DNA of 58,992 bases, counting the filler. It is 7 parts of 7 records of this genome, joined end to end, with 100 filler letters (N's around TTAATTAATTAA, not from the genome) between each part and the next. Parts side by side here need not be neighbours in the genome. Positions count along the whole stretch, not along the records: positions 26,966 to 37,665 come from SRR31147125_27252; 6 more parts are not named here. One strand, 5' to 3'. The number at the start of each line of letters is the position of its first letter. Positions within the stretch are counted from its first letter, which is position 1. The position numbers and the translations under genes were made by a program. Below, one piece after another: positions 1 to 58,992 of this stretch. The notes below the pieces were generated by a model. The model made no database searches, was not told the origin of the DNA, and saw only the letters and a list, made by a program, of their open reading frames with translations.

Positions 1-56
1 TTTTTTTAAAAGTTAGCCCATATAAAATCTCATTTTTTGAAACCCAATTTGTAATC

Positions 57-2268
57 ATGACAATAAAACACGTTCGAAAAAAATCAAAAAATAATAACAA
101 TAAACTCTACCAGCTTTTTTGGAGTTCGTTATTACGCCGAGTTGCGCTGTTAGCAACCATTTTTTTGCCTTTTTATAATTGCATGGCTCGCCATCCTGTG
201 TAAAGATCTGCCATCTTTTGCGCAACTTGAAAAGTATGAGCCGGATCTGGCTACAAAAGTATATTCTGCCGATGATAAACTCTTGACAGAATTTTTCACA
301 GAAAGACGTGTATTCATACCCTTGAGTAATATCCCCACTCTGGTCCAAAATGCTGTTTTAGACACTGAAGACCATCGTTTTTTTGATCATTGGGGAATAG
401 TTCCAATTCGTCTTATCAAAGTTGTATTTACAGATCTGTTAACAATGAGTAAGCAGCAAGGAGGAAGTACACTAACACAGCAGCTTGCCCGCCGTCTTTA
501 CCTCACGCCGGAAAAAACAATAACAAGAAAATTAAAAGAAATCATAACTGCCATTCAACTGGAAAGAACATATACAAAATCCGAAATTCTGGAAATGTAT
601 ATGAACCATATGCAATTTGGACATGGTACCTATGGCGTTGAAGCAGCATCACAGCGTTTTTTTAATAAAACAGTGCGACAACTTGATTATAAAGAGTGCG
701 CCTTGATTGCAGGTATGCTTCAAAGACCGGGTTATTTAAATCCATTCCGTTATCCTGAGCGTGCTGCAAAACGAAGAAACGTCGTTCTCTCTCGTATGTT
801 AAGCGAAGAACATATTACCAAAGATGAGTATAATGAGGGTATTCAGTCAGACCTGAATTTAGCATCCAAAACTGAAAACCCAACAACCGAATTTGCTGCT
901 TATTTTGTCGAAGATGTACGTCGTAAATTAGATAAAAAATTTGGCAGAGATCTTTATACCGGCGGTATGAAAATCTATACTACATTAGATTCTCGTGTAC
1001 AGGCCTGTGCTGAAACAGCGGTTGCCACGTTTCTCCCCAAGGTGCAGGCAGTCGTTAACAGGCATATGCGCAGGAAAAACGAATTCGCTCGCCTTGTTCC
1101 GCCAAGTCATCTCCAAAAAAGAACGCTGGATCAGTTATTAGCTGATAAAACTTATGTCGATTCTCTTATCAATAAAAAAGCTGCCGTGCAAGTTGCTCTT
1201 GTTTGTCTCGATCCAAGAAACGGACATGTTAAAGCGATGATTGGAGGACGTAGCTTTCTGGAAAGTCAATTCAACAGAGCGGTTCAGGCTCGACGACAAC
1301 CGGGATCCGTATTTAAACCCATTGTTTATACAGCTGCTGTGGATAATGGGTATATGCCTTGTTATGAAAAACTCAATCAACCTATTGTTGTCCATATGCC
1401 AGATGGTTCCAGATGGACACCCCACAATTACGGCGAATCCATTGGTGGCAAAACCACACTCCGGGAGGGATTGAGAAGATCCCTCAATTTAATAACCGCC
1501 AGATTGATCCAGGAGGATATTCCACCGGAACAGGTTGTTAAATATGCCCGTAATCTGGGAATAACAACTCCATTAGAAGCCGTTGATGCCATTGGCCTCG
1601 GTGCTATAGGCGTTATCCCAATGGAAATAATTTCAGCGTTTGGTGTTTTTCCCAATAAAGGTGTCCTCGTGAGACCTGTTTCTGTCTTACGAGTAGCCGA
1701 TAAATTTGACAACATACTGGAAACTTCCAGCCCGGAAAGTAAAGGTGTGCTCAGAGAAGAAACAGCTTATATTATAGCAAACATGCTCCAGACAGTCGCT
1801 TCCCGTGGTACAGGCGCGACATCAAGGTCTGTTTACAAATTCCTAAGACCAGCTGGAGGTAAAACAGGGACCACAAATGATTTTACCGATGCATGGTATG
1901 TAACGTTTACACCTCAACTGGTTTCAGGAGTGTGGGTCGGATTGGATGATCCATCTTTAAGTTTAGGCAAAAGACAATCCGGTGCTATAGCAGCATTACC
2001 AATTAATGCCACATTTATGAAGGCAGCGCATGACACGCTTGGATTGCCTGTAGAAGATTTTGTCCGTCCTCAGGGAGTTGTTGAACTGGATATTTGTTCC
2101 GAAACAAAACAATTGGCAACGGACTTTTGCCCGGACGTCATCACGGAAATATTCGACGTCAGATATCAACCTAAAGGAGTCTGTCAACAGCACACGGGTG
2201 AACGCAGCCGAAACCAAAAAATGACAAACCAACATCGACCCAAAAAAGATAAGATACTAATTTCATAA
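57..2268 (+). CDS. mrcA: Class A penicillin-binding protein 1A (transglycosylase/transpeptidase), one apparent frameshift at T7 160-166
   Basis: Transglycosylase motifs EDHRFFDHWG, GGSTLTQQL, RKLKE; transpeptidase motifs SVFK, SLN, KTG. ATG at 57 gives a basic N-terminus and a hydrophobic anchor that joins the 283..2268 frame if one T is removed. Confidence 0.92.
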
Positions 2269-2493
2269 ACCAACAGGATATTATAACCAACTGAATTTAT
2301 CTTAATAATTTAATATAACCTGATAACTTACACAAAACTCATAATAAACATCTATACCTTCATCGTTCCATACTGCTAGTGTTATTCTTTTTTACACACC
2401 TGCAATAATATTCTCTCTTGGAATTTTGAAATTTATTTTTTAGATTTATGAATGTGCAAAGTTAGAGTCAATAATATTTGTGAGGTATTTCCA

Positions 2494-3378
2494 ATGCATA
2501 CAGATGAAAACATGAAAATCAAAATTGGACTTGCAGAAATGCTTAAAGGTGGCGTGATTATGGATGTTACGACACCGGAACAAGCTAAAATAGCTGAAGA
2601 TGCAGGTGCTGTAGCAGTGATGGCTTTAGAACGTATTCCAGCTGACATCCGCGCACAAGGTGGCGTCGCACGTATGTCCAACCCAAGTATGATTACAGGT
2701 ATACAAAATATTGTTTCAATTCCGGTTATGGCAAAATGCCGTATAGGTCATTTTGCAGAGGCACAGGTACTTCAAGCTCTTGGGATTGATTTTATCGATG
2801 AAAGCGAAGTATTAACACCCGCAGATGAGGAATTCCACGTGGATAAATGGAAATTCAAGATTCCTTTTGTATGTGGATGTCGCGACCTGGGTGAGGCTCT
2901 TCGCCGCATAGCAGAAGGTGCAGCCATGATCCGTACTAAAGGAGAAGCCGGAAGCGGTAATATCGTCGAAGCAGTCAGGCATATGCGCTCTGTGCAAAGC
3001 GGTATCAAAAGAATCACTCTCTTAAATGATGAAGAATTGGTTACTGAAGGAAAAAATCTGGGAGCCCCGGTTGAATTACTCAGAGAAGTAAAAAAGTTAA
3101 AAAAACTTCCGGTCCCCAATTTCTCAGCCGGTGGTGTTGCCACTCCAGCAGATGCCTCTCTCATGATGCAGTTGGGCGCTGAAACGGTATTCGTCGGAAG
3201 TGGAATTTTTAAATCGGATGACCCGGAAACACGGGCAAAGGCGATTGTGTCCGCGACCACTCATTATATGGACTTTGACCTTATCGCAAAAGTGTCAGAA
3301 GGGCTAGGCGATGCCATGCCAGGACTCGATATTGCCAAATTACCAGAAAATGAGCGCATGGCCACCCGTGGTTGGTAA
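2494..3378 (+). CDS. pdxS: Pyridoxal 5'-phosphate synthase lyase subunit
   Basis: [43 protein letters not shown] and C-terminal MATRGW; GAGGT RBS before ATG 2494. Confidence 0.97.
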
Positions 3379-3490
3379 TGTATTAACGAACCATGTATTT
3401 CCGGTTTTGTAACAGATGCTGAATCAGATTTTATGTCTCATTTTTTAAGGCATATTTTAACATTGTTGAATCATATTATTTAAATAAAAA

Positions 3491-4075
3491 ATGAATATTG
3501 GTATTTTAGCCCTGCAGGGTGATTTTGCAAAACATAAAGAAAAGATTGATCTATTAGGAGAAAAGTCACTTTTAGTGAAAACAAAAAGTGACTTGTTTTC
3601 CTGCGATGGTCTCATCATACCCGGTGGAGAATCGACAACTCTTACGACTCTGATGAAAAAGCATGGTTTATGGGACGATATTTACACATTTGCGCTACAT
3701 AAACCTGTCTTTGGAACCTGTGCCGGACTTATTGTGTTATCAACTCAGGTTATAACAAATAATTTTAAAACGTTAAAACTGCTGGATATTGCTGTCACCC
3801 GTAATGCATATGGTCGGCAAATCGACTCCTTCATTGATACAGTTGACGTCAGGCTTGATTCAGCCACCTTTCCATTCAAGGGTGTCTTTATCAGAGCACC
3901 CAAAATTAATCGTTTGGGGGAAAATGTTGTGCCCTTGGCATGGCATAATAATGACATTGTATTGGCTGAAGGAGGTAACATACTTGTCTCCACTTTTCAT
4001 CCGGAATTGTCTGATGATTCGAGAATTCATCAATACTTTATAGAAAAAATCAATAAAAATGGTTCAAAAGCATAA
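3491..4075 (+). CDS. pdxT: PLP synthase glutaminase subunit
   Basis: GILALQGDF, IIPGGESTT, FGTCAG, RNAYGRQ, FIRAP, FHPEL; adjacent to pdxS. Confidence 0.97.
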   Translation: MNIGILALQGDFAKHKEKIDLLGEKSLLVKTKSDLFSCDGLIIPGGESTTLTTLMKKHGLWDDIYTFALHKPVFGTCAGLIVLSTQVITNNFKTLKLLDIAVTRNAYGRQIDSFIDTVDVRLDSATFPFKGVFIRAPKINRLGENVVPLAWHNNDIVLAEGGNILVSTFHPELSDDSRIHQYFIEKINKNGSKA

Positions 4076-4225
4076 TCTTTAACTCTTTGGACTATTCTGC
4101 GTGAGTCCCATTCTGTGTTTTGTAAAGTACGGCTATTTCTTTTTCTGAGTATATTAAGTATATTGATTATATTGTCCAGTGCATAATCACTTTATAAATC
4201 ACTACTAGTTTTAATCGGGAGAAAG

Positions 4226-5190
4226 ATGTTTTCATATCAATCTGCAGGAATAAAATTAACCGATTCACAATTTTGGTTGGATGCACACCGTAAAGTTCCT
4301 TTTTCATTCGTTTCCCATGGTCACACTGATCACTTAAAAAATCACGATAAAATCCTGGCAACACCGGCAACAATAAAATTTCATGCGCTCCGGGCAAAAC
4401 AGAAAAAGGCAGTACCATTAGAATTTAATAAAACCATCCATATAGATGGATATTCTGTTCAACTATATCCAGCCGGCCATATTCTCGGATCTGCCATGAT
4501 TTGGCTGGAACGTGATGGTATTTCTTTATTATACACAGGTGATTTTAAAATGCAACACGGCTGGACTGCCGAATCCATCGAGATACCTGAAGCGGATATC
4601 CTTATTATGGAATCCACTTTTGGCCATCCGGATTATACAATCAACTCGTCCCGGGACGATTTGAAAAATCAACTCTTGCATTTTATTACACAGAGTTTTA
4701 AGCAAAGAAAAAACCTGTTGTACTAGCTTACAGCCTTGGCAAGGCACAGGAAGCCATGAAAATGCTGGGTGATATGGAATTATCCGTTCGGGTTCAAAAA
4801 TCAGCCTGGGATTTGGCTCGGGTTTATGAGGATTTCGGCATTTCATTTAATAACTGCAAACTCTGGCACGAAAACGACTTGAATCCCGATGAGGTACTCA
4901 TTTTTCCGCCTCACCTCTGTCGACATGAGAACTTTCGTGCAATCTCCGGAAAACGAACTGTATTTCTTTCCGGATGGGCTAAGAGAAATAATGGTTTTCG
5001 GGTTTATAGCGATCACGCCATTGCAATGAGCGACCACGCTGATTTTGACGAACTATTAGAATTTGTAAAAAAGGTGAATCCCAAAAAAGTGTTTACAACT
5101 CATGGATTCAACGATTTTCCCAAACATATTAATTCCATTGGATACAAGGCGCAGGTACTTGAACCAAACTCTCAAATTGTTCTATTCTAA
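4226..5190 (+). CDS. MBL-fold/beta-CASP nuclease (ligase-associated DNA damage response exonuclease-like), frameshift at A6 4708-4713
   Basis: SHGHTDH, AGHILGS, YTGDF and MESTFG in ORF 4226..4726; the shifted frame continues PVVLAYSLGKAQE into ORF 4756..5190 with SDHADF and THG. Confidence 0.85.
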
Positions 5191-5386
5191 ATGTCAAAAT
5201 TCGAATGTAAAACCATATTTTTATATTTACTATTTTCAAACTATTATCTCAAAATTCCTGTAATCTCTCATTCCAGAGTCCATTGTGACCTGTTCCAGAA
5301 TATTAGATACTCATTATCTTTTTAACATTTGGTTGACTTTTAATCCTATATATCGTTTTTTCAGGTTTATAAATTGGATACGTCTT

Positions 5387-6625
5387 GTGAAAATCCCTTT
5401 TAAATACATATTCCTGTTTTGGGGCCTGATTCCTTTAATTTTAAATTGCAACCAGAACAATGCTCCTGATCCCTTTCCCATACTTGCATGTTATAAACAC
5501 GACACAAATGTGACTCCATCTGAGCACTTGTTGAGTTTACGATATGCAGGATTTACCTCAAGCATGGTGGATTTTAATCCTCAACAAAATGTGTCCGCAC
5601 TATTACGAGCGGATTCGCTGGATATGAAACTATTTGTATCCGATTTTCGATTTGAACAATTTTTAAAAGACACCTCTGCCTCCTTGAACCCAATAGACAG
5701 CGTCATATCAGAATATAGTCACTTACCGGCATTTAATGGCTACTACTTAAAAAAAACACCAGACATAAAGCATCGTGCTCAACTGGAAACGGTTAAAGCC
5801 TATATACGAGAAAAAGACCCGAGTCATCCAATTTATTTTAATCTGCTCCCGGATTATTCTACTATTTCAGACTTGAGTACAAGTACGTTTCAAAATGATC
5901 TTGACAGTTTATTGTTAAATCTTTCTCCCGCCTTTTTCAATTATACACTCTATTTAAATTATGAAATGAGTAAAAACTATTATGGATTTTTAGATATCAT
6001 TCGGGATAAATCCATAGAATACCAGATTCCGTCCTGGTCGTTTACCATCTCACCACCGCCTGAACATTATCCATATCCGGAAAAATCGTATTTACGGGTG
6101 CAGGTATTCAGTGCGCTGGCTTATGGTGCTAAAGGATTGCAGTATTCTGGCTTTAAAACTCATAAAAATACTATTAACGGAAATTCAAACAATAACCATG
6201 CTTTTATCGATCTTACATCTCAAGTTCACAAATATATCGCCTCAATCAACTCGGACATTAACATGATAAGCTCGACACTACATCCATTCGTATCTACAGG
6301 CACTTTTCACAGCTCCCCTGTACCGCAAGGATGTAGCCCCCTGGGGCATAATCTGCCTGTCACCTATATCAAAGGGGAAAGCATATTAGCAGGCTTTTTT
6401 AAAAATATAAAAGGGCACAATTTTGTTTTGCTTGTAAATAAAAACTTTCTTCAGGGAGCCAAACCAACAATTTACTTTTACCAAAAAACAAGGCAGATTC
6501 TCGAAATAGGAAAACGTAATAGCATGGAACCACTGACAATTTCATGGTCAAAATCTGAAAAAAATAAAAGCGTTTCCTTGTTATTCAAAGCCGGCGAAGG
6601 TCGTCTTTTTAAAATTATCGATTAA
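5387..6625 (+). CDS. Putative lipoprotein of unknown function, possibly glycoside-hydrolase-like
   Basis: Long ORF; GTG at 5387 gives a basic/hydrophobic signal ending LILNC; segments DPSHPIYFNLLP and VFSALAYGAKGLQY resemble TIM-barrel GH-like hypotheticals. Confidence 0.55.
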   Translation: MKIPFKYIFLFWGLIPLILNCNQNNAPDPFPILACYKHDTNVTPSEHLLSLRYAGFTSSMVDFNPQQNVSALLRADSLDMKLFVSDFRFEQFLKDTSASLNPIDSVISEYSHLPAFNGYYLKKTPDIKHRAQLETVKAYIREKDPSHPIYFNLLPDYSTISDLSTSTFQNDLDSLLLNLSPAFFNYTLYLNYEMSKNYYGFLDIIRDKSIEYQIPSWSFTISPPPEHYPYPEKSYLRVQVFSALAYGAKGLQYSGFKTHKNTINGNSNNNHAFIDLTSQVHKYIASINSDINMISSTLHPFVSTGTFHSSPVPQGCSPLGHNLPVTYIKGESILAGFFKNIKGHNFVLLVNKNFLQGAKPTIYFYQKTRQILEIGKRNSMEPLTISWSKSEKNKSVSLLFKAGEGRLFKIID

Positions 6626-6827
6626 TTCTACACCCCCTTTTATCTCCAACCAGCCACCTGACAACATATGTTATGCAATCAATACCTGTGCAATACCTTT
6701 ATTGAATGGAAAACGTCCCTGGTCTGACATTTTAGAAAAATGTGATACAAATATGCTGCTCAGAATGAGAACGATGGCCATGACAACGTATCAACTTTTG
6801 TCATAATCTTTGCTGTTACTTTCCTAT

Positions 6828-6870
6828 AATAAAAAAACCGTGACAGAATGTCCATCACGGTTTTTTTATT
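6828..6870. terminator. Bidirectional intrinsic terminator
   Basis: Perfect 16-bp inverted repeat AATAAAAAAACCGTGA / TCACGGTTTTTTTATT with A/T tracts, between convergent genes. Confidence 0.8.
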
Positions 6871-6933
6871 TTTTCTCTTTTTCCTTGAAAACAAATAAGG
6901 ATAAATTTCAAAAAAATCTTTGTTGTATTTAAC

Positions 6934-7504
6934 CTATTTACGAAGTTGTTCCGTTAACTTTTTTTCAACATCTCCCGGGCACGAAAGATTCGAACTTTGA
7001 CCGTACCAAGTGGAATACCCAACTCATCAGCTATCTCTTCATAAGATTGATCTTTGGTGTGGCGCAGGATAATTGCGTCTTTATATTTATCTGGCAATGA
7101 ATCAATAGCTTTTTTAATCTGAAAAGACTTTTCTTTTGACAAGAGACCATGTTCCGGCCCCTGTTCATGATTCGGATACTCCCGACTGCGCTCTCCATCC
7201 TTGGATTGTATCGGATTATCAAGAGGATACGTTTTTAATCGTTTTTTCCGAAAATAATCGATACAATTATTTGCCGCTATTTTATACAGCCATGTCGAAA
7301 ATGCATAATCAGCATTAAATGAAGCAAGGGCTTTAAATGCCTTGATAAAGGTTTCTTGCGTAATGTCTTCGGCCTCTTCACGGTTTTTGACCATTCGAAA
7401 AACCAGGCCGTAAATTTGACCACGATAACGATCTACAATACAAGCATAAGCTTCCTGATCGCCCTCGAGTGCTTTTGAATAAGTAAGGAATTTGATTCGC
7501 TCAT
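6934..7504 (-). CDS. ECF sigma-70 factor (SigW/RpoE-like), frameshifts at 7473-7476 and 6959-6965
   Basis: Region 2 AEDITQETFIKAF and FSTWLYKIAANNCID; region 4 SYEEIADELGIPLGTVKVRIFRAR; reconstructed N-terminus MSESNSLLIQKALEGDQEAY. Confidence 0.9.
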
Positions 7505-7692
7505 AGTCGTATATTTCATTATTAGCCTAATTTTTCAAAATACAGTAATTTTATTAAACAAGCAAGTAAAAGTTGTTGCAAATGACTATCATAAGTGTTA
7601 ATTTATTCAATATAATAAGTATTGTTAATAGTCAGAACATTTTCATTACAATCGTTCAATTCAAATAAAAATCTTAACATCTTTTCAAATTC

Positions 7693-8069
7693 ATGAAAAC
7701 ATCATATCAATCCGTTGGCATTGATATCGTAGATATTGCCAGATTCGAAAAAATTATTAATCGCTGGGGCGATCGCTTTCTGCAGCGAATTCTAACAGCG
7801 AACGAACGTGCTTATTGCCAAAAAAAGTAACAAAAGTTCAGTCCATGGCTGTTCGATTTGCTGCAAAAGAGGCCTTTATTAAATGTCTGTCTGAGGATTT
7901 AATCGCTTCCTTTGGTTGGCAGGATATGGAAATAAAAAACAAACAAAATGGCAAGCCTTTTGTTGTTTTACATGGACATGTAGCACAGGTCCTGAACGAA
8001 AACAATATACTTGTCAGTCTGTCTCATACTGCCACCTCTGCTGTGGCAATTATAATTCTGCAAGAATGA
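7693..8069 (+). CDS. acpS: Holo-ACP synthase, frameshift at A7 7820-7826
   Basis: VGIDIVDIARF from ATG 7693, then RFAAKEAFIK, GKP and VSLSHT in the shifted frame. Confidence 0.92.
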
Positions 8070-8082
8070 GGAAAAAACGGGT

Positions 8083-8649
8083 ATGAAATCCATCGTAACC
8101 GCCAGTCAAATGGCAGCAATGGACAACTATGCTATCAACCAGATGCATATACCTGGTACGATACTCATGGAGAATGCCGGCATTGGGATTGTTAAATCCG
8201 CATTAACTCTCCTTGACAATCTCCATTCTAAATGTATCCATATTTATTGTGGACCAGGCAACAATGGTGGTGATGGTTATGTTGTTGCGAGACACCTCTT
8301 AAACAAGGGAGCTCTCGTTGAAACTTTTGTCCTCGCAAAACGGAGTAAAATCAAAGGAGACGCGGAAATTAATCTGGCTATCCTGGAAACAATGGGAGGA
8401 CATATCACCTTTATTGATAAAATCCCAAATATGCCAGATAAACATCCGGACCTGATCGTGGATGCCATTTTAGGAACAGGTGTTAAAGGTCCTCTACAAG
8501 GGCTTTTTGCTGACATTGTTACTTTTATCAACTCGTTAAACGTTCCGGTTTTGGCCGTAGATATTCCAACGGGTGTCAATGCGGATACAGGTGTCGTTTA
8601 TGGTCCGGCGATCAAAGCGACAAAAACAACGACGATGGCCTTGATCAAA
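8083..8649 (+). CDS. nnrE: NAD(P)H-hydrate epimerase (YjeF N-terminal domain), truncated by contig end
   Basis: LMENAG, CGPGNNGGDG, VDAILGTG, AVDIPTG. Confidence 0.92.
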
Positions 8650-8749
8650 NNNNNNNNNNNNNNNNNNNNNNNNNNNNNNNNNNNNNNNNNNNNTTAATTA
8701 ATTAANNNNNNNNNNNNNNNNNNNNNNNNNNNNNNNNNNNNNNNNNNNN
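8650..8749. other. Artificial contig-joining linker
   Basis: N44-TTAATTAATTAA-N44, with stops in all six frames. Confidence 0.98.
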
Positions 8750-9956
8750 GGTTTAAAGCAGACAAGAAACTATAGCTGTCTTCGGCAGCATTATCCGAAT
8801 ATTCAGCACCAATAACATCGGCAACGGTGGCGAATAAATCGGTGGTGCAAACCAATTGCTCCGACTTCCCTGTTTTTACTTTTGCCGGCCAATTTACAAC
8901 GTAAGGAACGCGGTGACCACCTTCAAAAATGTCGGCTTTGTGTCCACGGAAAACATAACTCGGGTCGTGTCCTTTGGTTTCAAGTTGCGCATAATCAGCC
9001 ATTGGCGAACATCCGTTATCGCTGGTAAAAATAACCAGGGTATTTTCTGCAATTCCATTTTCTTTCAGAGCATTCATCACCTGGCCAACAACATCGTCAA
9101 CCATCATTACAAAATCGCCGTATGGATTTTCCAAACCACTTTTCCCTTTAAATTCAGGAGTTGGCAGAATTGGGGTATGGGGAGCAGGCAGTGGCATGTA
9201 CACAAAAAATGGCTGTTCGCCTTTCGCATTTTCAGTTATAAACTGAACTGTCTTTTTTGTAACATCGGGCAATACCTGTTCATGTTCAAAATCATCTGAC
9301 GTCAGGCCTTTTCTCCACCACGATTGTTTTCCTTTATCAACAGTATATTTCTGCGGTACCATGGTTGGCATTCCATTTTCTACCCACACGTACGGAGCCA
9401 TATCAAGTGAGCCACAAAAACCAAAGCTGTAATCAAATCCGCGCGTATCGGGTCCATTTTGCACAGGTTTCGAGAAATCAACAGCAGGAGCTGCATTTAA
9501 ATTATTACGGTTTAATGAGTCTTCAGCAGAAATGGCCCAATCCCAGCCAAGATGCCATTTTCCGATGTAAGCTGTTTTATATCCATTCTCCTTTAAAAAA
9601 CCGGCAACCGTTAAACGGTCGGGAGCGATTAAGGCTTTACTGTAACCACTTAAAACACCCTGTTTTAATGTCGAACGCCAATTATAACGCCCGGTTAAAA
9701 TACCGTAACGAGTTGGTGTACACACAGCAGAACTGGTATGAGCATCGGTAAACATAAATCCTCCACTTGCCAGCTCATCAATATTCGGAGTTTTTATTTT
9801 TGAGTTCTCGTTGTAACACGAAACATCGCCATAGCCCAAATCGTCGGCTAAAATAAATACGATATTTGGATTTGTTTTTTCCTGTTCTTTCTGAACAGAG
9901 CATGCAGCCAGCAATACAGCCACTGCGATATAAATTATGGTTTTAGGTAAATTCAT
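8750..9956 (-). CDS. Arylsulfatase-family (S1) lipoprotein, 3' truncated
   Basis: Lipobox LAAC; PNIVFILADDLGYGD, CTPTR formylglycine motif, GKWHLG, FTSDNG. Confidence 0.93.
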
Positions 9957-9980
9957 TTCTTAAAATATTTTTTGAATCTG

Positions 9981-11103
9981 TTATAAATCGGTTCTCAGAG
10001 GAACTACCATATTGAGTACGTTCAAATTGCCAGGCTTTTGGTCCGGTTCCAGTAGCTGCAAACAAGTGGGTAGGCACGCCATCTTCAACCAAAACAAAAG
10101 GTCGTTCAAAATGATTGTGTTCAGATGTTGTTCCATCTTCCCAAACTACTTTTTTGCTGTAAGCTTTTAACTTATCAAACAGTTGCCAGTTCACTCCGTC
10201 TTTCGACCAAACATGAATTCCTCCGCCTTCTTCTCCACAAATTTCTCCTGAACGGTCTTTCAGAATCGCCTCATATCTATCTTTGGCCCACCAAATGTAT
10301 GGGTCTTCAACATCAATTCGATTATTATCTTCTGTTTCGAATCTAAATATCGGCTCTTCGCTCAAACGCTCGTATGGCCCTTCCGGTTTTTGAGCTTTTG
10401 AAACGCCCAATAATAATGGGGGAACAAGGCCGGTTGCTGAAGATTTATACATCAATAAAATTTCGCCGGTTTTATCGTTAACTGCCGGCGCCGGATTAGA
10501 AGTAATCGAAGAATCCCAATGACCGGAACGCGGTTCAATTACCGGTTTATCCAATCGTTTCCATGGTCCGTAAACGCTTTTGCTAATCGCCACTCCTACT
10601 CGCTTATTCATCCAGGCTGCATCCCAGTTTTCTTTGCCAACATTAGGATTAGCTGCGTCGGGTTGCGGAAAATCATACGTATTTCCGAAGTAATACAATA
10701 AGTATTCGTCTTTATATTTTACAATACGCGGATTATGGGTGCACATTCCGTCCCAATATTGTTTGCCACGCACCGGTAACACCACATCATGAAATTCGTA
10801 GGGCCCAATTGGAGTATCAGCAACTGCATGAACCACCTGCGAGTTGGTTACCCAATTTCCAAAATTTACTTCTTTCGACCATCTGCTGGCAAACATGTGG
10901 TATCTTCCATCTTCTCCTTTTATTACCGAAGAACCCCAAATCCAATAATCAGGATCAGAAAATCCACCATTTTTGGGTGCAGGTAAAATTCTATCGATAA
11001 AAGCAATGTCGTTTGCTGAAGTTCCACAACTTAAAAAAGAAGGAGCCATGGTTAAACCGGATATTCCGGCGGCAGAAAGCCGAATAAAATTGCGTCGTTG
11101 CAT
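9981..11103 (-). CDS. Tat-exported five-bladed beta-propeller glycoside hydrolase (GH43/GH117-like clan), probable frameshift near 10010
   Basis: RRNFI Tat signal; WIWGSSVIKGEDGRYHMFASRW, HNPRI, SNPAP, EDPYIW, ERPFV. The alternative frame gives a plausible end NMVVPLRTDL-stop that removes the overlap with the sulfatase. Confidence 0.75.
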
Positions 11104-11181
11104 AATTGGTTTAATTTACAGCTGCAAGATAAGAAAAAAGGAAACATGCTGTGCTGTGCTGTCATGTATTTTTACAATGAA

Positions 11182-13431
11182 CTATAAGAAATTAAAAGTC
11201 AGATTAAAATAAAAACTTCTGTCCGGCGAATAGATTGGCCTGGCGTCTGTATTCCTAACCGAACGAGCTAAATGTTCGTAATATGCCACATCGAATAAAT
11301 TGTGCATACCTCCTGTGGCCGAAATTCTTTGTGTTATCAGCCACGAAATTTTAGCATCAACAACACTAAATCCGGGCGTTTCGTTTTCGCCATACGACGT
11401 TGCCACCCTGTCCTGTTTAAAGGATTTACGAAACATTATTTCAGGTACTAACTTATCGTTACAGAAATGTCCGTTTAAAGAATACCGAAATTCTAAAGGC
11501 GGGATTTCAGGAAGTGGCTCTTCCTCATCTTTATTCTCTCCGTAAGTAAATGCTAAACTCAATTCATGATTCAAATTTGCTGTAATCACTTGTTGCCAAT
11601 TTAATTCAAAACCTGCCATTAATGCTTTGTCAACATTCACAAATTGCCGAACTCCCGGAGAACTCGACAATGCTGGCGATATGTCTTCACGAATTTCAGA
11701 TGAAATATAATGGCGTAAGAACGAAGTAAAAACAGTAGCATTAAAGTTTAAGCTTTTGGTTTTGTGCTCAAAAATAAAATCGAACTGATTATTTATTTCC
11801 GGCTCCAGTTCAGGATTTCCCAACATTTCATAAGGATCTAATCCTACCGGAAATTGATTGATATACATTTCGGCAATACCCGGTGCACGGCTTGCCCTGC
11901 CAAACCAAATTCCCAAAGAAGCATTCCCCGCTAACAATTTTGTTCCACCTACACTAAACGAAGGAAGTAAGTGTTCTGACTCCAGATTGTTATAAACTAC
12001 GGCGAAATCAGAATCTGGATTTTTAGCATCGGAACTACTATAATTTAAGCGCCCCGAAAACACAAAGTAAAAAGAAGGCCTATTGTAATGATATTCAGCA
12101 AAAACTCCCATACGTTTTACCAGCGCATCTTGCCATACATTATCATTAAAAACCTTTCCTGCCATCTGCCCCATAAGCATTGTGCGAGTACGGGCACCCG
12201 ACGCTTCTTCATACCGATAATCTAACCCTCCGTAAAGAAAATTTTTATTGAAATCGAATCTTAATTCAGTACGTCCGCCATAATTTGCAGTTTCGGCATC
12301 GGTTTCGGCATCAGTTTTTCGTGGTTCAATTATCTTATCAAAATTGTCCATCAGGTGACTAACGCTTGTTCCATAAACCATCGTATTCCAGCTCGATAAT
12401 GTTTTCCCATAAAAAAGTGCTGAATGATTTGCATTAAACAGCCAGGTATTATCTTCGCGTAAATCCATTGGTAATGCCGGAAAATCAACATCTTTTGCCA
12501 CATTATTCGCAACCATTAATCCCAAGGTTTGATTATCGTTTAGCTTAAAACCAATTTTCCCTCCATAGTTTAGCCGGTTAAAATCGGCGTCAACTTCAAC
12601 TCCTTCTCCATCTGTGTAATTGCTTCCTTCCGAAAGAGAACCAAATAATTTAAAGTCGACCTTTTGCCCCGAAACTCCGGCCACTGCTTCGGTTCTAAAA
12701 ATGTTTCCATTACTTTCGTAACTGGTTCCCAAACGCCCTAACGGAGTAATTTTATCTTTAAAGTCGGGCAAACTGCTTTTAAAATTTATGGTTCCTCCAA
12801 ATGCATTTCCATAACGCAAACTATGCGGCCCCTTCATTATTTCAACTTGCGAAATCATATTAACAGGAATCTGGCTTGCGGCAGGATCCATTCGGTTCGG
12901 ACATGCTGCCGATGCGGTAAGTCCGCCATCAAGAACCAGGTTCAACTGTTCGTATTTAAACCCGCGCAAAACAGGATCGAAACCATAAGCTCCACTTTTC
13001 CGAATACTGGAAATTGAAGGAACTGATTCAAGAAGATTTCCGGCATCGTGCATTAACTTATTATTCAACGAAATATCCAGCCTGTTTTCATCATTAGTTC
13101 CTGAATGTACCTGCATAATGGTAACAGGCTGCAAATTTTTCGATAAAGACTTTAATTCAATAATGCCGTCTTTAAGTAGCCTCTCAAGTTCTTCAGCATT
13201 AAATTTATGATTACCAAATCGTATATGCGATAAAAAAAGAGGCTCTCCTTCAACTACATTAAATTTAATTTTTCCATCCTTATCTGAAAAACCTGTTAGC
13301 TCAGAATATTTATAATTAACATCCTCAATTACCTCTTTGGTATTTTTCTCTCGAATTAGTACTACTTTCTCCTGGCAAAAAACAATCACACTCGAAATCA
13401 TTAGAAGAATCAATAAGCAAATAGTTTTCAT
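11182..13431 (-). CDS. TonB-dependent receptor of the OprC/NosA copper type
   Basis: Plug DPVLRGFK...ACPNRMDP (CxxxM), barrel SHLMDN (HxM), GNPELEPE, NLFDVAYYEHL; signal peptide from ATG 13431. Confidence 0.85.
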   Translation of the reverse strand: MKTICLLILLMISSVIVFCQEKVVLIREKNTKEVIEDVNYKYSELTGFSDKDGKIKFNVVEGEPLFLSHIRFGNHKFNAEELERLLKDGIIELKSLSKNLQPVTIMQVHSGTNDENRLDISLNNKLMHDAGNLLESVPSISSIRKSGAYGFDPVLRGFKYEQLNLVLDGGLTASAACPNRMDPAASQIPVNMISQVEIMKGPHSLRYGNAFGGTINFKSSLPDFKDKITPLGRLGTSYESNGNIFRTEAVAGVSGQKVDFKLFGSLSEGSNYTDGEGVEVDADFNRLNYGGKIGFKLNDNQTLGLMVANNVAKDVDFPALPMDLREDNTWLFNANHSALFYGKTLSSWNTMVYGTSVSHLMDNFDKIIEPRKTDAETDAETANYGGRTELRFDFNKNFLYGGLDYRYEEASGARTRTMLMGQMAGKVFNDNVWQDALVKRMGVFAEYHYNRPSFYFVFSGRLNYSSSDAKNPDSDFAVVYNNLESEHLLPSFSVGGTKLLAGNASLGIWFGRASRAPGIAEMYINQFPVGLDPYEMLGNPELEPEINNQFDFIFEHKTKSLNFNATVFTSFLRHYISSEIREDISPALSSSPGVRQFVNVDKALMAGFELNWQQVITANLNHELSLAFTYGENKDEEEPLPEIPPLEFRYSLNGHFCNDKLVPEIMFRKSFKQDRVATSYGENETPGFSVVDAKISWLITQRISATGGMHNLFDVAYYEHLARSVRNTDARPIYSPDRSFYFNLTFNFL

Positions 13432-13770
13432 CTTAGATTTTACTTTATGTATAACACAACAATATAAATCCATAATATATTCTCGGTTAGTCTTTCGGTT
13501 TTTAAGGAATAAAATTCTAATTAACTGGCGAAATAAAGTTTGTTCCGAGCAAAATGTAATTGTTTTATAAACCTACGAAATATTTCAAAAAGACTGATAT
13601 TTCAATCAGCAAAATTGTAATCAACATAAGAAAATTTGGCATTCCCATTACAATTATTGTTAAATAATACAATTGGCAAAAAATTACACAACATTCTATA
13701 CATCAATCGATTAAAATTATTATTTTAGCACCAAGTAACTATATTACAAACCATTAAATCATATATTATC

Positions 13771-14133
13771 ATGGAACATAAAATGTGGTATGATGAGAAG
13801 GATGAAATTATCCATCTCGAATTTGTTAGTGATTTTCTAACATCAGACGTTGAACCAATTCGAAAGAAACTCATTGAAATGAAAGAGGGTTTACGTTACC
13901 GACAAATGTTAATTCAAATTAGCAAAACCAACAAAGTAGAAAATCGAGAAACCAGAGAACTATCTAACCAGGCAATGTACGATGCACAAATTACCGATGT
14001 TGCATTTATTGGTGGTAGTGCGGCAAACCGAATGATTGCTAAAGTATTACTAAAAACAGGTGCCTTAAAAACCAAGGGCAATTTTTTTAAAACTGTTGAA
14101 GAAGGAATTAAATGGTTAAAAAGCAGAAGATAA
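13771..14133 (+). CDS. SpoIIAA-like (STAS/SEC14-type) small protein
   Basis: 120 aa; VAFIGGS..RMIAKVLL and the C-terminal FFKTVEEGIKWL are typical of the SpoIIAA-like family; first gene of the rsb operon. Confidence 0.7.
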   Translation: MEHKMWYDEKDEIIHLEFVSDFLTSDVEPIRKKLIEMKEGLRYRQMLIQISKTNKVENRETRELSNQAMYDAQITDVAFIGGSAANRMIAKVLLKTGALKTKGNFFKTVEEGIKWLKSRR

Positions 14134-14138
14134 TAATT

Positions 14139-14825
14139 ATGGAACAAATAACTTTTGAAAACGCGCAAGACCGCATTGAACAAATAGAAGATGTCCTTTC
14201 ATCTGTTGCCGCAGGAGAACTAGATACCAGAATTAAAGTAGATATTGAAGATGATTTAACCGGAGTTGAAGAAGCCATTAATATTTTAATTGATGATTTA
14301 ACCTACGAGCTTAAGCAAAGCAAAAAAATGCGTGAAGAGCTGGAAAACAAGCTCTCGAAAATTGAAGAACAACAAAATACAATTGTACGCCAGCAGGAAG
14401 ATTTACTAGAACTATCGAGCCCGGTTACAAAAGTGTGGGATAACATTCTTATCCTTCCGGTAATAGGTACTCTCGATAGCCAACGTACACAAATTATGAT
14501 GGAGAACCTGTTGGAAAAAATTGTAGAAACAGGTTGTACTATTTCAATTTTAGATATTACCGGCGTACCAACTGTTGACACACAAGTTGCAAACCACTTA
14601 CTAAAAACAGTAACTTCAGCACGTTTACTGGGTGCCGACTGTATAATTTCAGGTATCAGCCCTGCAATTGCCCAAACCATTGTACACCTTGGAATTGACC
14701 TTTCTGCAATAAGAACAAAGGCGACTCTTCAAGATGCAATGATTTATGCCATGAGAAAAAACAATCAGCTTGTAGAAGGCAAAATTAAATTGGAATCATC
14801 AGAAACCGAAGAAAGCGAATTGTAG
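14139..14825 (+). CDS. rsbR: Stressosome RsbR-type STAS protein with N-terminal HAMP-like/coiled-coil region
   Basis: ELSSPV..VWDNILILPVIGTLDSQR, LDITGVPTVDTQVANHL, GISPAIAQTIVHLGIDL. Confidence 0.9.
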   Translation: MEQITFENAQDRIEQIEDVLSSVAAGELDTRIKVDIEDDLTGVEEAINILIDDLTYELKQSKKMREELENKLSKIEEQQNTIVRQQEDLLELSSPVTKVWDNILILPVIGTLDSQRTQIMMENLLEKIVETGCTISILDITGVPTVDTQVANHLLKTVTSARLLGADCIISGISPAIAQTIVHLGIDLSAIRTKATLQDAMIYAMRKNNQLVEGKIKLESSETEESEL

Positions 14826-15211
14826 ATGAATTTAGATTTACACGAAAAAGAATACCCATAATAAAAATCCGCGACTTCCTGATTGTTTCCATTCAGGTTG
14901 ATATGCACGATAAGCTAGCCATTCAATTACAATCTCAAATTCTGAATGAGATTGAAAGAACCGGGGCAAAAGGTGTACTAATAGACATCTCTGTTTTGGA
15001 AATGGTTGACTCGTTTATCGGACGTATGCTTTCGGGAATGGCATCGATGGCTTCTATTATGGACGCTGCCGTGGTGATTGTGGGAATGCAGCCGGCTGTT
15101 GCAATTACACTGGTTGAACTGGGCCTTGAAATGCCAGGAGTTAGCACTGCCCTGAATATGGAAAAGGGTATTGAAATGCTTGAAGAAAGGCTGGATAATC
15201 TTGAACTCTAA
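14826..15211 (+). CDS. rsbS: Stressosome RsbS antagonist, frameshift at A5 14845-14849
   Basis: Reconstructed RIPIIKIRDFLIVSIQVDMHD; VLIDISVLEMVDSFIGR (phospho-Ser motif); GMQPAVAITLVELGL. Confidence 0.92.
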
Positions 15212-15223
15212 ATATAGTTGCCC

Positions 15224-15649
15224 ATGAACGAAATTAATTTCGACAATAACTGGGAGCAACTTGGTAAACATCCGATTAAAACCGAACACGATATTGTTAA
15301 GGTGAGGCAGTTGGTGCGCCATTATGCCAAAAAAGAACGGATGGGAATTGTAGAGCAAACCCGCATTACTACCGCCGTTTCTGAATTATTCCGAAACATG
15401 TTCAATTATGCAGGCGGAGGAGAAGTAATGATTGAAAAAGGTAATATTGAAGGGAAGAACGCCTTAATTGTCACTTGTATTGACGAAGGTCCTGGAATTG
15501 AAGATCTTGAATTAGCCATGAGCGATGGTTATACTTCAGGTCAGGGAATGGGATACGGTTTACCCGGAACTAAACGATTGGTCGACCGGTTTGAAATTCA
15601 ATCGGAAAAAGGAAAAGGAACAATTGTAAGAGTAATGAAATGGAAGTAA
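15224..15649 (+). CDS. rsbT: RsbT serine/threonine kinase
   Basis: DIVKVRQ, TAVSELFRNM, DEGPGI, DGYTSGQGMGYGLPGTKRLVD. Confidence 0.92.
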   Translation: MNEINFDNNWEQLGKHPIKTEHDIVKVRQLVRHYAKKERMGIVEQTRITTAVSELFRNMFNYAGGGEVMIEKGNIEGKNALIVTCIDEGPGIEDLELAMSDGYTSGQGMGYGLPGTKRLVDRFEIQSEKGKGTIVRVMKWK

Positions 15650-16701
15650 CACGCAACCAAATACTAACATTACTAATTGAAGGAGAACAAGACATTGGAG
15701 TTTGCCGGAGAAAATCGGTTAGCCTTGCAAAAAATTTGGGCTTTGATGATGTTAAAACCGGAGAAATAGCAATAATGGTTACCGAACTGGTAACCAACGT
15801 CTTGAAACACGGTGGAAGCAATGGTAAAATTTTGGTTTGCGAGGTAAAATCCCACGATGGTCAAAAAGCCATAGAAATATGGTGTTGCGATAAGGGAGAA
15901 GGTATTTCTAATTTGAACAAAGCAATAAAAGATGGCTATTCCGACAAAGTATCGTTAGGTATTGGTCTCGGCTCTATAAGGCGTTTTTCTGATATTTTTG
16001 AGATTAATCCTGATGAACTTCGAAAACTAGAAGAGAGTGGCTTTTCGGGTCTTGATATTTATCCACATTGTATTAGGACTCTAAAATGGGTACCTTCAAA
16101 AAAATGGTTGGGAACAAACCGGAAACTTGCCATTGGAGCTTCGTCGCGGAGCAAACCAGGCGAAACATTAAATGGTGACTGTTATGTTATTACACATGTT
16201 AATTCATCGAAAACAGTTGCTGCAGTAATCGATGGTTTGGGGCATGGAAAAGAGGCACATATTGCATCGCAAATGGCACGCGAACAAATTATTGCCAAAG
16301 CCGAACAACCAATCGATAATTTGCTGAAACATGTTAACGCTGCCTTGCGAGGAACAAGAGGTGCTGTAGCAGGTTTAGTGCTAATCGACACCGACTCGAA
16401 AAAAATACTGTTTAGTGGAATAGGAAATATTGAAGGTTTTATTTGCCAATCAAAGGAAAAGAAAAATTTACTCTCGTTTGGCGGAATAATTGGCCACAAT
16501 ATGCGAACACCCAGAGTTTTCGAATTTCCGTTTAATCCCGGAGATTTTGTTTGTATGTATTCAGATGGAGTTATGTCGAGATGGCGATTTGAAGACTTCA
16601 ACTGGAATGAGCATCCGCAAACCAATGCTGAATATTTAATTTCTAATTACTCCAGAAACAATGATGACGCTACCGTTCTTATCGTCCGCCACGATTCATA
16701 G
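15640..16701 (+). CDS. rsbX: RsbT-like GHKL domain fused to an RsbX/SpoIIE PP2C phosphatase
   Basis: N-terminal [27 protein letters not shown]-terminal NGDC, IDGLGHG, GIGNI, SDG, DDATVL. Confidence 0.85.
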
Positions 16702-18841
16702 TGTTGGCACTATTGTCGTTCAGTTTGAATCGGATGTGTTAAGAGCCCGAAATTTAGGGTCATTATTAGCACAGGAGGTTAAATTCGACAAAACAACCTG
16801 CATCCGAATTGGAACGGCCATTTCCGAATTAAGCCGTAATATTATTGAACATGCTCAGTCGGGTTCAATTGAATTCTTTTTGGCCGAACGCAAAGAAGAA
16901 ACATCAGGCCTTGTTGTTGTTTTTAAGGACAGAGGAATGGGAATAAAAGATCTCAACCTTATCCGCCGCGGCGAATTTCATTCGAAAAAAGGAATGGGAG
17001 TAGGACTTGCCGGCTCTCAGCGTTTAATGGATGATTTCAATATTGATACAAACGAAAACAAAGGAACCACAATAACGGCTGCAAAATGGCTACCACGTTT
17101 TGCCCCTTCACTCGATAGCAAACGCATTCATTCAATAAAAGATGCATTCCAAAAAACCATCGAGCGGGGCGATTCCAGTATGGTAGATACCATCAACTCT
17201 CAAAATAATGAGTTGATATTTTTGCTTCAACGATTACAGGAACGTAACGAGGAAATTGAAACAATAAACCAGGAACTGGAGGAAACAAACAAAGGAGTTG
17301 TTGCGCTTAACCGCGAATTGGAAGATAAAGCCATTGCCATTGAAAAAGCAAGGCACGAAGCGATTCAGGCAAACAAAGCAAAAAGTGAATTTTTGGCCAA
17401 TATGAGTCACGAAATCCGTACTCCAATGAATGCTATTCTTGGTTTTTCAGAAATCTTAGAAAGTAAAATTTCCGATAAAACGCTGAAGAATTACGCTTCG
17501 GCCATTTCATCGAGTGGAAGCGCCTTGCTTTGTATAATAAACGACATTCTCGACCTCTCGAAAATTGAGGCAGGAAAAACCGAATTGCACTTTCAGGCGG
17601 TTAACTTAAATTCGCTTATTAACGAAGTAGGACAAATTTTTAAGCATAAAACAAAAGAAAAACAAATTGAATTTATTATTGATATTGCTCCAGAAATTCC
17701 GAAAGCAATTATAATCGACGATACGCGCCTACGACAAATACTTATAAACCTGGTTGGTAATGCTCTGAAATTTACCGATTCCGGATTTGTAAAATTAATT
17801 GTCACCACTTCTGAATCGCAGAATTGCAAGGGAAGAAGTAGCCTGACGTTTGAAGTTGAAGACACAGGAATAGGAATTCCAGAAGAACAGGTTGGCAGAA
17901 TTTTCGAAGCGTTCGAACAACAAACAAATCAAGACCCCAATAAATACGGAGGGACAGGCCTTGGATTAACCATTACAAACAGGCTTGTAAAAATGATGGG
18001 TGGCGAAATAGAGGTAAAAAGTGAACTACACAAAGGAAGTACCTTTAAAGTAGAATTTGAGAATATCGAAATTGGAGAACTTTCTTCGGAGGAAACAGAA
18101 AAAAAGAAAGACAAAAAACAGAAGGTTGAATTTGAGCCCGCCTCTATTTTAGTTGTCGACGATATTTTAACCAACCGACGTTTAGTACAAACATTTCTTG
18201 AAAGTTACAATCTTAATATTTATACGGCTCAAAACGGGAAAGAGGGAATTGAGCTTGCCCGAAAACATAAACCCGACTTGGTACTAATGGACTTAAAAAT
18301 GCCGGTAATGGACGGATTTGAAGCAATGAAAATTTTTAAGTCGGATGATACTTTAAGGCATATTCCACTTATTGCTTTTACTGCTTTGGCGTTAAAAGAA
18401 GAAAGAGAAAGAATTATTAATTCCGGATTTGATAGTTATGTAAAAAAACCCTTATCGAGAAAAGATCTGGAAAATGAGCTAAAAAAATATTTGCAACACA
18501 AAGAAAAGGGATGTGAAAGTAATGAAGAGTTGGAACTAAAAAACAACTATGATAAATTTAATGCACATTTGCTTGCCCATTTACCAAAATTAATTCATAT
18601 TTTGGAGGATGAAGTTCAACAAAAGTGGGAAGCAATTCGCTCTACATTTGTTCTTGGTCAGATAAAAGAATTTGCCAAAGAAATGATTGAACTCGGTAAT
18701 GAATTTCAATCGGACTGTTTGAAGGATTGGGGAACTAATATGGAAGAACAAGCCGGCAATTTCGACATGGAACGGTTGCCCTCAACTATCAACAAGCTTC
18801 AGGATATACTTACCGGCCTTAAAGAGTTACAGAAAAAATAA
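16661..18841 (+). CDS. Hybrid histidine kinase: RsbT-like domain, coiled coil, HisKA, HATPase, REC and a degenerate HPt-like tail
   Basis: [83 protein letters not shown]. Confidence 0.9.
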
Positions 18842-18862
18842 TATCGGATACCAACAAATATT

Positions 18863-19954
18863 ATGAAAACAAAGCCAGTTATTTTAATCGTTGATGATGT
18901 TCCTAAAAATATTCAGGTTTTAGGTACGCTTTTAGGAAAAATTGATTGTGAACTTGCGGTTGCAATGAATGGCCAGCAAGCCTTAGATACCGTTACAAAA
19001 ATACAACCCGATTTAATTCTTTTAGACGTTATGATGCCTGTTATGGACGGGCACGAAACATGCGAAAGACTAAAAGCAGATCCTGCAACAAAAGATATTC
19101 CTGTAATTTTCTTATCAGCAAAAACAGAACCGGAAGATATTGTTACCGGCTTTAAACTAGGTGCAGTCGACTATGTTACCAAACCATTTATTGGCTCCGA
19201 ATTAATTGCACGCGTAAATACGCATCTTTCATTAAGAAAATCGCAAAAAGTGCTTGTTGACGAGATTGAAACAAAGAATAAATTTTTCTCAATAATGTCG
19301 CACGACCTGCGAGGAGCTTTCGGTATTATTAAAAACTTTGTTGAACTGATTCAGGATAACAGAGATTATTTATCGGTAGAAGAAATAAATGAACTCCTCG
19401 ACGATATTGATAAGACATCGACAAATACACTAGAATTACTTGAGGATCTTTTAAAATGGGCACGTTCGCAAACCGGAGCAATTCAATTCTCTCCGGAAAA
19501 GGTTAGTTTAGAATTGCTTTTTACATCTATTTACGAATCGCAAATTGATATTGCAAAAGCTAAAAACATTGCTCTTAGTTTCCAGGTTACATCTTCCGAT
19601 ATTGTGTTTGGAGACATGAATATGCTGCTGGTTACATTAAGAAATCTAACCTCAAACGCGATTAAATTCACACCCAAAAACGGAAAGATTAAAATTGATG
19701 TTACCGACGAAGATGAATTCCTGAAAGTATCTGTTTCGGATTCAGGAGTTGGAATTGCCCCGGAACAAATCAATAAACTTTTCAATATTTCGACCAAGGT
19801 AACTACAGAAGGCACCAATAACGAACAAGGCAATGGTCTGGGATTAATTTTATGCAAAGAGTTTGTAGAACGTAACGGTGGAAAAATTGACATTGAAAGT
19901 GAATTAAATAAAGGAACTACTGTTTGGTTTACAATACCTAAACCAACTGAATAA
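18863..19954 (+). CDS. REC-HisKA-HATPase hybrid response regulator/kinase
   Basis: ILIVDD, LLDVMMP, KPF; SHDLR; NLTSNAIKFT, DSGVGI, GNGLGL. Confidence 0.92.
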   Translation: MKTKPVILIVDDVPKNIQVLGTLLGKIDCELAVAMNGQQALDTVTKIQPDLILLDVMMPVMDGHETCERLKADPATKDIPVIFLSAKTEPEDIVTGFKLGAVDYVTKPFIGSELIARVNTHLSLRKSQKVLVDEIETKNKFFSIMSHDLRGAFGIIKNFVELIQDNRDYLSVEEINELLDDIDKTSTNTLELLEDLLKWARSQTGAIQFSPEKVSLELLFTSIYESQIDIAKAKNIALSFQVTSSDIVFGDMNMLLVTLRNLTSNAIKFTPKNGKIKIDVTDEDEFLKVSVSDSGVGIAPEQINKLFNISTKVTTEGTNNEQGNGLGLILCKEFVERNGGKIDIESELNKGTTVWFTIPKPTE

Positions 19955-20020
19955 ATTCTCGATTATCATCCGGTGAATATAAGCCAAATCTCATATCATT
20001 GGATGATATATTTATGGTTA

Positions 20021-20535
20021 CTACAACTTATACCGAAATCCAAATACCGGCAAATCCTCCTGCATAAAATCTAAATCGCCCGAATGTTTGAATCCAAATC
20101 TTTCATACATTCTCCAGGCTGTTTTCATGTATTTTGTTGAATGAATAATTATCTGCTTTACGCCATCTTTTTAGCTTTTTCGATACAGGCGAGTGTTAAT
20201 TGTTTCCCTAAGCCTTGCCCACGTAGTTCGGGGTCGACTGCCAGCAAACGAAAGCCGGCAGCGTTTCGCTCTTGCGTTGCCGTTCCGCCCGAACCATAAT
20301 ATTGCATATCGGAAAAATAAACCACTGCCCCACCAACTTTACCTTTTGAAGAAATAGCCACCAACAATTCGGCGCAGGGCTTTTGGCACCACTCGCCAAT
20401 ATTGGCTAACATTTCGTAGTATTGAGGCTGCTCATTCTTCTTCGGAAAACCTTCCAGTTACGAATAAACTTTTACCATTAATTCGCCGGTTACTTTGAAT
20501 TCCAAAGATCTGGCGTTTCTTATTTTGTAGTCCAT
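20021..20535 (-). pseudogene. GNAT N-acetyltransferase with in-frame TAA (20458-20460) and a frameshift at T5 20168-20172
   Basis: Reads MDYKIRNA..VYS*LEGFP..FRLLAVDPELRGQGLG; the shifted frame gives IIIHST..AWRMYERFGF..LPVFGFRYKL-stop. Confidence 0.7.
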
Positions 20536-20561
20536 AAACTTCTTTTATGTCTTTGTAAATT

Positions 20562-20586
20562 CTTTGTGTTTTTGTGACTTCGTGGC
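20562..20586. repeat. Short 9-nt periodic repeat
   Basis: CTTTGTGTT TTTGTGACT TCGTGGC between the two GNAT genes. Confidence 0.4.
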
Positions 20587-20618
20587 ATTTTCTTTGCAAG
20601 CAACAAAAACTCATAAGC

Positions 20619-21113
20619 TTACAGCTTGCGCCACATAATATAGGCATTAACCAATCCCAATTTTTTATGATTAAAAGCTTCAGGAATTTCGCCTTTAATT
20701 TCGAATCCCAGCTTTTCCCAAAGTTTTACCGCGCGTTCGTTTGTTTTTACTACAATGTTGAATTGTATGGCTTTGTACCCTAAACGTTTTGCTTCGGGAA
20801 TTGAAAACTCTCCCATTGCACGGCCAATTCCTTTTCCAAAAGCATCGGGCGAAGTCATGTACGAACCATTTGCAACGTGCGAACCAAGCCCGATAAAATT
20901 GTCTTTCAGGATGAATGTTCCTAAAACTTTTCCATCAACTTCAGCAACATAAGTGTGTTTATCTGCTCCACACCAATACCCAAGCATTTCTTCCTCTGTT
21001 GAATCAGGTTCAAAAACATAAGTATCACCACTTGCAATTACCGGTTTAATTATTTGCCAGATAGCTTGATGGTCGTTTTTTGTGGCTTTTCGTATTTGAA
21101 TCTGCTCTTTCAT
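20619..21113 (-). CDS. GNAT N-acetyltransferase (Mpr1-like)
   Basis: IASGDTY, GLGSHVANGSYM, GKGIG, QFNIVVKTNERAVKLWEKLGF. Confidence 0.88.
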   Translation of the reverse strand: MKEQIQIRKATKNDHQAIWQIIKPVIASGDTYVFEPDSTEEEMLGYWCGADKHTYVAEVDGKVLGTFILKDNFIGLGSHVANGSYMTSPDAFGKGIGRAMGEFSIPEAKRLGYKAIQFNIVVKTNERAVKLWEKLGFEIKGEIPEAFNHKKLGLVNAYIMWRKL

Positions 21114-21175
21114 ATTTTAAATCTAATATTTTTATTTTTTCGACATATATCAAGTAGGGTAAATATAGAATAAAA

Positions 21176-21275
21176 NNNNNNNNNNNNNNNNNNNNNNNNN
21201 NNNNNNNNNNNNNNNNNNNTTAATTAATTAANNNNNNNNNNNNNNNNNNNNNNNNNNNNNNNNNNNNNNNNNNNN
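21176..21275. other. Artificial contig-joining linker
   Basis: N44-TTAATTAATTAA-N44. Confidence 0.98.
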
Positions 21276-21383
21276 CCCCCCATTATCAAAGTTAACAAAT
21301 CCGACCAGATGCCCCCTTCGCCCCCAACTTCGGATACAGGCAAGAATCGGAGGGCTGAATCGACCGACAATGAGAATGTCCAT
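21276..21383 (-). CDS. 5' fragment of a probable polysaccharide-locus protein (possibly ATP-grasp type)
   Basis: MDILIVGRFSPPILACIRSWGRRG, cut by the linker. Confidence 0.35.
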
Positions 21384-21512
21384 ATTAGACCTTTTACAGT
21401 ATCGTATGTTTAGTTCTTCTATTTTCCTGTTGATTGTGACACTATTTTTTAATATGCTCAAAGAAATTTTTTTAATTCATTCTACTGTGCAATTCAATTT
21501 GAGGATTCCATT

Positions 21513-22625
21513 GTGACAACAAAACCGAAAATACTACAAGTCGTTTTAGACTTACAATATGTTGGAGAAAAGATAGTCGCAGATTTAGCTCGCAAACTGA
21601 CCGACAGCTATGATGTCAGTTTTTGCTGCCTTGATAGGATTGGCCTTTTAGGGGAGGATCTCCAAAACGAAGGATTTGATGTTTTTGCCTTAGGTAGAAT
21701 ACCAGGTGTAGACCTGACCTTACCTTTCAAAATTGCAAATCTTGCGTATAGAAATAAAATTGATCTCATTCAGGCCCATCATTATACCCCATTTTTCTAT
21801 TCCGCACTCGCTCGGTTTATCTATTACAAGCCTAAATTAATCTTTACCGAGCATGGAAGAGATTTTCCCGACAAGGTAAAAGTTTCAAGACAAATGGTAA
21901 ATCGACTTCTTGATTTAGCCACCGACAAAATTACAAGTGTTTGCGATAATACTAAAATCGGGATTATCAACAATGAAAAATTGCCGGGCTATAAAATTCA
22001 AACCATCTACAACGGTATCCACACCCCGGATACAAATGCTTTATCACCCGACAGCAGCTGCCAGCATGTTCTGGACTGGATCGGGTCTTCGACCAACGTC
22101 TTTGGATTTCTAGCAAGACTTGAATGGATAAAAAATCCGGAATTGCTGATAAAAGGCTTTGCTAAAGCATGTCAAAGCAATCCCTCCATTAAACTTGTTA
22201 TTATGGGTAAAGGGCCTCTTCTCGATTCTTTGGAAGAACTATGTGAGAACTACCAAATAACACACCAAGTATATTTTGCAGGACTGGTAAAAAAACCAAT
22301 GCCGATCCTTCCAAAGCTACGGGCACTAATCGTGACTTCATTGAGCGAAGCGGCATCCCTTTCCATTTTAGAGGCAATGATGTGCGGAATCCCAGTGATT
22401 GCGACTGACGTAGGTGGCAACTCAGAACTCGTTCATGATCAGATCTCAGGCTTCCTTTTTAAGTCCGGAGACGATGAGGGCTTGTGTCAGGCCATAAGCA
22501 AACTAGCAGTCAACAATAATCTTAAAAGCTTTTTAGGATCCAATGCCAAAGAAATCGCCAGAGAGAAGTTTTCAATTGCACCTATGGTTTCGGATTATAA
22601 AGACATGTACTCAGAGTTGTTGTAA
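21513..22625 (+). CDS. Glycosyltransferase family 4
   Basis: IFTEHG, IYNGI, ARLEWIKN, SLSEAASLSILEAMMCGIPVIATDVGGNSE. Confidence 0.92.
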   Translation: MTTKPKILQVVLDLQYVGEKIVADLARKLTDSYDVSFCCLDRIGLLGEDLQNEGFDVFALGRIPGVDLTLPFKIANLAYRNKIDLIQAHHYTPFFYSALARFIYYKPKLIFTEHGRDFPDKVKVSRQMVNRLLDLATDKITSVCDNTKIGIINNEKLPGYKIQTIYNGIHTPDTNALSPDSSCQHVLDWIGSSTNVFGFLARLEWIKNPELLIKGFAKACQSNPSIKLVIMGKGPLLDSLEELCENYQITHQVYFAGLVKKPMPILPKLRALIVTSLSEAASLSILEAMMCGIPVIATDVGGNSELVHDQISGFLFKSGDDEGLCQAISKLAVNNNLKSFLGSNAKEIAREKFSIAPMVSDYKDMYSELL

Positions 22626-24763
22626 TTAGCTTTTTTTACCTAGCAATGGCTCAACAATCGCTTTTTCGATGAATTGCTTTTTATCGGAACAAGGCTCCCA
22701 AGCCAGCAATCTTTTGGTTTTTGAGTTATCAAAATCAGCCAAGATACTTCGATTTTTTAGGTCACGATAACTCAATAAGGTGCCATGATGTGATCGCCCA
22801 ATAAATTTTATCGAATACTTTAACACTTCAGACATAAAACAAAGCGGCATCGGATATGGGAAATCAACTATCTTACGCATAGAGTGTTTCCGAAGGTAAT
22901 CAACATACTCCCTTGCTGAGAATCTTACATCCCCAGCCAGATTGAACATTTCACCATCTACCTTTTCCTTTGTTGTAGTAACATTAAAAAGGGCTGAAGA
23001 GACATCTTCCACAAGTACATAAGGCAGGTCATTTCGTCCCCATCCCCAGTAAGCGCACGTATAATCATTTCCCCACTGCCCGATTCCCGGATGGTAAGGG
23101 TTTCCGCCTTTGCCAACAACAATTGCCGGTCTGAAAATTACAACCGGAAGTTTTTCTTCTTTGTGTAATTCTAATAGTAAATTCTCCAAAACCATTTTGG
23201 ATCTGGCATAATAATTTCTCTTTTCAGGCAAAGGATCTATTCCCATTGTTTCATCAACATGAGGATTTTTTAAATTCCCAGTATAATAAGTGGCAATTGT
23301 GCTTGTAAAAATAAATTTCTTTACACCTTCGCTCAAGGCTGCTTCTGTAAGATTCTTTGTGCTCTCAACGTTAATGGTTTTAAAATCATCCCATGTCTGC
23401 CCTAAGGCATGTGCCAGATGGTATACATAATCCACACCAGAGACTGCATTTTTCAAACTTTCCCGGTCATGAAGGTTGCCCTGAAAAACTTCGACAAGAG
23501 GGTGATAGAACAGTTCGGACAACCCTTTTGTACTTCTGACAAATGCCCTGACGGCTATATTTTGATCAATAAAACGCCTAACAAGATCCTTGCCGATAAA
23601 TCCGCCAGCTCCAGTGATAAGAACCTTGGGGGTATCCGGTTTTTTCGAGTTGGGGGTTTCCGAAATCTTATCATTCTTTTTTGGCCCAGCAGCTTCAACC
23701 CATTTTTCACAAAAAGACATTATCCTTTCACCCTCTTCACCTGACACATAGGGTACTCCGGTATCTTGAATGCTGGAATAAAACTTTTCAATGCTGTTCT
23801 TCATTGCCAGGTAAAATCCGTCGCCTTGTTCAATAATCCCCAGTTTAGAAGCAAGATATCTTAAAAACTCCCCCCACTACTCGCAGCAAGCTTTATAAAT
23901 GAGGCGGAACTAACTAGGGGACTCATATAGTCTGGAAACACTGATTTTTTCTGAACCTGATAAATATTTTTCAATAAATCCAAACGAATTTTCCCATCCT
24001 GGCCAGATACCTCAAGGCTATTTTGCAGATAGTAGTCTTTTCCCCAGGAAAAATGAATGTAGGCAGAACCTTTTTCACATTCTGCAACCGCCTGCCACCT
24101 GTCAAAAAATCTTTGATTATAGCCTAATGTCCTTTCCCCTTCTATGGTAGCAGATATTTTTTTTAATCCACCTAGCAAATCCATAACTTGTGCGACAGGA
24201 TGCGGTCCCTGTTCCAATAAAATATTTTCAGGTTTTTGAAACATCCAATGTGAAAAAACTTCAAAATCAAGTTGGCCAAGGGGGCCGCTCTGAAAACCCA
24301 CAACCTGATGAACATTGCCGATAATTTTCTTTTCAAGGTCTTTCTTCAATTTTAAAAACAGTGGATGAGTTAACGAGTTTTGATTAATCCCTATCACTGC
24401 ATTGTTTTTCTGGGCAATTTCATTTAATATTCTGCACTCTTCGGCTGTTTCAGCCATGGGCTTTTCCAGAAACAAGCCGGCACCGCTTTCTAAAACCTGT
24501 TTTGCAATGGAAAAATGAAAATTCGGTGGGACAAGGACATGAACAATATCAAATTTATTCTCTTCCAAAAACAGATCAATTGAGCCATATGCTTTAGGGA
24601 TATTGAACTGTTGTTTTAATGATTTTGCTCTTTCAATGCTCTGATCACAGATTGCCTTGACATGTACTCTCTTTATCTTTTTTAATACCTGCAAATGAAA
24701 CTGAGCGATATATCCGGCTCCGATCAACCCAACTGATAACTTTGTATTTTTCCCGCTCTTCAT
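22626..24763 (-). CDS. Gfo/Idh/MocA oxidoreductase fused to an NAD-dependent epimerase/dehydratase, frameshift at 23863-23875
   Basis: GLIGAGYIA and EKPM in the 5' ORF; the shifted frame FLRYLASKLGIIEQGDGFYLA runs into the 3' ORF with ITGAGGFIG, YARSK and FRPAIVVG. Confidence 0.85.
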
Positions 24764-24793
24764 CAAGCCCTCTTTCTCTATATCGTATTAATA

Positions 24794-25792
24794 TTAAATA
24801 AATTTATCCCTAATTTGTTCAACCCCTCTTTTAATAGACAATAATGGAGGGGGCACCGAAAAATTATGAACAGATTCGTGTATCGTCTTTACAAGAACGT
24901 CCTCTGAAAGACCACCAAACACGGCCACGTTGAAAAAATCCGGATGTGTTGCCAAAAAACGGCATAGCTTCTTAAAACGCCGGATAACCACTGTCCTAGG
25001 TTTTACCCGACGGTATTGAGCATCATAGTTTTTTATAAAACTAAAGGAATGAAGCATAATGGTAATATTTCGGGGAGAATTTTCCGATGAAGATTCGAGA
25101 ATGAATTTCATTTCATGGTAATCTGACCCGTTAATATCCATCGGCACAGATCTTATCGGGCGCAGATAGGACTGTTCAGAAAAATTTGTTATCGGGAATT
25201 CATATACGCCTTGACTTATGTGAAGATCGTTTTTTTCCGTTCGAGGTAGTAGACAGGTTTGATCACAAAAGGCCAAATTATAGGAGCTATCGATTAGAAA
25301 ACCCAGTTCAAACAAAACTTTCAGGGTATTCACATCAGCACCGTAGCTGCCAGCTCGGAATGCATTCAGTCTGTCAACACCATAACTGGTCAACATTTCC
25401 TTTCCCTGCTCAATCAACTCTTTCTGAAATTCGGTGGGATATTGACCAATTAAATCCGAATAATGCAGATCAGATGGCCTGTCCAGCTGGAAATTCAAGT
25501 AGCACGGATGCAGATGGAGCTGGATGTCGTGCCCCCGATGCAGAATATAGTCGCAAACTTTCTTAGTTTCGTCCTTGCCAAAATAGATATGATTCAAAGT
25601 TTCTACAAAAAACGTGATCTTTAGACCGTAGTGCTCCGCGATATCCATAATCATAGGAATACCGTAGCTGGTTTTCCCAATTTCGCCGAAAATTCTTTTT
25701 TCATTTCCTACAGGCTTGAGCTTAGGATTGGAAAATGCACCCCCGACACTGAGCTCGGTGTCAACCGTGAGGAATATATTGACTTTACTCAA
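24794..25792 (-). CDS. Polysaccharide deacetylase-family protein
   Basis: FLTVDTE, ITFFVE, HDIQLHLHP, FRAGSY, DSS, MLHS. Confidence 0.85.
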   Translation of the reverse strand: MSKVNIFLTVDTELSVGGAFSNPKLKPVGNEKRIFGEIGKTSYGIPMIMDIAEHYGLKITFFVETLNHIYFGKDETKKVCDYILHRGHDIQLHLHPCYLNFQLDRPSDLHYSDLIGQYPTEFQKELIEQGKEMLTSYGVDRLNAFRAGSYGADVNTLKVLFELGFLIDSSYNLAFCDQTCLLPRTEKNDLHISQGVYEFPITNFSEQSYLRPIRSVPMDINGSDYHEMKFILESSSENSPRNITIMLHSFSFIKNYDAQYRRVKPRTVVIRRFKKLCRFLATHPDFFNVAVFGGLSEDVLVKTIHESVHNFSVPPPLLSIKRGVEQIRDKFI

Positions 25793-26865
25793 TCAACCGG
25801 CCCTTTACACTCTACTCCATCCAGACACGGAAAAAGATTTTTTTGAATCCTGTCCCATGAGTAAAGTTGGCATGCTTTAAAGCCGTTTTGAGTCAGCCTT
25901 TTGGCCACACCAGGTGAGTTTAGCAGAAACAGTGCCTTTTCCGCTAATAATTCAGGGTTGTTCCGGGGTACAAGCAGGCCTGAGACACTATCCTCCACAA
26001 GATACGGGATTCCTCCGGCATCACTTGTAACCACCGGTATTCCGGAGGCAAAGGCCTCTAGTATGACACCTGGCAAATTGTCCACGTTTGAACTATTGAG
26101 CATGATATCATACTGTGAATATAATTTGGGGATAAGATGATGGTCCACTTGCCCATGAAAGACAACAGCCCCTTTCAATCCAAGGGTTTCTACCATTTTC
26201 TCAAGCTCAGATCGCAAACTCCCATCGCCAACAATTCCAAGCACTGCAGCTGCATGCCTTTTTTTATTATCTGAAACGCTTTCAGGGCACATCCGACATT
26301 GTAAATCGGTTCCAGATTACGTGCTATGATGAATCTGGGAGTCAACTCAGTCCGTTCCACATAAGAGAATTGATCCAAATCGGCAATATTTCTGACAATG
26401 ACAGCATCAATGTCAAAGGCGTCTTTAAACACCTTCCTCAGAAACTCGGATGGGACCGTAATAAAGTCAATGCAGTTAATGATAGGCAGCAAAAAGCACC
26501 TATAGTATTTAAAAAATTCACCGGCACCGCCACCCCTGGCATTCAGAATGACTCGCTTGCCTTTTAGTTTAATCAACAATAAAGCAGGCAGCGTAATCCA
26601 AAAAAGTTGAAAAATCCGCTCAGGATATATACACATTCGGCTTGTCTACTTTTAGAATTTAAATCCATTAGAACCAGAAGCGTGTTTAGAATCGTCCGGA
26701 TAAAAGGGATTTTTTTACCCATGCCAACGACGAGGGAAAGTCAGCATTAGTTTTGACCATTGCGACGTCATAATAGTTTTGGGCCAGCCGTTTACACAAT
26801 TTTTCAGCTTGGACCGCCATCCCCCCAAAGGGCGGGGGAAAAGGAGAAACAACAACAATTTTTTT
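25789..26865 (-). CDS. Glycosyltransferase family 4, 5' truncated, three homopolymer frameshifts (26710-26716, 26600-26605, 26259-26265)
   Basis: VVSPFPPPFGGMA, RGGGAGEF, ARNLEPIYN, DNLPGVILEAFASGIPVVTSDAGG. Confidence 0.88.
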
Positions 26866-26965
26866 NNNNNNNNNNNNNNNNNNNNNNNNNNNNNNNNNNN
26901 NNNNNNNNNTTAATTAATTAANNNNNNNNNNNNNNNNNNNNNNNNNNNNNNNNNNNNNNNNNNNN
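26866..26965. other. Artificial contig-joining linker
   Basis: N44-TTAATTAATTAA-N44. Confidence 0.98.
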
Positions 26966-29900
26966 TTTTTTTGCCATTCAATACCCTTTTCCCACAAACT
27001 TCCGTTTACAGCACTCTCCAGAATGCGTTGAGAAAGTAAATCACTGCTCTGCTCATCCCCTTTTTTCATGGCCATATAATAGGCTTGCTCATAAAATCGA
27101 ATTGCATCCTGCCATTCTCCGAGATCATAAGCACTGTGACCTCTTCGAACTTTTCCCTCAAATCCCTCAACAGCATATTGGCGAGACTCTTTTTCGGTCA
27201 TTCCACCAAACCCGAATAATTGTAATCCAACCCAAAGCGCCGGAGATTCACCGTTTTTAAACATCTCCCGTTGCGTTTCAGAAAAGGCAATAGCCGCAGG
27301 CATAGAGCGTTTTTTTTCATAGAAAAGAGAGTAAAATGTCGAATGATCCTCATTGCCAGTGTATTGTAAGGGAAGCAATACGGTTGAAGCACCGGCATAG
27401 AGGAATGCCCGTTCTAAGGTAATAAACAACTCCATGCTTGACGTCGGTGGTACGGCTTCTTTAAAATCGATAGAAACCAAATTGGCGGGAATGGTAATCT
27501 GGTAAAGTTCTGTGGGTCTGAAAATAGCCATTGCTGAACGAAAAACATGATATCCTATTTGCGATAATGCCGGATCATTTGTATTCCAAAGGCCCTGTCC
27601 ACTCAAATGAACAAGATCGGACATGCCTAATGCGGACGCTTGTACAGAAAAACTGTTATCACGACTTCCGGAAACAGGCGAAATGATATTATAACCGGTC
27701 GTTGCTAATGAGCTCGCCAGATCTTTGTTCTCAGCAAGATAAACGTTGGTTCCCTGTAATTTACGATTTTGAAAACCGTAATAATAACCGGTCAAACTGG
27801 TACTGACAACACAGGAGGTTTTGTTTTCCGTAATACCAGCAACCTGTAACATGGCAGACCAGGGTATAGTGAAAAGTTCACCATCAGGAATGATAACGAG
27901 ATTTTTAATATTTATTTTAAGGCTATCCAATGATGGTAACAATGTTCGTGCGATTTCTACAGTCTCTACCTGATTGGAATATAATGACTTTAATAATTTT
28001 TCTTTTTCCTGAATAAAATCCTGTTTTGATAATGGCAAAATGTGTAAATCCAGATTAGTGGTAGTCAGAGTCCACAAAAGTAAAGTCATCTGACATAAAA
28101 TAGTATAAAATTGCCTCATTATTACGCAGATTTTTTTGCACATCCTGTTGATGCACCGTTGTCACCTGAACCAACGCTTCAAGCTCCGGGACTTCTTGTT
28201 TGATATTATTCAAAATTTCGTCATATTCGGCCTGGTAGGTTTTTAGCTCTTTTCGCCATGTAGCAATTTGACGTGCCGGTATACTAATTTCATACTTTGA
28301 TCTTAAAAGATTAATCTCCAGTTCATTTATTCTATCTCGGACAAATTTTGCATTATTATAAAACAGCTTGTGTCTTTGTTTACGTAATTCAATAGGCTGA
28401 TGGCTCATCAAGTCGTAAAATAATTTAGAGCGCAGTCTTTCAGCAAACGCCAGGCTGCCGTTTTTATCTCCTTTTGCGATAAATACCTTACGATTTCCCG
28501 GTACGGTGCCAGATGCGCCAATCGTATTTGAGCTGAGGTTGCATCCGATTTCTCAGAGGGATGCGCTTCCAATACCTGGATGCTCTCCAAAAAATACTCC
28601 AGGGCATCACGTTGTACAAGTAAATCTCTTTTTGTTTCGCTATCAAGCCCGGCAACTAAATGACCCAAATCATTATTAACCCGCCAAAGAATATCATAAT
28701 ATCCATATCTTAGAGAAATCCGGCGCGATTCCGTAAAGGCATTAAATGCTCTTGCTAAATCCTGTATGGCGAGCCCTAAGGTCCCTTCGATATAATAAGC
28801 CGAGCATAATTCTAAATTCAGTTTTTCCCGTTTGCCTATAAATATCGCCTCTACTAATAAACTTTCAGCCAGCGAGGCTTTTTCCAGAGTGCGTATAGAT
28901 GCAAATACATCACTCTGAACACTCTCCGGAGATTTATTGTCCGTATTGATAATATTCAGTTCCGCCAGCCGTAATAACAGACGACAATAATCCTGATCCA
29001 TATTCAGATCTTTAATGACGGTCAAAGCTCGATTTACCTTTTCCGCGGCAACAGGTAAATATTGCAGGAGAATTCTGTTTAATTCTTCCCGGTCCGGACG
29101 TACCTCCTGAATCTCGGTCTGACTCAAATTAATAACGATCTGGGACAAGCTGAATGTATTTTTCAATAGTCCGGAATAAATTTTCTTTTCTTCGCAAATG
29201 TCCAGAGAGGCATTATAGTTATTCCAGGCAGAAACAAAATCGCCCTTTAGATAATAGAGATAACCGATGTTATTTAAAAAAGCGGCAACAGCCTGATCAT
29301 CCTTTCTTTTTCTGAAAATCTCTAATTTCTGTTCAAAAAATTGAACGGCTTTGTCATAGTCTTTTTCTTCTTTGAAACTTTTCCCCAAAATCGTATAAAC
29401 AAATGCCCACTCATCATCTGTCGTAAATCCCGTAGCTGAAGCTGAACCCATTGTTTCGAGGCTAAAAAACGGAAGTGGAAAATAAAGTCCGAGAAATCCG
29501 ATTTTTATTCTGTTGGCACCTTGCTTATAACCCTGGGCCTTTCCGCTTTCAAGTAACTCGAGAGCGCGCTGAGAATATAACACAGCGTCTTTGGGTTCAC
29601 CCAGCAGATAATAATTATACGCAATGCTGCGGTAGCTTCGCATGAGATCAGAATCATAATTATTTTTCTTCTCAATGCTCGCTGTTTTTTGATAAAGATC
29701 AATCGCTTCGTGGTTTTGATCACCCATCTCATACAGCAGCGCCAATCTTTTCGTATTGATAAGTATCATGGACTCATTTTCTAATTCCTGATTAAGCTTT
29801 ATGGCGTGCTGCAGGTACGCCGGACCACGCTCGAGGTCCTTAACGACCAGCGCACAATGGCCTATCCGGCTGTAAATGAGTGCCTCGCGCTCCTTATCGA

Positions 29901-32760
29901 CAAAAGAAGAGTCATACTTTAGTTTCACTTGAAAATACTCAAAAGCCTTCTCATAACCAAATTCACCCAGGTTATAATAGTTGTTAGCTAAATTAAGTGC
30001 CAGGCTAGCTTCAAGGCCAGGGTCCTCTTCTGCATCATTTAGACCAATCGCCTTGGTTAACTCGTGAATGGCCCGTTCATAATATCTGGGCGGCTTGGAC
30101 TTTTTATGAAAGGTAACTGTGTGATAAATCCAGACAAGAGGAGCTGTAACCGTTTCCACGGCTTTTCTGTAAAATTTCTTGGGTTTGGCTCGTTGCCGGG
30201 CTTGATAATTTTCCATCATTTCATAATTATAGCTGATCGTCAGGTAGGCCTGAATCAGTGTATAATCATAGGAAAGAGCCAGAGCAATAAGATTGCTGGA
30301 TCTCATTAATGATTCCGGATCCAAACCATCCGGATCACCATACAGATCTGCTTTTTCAGTCCCCTTGTATGAATACGCCAATCCAAGTGCGTATATAATA
30401 ATATTATCCTTTGAATTCAGTTGAAAGAGTTGTTCATACTCTATTATAACCTGATCCGTTTTCTGCAGAAAATACATACACTCTATATAGCCTCGATGCG
30501 CGGCAACACTCCTCTGATCCATTTTCTTGGCTTTAATGTACCACGATACTGCGAGAGCAAAATCACCATTCCGTTTTAGTTCGTCGCCAGTGCCAAGCAA
30601 CGAATTTAATAGTTCAATATGCGCTATATCCGCCAAATCAGGACGAATATCGCGATATTGTGCCTCTAATTTTTCAAGTAGATTAAATGCCCGCAGGTTT
30701 TCTCCTAACTTGAGTAAAGTACGGGTTTGGCTCATCTGAGAAGTAAAAACCTCATCAACAAGATTCGGATATAATTTTTCAACTAACTCAAACTCCTCAA
30801 GTGCCGCATCATTGTCACCAGCCTTGAATAATATATCGCCAATTTCTAATTGGGCTGCAGCTGCTAACAGCGAGAATCCTGAATATTGACCTGCAATCTC
30901 TCTGTATCGCTTTAATAAACCGGATTCAGACGTTATTCCTTCGGTTAATAATGCAAGTATGCGGTTACGCGCCGGGATCATCCACTGGCGTTGTTCAGGA
31001 TAATTTTTTACTACCTCGAGATATGCATTTACAACTTCATCTTTAGTTGCAAATTCTTTAAAAACGTCGCCAATTTTCAACTGACTTTCCGCACATATGT
31101 CTCGTTCTTGTGGAAAATTTTTAAGTACCTTGCTATATTCCGTAAAAGCCCGGGTATATTCTCTCTTTCTATACAACAGATCTCCAATGGATATTTGCCC
31201 TGCCGCACCAGGTTCCGACTGATCCTGATAGAGATTAACAATGTTGGTCAGCCCATTGATGAGATATCCATATTTTTCTTCACCTTTCTTTTTCCTTGAT
31301 CTCATGCCAAGAAAAGCCATCTCTGCATAAGCACGCACAGTTCTGTTATCCGGATAATTATCCAGCAACATCTCATAATAGATTTTTGCCTGGTCTTCAT
31401 ATCCAAGCAATTGGAAACAAACTGCCATCTCATATAAAGATTCAGATAATCTGGATGATTGCGGGCCGTAAAAGTCCATAATTCTGTGAAATGCCAGTGC
31501 CCGATCCCATGCTACTTTTCTTTCACTCTCTTTGATTTTTGCAGGATCCCAATCCAGAAACAACGGACCAAGTGTTTGGCGGCTCATATTATCAGGCAAA
31601 GGGTAGGCGCTATTCGCCAAATGAAACTGCTCATCCACATTTTCCCTTTTGGGAATATGACCCTGCCCGTCAAAACTCCAGATATCAAGATTACCACCAC
31701 GATCCGAGGTGAAATAGATTCGATCATCTGCACCCTGCCAGGGCTGCATGGCATTCTCCGCTCCGGCTGTCATTGGCATGGCATAACGGACCATCCTCAA
31801 ATTAAAAGATAAATTCAATCGATCCTGTATTGGATCTCCTTTTATTACATCAGGTCCAGGACTCTCATTTACATCAGCAGCCCACACCATTCCCTCATCT
31901 GCCGGAGAAATAATATGATCCTTATTTGTATCAAAAGCATAACGCAGAAAAAGGAGTCTTTTCGCATCCAAAGACCAGCTGGGGAACCCATCTATATTTG
32001 AACCTGTTGTAACACGCCACATGTGAGGCTCTCGTGGATCCCAGAAACGTAAATCCATCTCATCAGAGGGTTTTGGGCCTTTGAGATTTATCATCCAAAT
32101 ATCACCATTGTTCTCTTCCTCTGCTCTAAATGAGGTAAAGGCAATAAAGCGTAAATCAGGGCTCCAGCAGGGGTGTGTTCCTCCCAGAAAAGTCAATTGT
32201 GTTGTGTTACCGGTATTATCATTGTGAAACCATATTTCGTCTCTGCCAGTGCGATCCGATACCCACGCTACTTTTTTAGCATCAGGTGATACCGTTGGAT
32301 AACCGTCATATCCGGTGTATTTTGTAAATTGTTCCGGATCCCCCTTGGGATACAAACGTCCTTTCTGCTCATAAAGTTTTATTTTCCATATATCGCCAGC
32401 CGCATCACTTCTTTGCGAAACAAAAGCGAGCGTCCTGTTATTGGGGAACCATGCGGGGTAAAAATCATCGGATTTATGAAAGGTTATCTGCTGTGATCGC
32501 CCACCTGATGTGCTTCGTATCCAGATATCATAATTACCTGCCTGCCTTGTTATATAGGCCATCCATTTACCATCTGGCGATATGCGTGGACTCAAATCAA
32601 TATCCGGATGTGTCGTAACCTGCCGATAATCGAGCGACTTTTTGGCTGCAACCTGATCTTCTGTTTGAGCCATGGCACCATTTCCTGTAAAATCAGGAAA
32701 CACACTATAACAAAATAGCATTAACAGGGAAAAGAAATATGTGGTATAAGTTTTGAGCAT
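26966..32760 (-). CDS. Giant exported protein (>1900 aa): PD40/TolB-like propeller, TPR array, degenerate CHAT domain, further TPRs; 3' truncated; frameshifts near 28470 and 28080
   Basis: Signal peptide; repeats PRISPDGKWMAY, PAWFPNNRTLAF, PTVSPDAKKVAW, PCWSPDLRFIAF, FTSDRGGNLDIW; many TPRs; reconstructed AERLRSKLFYDLM linker; LVIIPDGELFTIPW, AFLYAGASTVL, WVGLQLFG. Confidence 0.85.
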
Positions 32761-32819
32761 ATTTTAAATAGTAAAGTTTATGGTAAATAGATTTTCAACT
32801 GTTTACAGGTAATATAAGC

Positions 32820-33374
32820 CTATTTTTCCTTCCACGTTCCATCATCTTGCTGAATCATTGTACCAGGTTCGGAATTATCATAATTCAATTTTGCAAATAT
32901 TTCATAGACCTTGTCACCCGCTTCAGAGGCTGACGAATTTACAGCTATGACTCTTTCATATATGATAAGCCGATCATCATTCTCGACCTGAACTAATTCA
33001 TCCACAAGTCGCCGATAATTTTCTTCCTCCTCATACCGGCTTGTTGGCAAAATTTGTAAAAAACCCTTCAAATCTTCACCAATGGCTTTGTCCTTTTTTA
33101 ATTCGTCTATTTCATCCTTGTTAAACTTGCGGTTCCTGACCGCTTCAAGAACCCTTCGTTTGTGGTCAGACATGGTCGAGGAATGAGTCCCGCCAATCGC
33201 CCGGGTTGAAGCGATGACCCACGTTTCACTTTCAATTTGCTCAAAAGTGCCCAAAACCTGGTTTTGTAATGCTGTCTTTTCACCCGTAACATTTATCTCA
33301 GGAGCCTGTATACTACACTGTAATAAAATTACCCCCATAAAAAAGAATAGATAACACATTTTTTTTATATACAT
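32820..33374 (-). CDS. YdbL/DUF1318-family lipoprotein
   Basis: Lipobox-like LLQC; AIGEDLKGFL, VENDDRLIIY, PGTMIQQDDGTWKEK. Confidence 0.8.
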   Translation of the reverse strand: MYIKKMCYLFFFMGVILLQCSIQAPEINVTGEKTALQNQVLGTFEQIESETWVIASTRAIGGTHSSTMSDHKRRVLEAVRNRKFNKDEIDELKKDKAIGEDLKGFLQILPTSRYEEEENYRRLVDELVQVENDDRLIIYERVIAVNSSASEAGDKVYEIFAKLNYDNSEPGTMIQQDDGTWKEK

Positions 33375-33484
33375 ATGGCCTCCGATTGAATTGGGCTATT
33401 ATTTCTGTATTAAATTTAAAAAACGCTCAGCTACTGACGATGGAATTCACCTGAATATATTTTTTCGTATGACTTTGAATTCCA

Positions 33485-36400
33485 TCACTTTAGAGCTGAT
33501 TGCACAAAAAACATAATCGGTATACGTGCGAGTTCCACACGTCCGCCACTCAATTTTGCCGGAAAATACCAGGGCTGAGTAAGTTCTATGGACGGATAAA
33601 AATAACCGTGTCGAACCTCCATAATCACTAATTGGGGCTTAAAACCCCAGTTAATTAATGTTTTCGTATAACCAATACCTGTGTCAGGTTGTCTCTCTTC
33701 AACAGAACTTAACAAGTTATAAAGCACTTTTGAGCCAACATCCGTCACATAAAAGTAACCACGCATATCCAGACCTTGTTCCGGATCAAGCCCTCTACCA
33801 AACAATCGGACATTCGCATTAATAATACCTGCCTTTTCTTCTCCGGAAGCCTTTGGCAATAGCAAAGCGGAATTCACATTGGATAAATGCCCTGTAATAT
33901 TATAGGTTGCGTTCACCAGTTCGCCCTGCGCCAAATCAACTGAAATCCGCCCTCCTAAATTACCTCCATACATGGTGCCTATAAAGGATGGAACCTCGAA
34001 TCGGCCGCCGCCAATAAATAATTCAAAATTCAAATTTTCAAGGACATAGTCCATAACATCAATATTTTCTATTGATACACGGGAAATATTAGGCAACGTA
34101 TTCAGATAATAATCCCGATACGTCATATAGTCTACTGAAGCTTCAGAGGGTGTGATGATTTTTGATAGCGAATCTCCTAACAAGACACTATTAACCACAT
34201 CATATTTCTGATTCAGTTTTATATCCGCATTTATCCCACTAACTTTAATATTATCTTGCATCAGAAAGGTCAGCTCATTCGTTTTTGCCTCCAGATATAA
34301 ATCAGCCAATAATGTGTCAACATTTACATCCAGATTCAGTTTTGATTGACCCACAAGTAACATATCTCTGGTTAATTCCAGTGTATCAGTCGCATCCTGA
34401 TAAAGTTCGACTTTGGACTGGAACTTTGGATTAACCAGTAAACTCTCGGCAACGGCCGTAAAAAATCCGGCAGCATAAAGATCAGGCAGGTGTATTCTGC
34501 CACCCTCCAGGTGGACAGATTGAAAATCTTTAGATAAAAGGCGTATAGTAAATTCATTATTAAAAAACACAGATCCTTCACTTATATCCGTTCGAATACT
34601 ATCCACTTCCAAAGATATATCCGCGACAGCGCCGCTATCCGAATCCAGATGCGCCTTTGTTGAAAAATTTAATCCATCTACTGAAATATATTTTGAAGGA
34701 TAAGTAATACTCGTTTGGTCAGTAAATAATTCTGCATCGACATCATAAAAGAGGCTGTCCGGTGATATTCGTCCCTTAAGATGAGCTGTTAGATTCGTAG
34801 AGCCGGTAATACCAAAATCCAGCAACTGCTCCTGGATTCTTTCAGGCATCCATTTTCGCAATGAATGGTGCTTCAGTTTTAACGCGGACAGGTCAAAAGC
34901 GATTTCTTCCGTTCCTCTTTGACGGATAGATGCAGATGCCTTTCCGCTGACCAAATCATTTAGCCCTATGACTATGGACGAAATGTTCACATTTTGAAAC
35001 AGGGAATCCGTACTGGCCAAAAGTGAACTTTTAAAATGGATTGGAGGCAGGGTTTCGTCCCGCTCCAGGATCGTAAAAAGCAGGGAATCGGTATTTACGG
35101 AAAAATGCGTATATATCGAGTCAAGTCCGCTTAATCCAAAATCAAGTTTAAAATTGGCTGTGGTACTGAGGGGTGAATCAGGGAATTGCTCTGAGCCAAG
35201 ACCTTTAAACTCAATTGTGCCATTGGCGCTGAGATCTTCAAAACGGGAATTACTGGAGGCGTCTATATTACCCTCTAACAAGGAACCCAAAATATTTTTC
35301 ACTCTAAAGGAACATGAGGCTATTTCAGGGATAAACCGATCATTCAAAACAAAATGTGTTAAAAAGGTGCTGCCCCCGGAATAAAACGAAATACTATCCG
35401 GCAATAAAAAACTGAGTGAATCATATTTTGCCCGCATTGTCGACTCTAATGAAGACAGTTTGTTGCCATTCACTTTTATATTGGTTGAAACAGACAAGCC
35501 TGAATTCAGTAATTCAACATCGCCATGGTTATAGGTAACGCCAAAATCCATTAACTGTAACAGTCCATTTAATTCAAACTTGCTGTCCTGGAAATTTTCC
35601 GCAATTTTACCCTGAAAAGAAGACTCTGTCAGGGTTAGAGCCGATTCATCATCGTGCAGAAAAACAGGAGCTTGCAAGGAATCGGGTAATAGTGCTTCAG
35701 CTAATTCAAGGATCTGAGATATTGGAATGATGCTTTTTTTAACATTTAATTTTACAGCTGGATTTGTCAAAAAATCATCAAAAGCCCCATCCATTTGAAT
35801 CCAGGGGTGTTCCCCTACATTTAAAAGAATACGATCAATTTTACCTTTTTGGTTTTCCAGATTTGCTTCACTATCCACATCGATTGATAAGGGAAAAGGA
35901 AATTGTATAGGAAAAAACCGGGGATTAATTGAGGAGTACATTTCCAGATCTTTTATAACCATACCCAGGTGGATCAACAGATCACCAGGCTTATTTAAAG
36001 CGAGTTCTGACTGAACATCCAGATGTCCTGAAACCGATAAACTGTCCTGCATCTGTCCCTGATTAGCTTTTAGCGCATAAAAAATAGTGCTGTTATCACA
36101 CTGCAAAGATATTTCACCATGAATTGGCGATTTTTTGACATCAATTTTACCTTTTGGTAGCTGCAAATCAGTCAAGTGAAATGTCAAATTATCCATTGAA
36201 ATGGATTGAAACGTCAAGGAATCCTCAAGATCAATATGAAATTGTGCGTCTGTCAGACTAAAATCCGCAAGATCAATCGTTAATGGAAGTGTACCCAAAC
36301 TATCAAGTGTCATTGTAATGGGTACAGGTTCGTCTTCAACAATGGAATCAGATGCTATTTTCCTGAGAGACAAATCTATATCAAGAGAATCAATAAGTAT

Positions 36401-36799
36401 AGCCTGTATCTGGATTTCTTTCTTAAATATTTTACTCAGCTTATATTTTACAAAAGCTTTCTTGATAAAGGCGGAGCGTAGAGGAAAATCGTCATCCACA
36501 AAAGTGGAATCTGTGGGGAGAGAAACCCGAATAGTGCTTAACTCAAAACCACGAAACGGGTTAAAATGAACATCCTTAACGTCCACTTGTCTATTTATTT
36601 CGGCAGCAACCTTCTGAACCAAAAACTCTTTTATCCGTTCTGGTGGTAGAAAGAGCCGGATTGCTAATATCGTAATCAGAAAAAGCACTAAAGATCCAAC
36701 AGTTCCGATCACAAACAGCCGCAATAACTTTTGCTTTAGATTTCTTTTCTTCCGGCGGGGTCGTGTTACACCGGTCTCATCAGGACTTGTCTTACTCAT
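33485..36799 (-). CDS. AsmA-like (repeating beta-groove) envelope bridge protein, 1104 aa
   Basis: Basic N-terminus and a single TM helix, then LPPERIKEFLVQKVAAEINRQVDVKDVHFNPFRGFEL (AsmA N-terminus); beta-rich body; C-terminal MYGGNLGGRISVDL. Confidence 0.8.
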   Translation of the reverse strand: MSKTSPDETGVTRPRRKKRNLKQKLLRLFVIGTVGSLVLFLITILAIRLFLPPERIKEFLVQKVAAEINRQVDVKDVHFNPFRGFELSTIRVSLPTDSTFVDDDFPLRSAFIKKAFVKYKLSKIFKKEIQIQAILIDSLDIDLSLRKIASDSIVEDEPVPITMTLDSLGTLPLTIDLADFSLTDAQFHIDLEDSLTFQSISMDNLTFHLTDLQLPKGKIDVKKSPIHGEISLQCDNSTIFYALKANQGQMQDSLSVSGHLDVQSELALNKPGDLLIHLGMVIKDLEMYSSINPRFFPIQFPFPLSIDVDSEANLENQKGKIDRILLNVGEHPWIQMDGAFDDFLTNPAVKLNVKKSIIPISQILELAEALLPDSLQAPVFLHDDESALTLTESSFQGKIAENFQDSKFELNGLLQLMDFGVTYNHGDVELLNSGLSVSTNIKVNGNKLSSLESTMRAKYDSLSFLLPDSISFYSGGSTFLTHFVLNDRFIPEIASCSFRVKNILGSLLEGNIDASSNSRFEDLSANGTIEFKGLGSEQFPDSPLSTTANFKLDFGLSGLDSIYTHFSVNTDSLLFTILERDETLPPIHFKSSLLASTDSLFQNVNISSIVIGLNDLVSGKASASIRQRGTEEIAFDLSALKLKHHSLRKWMPERIQEQLLDFGITGSTNLTAHLKGRISPDSLFYDVDAELFTDQTSITYPSKYISVDGLNFSTKAHLDSDSGAVADISLEVDSIRTDISEGSVFFNNEFTIRLLSKDFQSVHLEGGRIHLPDLYAAGFFTAVAESLLVNPKFQSKVELYQDATDTLELTRDMLLVGQSKLNLDVNVDTLLADLYLEAKTNELTFLMQDNIKVSGINADIKLNQKYDVVNSVLLGDSLSKIITPSEASVDYMTYRDYYLNTLPNISRVSIENIDVMDYVLENLNFELFIGGGRFEVPSFIGTMYGGNLGGRISVDLAQGELVNATYNITGHLSNVNSALLLPKASGEEKAGIINANVRLFGRGLDPEQGLDMRGYFYVTDVGSKVLYNLLSSVEERQPDTGIGYTKTLINWGFKPQLVIMEVRHGYFYPSIELTQPWYFPAKLSGGRVELARIPIMFFVQSALK

Positions 36800-37665
36800 T
36801 CAAGTAATAAATCTTCCTTGTATGAAAAATTATCATGAATTCGGGATTTAAGCGTTTGTTCTTCGTTTGCATATAAAGGACTAATTTCAATTCTGTTTTT
36901 AACATTCCCGGAAACATCCCGTTCAATAGATACACCCGCACCCTCCAGCCATCGCGCGAATTGTTCCATTAAATCCGTACGAGCGGTTTCAGGTGAATCT
37001 ACGCCATCCGCATTTTTAATCGGACTAAAATCATCCCTTCGGTCTGTCTCCACTACCGCAACCTTTTTTGCATACGGAAATATATCAAATATAAATTGCT
37101 CAAATTTATATCCATTCGGTTCATCAGGTACTATTTGATGTCCGTTTTGGTCTATTTTTGTTATCTTTTTATGCGCAATATGATATGGTAAATCTTTTTT
37201 GTCTAAAAGTATTCTTTCAAAAAAAGAACGGCTAAAAACATGAATGGCTATACTTCCTTGCCCAAATTTAAGCAGAGAATCCGACGTCCGCGCATTTTTT
37301 CTTCCTCTGACAGCTCTGTGTATTCAATAGTTGCCACTTTGCCATCAATCAAACCAATATTACCGAGTTTTTCCTCAGGATAAAGCTTGTAAACTGTCTT
37401 GGCAGACATTTCAGATTCGCAACCAATATGATAGCCAATAAAAGCAGGATCACATATATTCGCCAAAACATTATCGACCTGAAAATAATATAACCAGTCA
37501 ATCCCTTTTTCAGCCATATCCTCAACAAGACCATTCACATAAAGTGCTTTTATTAAACCACCATGACCATCTGGCGCCAGGCTTAGATGAGCTTTATCTT
37601 CCAAAATCAGGCGACCATCTTCATCCAAAGTCGGTAACATACCCTGGCTAAAAAAGGTAAAAGAC
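36796..37665 (-). CDS. UDP-N-acetylglucosamine pyrophosphorylase (UDPGP type 1/UAP family), 5' truncated, frameshift at 37295-37300
   Basis: QGMLP, APDGHGG, FQVDNVL, IEYTEL, GSIAIH, LPYHIAHKK, PNGYKFEQFIFD, FSPIKNADGVDSPETAR. Confidence 0.92.
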
Positions 37666-37765
37666 NNNNNNNNNNNNNNNNNNNNNNNNNNNNNNNNNNN
37701 NNNNNNNNNTTAATTAATTAANNNNNNNNNNNNNNNNNNNNNNNNNNNNNNNNNNNNNNNNNNNN
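37666..37765. other. Artificial contig-joining linker
   Basis: N44-TTAATTAATTAA-N44. Confidence 0.98.
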
Positions 37766-39126
37766 GGATCATCCTTTGGAGAATAGGCCATACCATGATA
37801 AACGATATGATTCACACCGGACAGGAACAATTGATCAATTTCCGGTTTTGCCTGGGATAATGATACCCTGAAATGATCCGCTAGCCAGGTACAGGTTTCC
37901 GAGGCAACCAGATTTTTGCCACTTACATGAGCTGCCGAAGAAGAAAACCTGAGCACCAAAGGATCGATGATATCCTCATTAATAAAGCCAGGTTCACGCC
38001 TCAGTCCCGGAATATCAAATTCCGTGGAACCAAAAATTTCAATCTCCGGGATATCTGCTGCTGCATAAGTATCCAGGATATTGGTCGGTGATCCGTGTGC
38101 CTGATTACGTAATAAAGCGCCTTTTTCATGGGACCATTCGGCAGTCCTTTGAATAAATTCCTCATGCAATTCAGCAAGCGTTAGTCGATAATCTGCCTTT
38201 AATCGGGCTGTGATGTCCTTATCTCCCTCTCCGAGGAATTCGGGCATTTTTTCCAGTAAATCGTAACCTCTTCTTTTCATAAACTCTTTTAAAAAATTTC
38301 TCGTCCATTCAGCGCCATAATATTCATAAGAGTCGTGATAAAATGAACGGACCATATTGCCTTTGTAATTCTTAAAGGCTTTATCGAAATGGTTGAGATA
38401 AGCATCCAAAGCTTCAATCGAGAATGGATCCACAACAAGACCTTCTGCTCCGGGAGCGGCACGTTTCACTTTTTGCATTTCACTTTCAAGAAACAGAATG
38501 TAGACGTTCCAGGTGCCTGAAGGGGCTTGCCAGTTTAACTCGCCTTTTGAATTTATTTGAGAGGTAATATTTAATCGTTTTTCTTTTTTGGATACGGCAG
38601 TGGCAGCTATTATTTCCCGTTTCCGGTTACTTTTTCGCCCCCTTCTTTCAAATAATTTTTCAGAGGCTTTAAACAGGTCCTTTTTAACCTTTCCTTTGAC
38701 ATTTAATGTTAAGACAACAAGCCTTGAGGAGGATTGTTCTGCTGTCACACTGGGGCCGCCATAAGGCCAGCCTGTACCGATGGTCATATCCACGTCCATG
38801 CCCAATCTCTGGCATTCTTTTTTGGTAAAGGCAAGCATGTCCATCCATTCGGGAGTGAGGTAATTAAGAAAATTTTCTTCCTCACCTTTTACACCATATA
38901 TTGGAATAATGTGGACACCACCCATGCCGCCCCTTTGATATGTCTCCAGATTGTAGGTTAAATTCTCTTTATCAACAGCACTACCGAGCCACCACCAATA
39001 GGTCCAGGGTTTTGTTTGTGCGGTTATTTTGGGCCAGTCAAAGGGTTTGAGTGTATCGCTTTGGCAACTCCACATGAGTGAAAGTAAACCCAGTAAAAAA
39101 AGAATTTTTGCCTTTTTCAGAATCAC
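37766..39126 (-). CDS. Glycoside hydrolase family 106 (alpha-L-rhamnosidase-like), 3' truncated
   Basis: KPWTYWWWLGSAVD, GMGGVHIIPIYG, GTGWPYGGP, VKRAAPG, DSYE, RNQAHGSP, SSAAHVSGK; AAGGAGG RBS. Confidence 0.88.
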
Positions 39127-39174
39127 AGATCCTCCTTACGTTTTATAAAATGGAATTCATCCTATATTAACGCT

Positions 39175-40570
39175 TTATTTTTGAATATTTTCTCTTAATA
39201 TATTAAAACGATGGCGACATTCAATTAAAATATCCTTATACTTTTCATCGCCGACCAGATTATTGACTTCATCCGGGTCGGTCCCAAGATCAAACAATTG
39301 CTCATAAACCGGATCCTGATCTATATATTGAATATATTTATATTGTTCAGTACGAATGCCTTCACATTGCGGTATATACACTTTTTGCGGTCTTGGGCGT
39401 CCTCCATAGGCATAGTGCTGATAAAACCATTCCTTACGCCATTCTGTTTTTTTATTGTAAACAAGGGGCAAAAAAACTCTTTCCTTTAATGTGCTTTGGG
39501 ATCTCAACATCCGCCATATCCATAATCGTTGGCGCGATATCCACATTCAGTGTCATTTCATCACGTTTTTTTCCACGCTCTGATTGAGATAGACTCGGAT
39601 CAAAGACAATTAAAGGTGTTCGAATAGCCTGTTCGTACATTAACCATTTCCCAGCCAAACCATGCTCACCCAGAAAAAATCCATTATCTCCGGTAAAAAT
39701 AATTATGGTGTTTTTATCCAGTCCCTGTTTTTTCAAATTGGCAATCATTCTACCGACTGCCCGGTCAATACCACTAATTAATCGATAATACCCTTTGACC
39801 ATCTCCTGGTATAATTCTGGTTTGGAAAATCTTGTTTGCCACCGTTTGCGTGCTTCACAGGTTTGAATAAACTCGGGAAGATGCTTAAAATCATCATCTC
39901 TTGGTGGGGGTATAGTGACATCCTTGTACAACGCATCCAGTTCAGGATCATAGAGAAACTGTTTTTCTGAACTTTGATCCACATGTGGTGCCTTGAAACT
40001 GACGGATAAACAAAAAGGCTGATCTTTCTTTGAATCCGTAAAAAATTCGATAGCTTTATCTGTCAATATAGTTGTTAGATGCCGTTTATCACCTGGGATC
40101 GCATTAATATATTTCCCCTGACCTGAAAATCCCCAGAAATAATCAAATTTTTGTTCTTTTGTTAGCCCCATATGCCATTTACCCAGAAAACCGGTGCGAT
40201 ATCCGGCCTTTTTCAGCAACATGGGATAAGTCTGATCAAATAAAGTCTCGTCCCATTTTCTTTTTCGCGCGATCTTGTGTTGATTATAGTAAACACCTGA
40301 TAAAAAAGAAGCGCGACTGGGGGCGCAGTAGGAATATGTGACAAAATTATTTTTAAATAAAACGCCCTGTTGTGCCAATTTGTCCAGGTTTGGAGTTTGA
40401 ATGAAGGAATTCCCCATACATCCCAATGTATCCCAGCGCTGGTCATCAGCTAATAAAAAGATAATATTGGGTCTTTTTGTTGCTTTGTTATTTACACTAC
40501 ATGAGACACCTGGTATACATGATAAAGCGCCAAGCACACTTGTTTTTTTTAGAAAGTCCCGACGGTTCAT
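39175..40570 (-). CDS. Tat-exported S1 sulfatase, frameshift at A7 39470-39476
   Basis: MNRRDFLK; PNIIFLLADDQR, CAPSR, GKWH, FKAPH, DNGFFLGEHGLAGKW; C-terminal GIRTEQYKYI, LFDLGTDPDE. Confidence 0.92.
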
Positions 40571-40707
40571 AATATTCAGCACACTTTATTTTTTTCAAGA
40601 AAATATACGAGTTATAAAATTTCGGAAAAGTCATTATAAATAATATTCAGTAAAGATATTTTTGGCTATACACCAGTTTATTTTTTAATTCAAATACATC
40701 CGGGTGC

Positions 40708-40758
40708 AAAAAAAACACAAATTAACCGGTGCCTGTTTGGGGTACACCGGCTAATTTG
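40708..40758 (-). terminator. Intrinsic terminator after the PorV-like gene
   Basis: Minus-strand hairpin CAAATTAGCCGGTG / CACCGGTTAATTTG followed by a T tract. Confidence 0.7.
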
Positions 40759-40771
40759 CCATGGGAGTAGC

Positions 40772-41748
40772 TTAGAAATTAAAGGTAGCAGATATTTGAT
40801 TCAAAGATCCGAATACATCTCCGAAATTATTATAGGAGTAATGAAGTGAAGCACCCTGAAACCTGAATCCGGCTCCAAAAGTCAAATCTTCTTCATCATA
40901 GTTAAATTTGTATCCACCGCGTATGGAAATAAGATCGTTTATCACAAATTCCGTACCCAGATGCACACGTTCAGAATAATCCCAGGGTTGTTCATCTCTA
41001 ACGCGAGCGTCCAGTCATATTGCTCACTTTTTGATCCGATAAACTGTAAAACATCTCCGGAAAAACCAACGCTGAAAACTGTAGGTAAGGTCAGTGTTTC
41101 CTGGATATATTCGAATTCACCTGAGAAGTTACGTACAGTCATACCGACTTTAACACCGTTCCAGCCAGGTTCGTAGATGGTTCCAAAATCAAACCCAAGC
41201 ACGGATTTGCTTTCATCGTGAAGATCCTGGTAACAGTGTTTTACAGTACCACCAATAGTAAACTTGTTTGTAATCTGTTTACCATAGCTCAGCCCGATGG
41301 CGTATTCAGCCACATCCAGCAAGCCTGTATCTGTATATCCCAGAGCGTTGTCGGCCGGCATGGCACCTTGTATATCACCAATGGACATACTTGCTGCACT
41401 AATACCAAAAGTACCGATATTACCAACCTTCATGGCAAAGGCTGCTGCCTGTTTGTTCATATCTGCAATCCATTGTGTGTAACCTACGAAAACAGATTTG
41501 GATTCGACATAACCAATACCAGCGGGGTTGACAAACATATTGGACGCATCACCAGCCAGGGTTACGCCAACATTTCCCATTCCTGATGTTCTGGCATCAA
41601 CACCTATTTTCAGATATTGAAAGCCTGTTTGGGCCACCTTTTTAAAATTTTTATAATCCGGCTGCTCCGTAACCTGCGCCCAGAGACAGGTTTGGAACAG
41701 AAAAACACATGTTCCGATTATTATAAAAAGTTTGAATAATCTATTCAT
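40772..41748 (-). CDS. PorV/PorQ-family (FadL-like) outer-membrane beta-barrel, frameshift near 40981-40987
   Basis: AQTGFQYLKIGVDARTSGMG, NMFVNPAGI, WIADM, GGTVK, DFGTIY, RGGYKFNYDEEDLTFGAG, terminal Phe; AAGGAG RBS. Confidence 0.85.
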
Positions 41749-41789
41749 ATTCAACTCCTTTGGATGATCTTAAAATAATATCTACCCTG

Positions 41790-43670
41790 TTAACGGATGA
41801 CAACAAATTTTCCAATTTTCTCACCCAAACCTTCTGTGCTCTCGACGCGGTAAATATAAATACCACTCTTGATCAACTGGTTAAACTGACTGATTTGGTC
41901 CCACGGGGCAATACCTCGCGCATATGGATGGTCGATCTCGGAAACGAGATCACCGCTTTCTGTGTAAATCTGAATCTTACATGGACCAGGTAAACCGGCA
42001 AAAACGATACGATCTGTTTCAGAGTAGGCAGGTTTACTTATATTATAAGGATTGGGAACAACCCGAATGGTTGCCATTTCATCCGTAGAGGGCGCGAAAA
42101 TGGTGGCACCGTTAGGATTGATCAGGAAATAGTGACTGCTCTGCAGACCGGTTGTATTGTCCTTGGCCACCACAAAATAGTAATACGTTTCACCACGGGT
42201 TAATCCCTGATCAACATATTCGGTCACACTCAAGTCAGTGGCAATGGGTTGATAAATATATCGTAACCGTACGCTACCACCTCCGAGTAACTCCTCATCA
42301 ATTAGAGCTCTGTATAGATCATAAGATACATTGCCGGATACAGTATCCCAGGATATGGTCGCTTCACCACCACCGGAGGTCAGTTCAATGACGGGTGGAT
42401 GAGATGGGGCCTGTCCTTCAGGTAGTAGCAAGTTATTTTCCCACACCTGAGTGGCTTTGGTCATCATAGATAAAAGTTCATCCTTACTGCTACGTAACCA
42501 GTTATTCTTTTCAGTCGCAGAAATTTCACCATTTTTCCATTTGGCACCCCACTCCTGAGCTTCGGGAATGGTTGGTGCGGCCATACCACAGAAAAAGACA
42601 AGATTCAGGGTCTCACCTGTTTTAAAGAGACTGTAAGGTCCAACCGTCATACCACCGACAAAATTATGACCGACAAAGGGATCATAACCGGAATCCGGGT
42701 CGATATACTCGGGAAACGTTCCTGTTGTAGCAAATGAATAGAATGGACCGTCCTCAATACCTGTCAAAATTTCGCGACCGGTACGAAATACGGTTGAGGG
42801 TTGATTACCAACATCATTGCCTGGATCGGTAGGGCTTTTATCAGCATGGATCAAACCCCAGCCCCAGTATTCAGGAGATAAAAACTCACCGGTGTCGGAA
42901 TGGGGATTTCCTTCATCAGCATTCTGGTTCTTGGGATCGTCACCATCGAACCAGTACCATAATTTCTGAGTCTCTCCTTCATTGGCACCATAATAGTTGC
43001 AGAAATGAGATTCAACACCAGGATCATGACGGGTATCTTCACCACCAGGATGGCCCTGTTGAAACTGGGTGACGATAAAATCCTGCAGGTCCGAGCCATT
43101 ATTAACAATTTCATAATGTAAAATGGCAAAATCATCATATCCGGGTTCACCCCAGACATAGGCTCTGGCTGTCACATTCAGGCCCATATCCGTGCCAAAG
43201 GTTTGTACAATCATCTGATCGGAAATCAGATTTGGATCCACTTCATCGTAAGTTGCTGTAATGGACTTGTCCGCGCCATCGACCTTTAGGGTATAAAACG
43301 GGTATTTTGTTATTAATTTGGTTTCAACATCGTATACTCTTGGTAGCACGATCTGATCATATGTGGTTCCGCCAGCTGCTGTCCAGTTTTTAGCACCGTA
43401 ACCCATCAAACTGGAACGGGAACCAAAACTGCTGGACTGACGGCCGGAATCATCATTGCCCCAAAAACTGATGTAATGGGTATCGCGATCCTTTAAAATG
43501 GCACTCCCTGTCATTGACGATCTTCCGACAGTAATGCGAAACCGACCGATATTGGTGGTTTCATCAGCGGAGACATCGCCTGCTACTCCAGGCCGTGAGG
43601 TTTGTGCGAAAAGCACCGTCTCTGGAAGCAGAAAAAGACAGAACAGTAAAATATTTAAAATCCTTTTCAT
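41790..43670 (-). CDS. Secreted protein with an FN3-like domain and a C-terminal T9SS-type sorting (CTD/FlgD-like) domain
   Basis: Signal peptide from ATG 43670; YVDQGLTRGETYYYFVVA; tail IRVVPNPY..IQIYTESGDLV..WD..SGIYIYRV..GKFVVIR. Confidence 0.8.
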   Translation of the reverse strand: MKRILNILLFCLFLLPETVLFAQTSRPGVAGDVSADETTNIGRFRITVGRSSMTGSAILKDRDTHYISFWGNDDSGRQSSSFGSRSSLMGYGAKNWTAAGGTTYDQIVLPRVYDVETKLITKYPFYTLKVDGADKSITATYDEVDPNLISDQMIVQTFGTDMGLNVTARAYVWGEPGYDDFAILHYEIVNNGSDLQDFIVTQFQQGHPGGEDTRHDPGVESHFCNYYGANEGETQKLWYWFDGDDPKNQNADEGNPHSDTGEFLSPEYWGWGLIHADKSPTDPGNDVGNQPSTVFRTGREILTGIEDGPFYSFATTGTFPEYIDPDSGYDPFVGHNFVGGMTVGPYSLFKTGETLNLVFFCGMAAPTIPEAQEWGAKWKNGEISATEKNNWLRSSKDELLSMMTKATQVWENNLLLPEGQAPSHPPVIELTSGGGEATISWDTVSGNVSYDLYRALIDEELLGGGSVRLRYIYQPIATDLSVTEYVDQGLTRGETYYYFVVAKDNTTGLQSSHYFLINPNGATIFAPSTDEMATIRVVPNPYNISKPAYSETDRIVFAGLPGPCKIQIYTESGDLVSEIDHPYARGIAPWDQISQFNQLIKSGIYIYRVESTEGLGEKIGKFVVIR

Positions 43671-43716
43671 ATCAAGCTCCTTTATACTTGTTCTGATAAC
43701 GTTAAAACACATCTCG

Positions 43717-46715
43717 TCAATCCAGAGAGATTCGCAGACCAATCCAGATATCTCGTGGCTGATTATAAAGGCACCAGTACATACCCTGATCCATATAACC
43801 TTCGATGCGTTCATTACCTTCATATGTACCAGGATCAACACCTTCCTCGGCAACCATATCCAGATAGACATTACGATTCAGTGTAGAAAGTCCACCTGTT
43901 CTCCATCCCAATCCCGATTCCGGGTGCAAAAACTTGGAATTGAGGGCATTTTGAACCTGAACATAGGCGATGGCAAAGATACCACCCGGTAAAGTGAATC
44001 CTTTGTTAATCTCAAGATCGAGATTGTATGTGGCTTTCCACTGGACATTGTTATCCTCAAGACCCGGATAGTTATCAGAATGATAGGTGAGCCAGGCACC
44101 GGATTGCCAGGTAAAGTATGTCGAGAGCGTTGCCTCTGACATTATTTTACCGAATATGGAAGAGCCTTCGTATCGTGGATATGAGAAACGAATATTACTC
44201 TTTAAAGTGGGACGTGCTTTTGCTTCACTGATGTTGGCACTGACGCGTACATCCTGCGCATTTGGATCCTGATTAATCGTTGAATAACCATAACGTCCGC
44301 CGGAAGACAGCATATAATTATAATTGATGAATCCGTTTACATAACGATTATAAGGAAAGTCCAGCGTCAGTTCAATACCGCGAATATCCTGATAGCCACT
44401 GTTTTCCGGTCGACTATAACGAATTGTTCCATACGTAGGATCATTTCCACTATAGGTAACATCCGCAATGTTTCGGGAGACATCTCGATAATACCCACTT
44501 AACGTGACTGCTGCCAGACCGGCGACATTTTGCTCGTATCCCAGTTCATAAGCAATGGTTTTGCGGAACAGTAAATCAGAGTTACTCAAGGCCGTACTTC
44601 GATTACGTCTTCTCTGGAAATTGTGGCTTATTTGATAAACCTCAGGTCGTTGGTAGAAATAACCATAATTGAAATAGATCTTGCTGTTCTCGCTGATGGG
44701 GTGAGCGATACCCAAACGGGGGCTTAATTCAAACTTGGCTTCCGGTTCCACGTTTGGAGCAGTATATAAACTATCATAATTCAATGCTTTTGTATAATAC
44801 CTGGAAAAACGATCTGTGAACAGGGGTTCATCTGTTTTAAAGTAATCACCACGAAGACCCACGTTCATGACCATTCCTTCAAACTCGATCTTGTCCTGAA
44901 TATAGAATTCACCTTCATAAAAAGTGAACTCACGATCAACCCACCGTAAAAATCTCAGATCAGGATTACCACGCCATAAATCGATACCATAATTAAGGTC
45001 CTGGTTACTTGAAATTAAACCTGCTCCGACCTTAATCTCGTTCGAATGATTAATTTGATTTGTATAATCAACATCAAAGGTAAAGGTTTTATAGGTGCTG
45101 TTATCACGTCGACCATTATCTTCAGCTAATCTGCCAACGCCCAAGAGATCCGAGGTTGGGACTCCATAGAAACCATTGGGCATTTCATTTAATTCGATAT
45201 CGCCAACAGTATTTACAACCTCATCCAGTCTTGCCAAATCTCCGGGAGCAGCAAGAGAGTGAGTATTATCATAATGGGCTTTAATCTCATAGAAGGAAGC
45301 CTGGTTTAATACATGGGTAAAACCAAGTCCGAAATCCGATTGATAAATACTTGTTTTTTTGTAAATGGAATCGAAGGCATACATGGAATAAGGATCCACA
45401 GAATTACAGGAAATCTGCTGTTGGGTGTACACATGACCATTTAACCATGTTCTTGGATCAGGCATATCATTCCTTGTTCCTGCACTACTGAGGCAACCGT
45501 GTGAAACGCCATATTGTTCATTGTAGTTACCATTTAAACGAAGAGTCATATTGGAAGAAAACTGATGATTCAATTTTAATCCACCTTTAAAATCAAGGGA
45601 ATTTGGACGAGAAAATGGTTTGTAATAATAGGTATTGTCATAATATCCATTTATGACAAATTTTGTTTTTTCTTTTGAAAATGGTACCGGACCAGAAAAT
45701 GATCCTTCAATATAAGAATCCGGTTTATCACCATATTCATAATTCGGATGTTGATATTGCCACACTGCTAATGCATCTTCAGGGGTGGTGATAATCTGTT
45801 CGCCGATTCCCGGTGTATTGAACTTGAACTCACCATTATTGTCTTCCAGCACCTGGTTCCAGCCAATAAAATCCTCAACACCATCACTATTTCGATCTCC
45901 AGTAGATTCCATTGACAAATATCTGCCAACCCACCAGTAATTATCCGGGCTAAAAACCTTTGGGCCAAAATGTTTTTTCGCAGCTGGACTGAATCGAGTA
46001 TCGATGCTAAAGTTATAAGAATTTCCACCTTCTTTTGTCGTCATATTGATAACACCGGAACGAACGCGACCATATTCCGCGTTGAATCCACCTTTTAATA
46101 CCTGGATCTCTTGTATGGACGTTTGCGGCACATTAACCCTGGCATAACCGTTACGAGTATCATTATTTGAAAAACCATCCAGATAAACGCCTACTTCATC
46201 TATAGAGCCTCCGCGCATGGTCAGAAATCCAAAAACATCGCGACTGACACCAGCAGAAACAGCCATCACTTCGCGAAGATCAGGACTTGTAGGCAGCATT
46301 TGTACATCATCGCCGCTCATGGCCTGCTGGGAATTGGAAACATCTGATTTTATTTTGGGGTTTGAGCGACAACAACAACTTCTTCACCCGCAATTGTCGT
46401 CATTTTTAATTCAAAGTTGGTTGTTGTGGTGCGGTCAATGGCCACACGAACATTGGTTCGTGTAAGAGGTGCGTACCCCATGAGGGACGCTTTAAGTTGA
46501 TACTGGGCAGGTGGAACATTGAGAATAAAATATTTACCCTCGATATCCGTAGCAGCTCCCATTGTTGTACCGGTTATTGTAACGTTAACACCCGGGAGCC
46601 CCTCTCCTGTTTCTGCATCAACAATTTTGCCAGCAATTTTCCCCGTCGTGGCAGAGAATAAAAATACGGGAATCATCAAGAGGCAAAAAATCAATGTTGT
46701 AATTCTAACTTTCAT
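43717..46715 (-). CDS. TonB-dependent receptor with N-terminal carboxypeptidase-regulatory-like domain, frameshift near 46353-46363
   Basis: TGKIAGKIVDAETGEGLPGVNV; plug MRGG, IQEIQVLKGGFNAEYG..SGVIN; barrel YIQDKIEF, SPRLGIAHPIS, YELGYEQ, PRDIWIGLRISL. Confidence 0.9.
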
Positions 46716-47038
46716 AAACTCCTCCTCGATTAACAAGTAAGTGAATTGAAATGTCTATTCGTCAATATATTTTCGCCTAGGTCATATTTTATTCCTCCTT
46801 TTTTAACTTTAATTAAAAATTAAGGTAAAGCATGTTATATCGATTGAAAATGAATTTTTTATGAAAGAAAATTGTACGTTATATTCATGTGGTTGACTAT
46901 TTTCAAAAAGCGATCACTAAAACCTTTAAGTAAGCTTGTTAAAGAAAGACAAATTTTACTAATAATGCACTGGACAAAAGTATCAAAAAAGGTGGGTAAT
47001 TGTATTTTAATGGATTTTTACAAAAATAGCCGGATAAA

Positions 47039-48227
47039 TTACGCAGATTTTCGGTAATGAGAAGGCAGTTTGCCAAAATGTTTTTGAAAAACTTTACGGA
47101 AATAATGCAAATCCGTAAAACCGACTTCATAGGTTATCTCAGTGACACTGAGATCCGTTTGTTGTAATAACTGAGCCGCTTTTTGCAAGCGGATTTGGCG
47201 GATAAATTTATTGGGCGTTTTCGAGGTTATACCTTTAATTTTGCGGAATAGTTGAACACGACTTACGCCAATTTCCTTTGACAAGATCTCTACATTTAAT
47301 TCAGGATCGGATATATGTTTTTCAACGCTTAACATGGCCTTTGCCATAAATTTCGAATCCAATGATTCGACGTCGTGCTCGGTTGGAAAACTCAAAAGAT
47401 GTGCCTGCATCTTATTCTGTAAATCCTGGCGTGTTTCGATCAGGTTCTCGATTCGCGCAACAAGTTCGTTCATGTTGAACGGCTTGGTAATATAATCATC
47501 GGCTCTCATTTTAAGAGCTTTTAATTTCATCGTAGAGGAATGTCTGGCTGTCAAAATAATAATCGGAATGTGACTGGTAATTTCGTTTTCCTTTAGTTCC
47601 TGGCACAGCGACAAGCCATCGCGTTTTGGCATTTTCAGGTCGCAGATGATCACGTCCGGCACCATCTCCAGTGCCATGTCGATCCCTTTTTGTCCATTTT
47701 CCGCTGTTTTGACATGATAATTATTTTCAAGTTCTGATTTAATATATAAACGCATATCTGCGTCATCTTCAACAACTAAAATCAGGCATTGATGCTGATT
47801 TTCTAATAAATCCTCTGTTTTTACTTCCCCTCTCTCTTCTGTTATATGATGTGTCGTGGCTGCTTCCCTCAGAGGTTGAAGTGGAAGTCGAACCATAAAC
47901 CTGGAACCGTATCCCTCCGTACTTTCAACACGAATTGTGCCTTTGTGTAACTCGACAATTTCCTTTACAAGGGCCAGCCCAATTCCGGAGCTGTTTCTTT
48001 TTTCCAACTGGTTATTTTTTGCCTGAAAATAGCGTTCGAAAATATGAGGCTGAATATTTTTAGAGATACCCACGCCAGAATCTTTAACAATAATTTCAAG
48101 CGAATCAGAACTCACCTGATTATTATTCACAGGAGAAAGAGTGTATTGATGATTTACAGTCACTGAAATAAAACCATCATTCGGGGTGAACTTGAAGGCA
48201 TTGGAAAGAAGATTAAACAGAATTTTT
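47039..48227 (-). CDS. Hybrid two-component regulator C-terminus (HATPase, REC, AraC HTH), 5' truncated
   Basis: NLLSNAFKFT, DSGVGI, SGIGLALVK; VVEDD, DLKMP; SRVQLFRKIK, EVGFTDLHYFRKVF. Confidence 0.93.
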
Positions 48228-48327
48228 NNNNNNNNNNNNNNNNNNNNNNNNNNNNNNNNNNNNNNNNNNNNTTAATTAATTAANNNNNNNNNNNNNNNNN
48301 NNNNNNNNNNNNNNNNNNNNNNNNNNN
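48228..48327. other. Artificial contig-joining linker
   Basis: N44-TTAATTAATTAA-N44. Confidence 0.98.
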
Positions 48328-51107
48328 GAAATTAATTTTGTAAATCAGGTAGGTAAAGAATTAAAAATTAATATTGAAGAATTCGAAGATTTACGATCAT
48401 TCACGTATGGAATGATGGTGCAAATAAAACATAAATCGAACCTCTTGTATATTGATTCCCGCGAGGAAACAACCCACCCGGAAATTAAGCACCTACGCAA
48501 TGAAGGATTAAACGGAGTTATTAAAGTAATTCATATCCCTTCGGTAAACCTGTTAATATTTAGGTATGCGGGTAATTCAGAACTTTTTCTTAATGGCTTG
48601 AATATTAAATCGCATCGCTCATATGTTTGGTCTGTTGGCTCAGTTATAAAAAGTTCTAAAGTAGGTTCGTTTTACTATACGCATGTCGCCGGTAAATTTA
48701 TTCAATCGCGTGTACAGGCAAAGTTTACATACACAGCAAGAGATATCGAGTTTAAATATCCGAATAGCGATAAGGGGTTGAACGATTTAATTTTACTGAG
48801 GAATCAGGGCGGTTAATCGGAATTATTGGTGGAAGTGGTTCAGGAAAATCTACGCTTTTAAAGGTACTTAATGGTAGCCTCAAACTTAAAAACGGTACTA
48901 TTAAAATTAACGATTTTGATATTTATGAACACAAAGATGAAATAAAAGGACTAATTGGTTATGTCCCGCAAGAAGATTTGCTTATTAAAGAGCTTACTGT
49001 TTATGAAAACTTGTTTTATAACGCAAAGTTATGCCTGGCAGATAAAACAGATGAACAAATTCATAAACTTGTTGAAGAAGCCCTTCTAAGTTTTGATCTT
49101 GAGGAAGCAAGGGATTTACAGGTAGGAGATGAAATTAATACCATTTTAAGTGGTGGCCAGCGTAAACGCTTGAATATTGCCCTGGAATTGATTCGCGAAC
49201 CTGCTGTCTTGTTTGTTGATGAGCCAACATCAGGATTATCATCTGCCGACTCGGAGAAAGTAATGACGATGCTTAAACGCCAGACTTTCCGGGGGCGTAT
49301 GGTAATAACTACCATCCATCAACCATCATCTGATATTTACAAGTTAATAGATAAAATATTAATTGTAGACCAGGGAGGTAGGGTTACGTATTACGGAAAT
49401 CCGTTAGACGCCATCAGTTATTATAAAAAGATCAGTCAGTTCCCGGATGCCGAACAAAGCGAATGCCCCACATGTGGTAATATTAATGCTGAACAAATAC
49501 TTAAAATAGTTGAGGCCCGTGTAGTTGATGTAAACGGTAGGCTTACACGTAAAAGAAAAACAAGCCCGCAGGAATGGTACGATATTTATATCAGGGATAT
49601 TGATAAACCCATAATTAGCCGGATAAAACGCTCATTTACATCCGTTTTACCAGATAGCAAATTTAAACCTCCATCAAAATTTAAGCAGCTAAAGATTTTT
49701 ATTAAGCGTGATATTTTATCTAAATTAGCAAATAAGCAATATTTGCTGTTAACAGCTTTGGAAGCTCCTTTTTTAGCAATAATCCTGGCGTATTTCACAA
49801 AACAATATATTGGCAGTACAGATGAGGTAAAGCAATATATTTTTAGGGAGAATGTGAATATTCCGGTTTATTTATTTATGGGGGTAATCGTTGCCCTGTT
49901 TCTCGGTTTGGTGATATCTGCCGAAGAAATTTTTAAGGACAGGCGAATATTAAAACGTGAGAAATTCCTTGAATTAAGCAGGCTTAGTTACCTTACTTCC
50001 AAAACATCAATCCTGTTTTTCATTTCTGCAATTCAGACCGGCGTGTTTGTTCTTGTTGGGAATTACATCCTGGATTTTAAAGGAATGAACTTCAACTTTT
50101 GGCTCATATTATTTACAACGGCTTGTTGGGCAAATCTTGCAGGACTCAATATATCGGCAGGATTAAATTCCATTGTTACCATTTATATTTTAATACCCAT
50201 GATTCTTGTGCCTCAATTATTATTTAGCGGGGTGGTTGTGGAATATAACAAAATGCACCAATCCATAAATTCCAACAAATACGTACCAATTGTTGGAGAT
50301 ATCATGGTTTCCCGATGGGCATTCGAAGCCATGATGGTAACTCAATTCAAGGATAATCAATTCGAAAAGAATTTTTGGGATGTTGAGAAAAGGATAGATC
50401 AAAACCATTATTACAAGGCATACTATATACCTTATCTTGATGACCTTGTTAATAAAATTGAAATGAACCTCGAAGAAAAAACAAATCTTTCCAGTACATT
50501 TCGTCAATTAGATATATTAAATAATGCATTACCCAATTTGTATGATATAATCCAAGACAGGCCTGAATATTTGGAAGATAATCTAACTACTGATTCATTT
50601 AATCCAGCAAAAGCAAACCAGATTAAGAATTTTTTAAGTTATGCCGACAATATTTTTCATCAAAGGTACATAGCTGCATTAAAGCAGAAAGAAAACCTGT
50701 ATGATAAATGGGTAGAAGAATCTGGTGGGAAAGAAGCGGTTACAGAAAAAATTCAGAGTTATACAAATAAACGCGTTGAATTATTAGTGACAAATCAACT
50801 TGAAGATGAGCAATTTGTTATAGAGAAAAATAAAATTATTCGTACAAAATCTTCAATCTTTAGATATCCGGAATCAAAATGGGGTAGGGCGCATTTTTTT
50901 GCACCTGCAAAAAGAATCAGTAATTATTATATTGATACGTTGTATTTTAATATAATTTTTGTTTGGTTAACTACAGGATTATTATTTCTGATGTTGTATC
51001 TCGATTTATTAAGGAAAGTCATTTCTTATTTCGAAACATTAAGGCTAAACAGGTTTAATAAAAAGATATTGCTTGTGTTAAAGCAATACGATGCAAAAAA
51101 CAAATAG
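48328..51107 (+). CDS. ABCG/White-type fused ABC transporter (N-terminal extension, NBD, then membrane domain), 5' truncated, frameshift near 48781
   Basis: Walker A GGSGSGKST in the shifted frame; GYVPQEDLL, LSGGQRKR, LFVDEPTSGL, TIHQPS; TMD motifs EEIFKDRRILKRE, PQLLFSG, SRWAFEA. Confidence 0.88.
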
Positions 51108-51109
51108 AT

Positions 51110-51184
51110 AACCGGAAACCGAAGACCGGAAACCGGAAATGTTTGAATGCATTTCTTTCGGTTTACGTTCCCCGCTCTCCAGCT
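51110..51184. repeat. Heptamer tandem repeats arranged as an imperfect inverted array between convergent genes
   Basis: AACCGGA AACCGAA GACCGGA AACCGGA, followed by degenerate reverse units TTCGGTT TACGTTC CCCGCTC TCCAGCT. Confidence 0.55.
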
Positions 51185-51192
51185 TTTTTTGT

Positions 51193-52506
<1,314 letters not shown>

Positions 52507-52570
52507 TTATGATTAAAAAATGATGTAAAATTCTGAGGGAAATCTTCTGTTAGGAAGAGGTATGGTATAA

Positions 52571-52657
52571 CTAACAGCAACACATGGAAGAGAAGAATTT
52601 CTCTATCCTTAACATATACAATCTAAAAATGATTGGAAGTAAATATGCCTTTAACAT
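52571..52657 (-). promoter_or_regulatory. Putative leader peptide/attenuator MLKAYLLPIIFRLYMLRIEKFFSSMCCC upstream of metY
   Basis: 28-codon ORF ending ATG TGT TGC TGT TAG, 76 nt before the metY start, with overlapping alternative stems. Confidence 0.6.
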
Positions 52658-52816
52658 GTGTCGAATTTTTATTTAGATTATTTAAAAACAAAGTAAATTA
52701 TTTTATTTCTGTCATGCAAGATTTATGTGATAAAAATCACATAATTTCAATAATTGAATAAAAAAAGTTTGTTGATTGGTGAGGAAGTAATAAATTTAGT
52801 AGTAAAAGTAATTCAT

Positions 52817-53224
52817 ATGTCAATAATAAAGTGGTCTGATGATTATTCAGTTGGAGTTAAACAGATTGACGACCAACACAAAGAGCTGGTAGATTTGATA
52901 AACCGTTTATTTGATGCCATGTCTCTTGGAAAGGGCAGGGATGTGCTGGAAAGTGTATTTGATCAACTTAGAAAATATACACACGTACATTTTCAGTCTG
53001 AAGAAAGGTTAATGGTAATATATGGTTATTCAAAATATGATGAACATAAAAAAGAACACGAATCCCTTATTAACCAGATAGCTGAACTGAAAGATAAGTT
53101 TAAAGCAGGGGATCGTAAAATAACCTTAGAAGTTGTAGATTTTTTAAAAGATTGGTTATTGAACCATATTCAAAAGGAAGATCAACAATACAAAAGCCAC
53201 TTTGCAGAGCGGGGACTTTCCTAA
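52817..53224 (+). CDS. Bacteriohemerythrin
   Basis: WSDDYSVGVKQIDDQHKEL, HFQSEE, HKKEH, HIQKED. Confidence 0.93.
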   Translation: MSIIKWSDDYSVGVKQIDDQHKELVDLINRLFDAMSLGKGRDVLESVFDQLRKYTHVHFQSEERLMVIYGYSKYDEHKKEHESLINQIAELKDKFKAGDRKITLEVVDFLKDWLLNHIQKEDQQYKSHFAERGLS

Positions 53225-53482
53225 TTAATTCAACAATACTTTTTTAATCCCAACAGCAGGCGTTCCGTCTTTTGATATTCCTTCTATTTGTATATTTATT
53301 GGGATTTCAAGTTCAGGGATGTCGAAAGTTAATTTCGATTCGCCATTTGTGCCTGTTTCATAATTTGACCCCCAAAATATTGTAGGACTTTGGTTTTTAA
53401 ATTCTTCGAGCGATGTCATATCGCTATATTTTGGTTTATAGAAATCCCGCGAGGTGTAGTACCCAAGCATTTCAAAATCAAG
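53225..53482 (-). CDS. C-terminal fragment of a large Bacteroidota outer-membrane/MG2-plug-type protein
   Basis: GYYTSRDFYKPKY, TIFW, IEGISKDG; open to the contig edge. Confidence 0.55.
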   Translation of the reverse strand, partial: LDFEMLGYYTSRDFYKPKYSDMTSLEEFKNQSPTIFWGSNYETGTNGESKLTFDIPELEIPINIQIEGISKDGTPAVGIKKVLLN

Positions 53483-53582
53483 NNNNNNNNNNNNNNNNNN
53501 NNNNNNNNNNNNNNNNNNNNNNNNNNTTAATTAATTAANNNNNNNNNNNNNNNNNNNNNNNNNNNNNNNNNNNNNNNNNNNN
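53483..53582. other. Artificial contig-joining linker
   Basis: N44-TTAATTAATTAA-N44. Confidence 0.98.
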
Positions 53583-53764
53583 AAAAAGTCCAAACCAAAT
53601 ACCACGAGACCACAGAAAATTACATCCCAATTGTTTCTCTTTCTGGCATTTCCTATTTCCTTCGTATAAATGTAAAATACGATTGCTAATAGGGGGATTA
53701 CATACCACTTAAGCGTCGTAAGATCTCTTAGTCCGATTAATGCTTGCTTTGTTGCCTCAGTCAT
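53583..53764 (-). CDS. Hypothetical membrane protein, 3' truncated
   Basis: AAGGAG RBS; MTEATKQALIGLRD..WYVIPLLAIVFYIY with hydrophobic segments. Confidence 0.7.
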
Positions 53765-53801
53765 AATTTTTCTCCTTTTCTTTAATAAATATTATTTTTA
53801 T

Positions 53802-54377
53802 TTACTTTAACAGCAAACCATGTTTCAATAAGTCAATAGCATCATTAACTAGCTTTTCAGAAGTATATTTGTCTTTTTTGGAATATAGTTTTATTAAGAA
53901 CATCATATAAGTTGAGAAAAGATATTCAGCTACATTGTCTGTATCTACTTGCCGAAATTCACCATTTGTTTTGCCTTCGTTTATAATATCTTTTACCAAT
54001 TGCTGAGCTTTTAAATTTATATCTATAAATCTATCATTATCATGGTTAGTAACAAAAATATCTGGATCGTTTTCTACTAAATCTTTTAATATCTCATTAT
54101 CATGAATATATTCAAATGATTTTATGCACATAGCTTCAAATTTATCTATGGCATCATGCTGCTTCTTAACTACATTTTCTACTTTTTCTCGCCATTTCAG
54201 CAACTGATAGGAAACACTTTTTTTATATAAATCTTCTTTATTATCAAAATACAGATACAAATTACTTTTAGTCATACCTAATTTATCGCCGATATCCTGC
54301 ATTGTGGTTTTTTTATAACCAAACTTTGAAAATATTTCCGATGAAATATTTAATATGTCAGTTGCTTTATCATTCAT
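53802..54377 (-). CDS. TetR/AcrR-family regulator
   Basis: FSKFGYKKTTMQDIGDKLGMTKSNLYLYFDNKEDL. Confidence 0.93.
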   Translation of the reverse strand: MNDKATDILNISSEIFSKFGYKKTTMQDIGDKLGMTKSNLYLYFDNKEDLYKKSVSYQLLKWREKVENVVKKQHDAIDKFEAMCIKSFEYIHDNEILKDLVENDPDIFVTNHDNDRFIDINLKAQQLVKDIINEGKTNGEFRQVDTDNVAEYLFSTYMMFLIKLYSKKDKYTSEKLVNDAIDLLKHGLLLK

Positions 54378-54648
54378 ATAATTTCCTTAATAATATATTT
54401 CTAACTCTATCCGTCACTTGGAGATTTTAATGAATATTTTAACGTTTTGTTCATATATTCATATTTTATCACTATGGGTTTCTAGTTTCAAGTATTTAAA
54501 TTAAAATAAAGGTATTCTTATATAGGGAATTCTAATGAGGATTTCCCAATAATAAAATGTAGATTAGATTGTATATCAGAGTATTCAAGGAATATAATTT
54601 AAGCGTTACTATTTTCGTAATATTCAATATTGCTATTAAATATATAAA

Positions 54649-56577
54649 CTAGGTATGATGAACGTTTCCGTTGTAAATGTCGATGTAATTTCTTAATTTT
54701 GCATCCGGAATATTGGCAGTTATTCCTTCTATTATCCAGTCCATTCCAATTATATCGGATATTCTAGCATTTTCATTTTCCAGTATACGAAGCTTGCCGT
54801 TTTTATCATATATCGGTCCCTCAAAGGGATATGCAACTTTTGCTACTATTCCATTTTTCAAAAACTTAACCAGATGTTTTGTATTGTTAGATAACTTATC
54901 TGATATTTCAATGTCCAGCATTCCCGTGTCAAGTCCCCACCAATAGTTAAGCCTTTGGCTTTTGGTCGGAAGTATTGATTTGACTGCGGTAAATCTGTTA
55001 GAGAGGATGTCCTCCATTATGGTGTCGTAGAATTCATTCCAATTCCAAATAGCCGTAGCAATTTTTTCCCAATTTTGTCCTGAGCGTTTATACAAACCCA
55101 TTTCTCCTAATACACAAGCCCCTTCAGTGCAGAACGAAGTATTATAGCATACGTCGCAGTCAGAATTTTTAAGCTCGTTTATTATGATGTCGTTATATTC
55201 CTGCTGGTTTTGTAATGTGCCCTTTCTCGTTACTAACCTGACACGAGCATCATCTTGTATCATCTTTACGCCTAATGTAAATGCGTTTAAACTCATCAGT
55301 ACAGAAGGCAGCATTCTGGGTGTTAAAAATATAAATTCCGATTTATTGCTGACAGACGCCGCAACCGCACCTAATATAAACGCCTGCTCATAGCAGCGCC
55401 CGTAATAAGTTTCTACATATTCAAATTTTGAAAAAGATGAACACAAAAATAATGATTTATTGCTATATTGAAGCGAAGCTTTTAGGATGTTTTTATGATA
55501 TACCGGACTTGTTGCAAATATTACATCGTTTTCTTCGACTATTTTGTGTATCTCATTATATTTTGCACTTCTAAAAGATATATTATGATATGCTTTGGTG
55601 TTTAATTGTTTCTCATATTTTTCCTGTAGTTTATTCTGCGCCTTTTTATGGTACATGCTCCAGCCGTTCTGGGCATCATCCTGATATACAAATGCCACAT
55701 TTAGATTTGTAAATCTGCGTCTCGGCGCTCTGCTGCTTGCAACTATAGGTACATCAACTTTAACAAAATCATCAATATTGTCACTGGTAACCGAAGCCAA
55801 AGTGTGTATATATCTTTTGACAGTATTTCTGTATTTTTCCGTATGAGTTGCATCGTCGAATCCATTAATGGTGACAAAGTATAAAAATGCATCGGCAGTA
55901 GTTATGGGCAGGCTGCGTCCGCCGTATGCCAGATACATCTCCCTGAATTTCTCATATAAGGATATTGCAACATGCTTATAGGGGTTTTCAGCAACAAATT
56001 TTTCTTTATTTTTTTCTATAAGACTGGCAAGCTTTTCATATTTTTCCGGTCTTGAAAACCATATGGCATTATAGCCCGCAAGTTTATAAAAATCCAGCGA
56101 AGCATAATATATCATGCTTCTAAGGTTGTTTTTATCCCTTTGAGGCATCAGCCTGGTTACAGTGGCGGGAAATGAAAATATTCCGCAGTATTTTAGTACG
56201 CTTATCCTTTTATTTCCCTCTATTACATAAATCCTGTTTAAAAATTCATATGCTTTAATCGGGTCTCTTAATCCCTCTTCCTGCTGAATTCTATACACAT
56301 TGGACCATTTATTGGCAAACTCAGTGTTTGGCGCTAAAAGCGGCATATATGATCTTGAAAAGCTGTTGCCTCTCATGTTCGTGTAAGTACCGACAATCTG
56401 CCGCAGAGGAACATCTATCAATCCAATTGACACCTGATTTACTATTTTTGTACCCTGCATTATGGTGTCTAAGTCTCGGAGAAATGGATATCTGTCCTGC
56501 TTTTCTAACCTTTCGATCTCATCTAAGCCTCTTTTTCGGGCACTGCTATATCTATCTTCTATCTCAAAAAAAGTCAT
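54649..56577 (-). CDS. Cytoplasmic ParB/Srx-like domain fused to a BMP-family nucleoside-binding domain
   Basis: VPLRQIVGT, PIKAYEF..YVIEGNKRISV; C-terminal VAFVY..GWSMYH, YYGRCYEQAFILG, NAFTLG, WNWNEFY, YWWGL, PFEGPIYDKNGKLRI, MDWIIEGI; no signal peptide. Confidence 0.8.
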   Translation of the reverse strand: MTFFEIEDRYSSARKRGLDEIERLEKQDRYPFLRDLDTIMQGTKIVNQVSIGLIDVPLRQIVGTYTNMRGNSFSRSYMPLLAPNTEFANKWSNVYRIQQEEGLRDPIKAYEFLNRIYVIEGNKRISVLKYCGIFSFPATVTRLMPQRDKNNLRSMIYYASLDFYKLAGYNAIWFSRPEKYEKLASLIEKNKEKFVAENPYKHVAISLYEKFREMYLAYGGRSLPITTADAFLYFVTINGFDDATHTEKYRNTVKRYIHTLASVTSDNIDDFVKVDVPIVASSRAPRRRFTNLNVAFVYQDDAQNGWSMYHKKAQNKLQEKYEKQLNTKAYHNISFRSAKYNEIHKIVEENDVIFATSPVYHKNILKASLQYSNKSLFLCSSFSKFEYVETYYGRCYEQAFILGAVAASVSNKSEFIFLTPRMLPSVLMSLNAFTLGVKMIQDDARVRLVTRKGTLQNQQEYNDIIINELKNSDCDVCYNTSFCTEGACVLGEMGLYKRSGQNWEKIATAIWNWNEFYDTIMEDILSNRFTAVKSILPTKSQRLNYWWGLDTGMLDIEISDKLSNNTKHLVKFLKNGIVAKVAYPFEGPIYDKNGKLRILENENARISDIIGMDWIIEGITANIPDAKLRNYIDIYNGNVHHT

Positions 56578-56609
56578 TCTATCTCTTCCTTTATAAATCG
56601 CTTTAATAT

Positions 56610-57206
56610 CTAATATTCAAACAAGTAATACGGACCTACGTTAATAATTTCTGTTTCCTGATAACTATGCTTTCTTGGTATCCTTCTGTCGTAGCAGGAA
56701 TGCTGATGACCATGAAGAAAATACTTCGGTTTGTAATTTTCCATCAATGTAATAAAGCTCTTAAATCCTTTATGCGCAATATCTTCCCCGTCCCCTATGC
56801 CAAACGCAGGAGAATGGGCTGCGAAAATATCAATCCCACCTGTTTTCTTTATGGTACGTCTCAATTTTATAGTACGTTTTTCCATCTCCTGTTCGGAATA
56901 CTGATATGGTCTCTCAGGTCTGTACCTAATACTGCCGCCTAACCCCAGCACCCTTAATCCATTTTCGTGAACATATACTTTTCCGTCTATGTCAGTGCAG
57001 CCCTCGGGCGGATGTTTTTCATAATGCGTGTCGTGATTGCCGTGCACATATAGCAAAGGCGCCGGTATCATAGTAACCAGAAACTCAAGATATGACGCTT
57101 TTAAATCCCCGCATGATATTATTAAATCCACATCTTTAAACTTTTCTCTATCAAAATAATCCCAAATATACTTGTCTTCAATATCAGCTACTGCCAGTAT
57201 GTTCAT
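56610..57206 (-). CDS. Calcineurin-like metallophosphoesterase
   Basis: AVAD, SCGDL, VHGNHD, AHSP, HGHQH. Confidence 0.9.
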   Translation of the reverse strand: MNILAVADIEDKYIWDYFDREKFKDVDLIISCGDLKASYLEFLVTMIPAPLLYVHGNHDTHYEKHPPEGCTDIDGKVYVHENGLRVLGLGGSIRYRPERPYQYSEQEMEKRTIKLRRTIKKTGGIDIFAAHSPAFGIGDGEDIAHKGFKSFITLMENYKPKYFLHGHQHSCYDRRIPRKHSYQETEIINVGPYYLFEY

Positions 57207-57284
57207 CCTTCTTCTTCCTTTTTCATCAGTAATAATTAAGCTCGTAAGAAATATCTAATTTTACTTCTTAATATTTTTTTAAGA

Positions 57285-57488
57285 TCACCTTTGTTTTTCA
57301 TCTCTTAACTTTTGAATATCTTCTTTCATTCTTTTTGCTGTTTCCCTGTCCAAAAAGCTAAATCTTGGGTTTTCGCCTCCAAGACAATCCCTGCATTTGT
57401 ATAAGCATTCCGGACAGATGCAGTAGCTTTGTTCGCCTTTTTCAACGTGATCCATAAATGCTCCGCACATCTGACAGCCGCATTTCAT
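57285..57488 (-). CDS. Small cysteine-rich (probable Zn/Fe-binding) protein
   Basis: AAAGGAGG RBS; CGCQMC and CICPECLYKCRDC, 8 Cys in 35 residues. Confidence 0.75.
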   Translation of the reverse strand: MKCGCQMCGAFMDHVEKGEQSYCICPECLYKCRDCLGGENPRFSFLDRETAKRMKEDIQKLRDEKQR

Positions 57489-57502
57489 AATGTGCCCTCC
57501 TT

Positions 57503-58009
57503 TTAAAAATCCATTATCTCTTTAAGTTTATCCTTTGTATCGTCGTCCAGATACGCACCAAGCTGAACGGCATGGCTGTCCTTATGCATTTTGCTTCTTT
57601 CAGTGCCCTTTTTTACAATTTCGTTTAAAAGCTCTCTTGCCGATATCCTGCTTGCTCCTTGGGATAACACCATCAGCTGCTCTGCACCGTCAGATGTTGC
57701 TACATAAATGTTCTGCTGATACCTATCAAGCTGTGAAACTGCCTTTTCAATATAGCTGTCTGCTGTCTGGTGCTCTTTTGTGTATACAATTGTTACACTG
57801 GGTCTTTGTATTTTTTTGTCTGTCGTTCCCTTTACCATATGTGCATCAAATACTATAATCGCCTTAATTCCGGAATACGATGCATATTCTCCAATCATAT
57901 CGGACAATCTTTCCCTTGCCGCTTCTAAATTGACCGATCTTGATAAGTACTTTAATTCCTTCCATGCGTGTATTATATTATATCCGTCTACAAATAATAT
58001 GTCGTTCAT
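57503..58009 (-). CDS. yacP: NYN-domain endoribonuclease YacP/Rae1
   Basis: VDGYNIIHAW, IVFDAH, TADSYIEK, VATSD; follows rlmB. Confidence 0.92.
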   Translation of the reverse strand: MNDILFVDGYNIIHAWKELKYLSRSVNLEAARERLSDMIGEYASYSGIKAIIVFDAHMVKGTTDKKIQRPSVTIVYTKEHQTADSYIEKAVSQLDRYQQNIYVATSDGAEQLMVLSQGASRISARELLNEIVKKGTERSKMHKDSHAVQLGAYLDDDTKDKLKEIMDF

Positions 58010-58749
58010 TATTTCTTTAATTCCCTCTGCCTTACACTTTCAAATATTAATACTCCTGCTGCAACCGATGCATTAAGCGAGCCAATTCTGCCTTTCATGG
58101 GAATGGATACCACGTTGTCGCAGTTTTCCATTACAAGACGGCGAATTCCCTTGCCTTCGCTGCCAATGACCAATGCCAGTGCTCCCGTCAAATCCGAATT
58201 ATAACATATTTCGCCTTTTATATCAGTGCCTATTACCCAAATATTTTTATTTTTCAAATATTTAATAGCGTCAACCAAATTGGTAACTCTTGCTATGGGC
58301 ATATGGGCAAGCGCTCCAGCTGATGCCTTGTATGCAACGGAGCTTAATGGTGCGCTTCGCCTTGCAGGCACTATTACTCCGGCAGCGCCTGCACATTCGC
58401 TGCTTCTTATTACTGCACCTAGATTATGCGGGTCTTGTATTTCATCCAATATTACAAAAAGCGGCGATTCGTTATTTTCTAATACTGAATCTACCAACTT
58501 TTCAAAGTCTGTATATGATACTTCTGGCAGTACGCCGATTAATCCCTGATGAGAATGGCTTTTCGCCATATTTTCAAGCCTGTGCTTGGGCACATATTCA
58601 ATTACCGTTCTGCTTTCTTTAGCTAAATCCAATATTCCGCCGATTTTACGCTTATCTATTCCGTCCTGCACGTAAAGCCTCTCAATTGTCTTTCCTGACT
58701 TTAAAGCCTCTAGAACTGGATTTTTGCCTTCAACTTGTATTCTGTCCAT
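58009..58749 (-). CDS. rlmB: 23S rRNA (Gm2251) 2'-O-methyltransferase
   Basis: EGKNPVLEAL, HQG, LDEIQDPHNLGAVIRS, KASAGA, GSEGKG, SLNASVA. Confidence 0.95.
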   Translation of the reverse strand: MDRIQVEGKNPVLEALKSGKTIERLYVQDGIDKRKIGGILDLAKESRTVIEYVPKHRLENMAKSHSHQGLIGVLPEVSYTDFEKLVDSVLENNESPLFVILDEIQDPHNLGAVIRSSECAGAAGVIVPARRSAPLSSVAYKASAGALAHMPIARVTNLVDAIKYLKNKNIWVIGTDIKGEICYNSDLTGALALVIGSEGKGIRRLVMENCDNVVSIPMKGRIGSLNASVAAGVLIFESVRQRELKK

Positions 58750-58992
58750 TATAAACTTTCCGCTCTTTTTTTAACTTCTAATTGTTTCCTACAGCTTTTT
58801 TTACCCTCTGTACACTTGCCTCCTACACAGTTCGGTCCTGCATTTGTAAAAAGCTCCCTTGCCGCTTCCTTGCAGTGTTTCAGCATCTGCCATGCAACCT
58901 CCCGTATTTCCCACTGTGCTCGATTGCAGCATCGAATGGCAAAAAAGTGCCGCAATTCACGGGCATTCATAGTAACTACCATTTTAGTTTCT
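58749..58992 (-). CDS. thyX: FAD-dependent thymidylate synthase, C-terminal part
   Basis: [39 protein letters not shown]; sits before rlmB. Confidence 0.88.

Follow-up and report, generated by a model that had tools for sequence, protein, structure and literature searches.

In E. coli, YdbL acts in an AsmA-like system (YdbH-YnbE-YdbL), and the AsmA-like gene and the YdbL gene lie in one operon, according to PMC11126948 (PNAS 2024) and bioRxiv 10.64898/2026.03.16.712125. The latter further describes that the YnbE helix is contacted by YdbL residues E60, R61 and N72 and that the YnbE strand is disordered when YdbH is absent; a YnbE-YdbL fusion is not mentioned in the main text of either source. 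The locus described here resembles the E. coli system in that the gene of an AsmA-like beta-groove protein with an inner-membrane anchor lies beside that of a YdbL-type (DUF1318) protein, that the YdbL fold and the residues contacting the YnbE helix are kept, and that an outer-membrane lipoprotein belongs to the set. However, the ynbE gene is missing, the YdbL domain is itself lipidated and preceded by 65 extra residues without detectable relation to YnbE, and a third, giant gene is added. At 1104 aa, the AsmA-like protein is also longer than YdbH (879 aa), and it is not detectably YdbH.

Other envelope systems share parts of this design. TamB-TamA, TamB-TamL and YhdP also combine an N-terminal anchor and an AsmA-type domain with a groove of similar length, but an Omp85 partner gene is absent from the locus. 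As in Tol-Pal, the giant is predicted to be periplasmic, with PD40 repeats and YbgF-like TPRs, and its gene lies beside that of an outer-membrane lipoprotein; however, it scores far under the TolB and YbgF equivalog cut-offs, is six to seven times longer, and the TolQRA and Pal genes are absent from the locus. Csx29, the TPR-CHAT protein of type III-E CRISPR systems, likewise places TPR arrays ahead of a CHAT domain whose catalytic motifs are CHG and ACE, whereas the giant is exported rather than cytoplasmic, is without CRISPR context, includes a fused PD40 propeller and has about four times the length. A dead protease-like domain ahead of an active one, as apparently in the giant, is the separase-type arrangement.

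The window, i.e. the whole stretch of DNA analyzed (58,992 nucleotides), consists of seven contigs joined by N44-TTAATTAATTAA-N44 linkers, and the three genes are carried by the 10.7 kb contig SRR31147125_27252 (26966-37665). The linker at 26866..26965 (no strand) adjoins this contig, and the DNA to its left belongs to another contig and provides no genomic context for the locus. The three genes had been described from the letters alone (hereafter the sequence-only reading) as co-oriented and closely spaced, and indeed all are on the minus strand, with the AsmA-like inner-membrane protein gene (gene 1, 33485..36799, 1104 aa) followed by the DUF1318 lipoprotein gene (gene 2, 32820..33374, 184 aa, stop codon included in the range) and by the giant gene (gene 3). 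The intergenic gaps are only 110 nt (33375..33484, minus strand) and 59 nt, and no terminator-like sites were found when both were searched on the coding strand. A gene the size of ynbE would not fit into the 110-nt gap, and PF13617 (ynbE) was above its cut-off in none of the five reference genomes, in agreement with the claim that a separate ynbE gene is lacking.

Gene 1 had been called an inner-membrane-anchored AsmA-like protein, which agreed with the Pfam AsmA match at residues 35-145 (PF05170, 44.5 bits vs a cut-off of 29.8) and with the AF2 model, where a basic N-terminus is followed by a membrane helix (residues 22-50). DUF748 scored 38.7 bits in the protein itself, under its cut-off of 50; among 19 orthologues, DUF748 was matched in all 19, AsmA in 17 and PF13116 (YhdP) in 5. 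Behind the helix, the model (mean pLDDT 82.7) consists of about 60 long beta-strands, and Foldseek matched it to LPD-3/BLTP1 (probability 0.99) and to the N-terminus of Vps13 (probability 1.00), with all other matches at a probability of 0.47 or below. The repeating beta-groove, on which the sequence-only reading had staked its interpretation, was therefore recovered, and modelling shows the gene 1 product as a predicted inner-membrane-anchored protein with the fold of bridge-like lipid-transfer proteins. The likening to the YdbH system held for this AsmA-like fold and not for a detectable sequence relation: the hhalign probability was 1% against E. coli YdbH, 2.6% against YhdP and 13% against TamB (none significant, each a weak test against a single E. 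coli sequence), so that the protein could be assigned to none of the three. A YdbH-type family was likewise missing from the Pfam matches of the 19 orthologues, and Pfam detected no DUF490 or AsmA_2 C-terminal domain in the protein or in these orthologues. In the orthologue alignment, the C-terminal region (about residues 930-1104) was the best-conserved part of the protein within the lineage, and this conserved C-terminus is, as judged from sequence comparison, specific to it.

Gene 2 fully deserved its earlier description as a DUF1318/YdbL lipoprotein with a lipobox. The signal peptide and lipobox (residues 1-20, ending in LLQC; 33315..33374, minus strand) finish at Cys20, which was invariant in 31/31 relatives, and are followed by a conserved N-terminal extension of the mature lipoprotein, delimited by alignments and the monomer model (residues 21-86; 33117..33314, minus strand), and by the YdbL-like (DUF1318) domain with the stop codon, delimited by PF07027, hhalign and Foldseek (residues 87-184; 32820..33116, minus strand). 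PF07027 covered residues 87-184 with 40.5 bits (cut-off 27), a profile search against PDB 28oj (YdbL) gave E 3.9e-4, hhalign against E. coli YdbL gave a probability of 89.5%, and Foldseek superposed the model on 28oj with a probability of 1.00, a TM of 0.80 and an rmsd of 2.5 A. Moreover, D134, R135 and N146 were aligned by hhalign with the YnbE-contacting residues E60, R61 and N72 of E. coli YdbL, and R135 was invariant even in relatives at 23-37% identity, as were E131 and N132. These comparisons show the gene 2 product to be a predicted lipoprotein with an invariant Cys, whose YdbL-type C-terminal half keeps the residues that grip the YnbE helix.

A YnbE-like module had also been suspected at the N-terminus of this lipoprotein, and here only the layout fits, while a sequence relation was not supported. 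In the alignments, the extension of about 65 residues has a Cys, a short alternating strand-like stretch and a KT.LE.Q..G helix, all of them conserved. With only about 8 residues, the strand-like stretch is short, and it lies directly beside the lipid anchor; residues 22-29 (SIQAPEIN) alternate between hydrophobic and polar. The monomer model leaves these residues disordered, as reported for the YnbE strand without YdbH, and a helix at residues 29-60 with the near-invariant KT.LE.Q..G motif is followed by a loop and a second helix at residues 70-84. Four extensions searched against Pfam matched no family at E up to 10, PF13617 included; hhalign against E. coli YnbE gave 8.9%, with the alignment limited to the signal peptide and lipobox; and a word-based, insensitive search with residues 15-90 found no stand-alone short homologues. 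The modelled layout is compatible with that of YnbE, which has a Cys, a groove-augmenting strand and a YdbL-bound helix. For a contact between the N-terminal helix and the YdbL pocket, we applied mean-field DCA to 192 long-form lipoproteins (Meff 168), and the top pairs were located in the indel-rich columns 61-72, 112-117 and 147-154.

The giant gene was read in three frames on the minus strand (28408-32760, 28055-28489 and 26966-28143). Aligned with an orthologue, the first frame gives the PD40 repeats and TPRs (28471..32760, orthologue residues 26-1420), the second the start of the first CHAT region (28085..28489, orthologue residues 1415-1549) and the third a degenerate CHAT and the first TPR of a second array (26966..28093, to orthologue residue 1924). 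Because position 26966 is the contig end, the gene breaks off near residue 1924 of a 2814-residue orthologue, and the missing C-terminal third was not present elsewhere in the window. The first frame begins with a signal-peptide-like N-terminus and carries PD40 repeats at about residues 46-228 and YbgF/CpoB-like and other TPRs at about 440-666 and 1113-1220; CHAT (PF12770) scored 52.7 bits against a cut-off of 24. An exported protein of more than 1900 aa with PD40, TPR and CHAT, as previously proposed, was thus consistent with the Pfam domains and the N-terminus. Intact orthologues have 2613-2863 aa and contain, in this order, PD40, TPR, a dead CHAT, a second TPR array and a C-terminal CHAT; in one of them (L001), PF12770 reached 228.9 bits in two stretches. 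The only CHAT domain of the window, which had no CHAT match in PDB by phmmer and was placed with a profile built from the C-terminal CHAT domains of the orthologues, has Q in place of the catalytic His and K at the Cys position, and among 24 aligned orthologues the first CHAT domain has the His in one and the Cys in none. The C-terminal CHAT domain, which is missing from the window, has the His in 23/24 and the Cys in 23/24 orthologues and can be aligned with the solved TPR-CHAT/Csx29 at its CHG and ACE motifs. The term pseudo-caspase given to the protein therefore suits the CHAT domain visible in the window and not the second one of the orthologues, in which the His/Cys dyad is intact. Sequence comparison shows the giant as a predicted exported protein of about 2800 aa with a dead first CHAT and a C-terminal CHAT with an intact dyad, and this caspase-like domain is apparently active. 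With TolB (TIGR02800, 108.4 bits, equivalog cut-off 343.15) and CpoB/YbgF (TIGR02795, 69.7 bits, equivalog cut-off 90.1), it shares, by these scores, only repeat types. A role as a CHAT protein of a defence system was dropped because PADLOC gave only a generic TPR match and the giant has an export signal. In the literature searched, CHAT domain, periplasmic, TPR, caspase and outer membrane never occurred together in a relevant context, nothing relevant to the CHAT/TolB/AsmA combination was among the matches listed, and DUF1318 was named only in an unrelated context; the giant partner appears undescribed there.

The three genes were adjacent in 4/5 reference genomes, and the lipoprotein and giant genes in 5/5. 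Among 151 sampled genomes of the phylum (KSB1/Calditrichota lineage, including the unpublished G091 and G145), which were counted without regard to kinship, the giant was present in 111, and the lipoprotein and the AsmA-like C-terminus in 108 each; 113 genomes had one or more of the three genes, 103 had all of them and 38 had none. The recurrence of the three-gene order in other genomes, the other point on which the sequence-only reading was to stand or fall, was thus observed. Of the 108 lipoprotein-bearing genomes, 104 also have the AsmA-like gene with its lineage-specific C-terminus, in single copy. In 67 of these 104 it is the immediate upstream neighbour of the lipoprotein gene; in 9 further genomes it was 0.45-4.5 kb upstream on the same strand, and in 7 genomes it was downstream of the giant. 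Six of these seven had a lipoprotein match, which lay on another contig (checked in 2), and in one of the two genomes checked the displaced lipoprotein was directly upstream of a second AsmA-family gene. The three genes occur in at least three different arrangements, with pairs staying adjacent throughout. In metagenome and reference loci, whose counts were not de-duplicated, the giant started at most 1.5 kb downstream in 43 of the 62 loci with enough DNA and further away in 3 more, and an AsmA-like gene was upstream in 27/67 (tblastn).

Co-inheritance of the three genes suggests that the machinery supplying lipids to the outer membrane exists here in an undescribed variant. We presume, at about even chances, that they form a conserved envelope module of the KSB1/Calditrichota lineage, in which a lipoprotein-capped bridge is combined with a protease scaffold, and to that extent the earlier interpretation as a variant envelope bridge was partly supported. 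The lipoprotein would form the outer-membrane end of the bridge, with its lipid-anchored N-terminal stretch joining the AsmA-like groove at the open C-terminal edge, as YnbE adds on to YdbH, and the conserved helix after the strand would sit in the YdbL pocket of the same protein, so that one polypeptide would do the work of both YnbE and YdbL. The giant might act as a periplasmic scaffold, and its caspase-like protease might supervise or remodel the bridge or the lipoprotein, which is the weakest step of the proposal.

A different working unit, possible though doubtful in our view, would be the lipoprotein with the giant, the YdbL-like lipoprotein tethering, chaperoning or restraining the protease at the outer membrane and the AsmA-like gene being a separate frequent neighbour. 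Pal pairs with the TolB propeller in a comparable way, and the giant begins with TolB-like PD40 repeats and YbgF/CpoB-like TPRs; the conserved helix-binding YdbL pocket could hold a helix of the giant. Indeed, the lipoprotein has a closer link with the giant, which was directly downstream in 86/108 genomes, than with the AsmA-like gene (67/104); Calditrichia-type loci keep the lipoprotein-giant pair without an adjacent AsmA-like gene, and a whole clade (L005, L024, L033, L041, L050) keeps the pair with the AsmA-like gene elsewhere. However, the AsmA-like gene accompanies nearly every lipoprotein (104/108 genomes, all three genes in 103/113), it adjoins the giant in the 7 genomes mentioned, in 6 of which the lipoprotein is on another contig, the displaced lipoprotein adjoins another AsmA-family gene in one genome, and E. 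coli YdbL is known to act in an AsmA-like system. It is quite unlikely that the three genes share an inherited order within one phylum only, with no common function. The evidence is entirely genomic, the counts ignore kinship, co-occurrence in one phylum may reflect few gains or losses, and in some genomes unrelated genes (one for a HAD-like phosphatase and a 501-aa gene) separate the AsmA-like gene from the lipoprotein gene; against this, presence and absence match closely (all three in 103/113, none in 38/151), pairs remain adjacent through at least three rearrangements, the short gaps are without terminator-like sites, and the E. coli operon of AsmA-like and YdbL genes is a precedent.

The two frameshifts reported earlier in the giant gene were seen again, each as a 1-nt indel at a homopolymer, and they could mean that the gene is a decaying pseudogene and the module defunct in this organism. 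Frameshift 1 (28471..28489, minus strand) is within the overlap of two frames, the likeliest indel being in the A-run at about 28473-28476, and frameshift 2 (28075..28085, minus strand) is at or beside the T-run (about 28078-28083) in GACTTTACTTTTGTGG. An upstream UDPGP-like gene on the same contig is also frameshifted, the third such case in 10.7 kb of a fragmented assembly. Because the indels are at homopolymers and a neighbouring gene has a third frameshift, both are probably sequencing errors; moreover, the frames are free of stops and have 47-55% identity to the intact orthologue over residues 26-1924, which makes decay of the gene very unlikely.

The locus shows that, across a whole phylum, an AsmA-like bridge is combined with a YdbL-type protein that is lipidated, where YnbE is not detectable. 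The giant, inherited with the bridge, is a candidate for regulating these systems or for their quality control, a kind of factor unreported for them. Further, we suggest as a testable idea for the capping of bridges at the outer membrane outside Proteobacteria, unlikely in its full form, that there one long-form DUF1318 lipoprotein with YnbE and YdbL functions caps AsmA-like bridges, and that in KSB1/Calditrichota the bridge has gained the periplasmic PD40-TPR-CHAT giant (about 2800 aa) as a third subunit of its own, whose protease would cleave or license either the bridge or the lipoprotein. Lipid transport between the membranes would then be under proteolytic control, which is undescribed for any AsmA-like system in the literature searched. 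The more distant long-form lipoproteins L078-L083, at about 35% identity, had neither a giant nor an AsmA-like neighbour. By profile matching, the long-form lipoprotein is a large and widespread family that is not special to this locus and extends to Spirochaetota and Myxococcota; it has 1488 representatives when matches with E up to 1e-3 are counted, and among the best 150 of the 1488 matches most span nearly the full profile.

The window contains six N44-TTAATTAATTAA-N44 linkers (8650-8749, 21176-21275, 26866-26965, 37666-37765, 48228-48327, 53483-53582), which join seven contigs; apparent gene neighbourhoods across them are spurious, and any ORF with an end inside a linker (e.g. 8694-9956, 37714-39126) is artefactual at that end. 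The three-gene locus is located on the 10.7-kb contig (26966-37665), where the minus-strand order is the 3' part of a UDPGP-like gene (UTP-glucose-1-phosphate uridylyltransferase family, 36841-37664, frameshifted and cut by the contig end), gene 1 (AsmA-like, 1104 aa, 33485-36799), gene 2 (DUF1318/YdbL-type lipoprotein, 184 aa, 32820-33374) and gene 3 (PD40-TPR-CHAT giant, three frames at 28408-32760, 28055-28489 and 26966-28143, running past the contig end). A UDPGP-like gene likewise precedes the AsmA-like gene in the relative locus L001. The gaps among genes 1-3 are 110 and 59 nt, and neither showed a terminator-like site on the coding strand. The three frames of gene 3 were aligned to residues 26-1420, 1415-1549 and 1599-1924 of the intact L001 orthologue (2814 aa) with identities of 55%, 48% and 47%, respectively, and none has internal stops. 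The first frameshift is at an A-run, where RYLSQK passes to GDKNGSLAF in the next frame (L001: KYLVDKGDYNGALAF), and the second at a T-run within GACTTTACTTTTGTGG. The neighbouring UDPGP-like gene is broken between two frames near 37299-37311, a third frameshift on this contig, which makes errors in sequencing a likelier cause than decay of the gene. Gene 3 loses its final ~890 residues to the contig end, and no other part of the window contains them.

Genes 1-3 are co-inherited. The sequence-only reading had placed them in one operon, and the arrangement recurs: the full three-gene order was present in 4/5 reference genomes (KSB1 and Caldithrix MAGs) and the lipoprotein-giant pair in 5/5, and in an even sample of 151 phylum genomes (two of them, G091 and G145, unpublished) 113 had at least one of the three genes, 103 had all three and 38 had none (108 had the long-form lipoprotein, 111 the middle region of the giant and 108 the AsmA-like C-terminus, in single copy). 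Among 85 reference and metagenome loci, which were not de-duplicated, the giant started within 1.5 kb downstream of the lipoprotein in 43 of the 62 whose downstream DNA reaches 600 nt or more, and lay 2-4.6 kb from it in 3 further loci. The AsmA-like gene ended within 1 kb upstream in 27/67 loci by tblastn, an undercount since L086, L047 and L071 carry divergent AsmA-like ORFs.

The main rival explanation is that the lipoprotein and the giant are the true pair. Indeed, their linkage is the tighter one: the giant was directly downstream of the lipoprotein in 86/108 genomes (21 genomes have it on a different contig, in some cases clearly from fragmentation, and 1 lacks it), and the AsmA-like gene was directly upstream in 67/104 (0.45-4.5 kb upstream in 9, elsewhere in 28). 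The 9 spaced genomes have a HAD-like gene and a 501-aa gene inserted, and in L094 (4606-6910), L095 (4310-6614) and L096 (1326-5441) a HAD-like phosphatase gene (277-282 aa) and at least one further gene stand between AsmA-like gene and lipoprotein. In 7 genomes the AsmA-like gene is downstream of the giant; the two checked have the order giant, FecR-domain protein, AsmA-like, ParA-like ATPase, and their lipoprotein gene is at another place. This alternative order of one clade is illustrated by L090 (genome G078, 1622-15518) and L091 (G033, 1502-16089), with an exported FecR-domain protein of 264-267 aa and a ParA/MinD-like ATPase, both of which may be further components. In G078 the main AsmA-like gene adjoins the giant, and the lipoprotein gene is beside a second AsmA-family gene of 857 aa, directly upstream of it (L092, 3959-7224, minus strand). 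Such retention of pairs of genes 1-3 through different rearrangements argues that they share a function, in a sample where the kinship of the genomes is not given and independent events are uncounted.

The product of gene 1 is an AsmA-like groove protein with an inner-membrane anchor. Its AsmA domain (residues 35-145) is over the Pfam cut-off and its DUF748 match below it; among 19 orthologues, DUF748 was matched in 19, AsmA in 17 and YhdP (PF13116) in 5. In the AlphaFold2 model (19-sequence alignment, mean pLDDT 82.7) a membrane helix (22-50) precedes ~60 long strands, and Foldseek against PDB matched the model to LPD-3/BLTP1 (probability 0.99, E 1e-6) and the Vps13 N-terminal fragment (probability 1.00), all other matches having a probability of 0.47 or less; the low TM-scores are what long, flexible rod-shaped proteins should give. 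LPD-3/BLTP1 and Vps13 are repeating-beta-groove lipid-transfer proteins, so the repeating beta-groove proposed for the 1104-aa protein holds. Placement in the YdbH, YhdP or TamB subfamily failed (hhalign 1%, 2.6% and 13%, respectively), and the best-conserved part is a lineage-specific C-terminus.

Gene 2 encodes a lipoprotein, probably of the outer membrane. Its signal peptide closes with an invariant Cys20, and its YdbL domain has a conserved helix-binding pocket. DUF1318 matches residues 87-184, a profile of 31 relatives matches the E. coli YdbL crystal structure 28oj (E 3.9e-4; hhalign with E. coli YdbL 89.5%), and the model (pLDDT 85.7) superposes on 28oj with probability 1.00, TM 0.80 and rmsd 2.5 A. 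In the hhalign alignment D134, R135 and N146 correspond to YdbL E60, R61 and N72, which excerpts of a preprint on the E. coli system give as contacts of the YnbE C-terminal helix (bioRxiv 10.64898/2026.03.16.712125); R135, E131 and N132 are invariant, including in relatives at 23-37% identity. Between Cys20 and the YdbL domain are a short stretch of alternating hydrophobic residues (22-29, disordered in the monomer model), a long helix (29-60) with the near-invariant motif KT.LE.Q..G in model and alignments, a loop and a second helix (70-84).

The proposal that this extension is a fused YnbE-like module is compatible with its layout and has no support from its sequence. PF13617 did not match four gene 2-type N-terminal extensions at E up to 10, hhalign to E. 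coli YnbE gave 8.9% over signal peptide and lipobox only, and a weak test turned up no stand-alone short homologue of the extension. That a separate ynbE is absent, as previously read, agrees with 0/5 reference genomes having a PF13617 gene over cut-off. The same preprint excerpts describe three elements of YnbE: its lipidated Cys; strand I30-I38, which augments the groove of YdbH and turns disordered when prediction omits YdbH; and helix K45-T56, held by YdbL (bioRxiv 10.64898/2026.03.16.712125). The Cys, strand-like stretch and helix of gene 2 fit this layout, and a functional analogy is reasonable but unproven.

Gene 3 is predicted to encode an exported giant with an active caspase-like domain. 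Intact orthologues are 2613-2863 aa and by eye all start with a hydrophobic signal-like segment, some with a lipobox-like Cys; NCBIfam gave TolB-like and YbgF/CpoB-like segments far under equivalog cut-offs. A lipobox-like Cys (IACS, LSCS) is seen in L024 (8577-17090), L035 (824-9325) and L049 (2112-10577), a clade without an adjacent AsmA-like gene, where the giant itself may be a lipoprotein. L001 and L005 have PD40 repeats, TPRs, a first CHAT region, ~8 TPR_12 units and a full C-terminal CHAT. Against solved TPR-CHAT/Csx29 chains, the C-terminal CHAT aligns with their CHG and ACE motifs. When the first CHAT regions were aligned to a profile from the C-terminal domains (duplicate locus L013 dropped; L086 did not align), catalytic His and Cys were present in 1/24 and 0/24 first regions, and each in 23/24 C-terminal domains; L062 (10522-18810) is the sole orthologue without both C-terminal residues. 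In the window's copy the two positions are occupied by Q and K. The "pseudo-caspase" of the sequence-only reading thus applies to the inner member of a dead-plus-live pair and not to the C-terminal CHAT, the live copy being predicted beyond the contig end.

We propose that the N-terminal stretch of the lipoprotein would let it cap the outer-membrane end of the bridge, with the protein's own helix sitting in its YdbL pocket. The groove protein (1104 aa) is longer than YdbH (879 aa, ~180 A long in those excerpts), and for this reason may not need a stack of YnbE-like strands. The giant would be a scaffold and protease acting on the bridge or lipoprotein assembly; by analogy, proteolytic control of a YdbL-type protein is plausible because DegP degrades free YdbL in vitro (bioRxiv 10.64898/2026.03.16.712125, excerpts).

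Both the AsmA-like protein and the YdbL domain belong to known kinds. What seems new is chiefly the co-inherited PD40-TPR-CHAT giant, together with the lipidated long-form YdbL without detectable YnbE; descriptions of either were not found in the portions of the literature searched. The long-form lipoprotein, as judged from profile matches, is not confined to the three-gene locus: among 1.84 billion representatives 1488 matched at E <=1e-3, of which 476 reached E <=1e-10; of the best 150 matches, most spanned profile positions ~5-185, and the ESM Atlas has DUF1318 clusters of similar length in Spirochaetota and Myxococcota. L078-L083 have more distant long-form DUF1318 lipoproteins (~35% identity, CTVKIPDI.ITGEKT) after a 252-254-aa gene that by eye is dapB-like from its N-terminal sequence; no AsmA-like or giant gene is nearby, and therefore the long form also exists outside the three-gene module.
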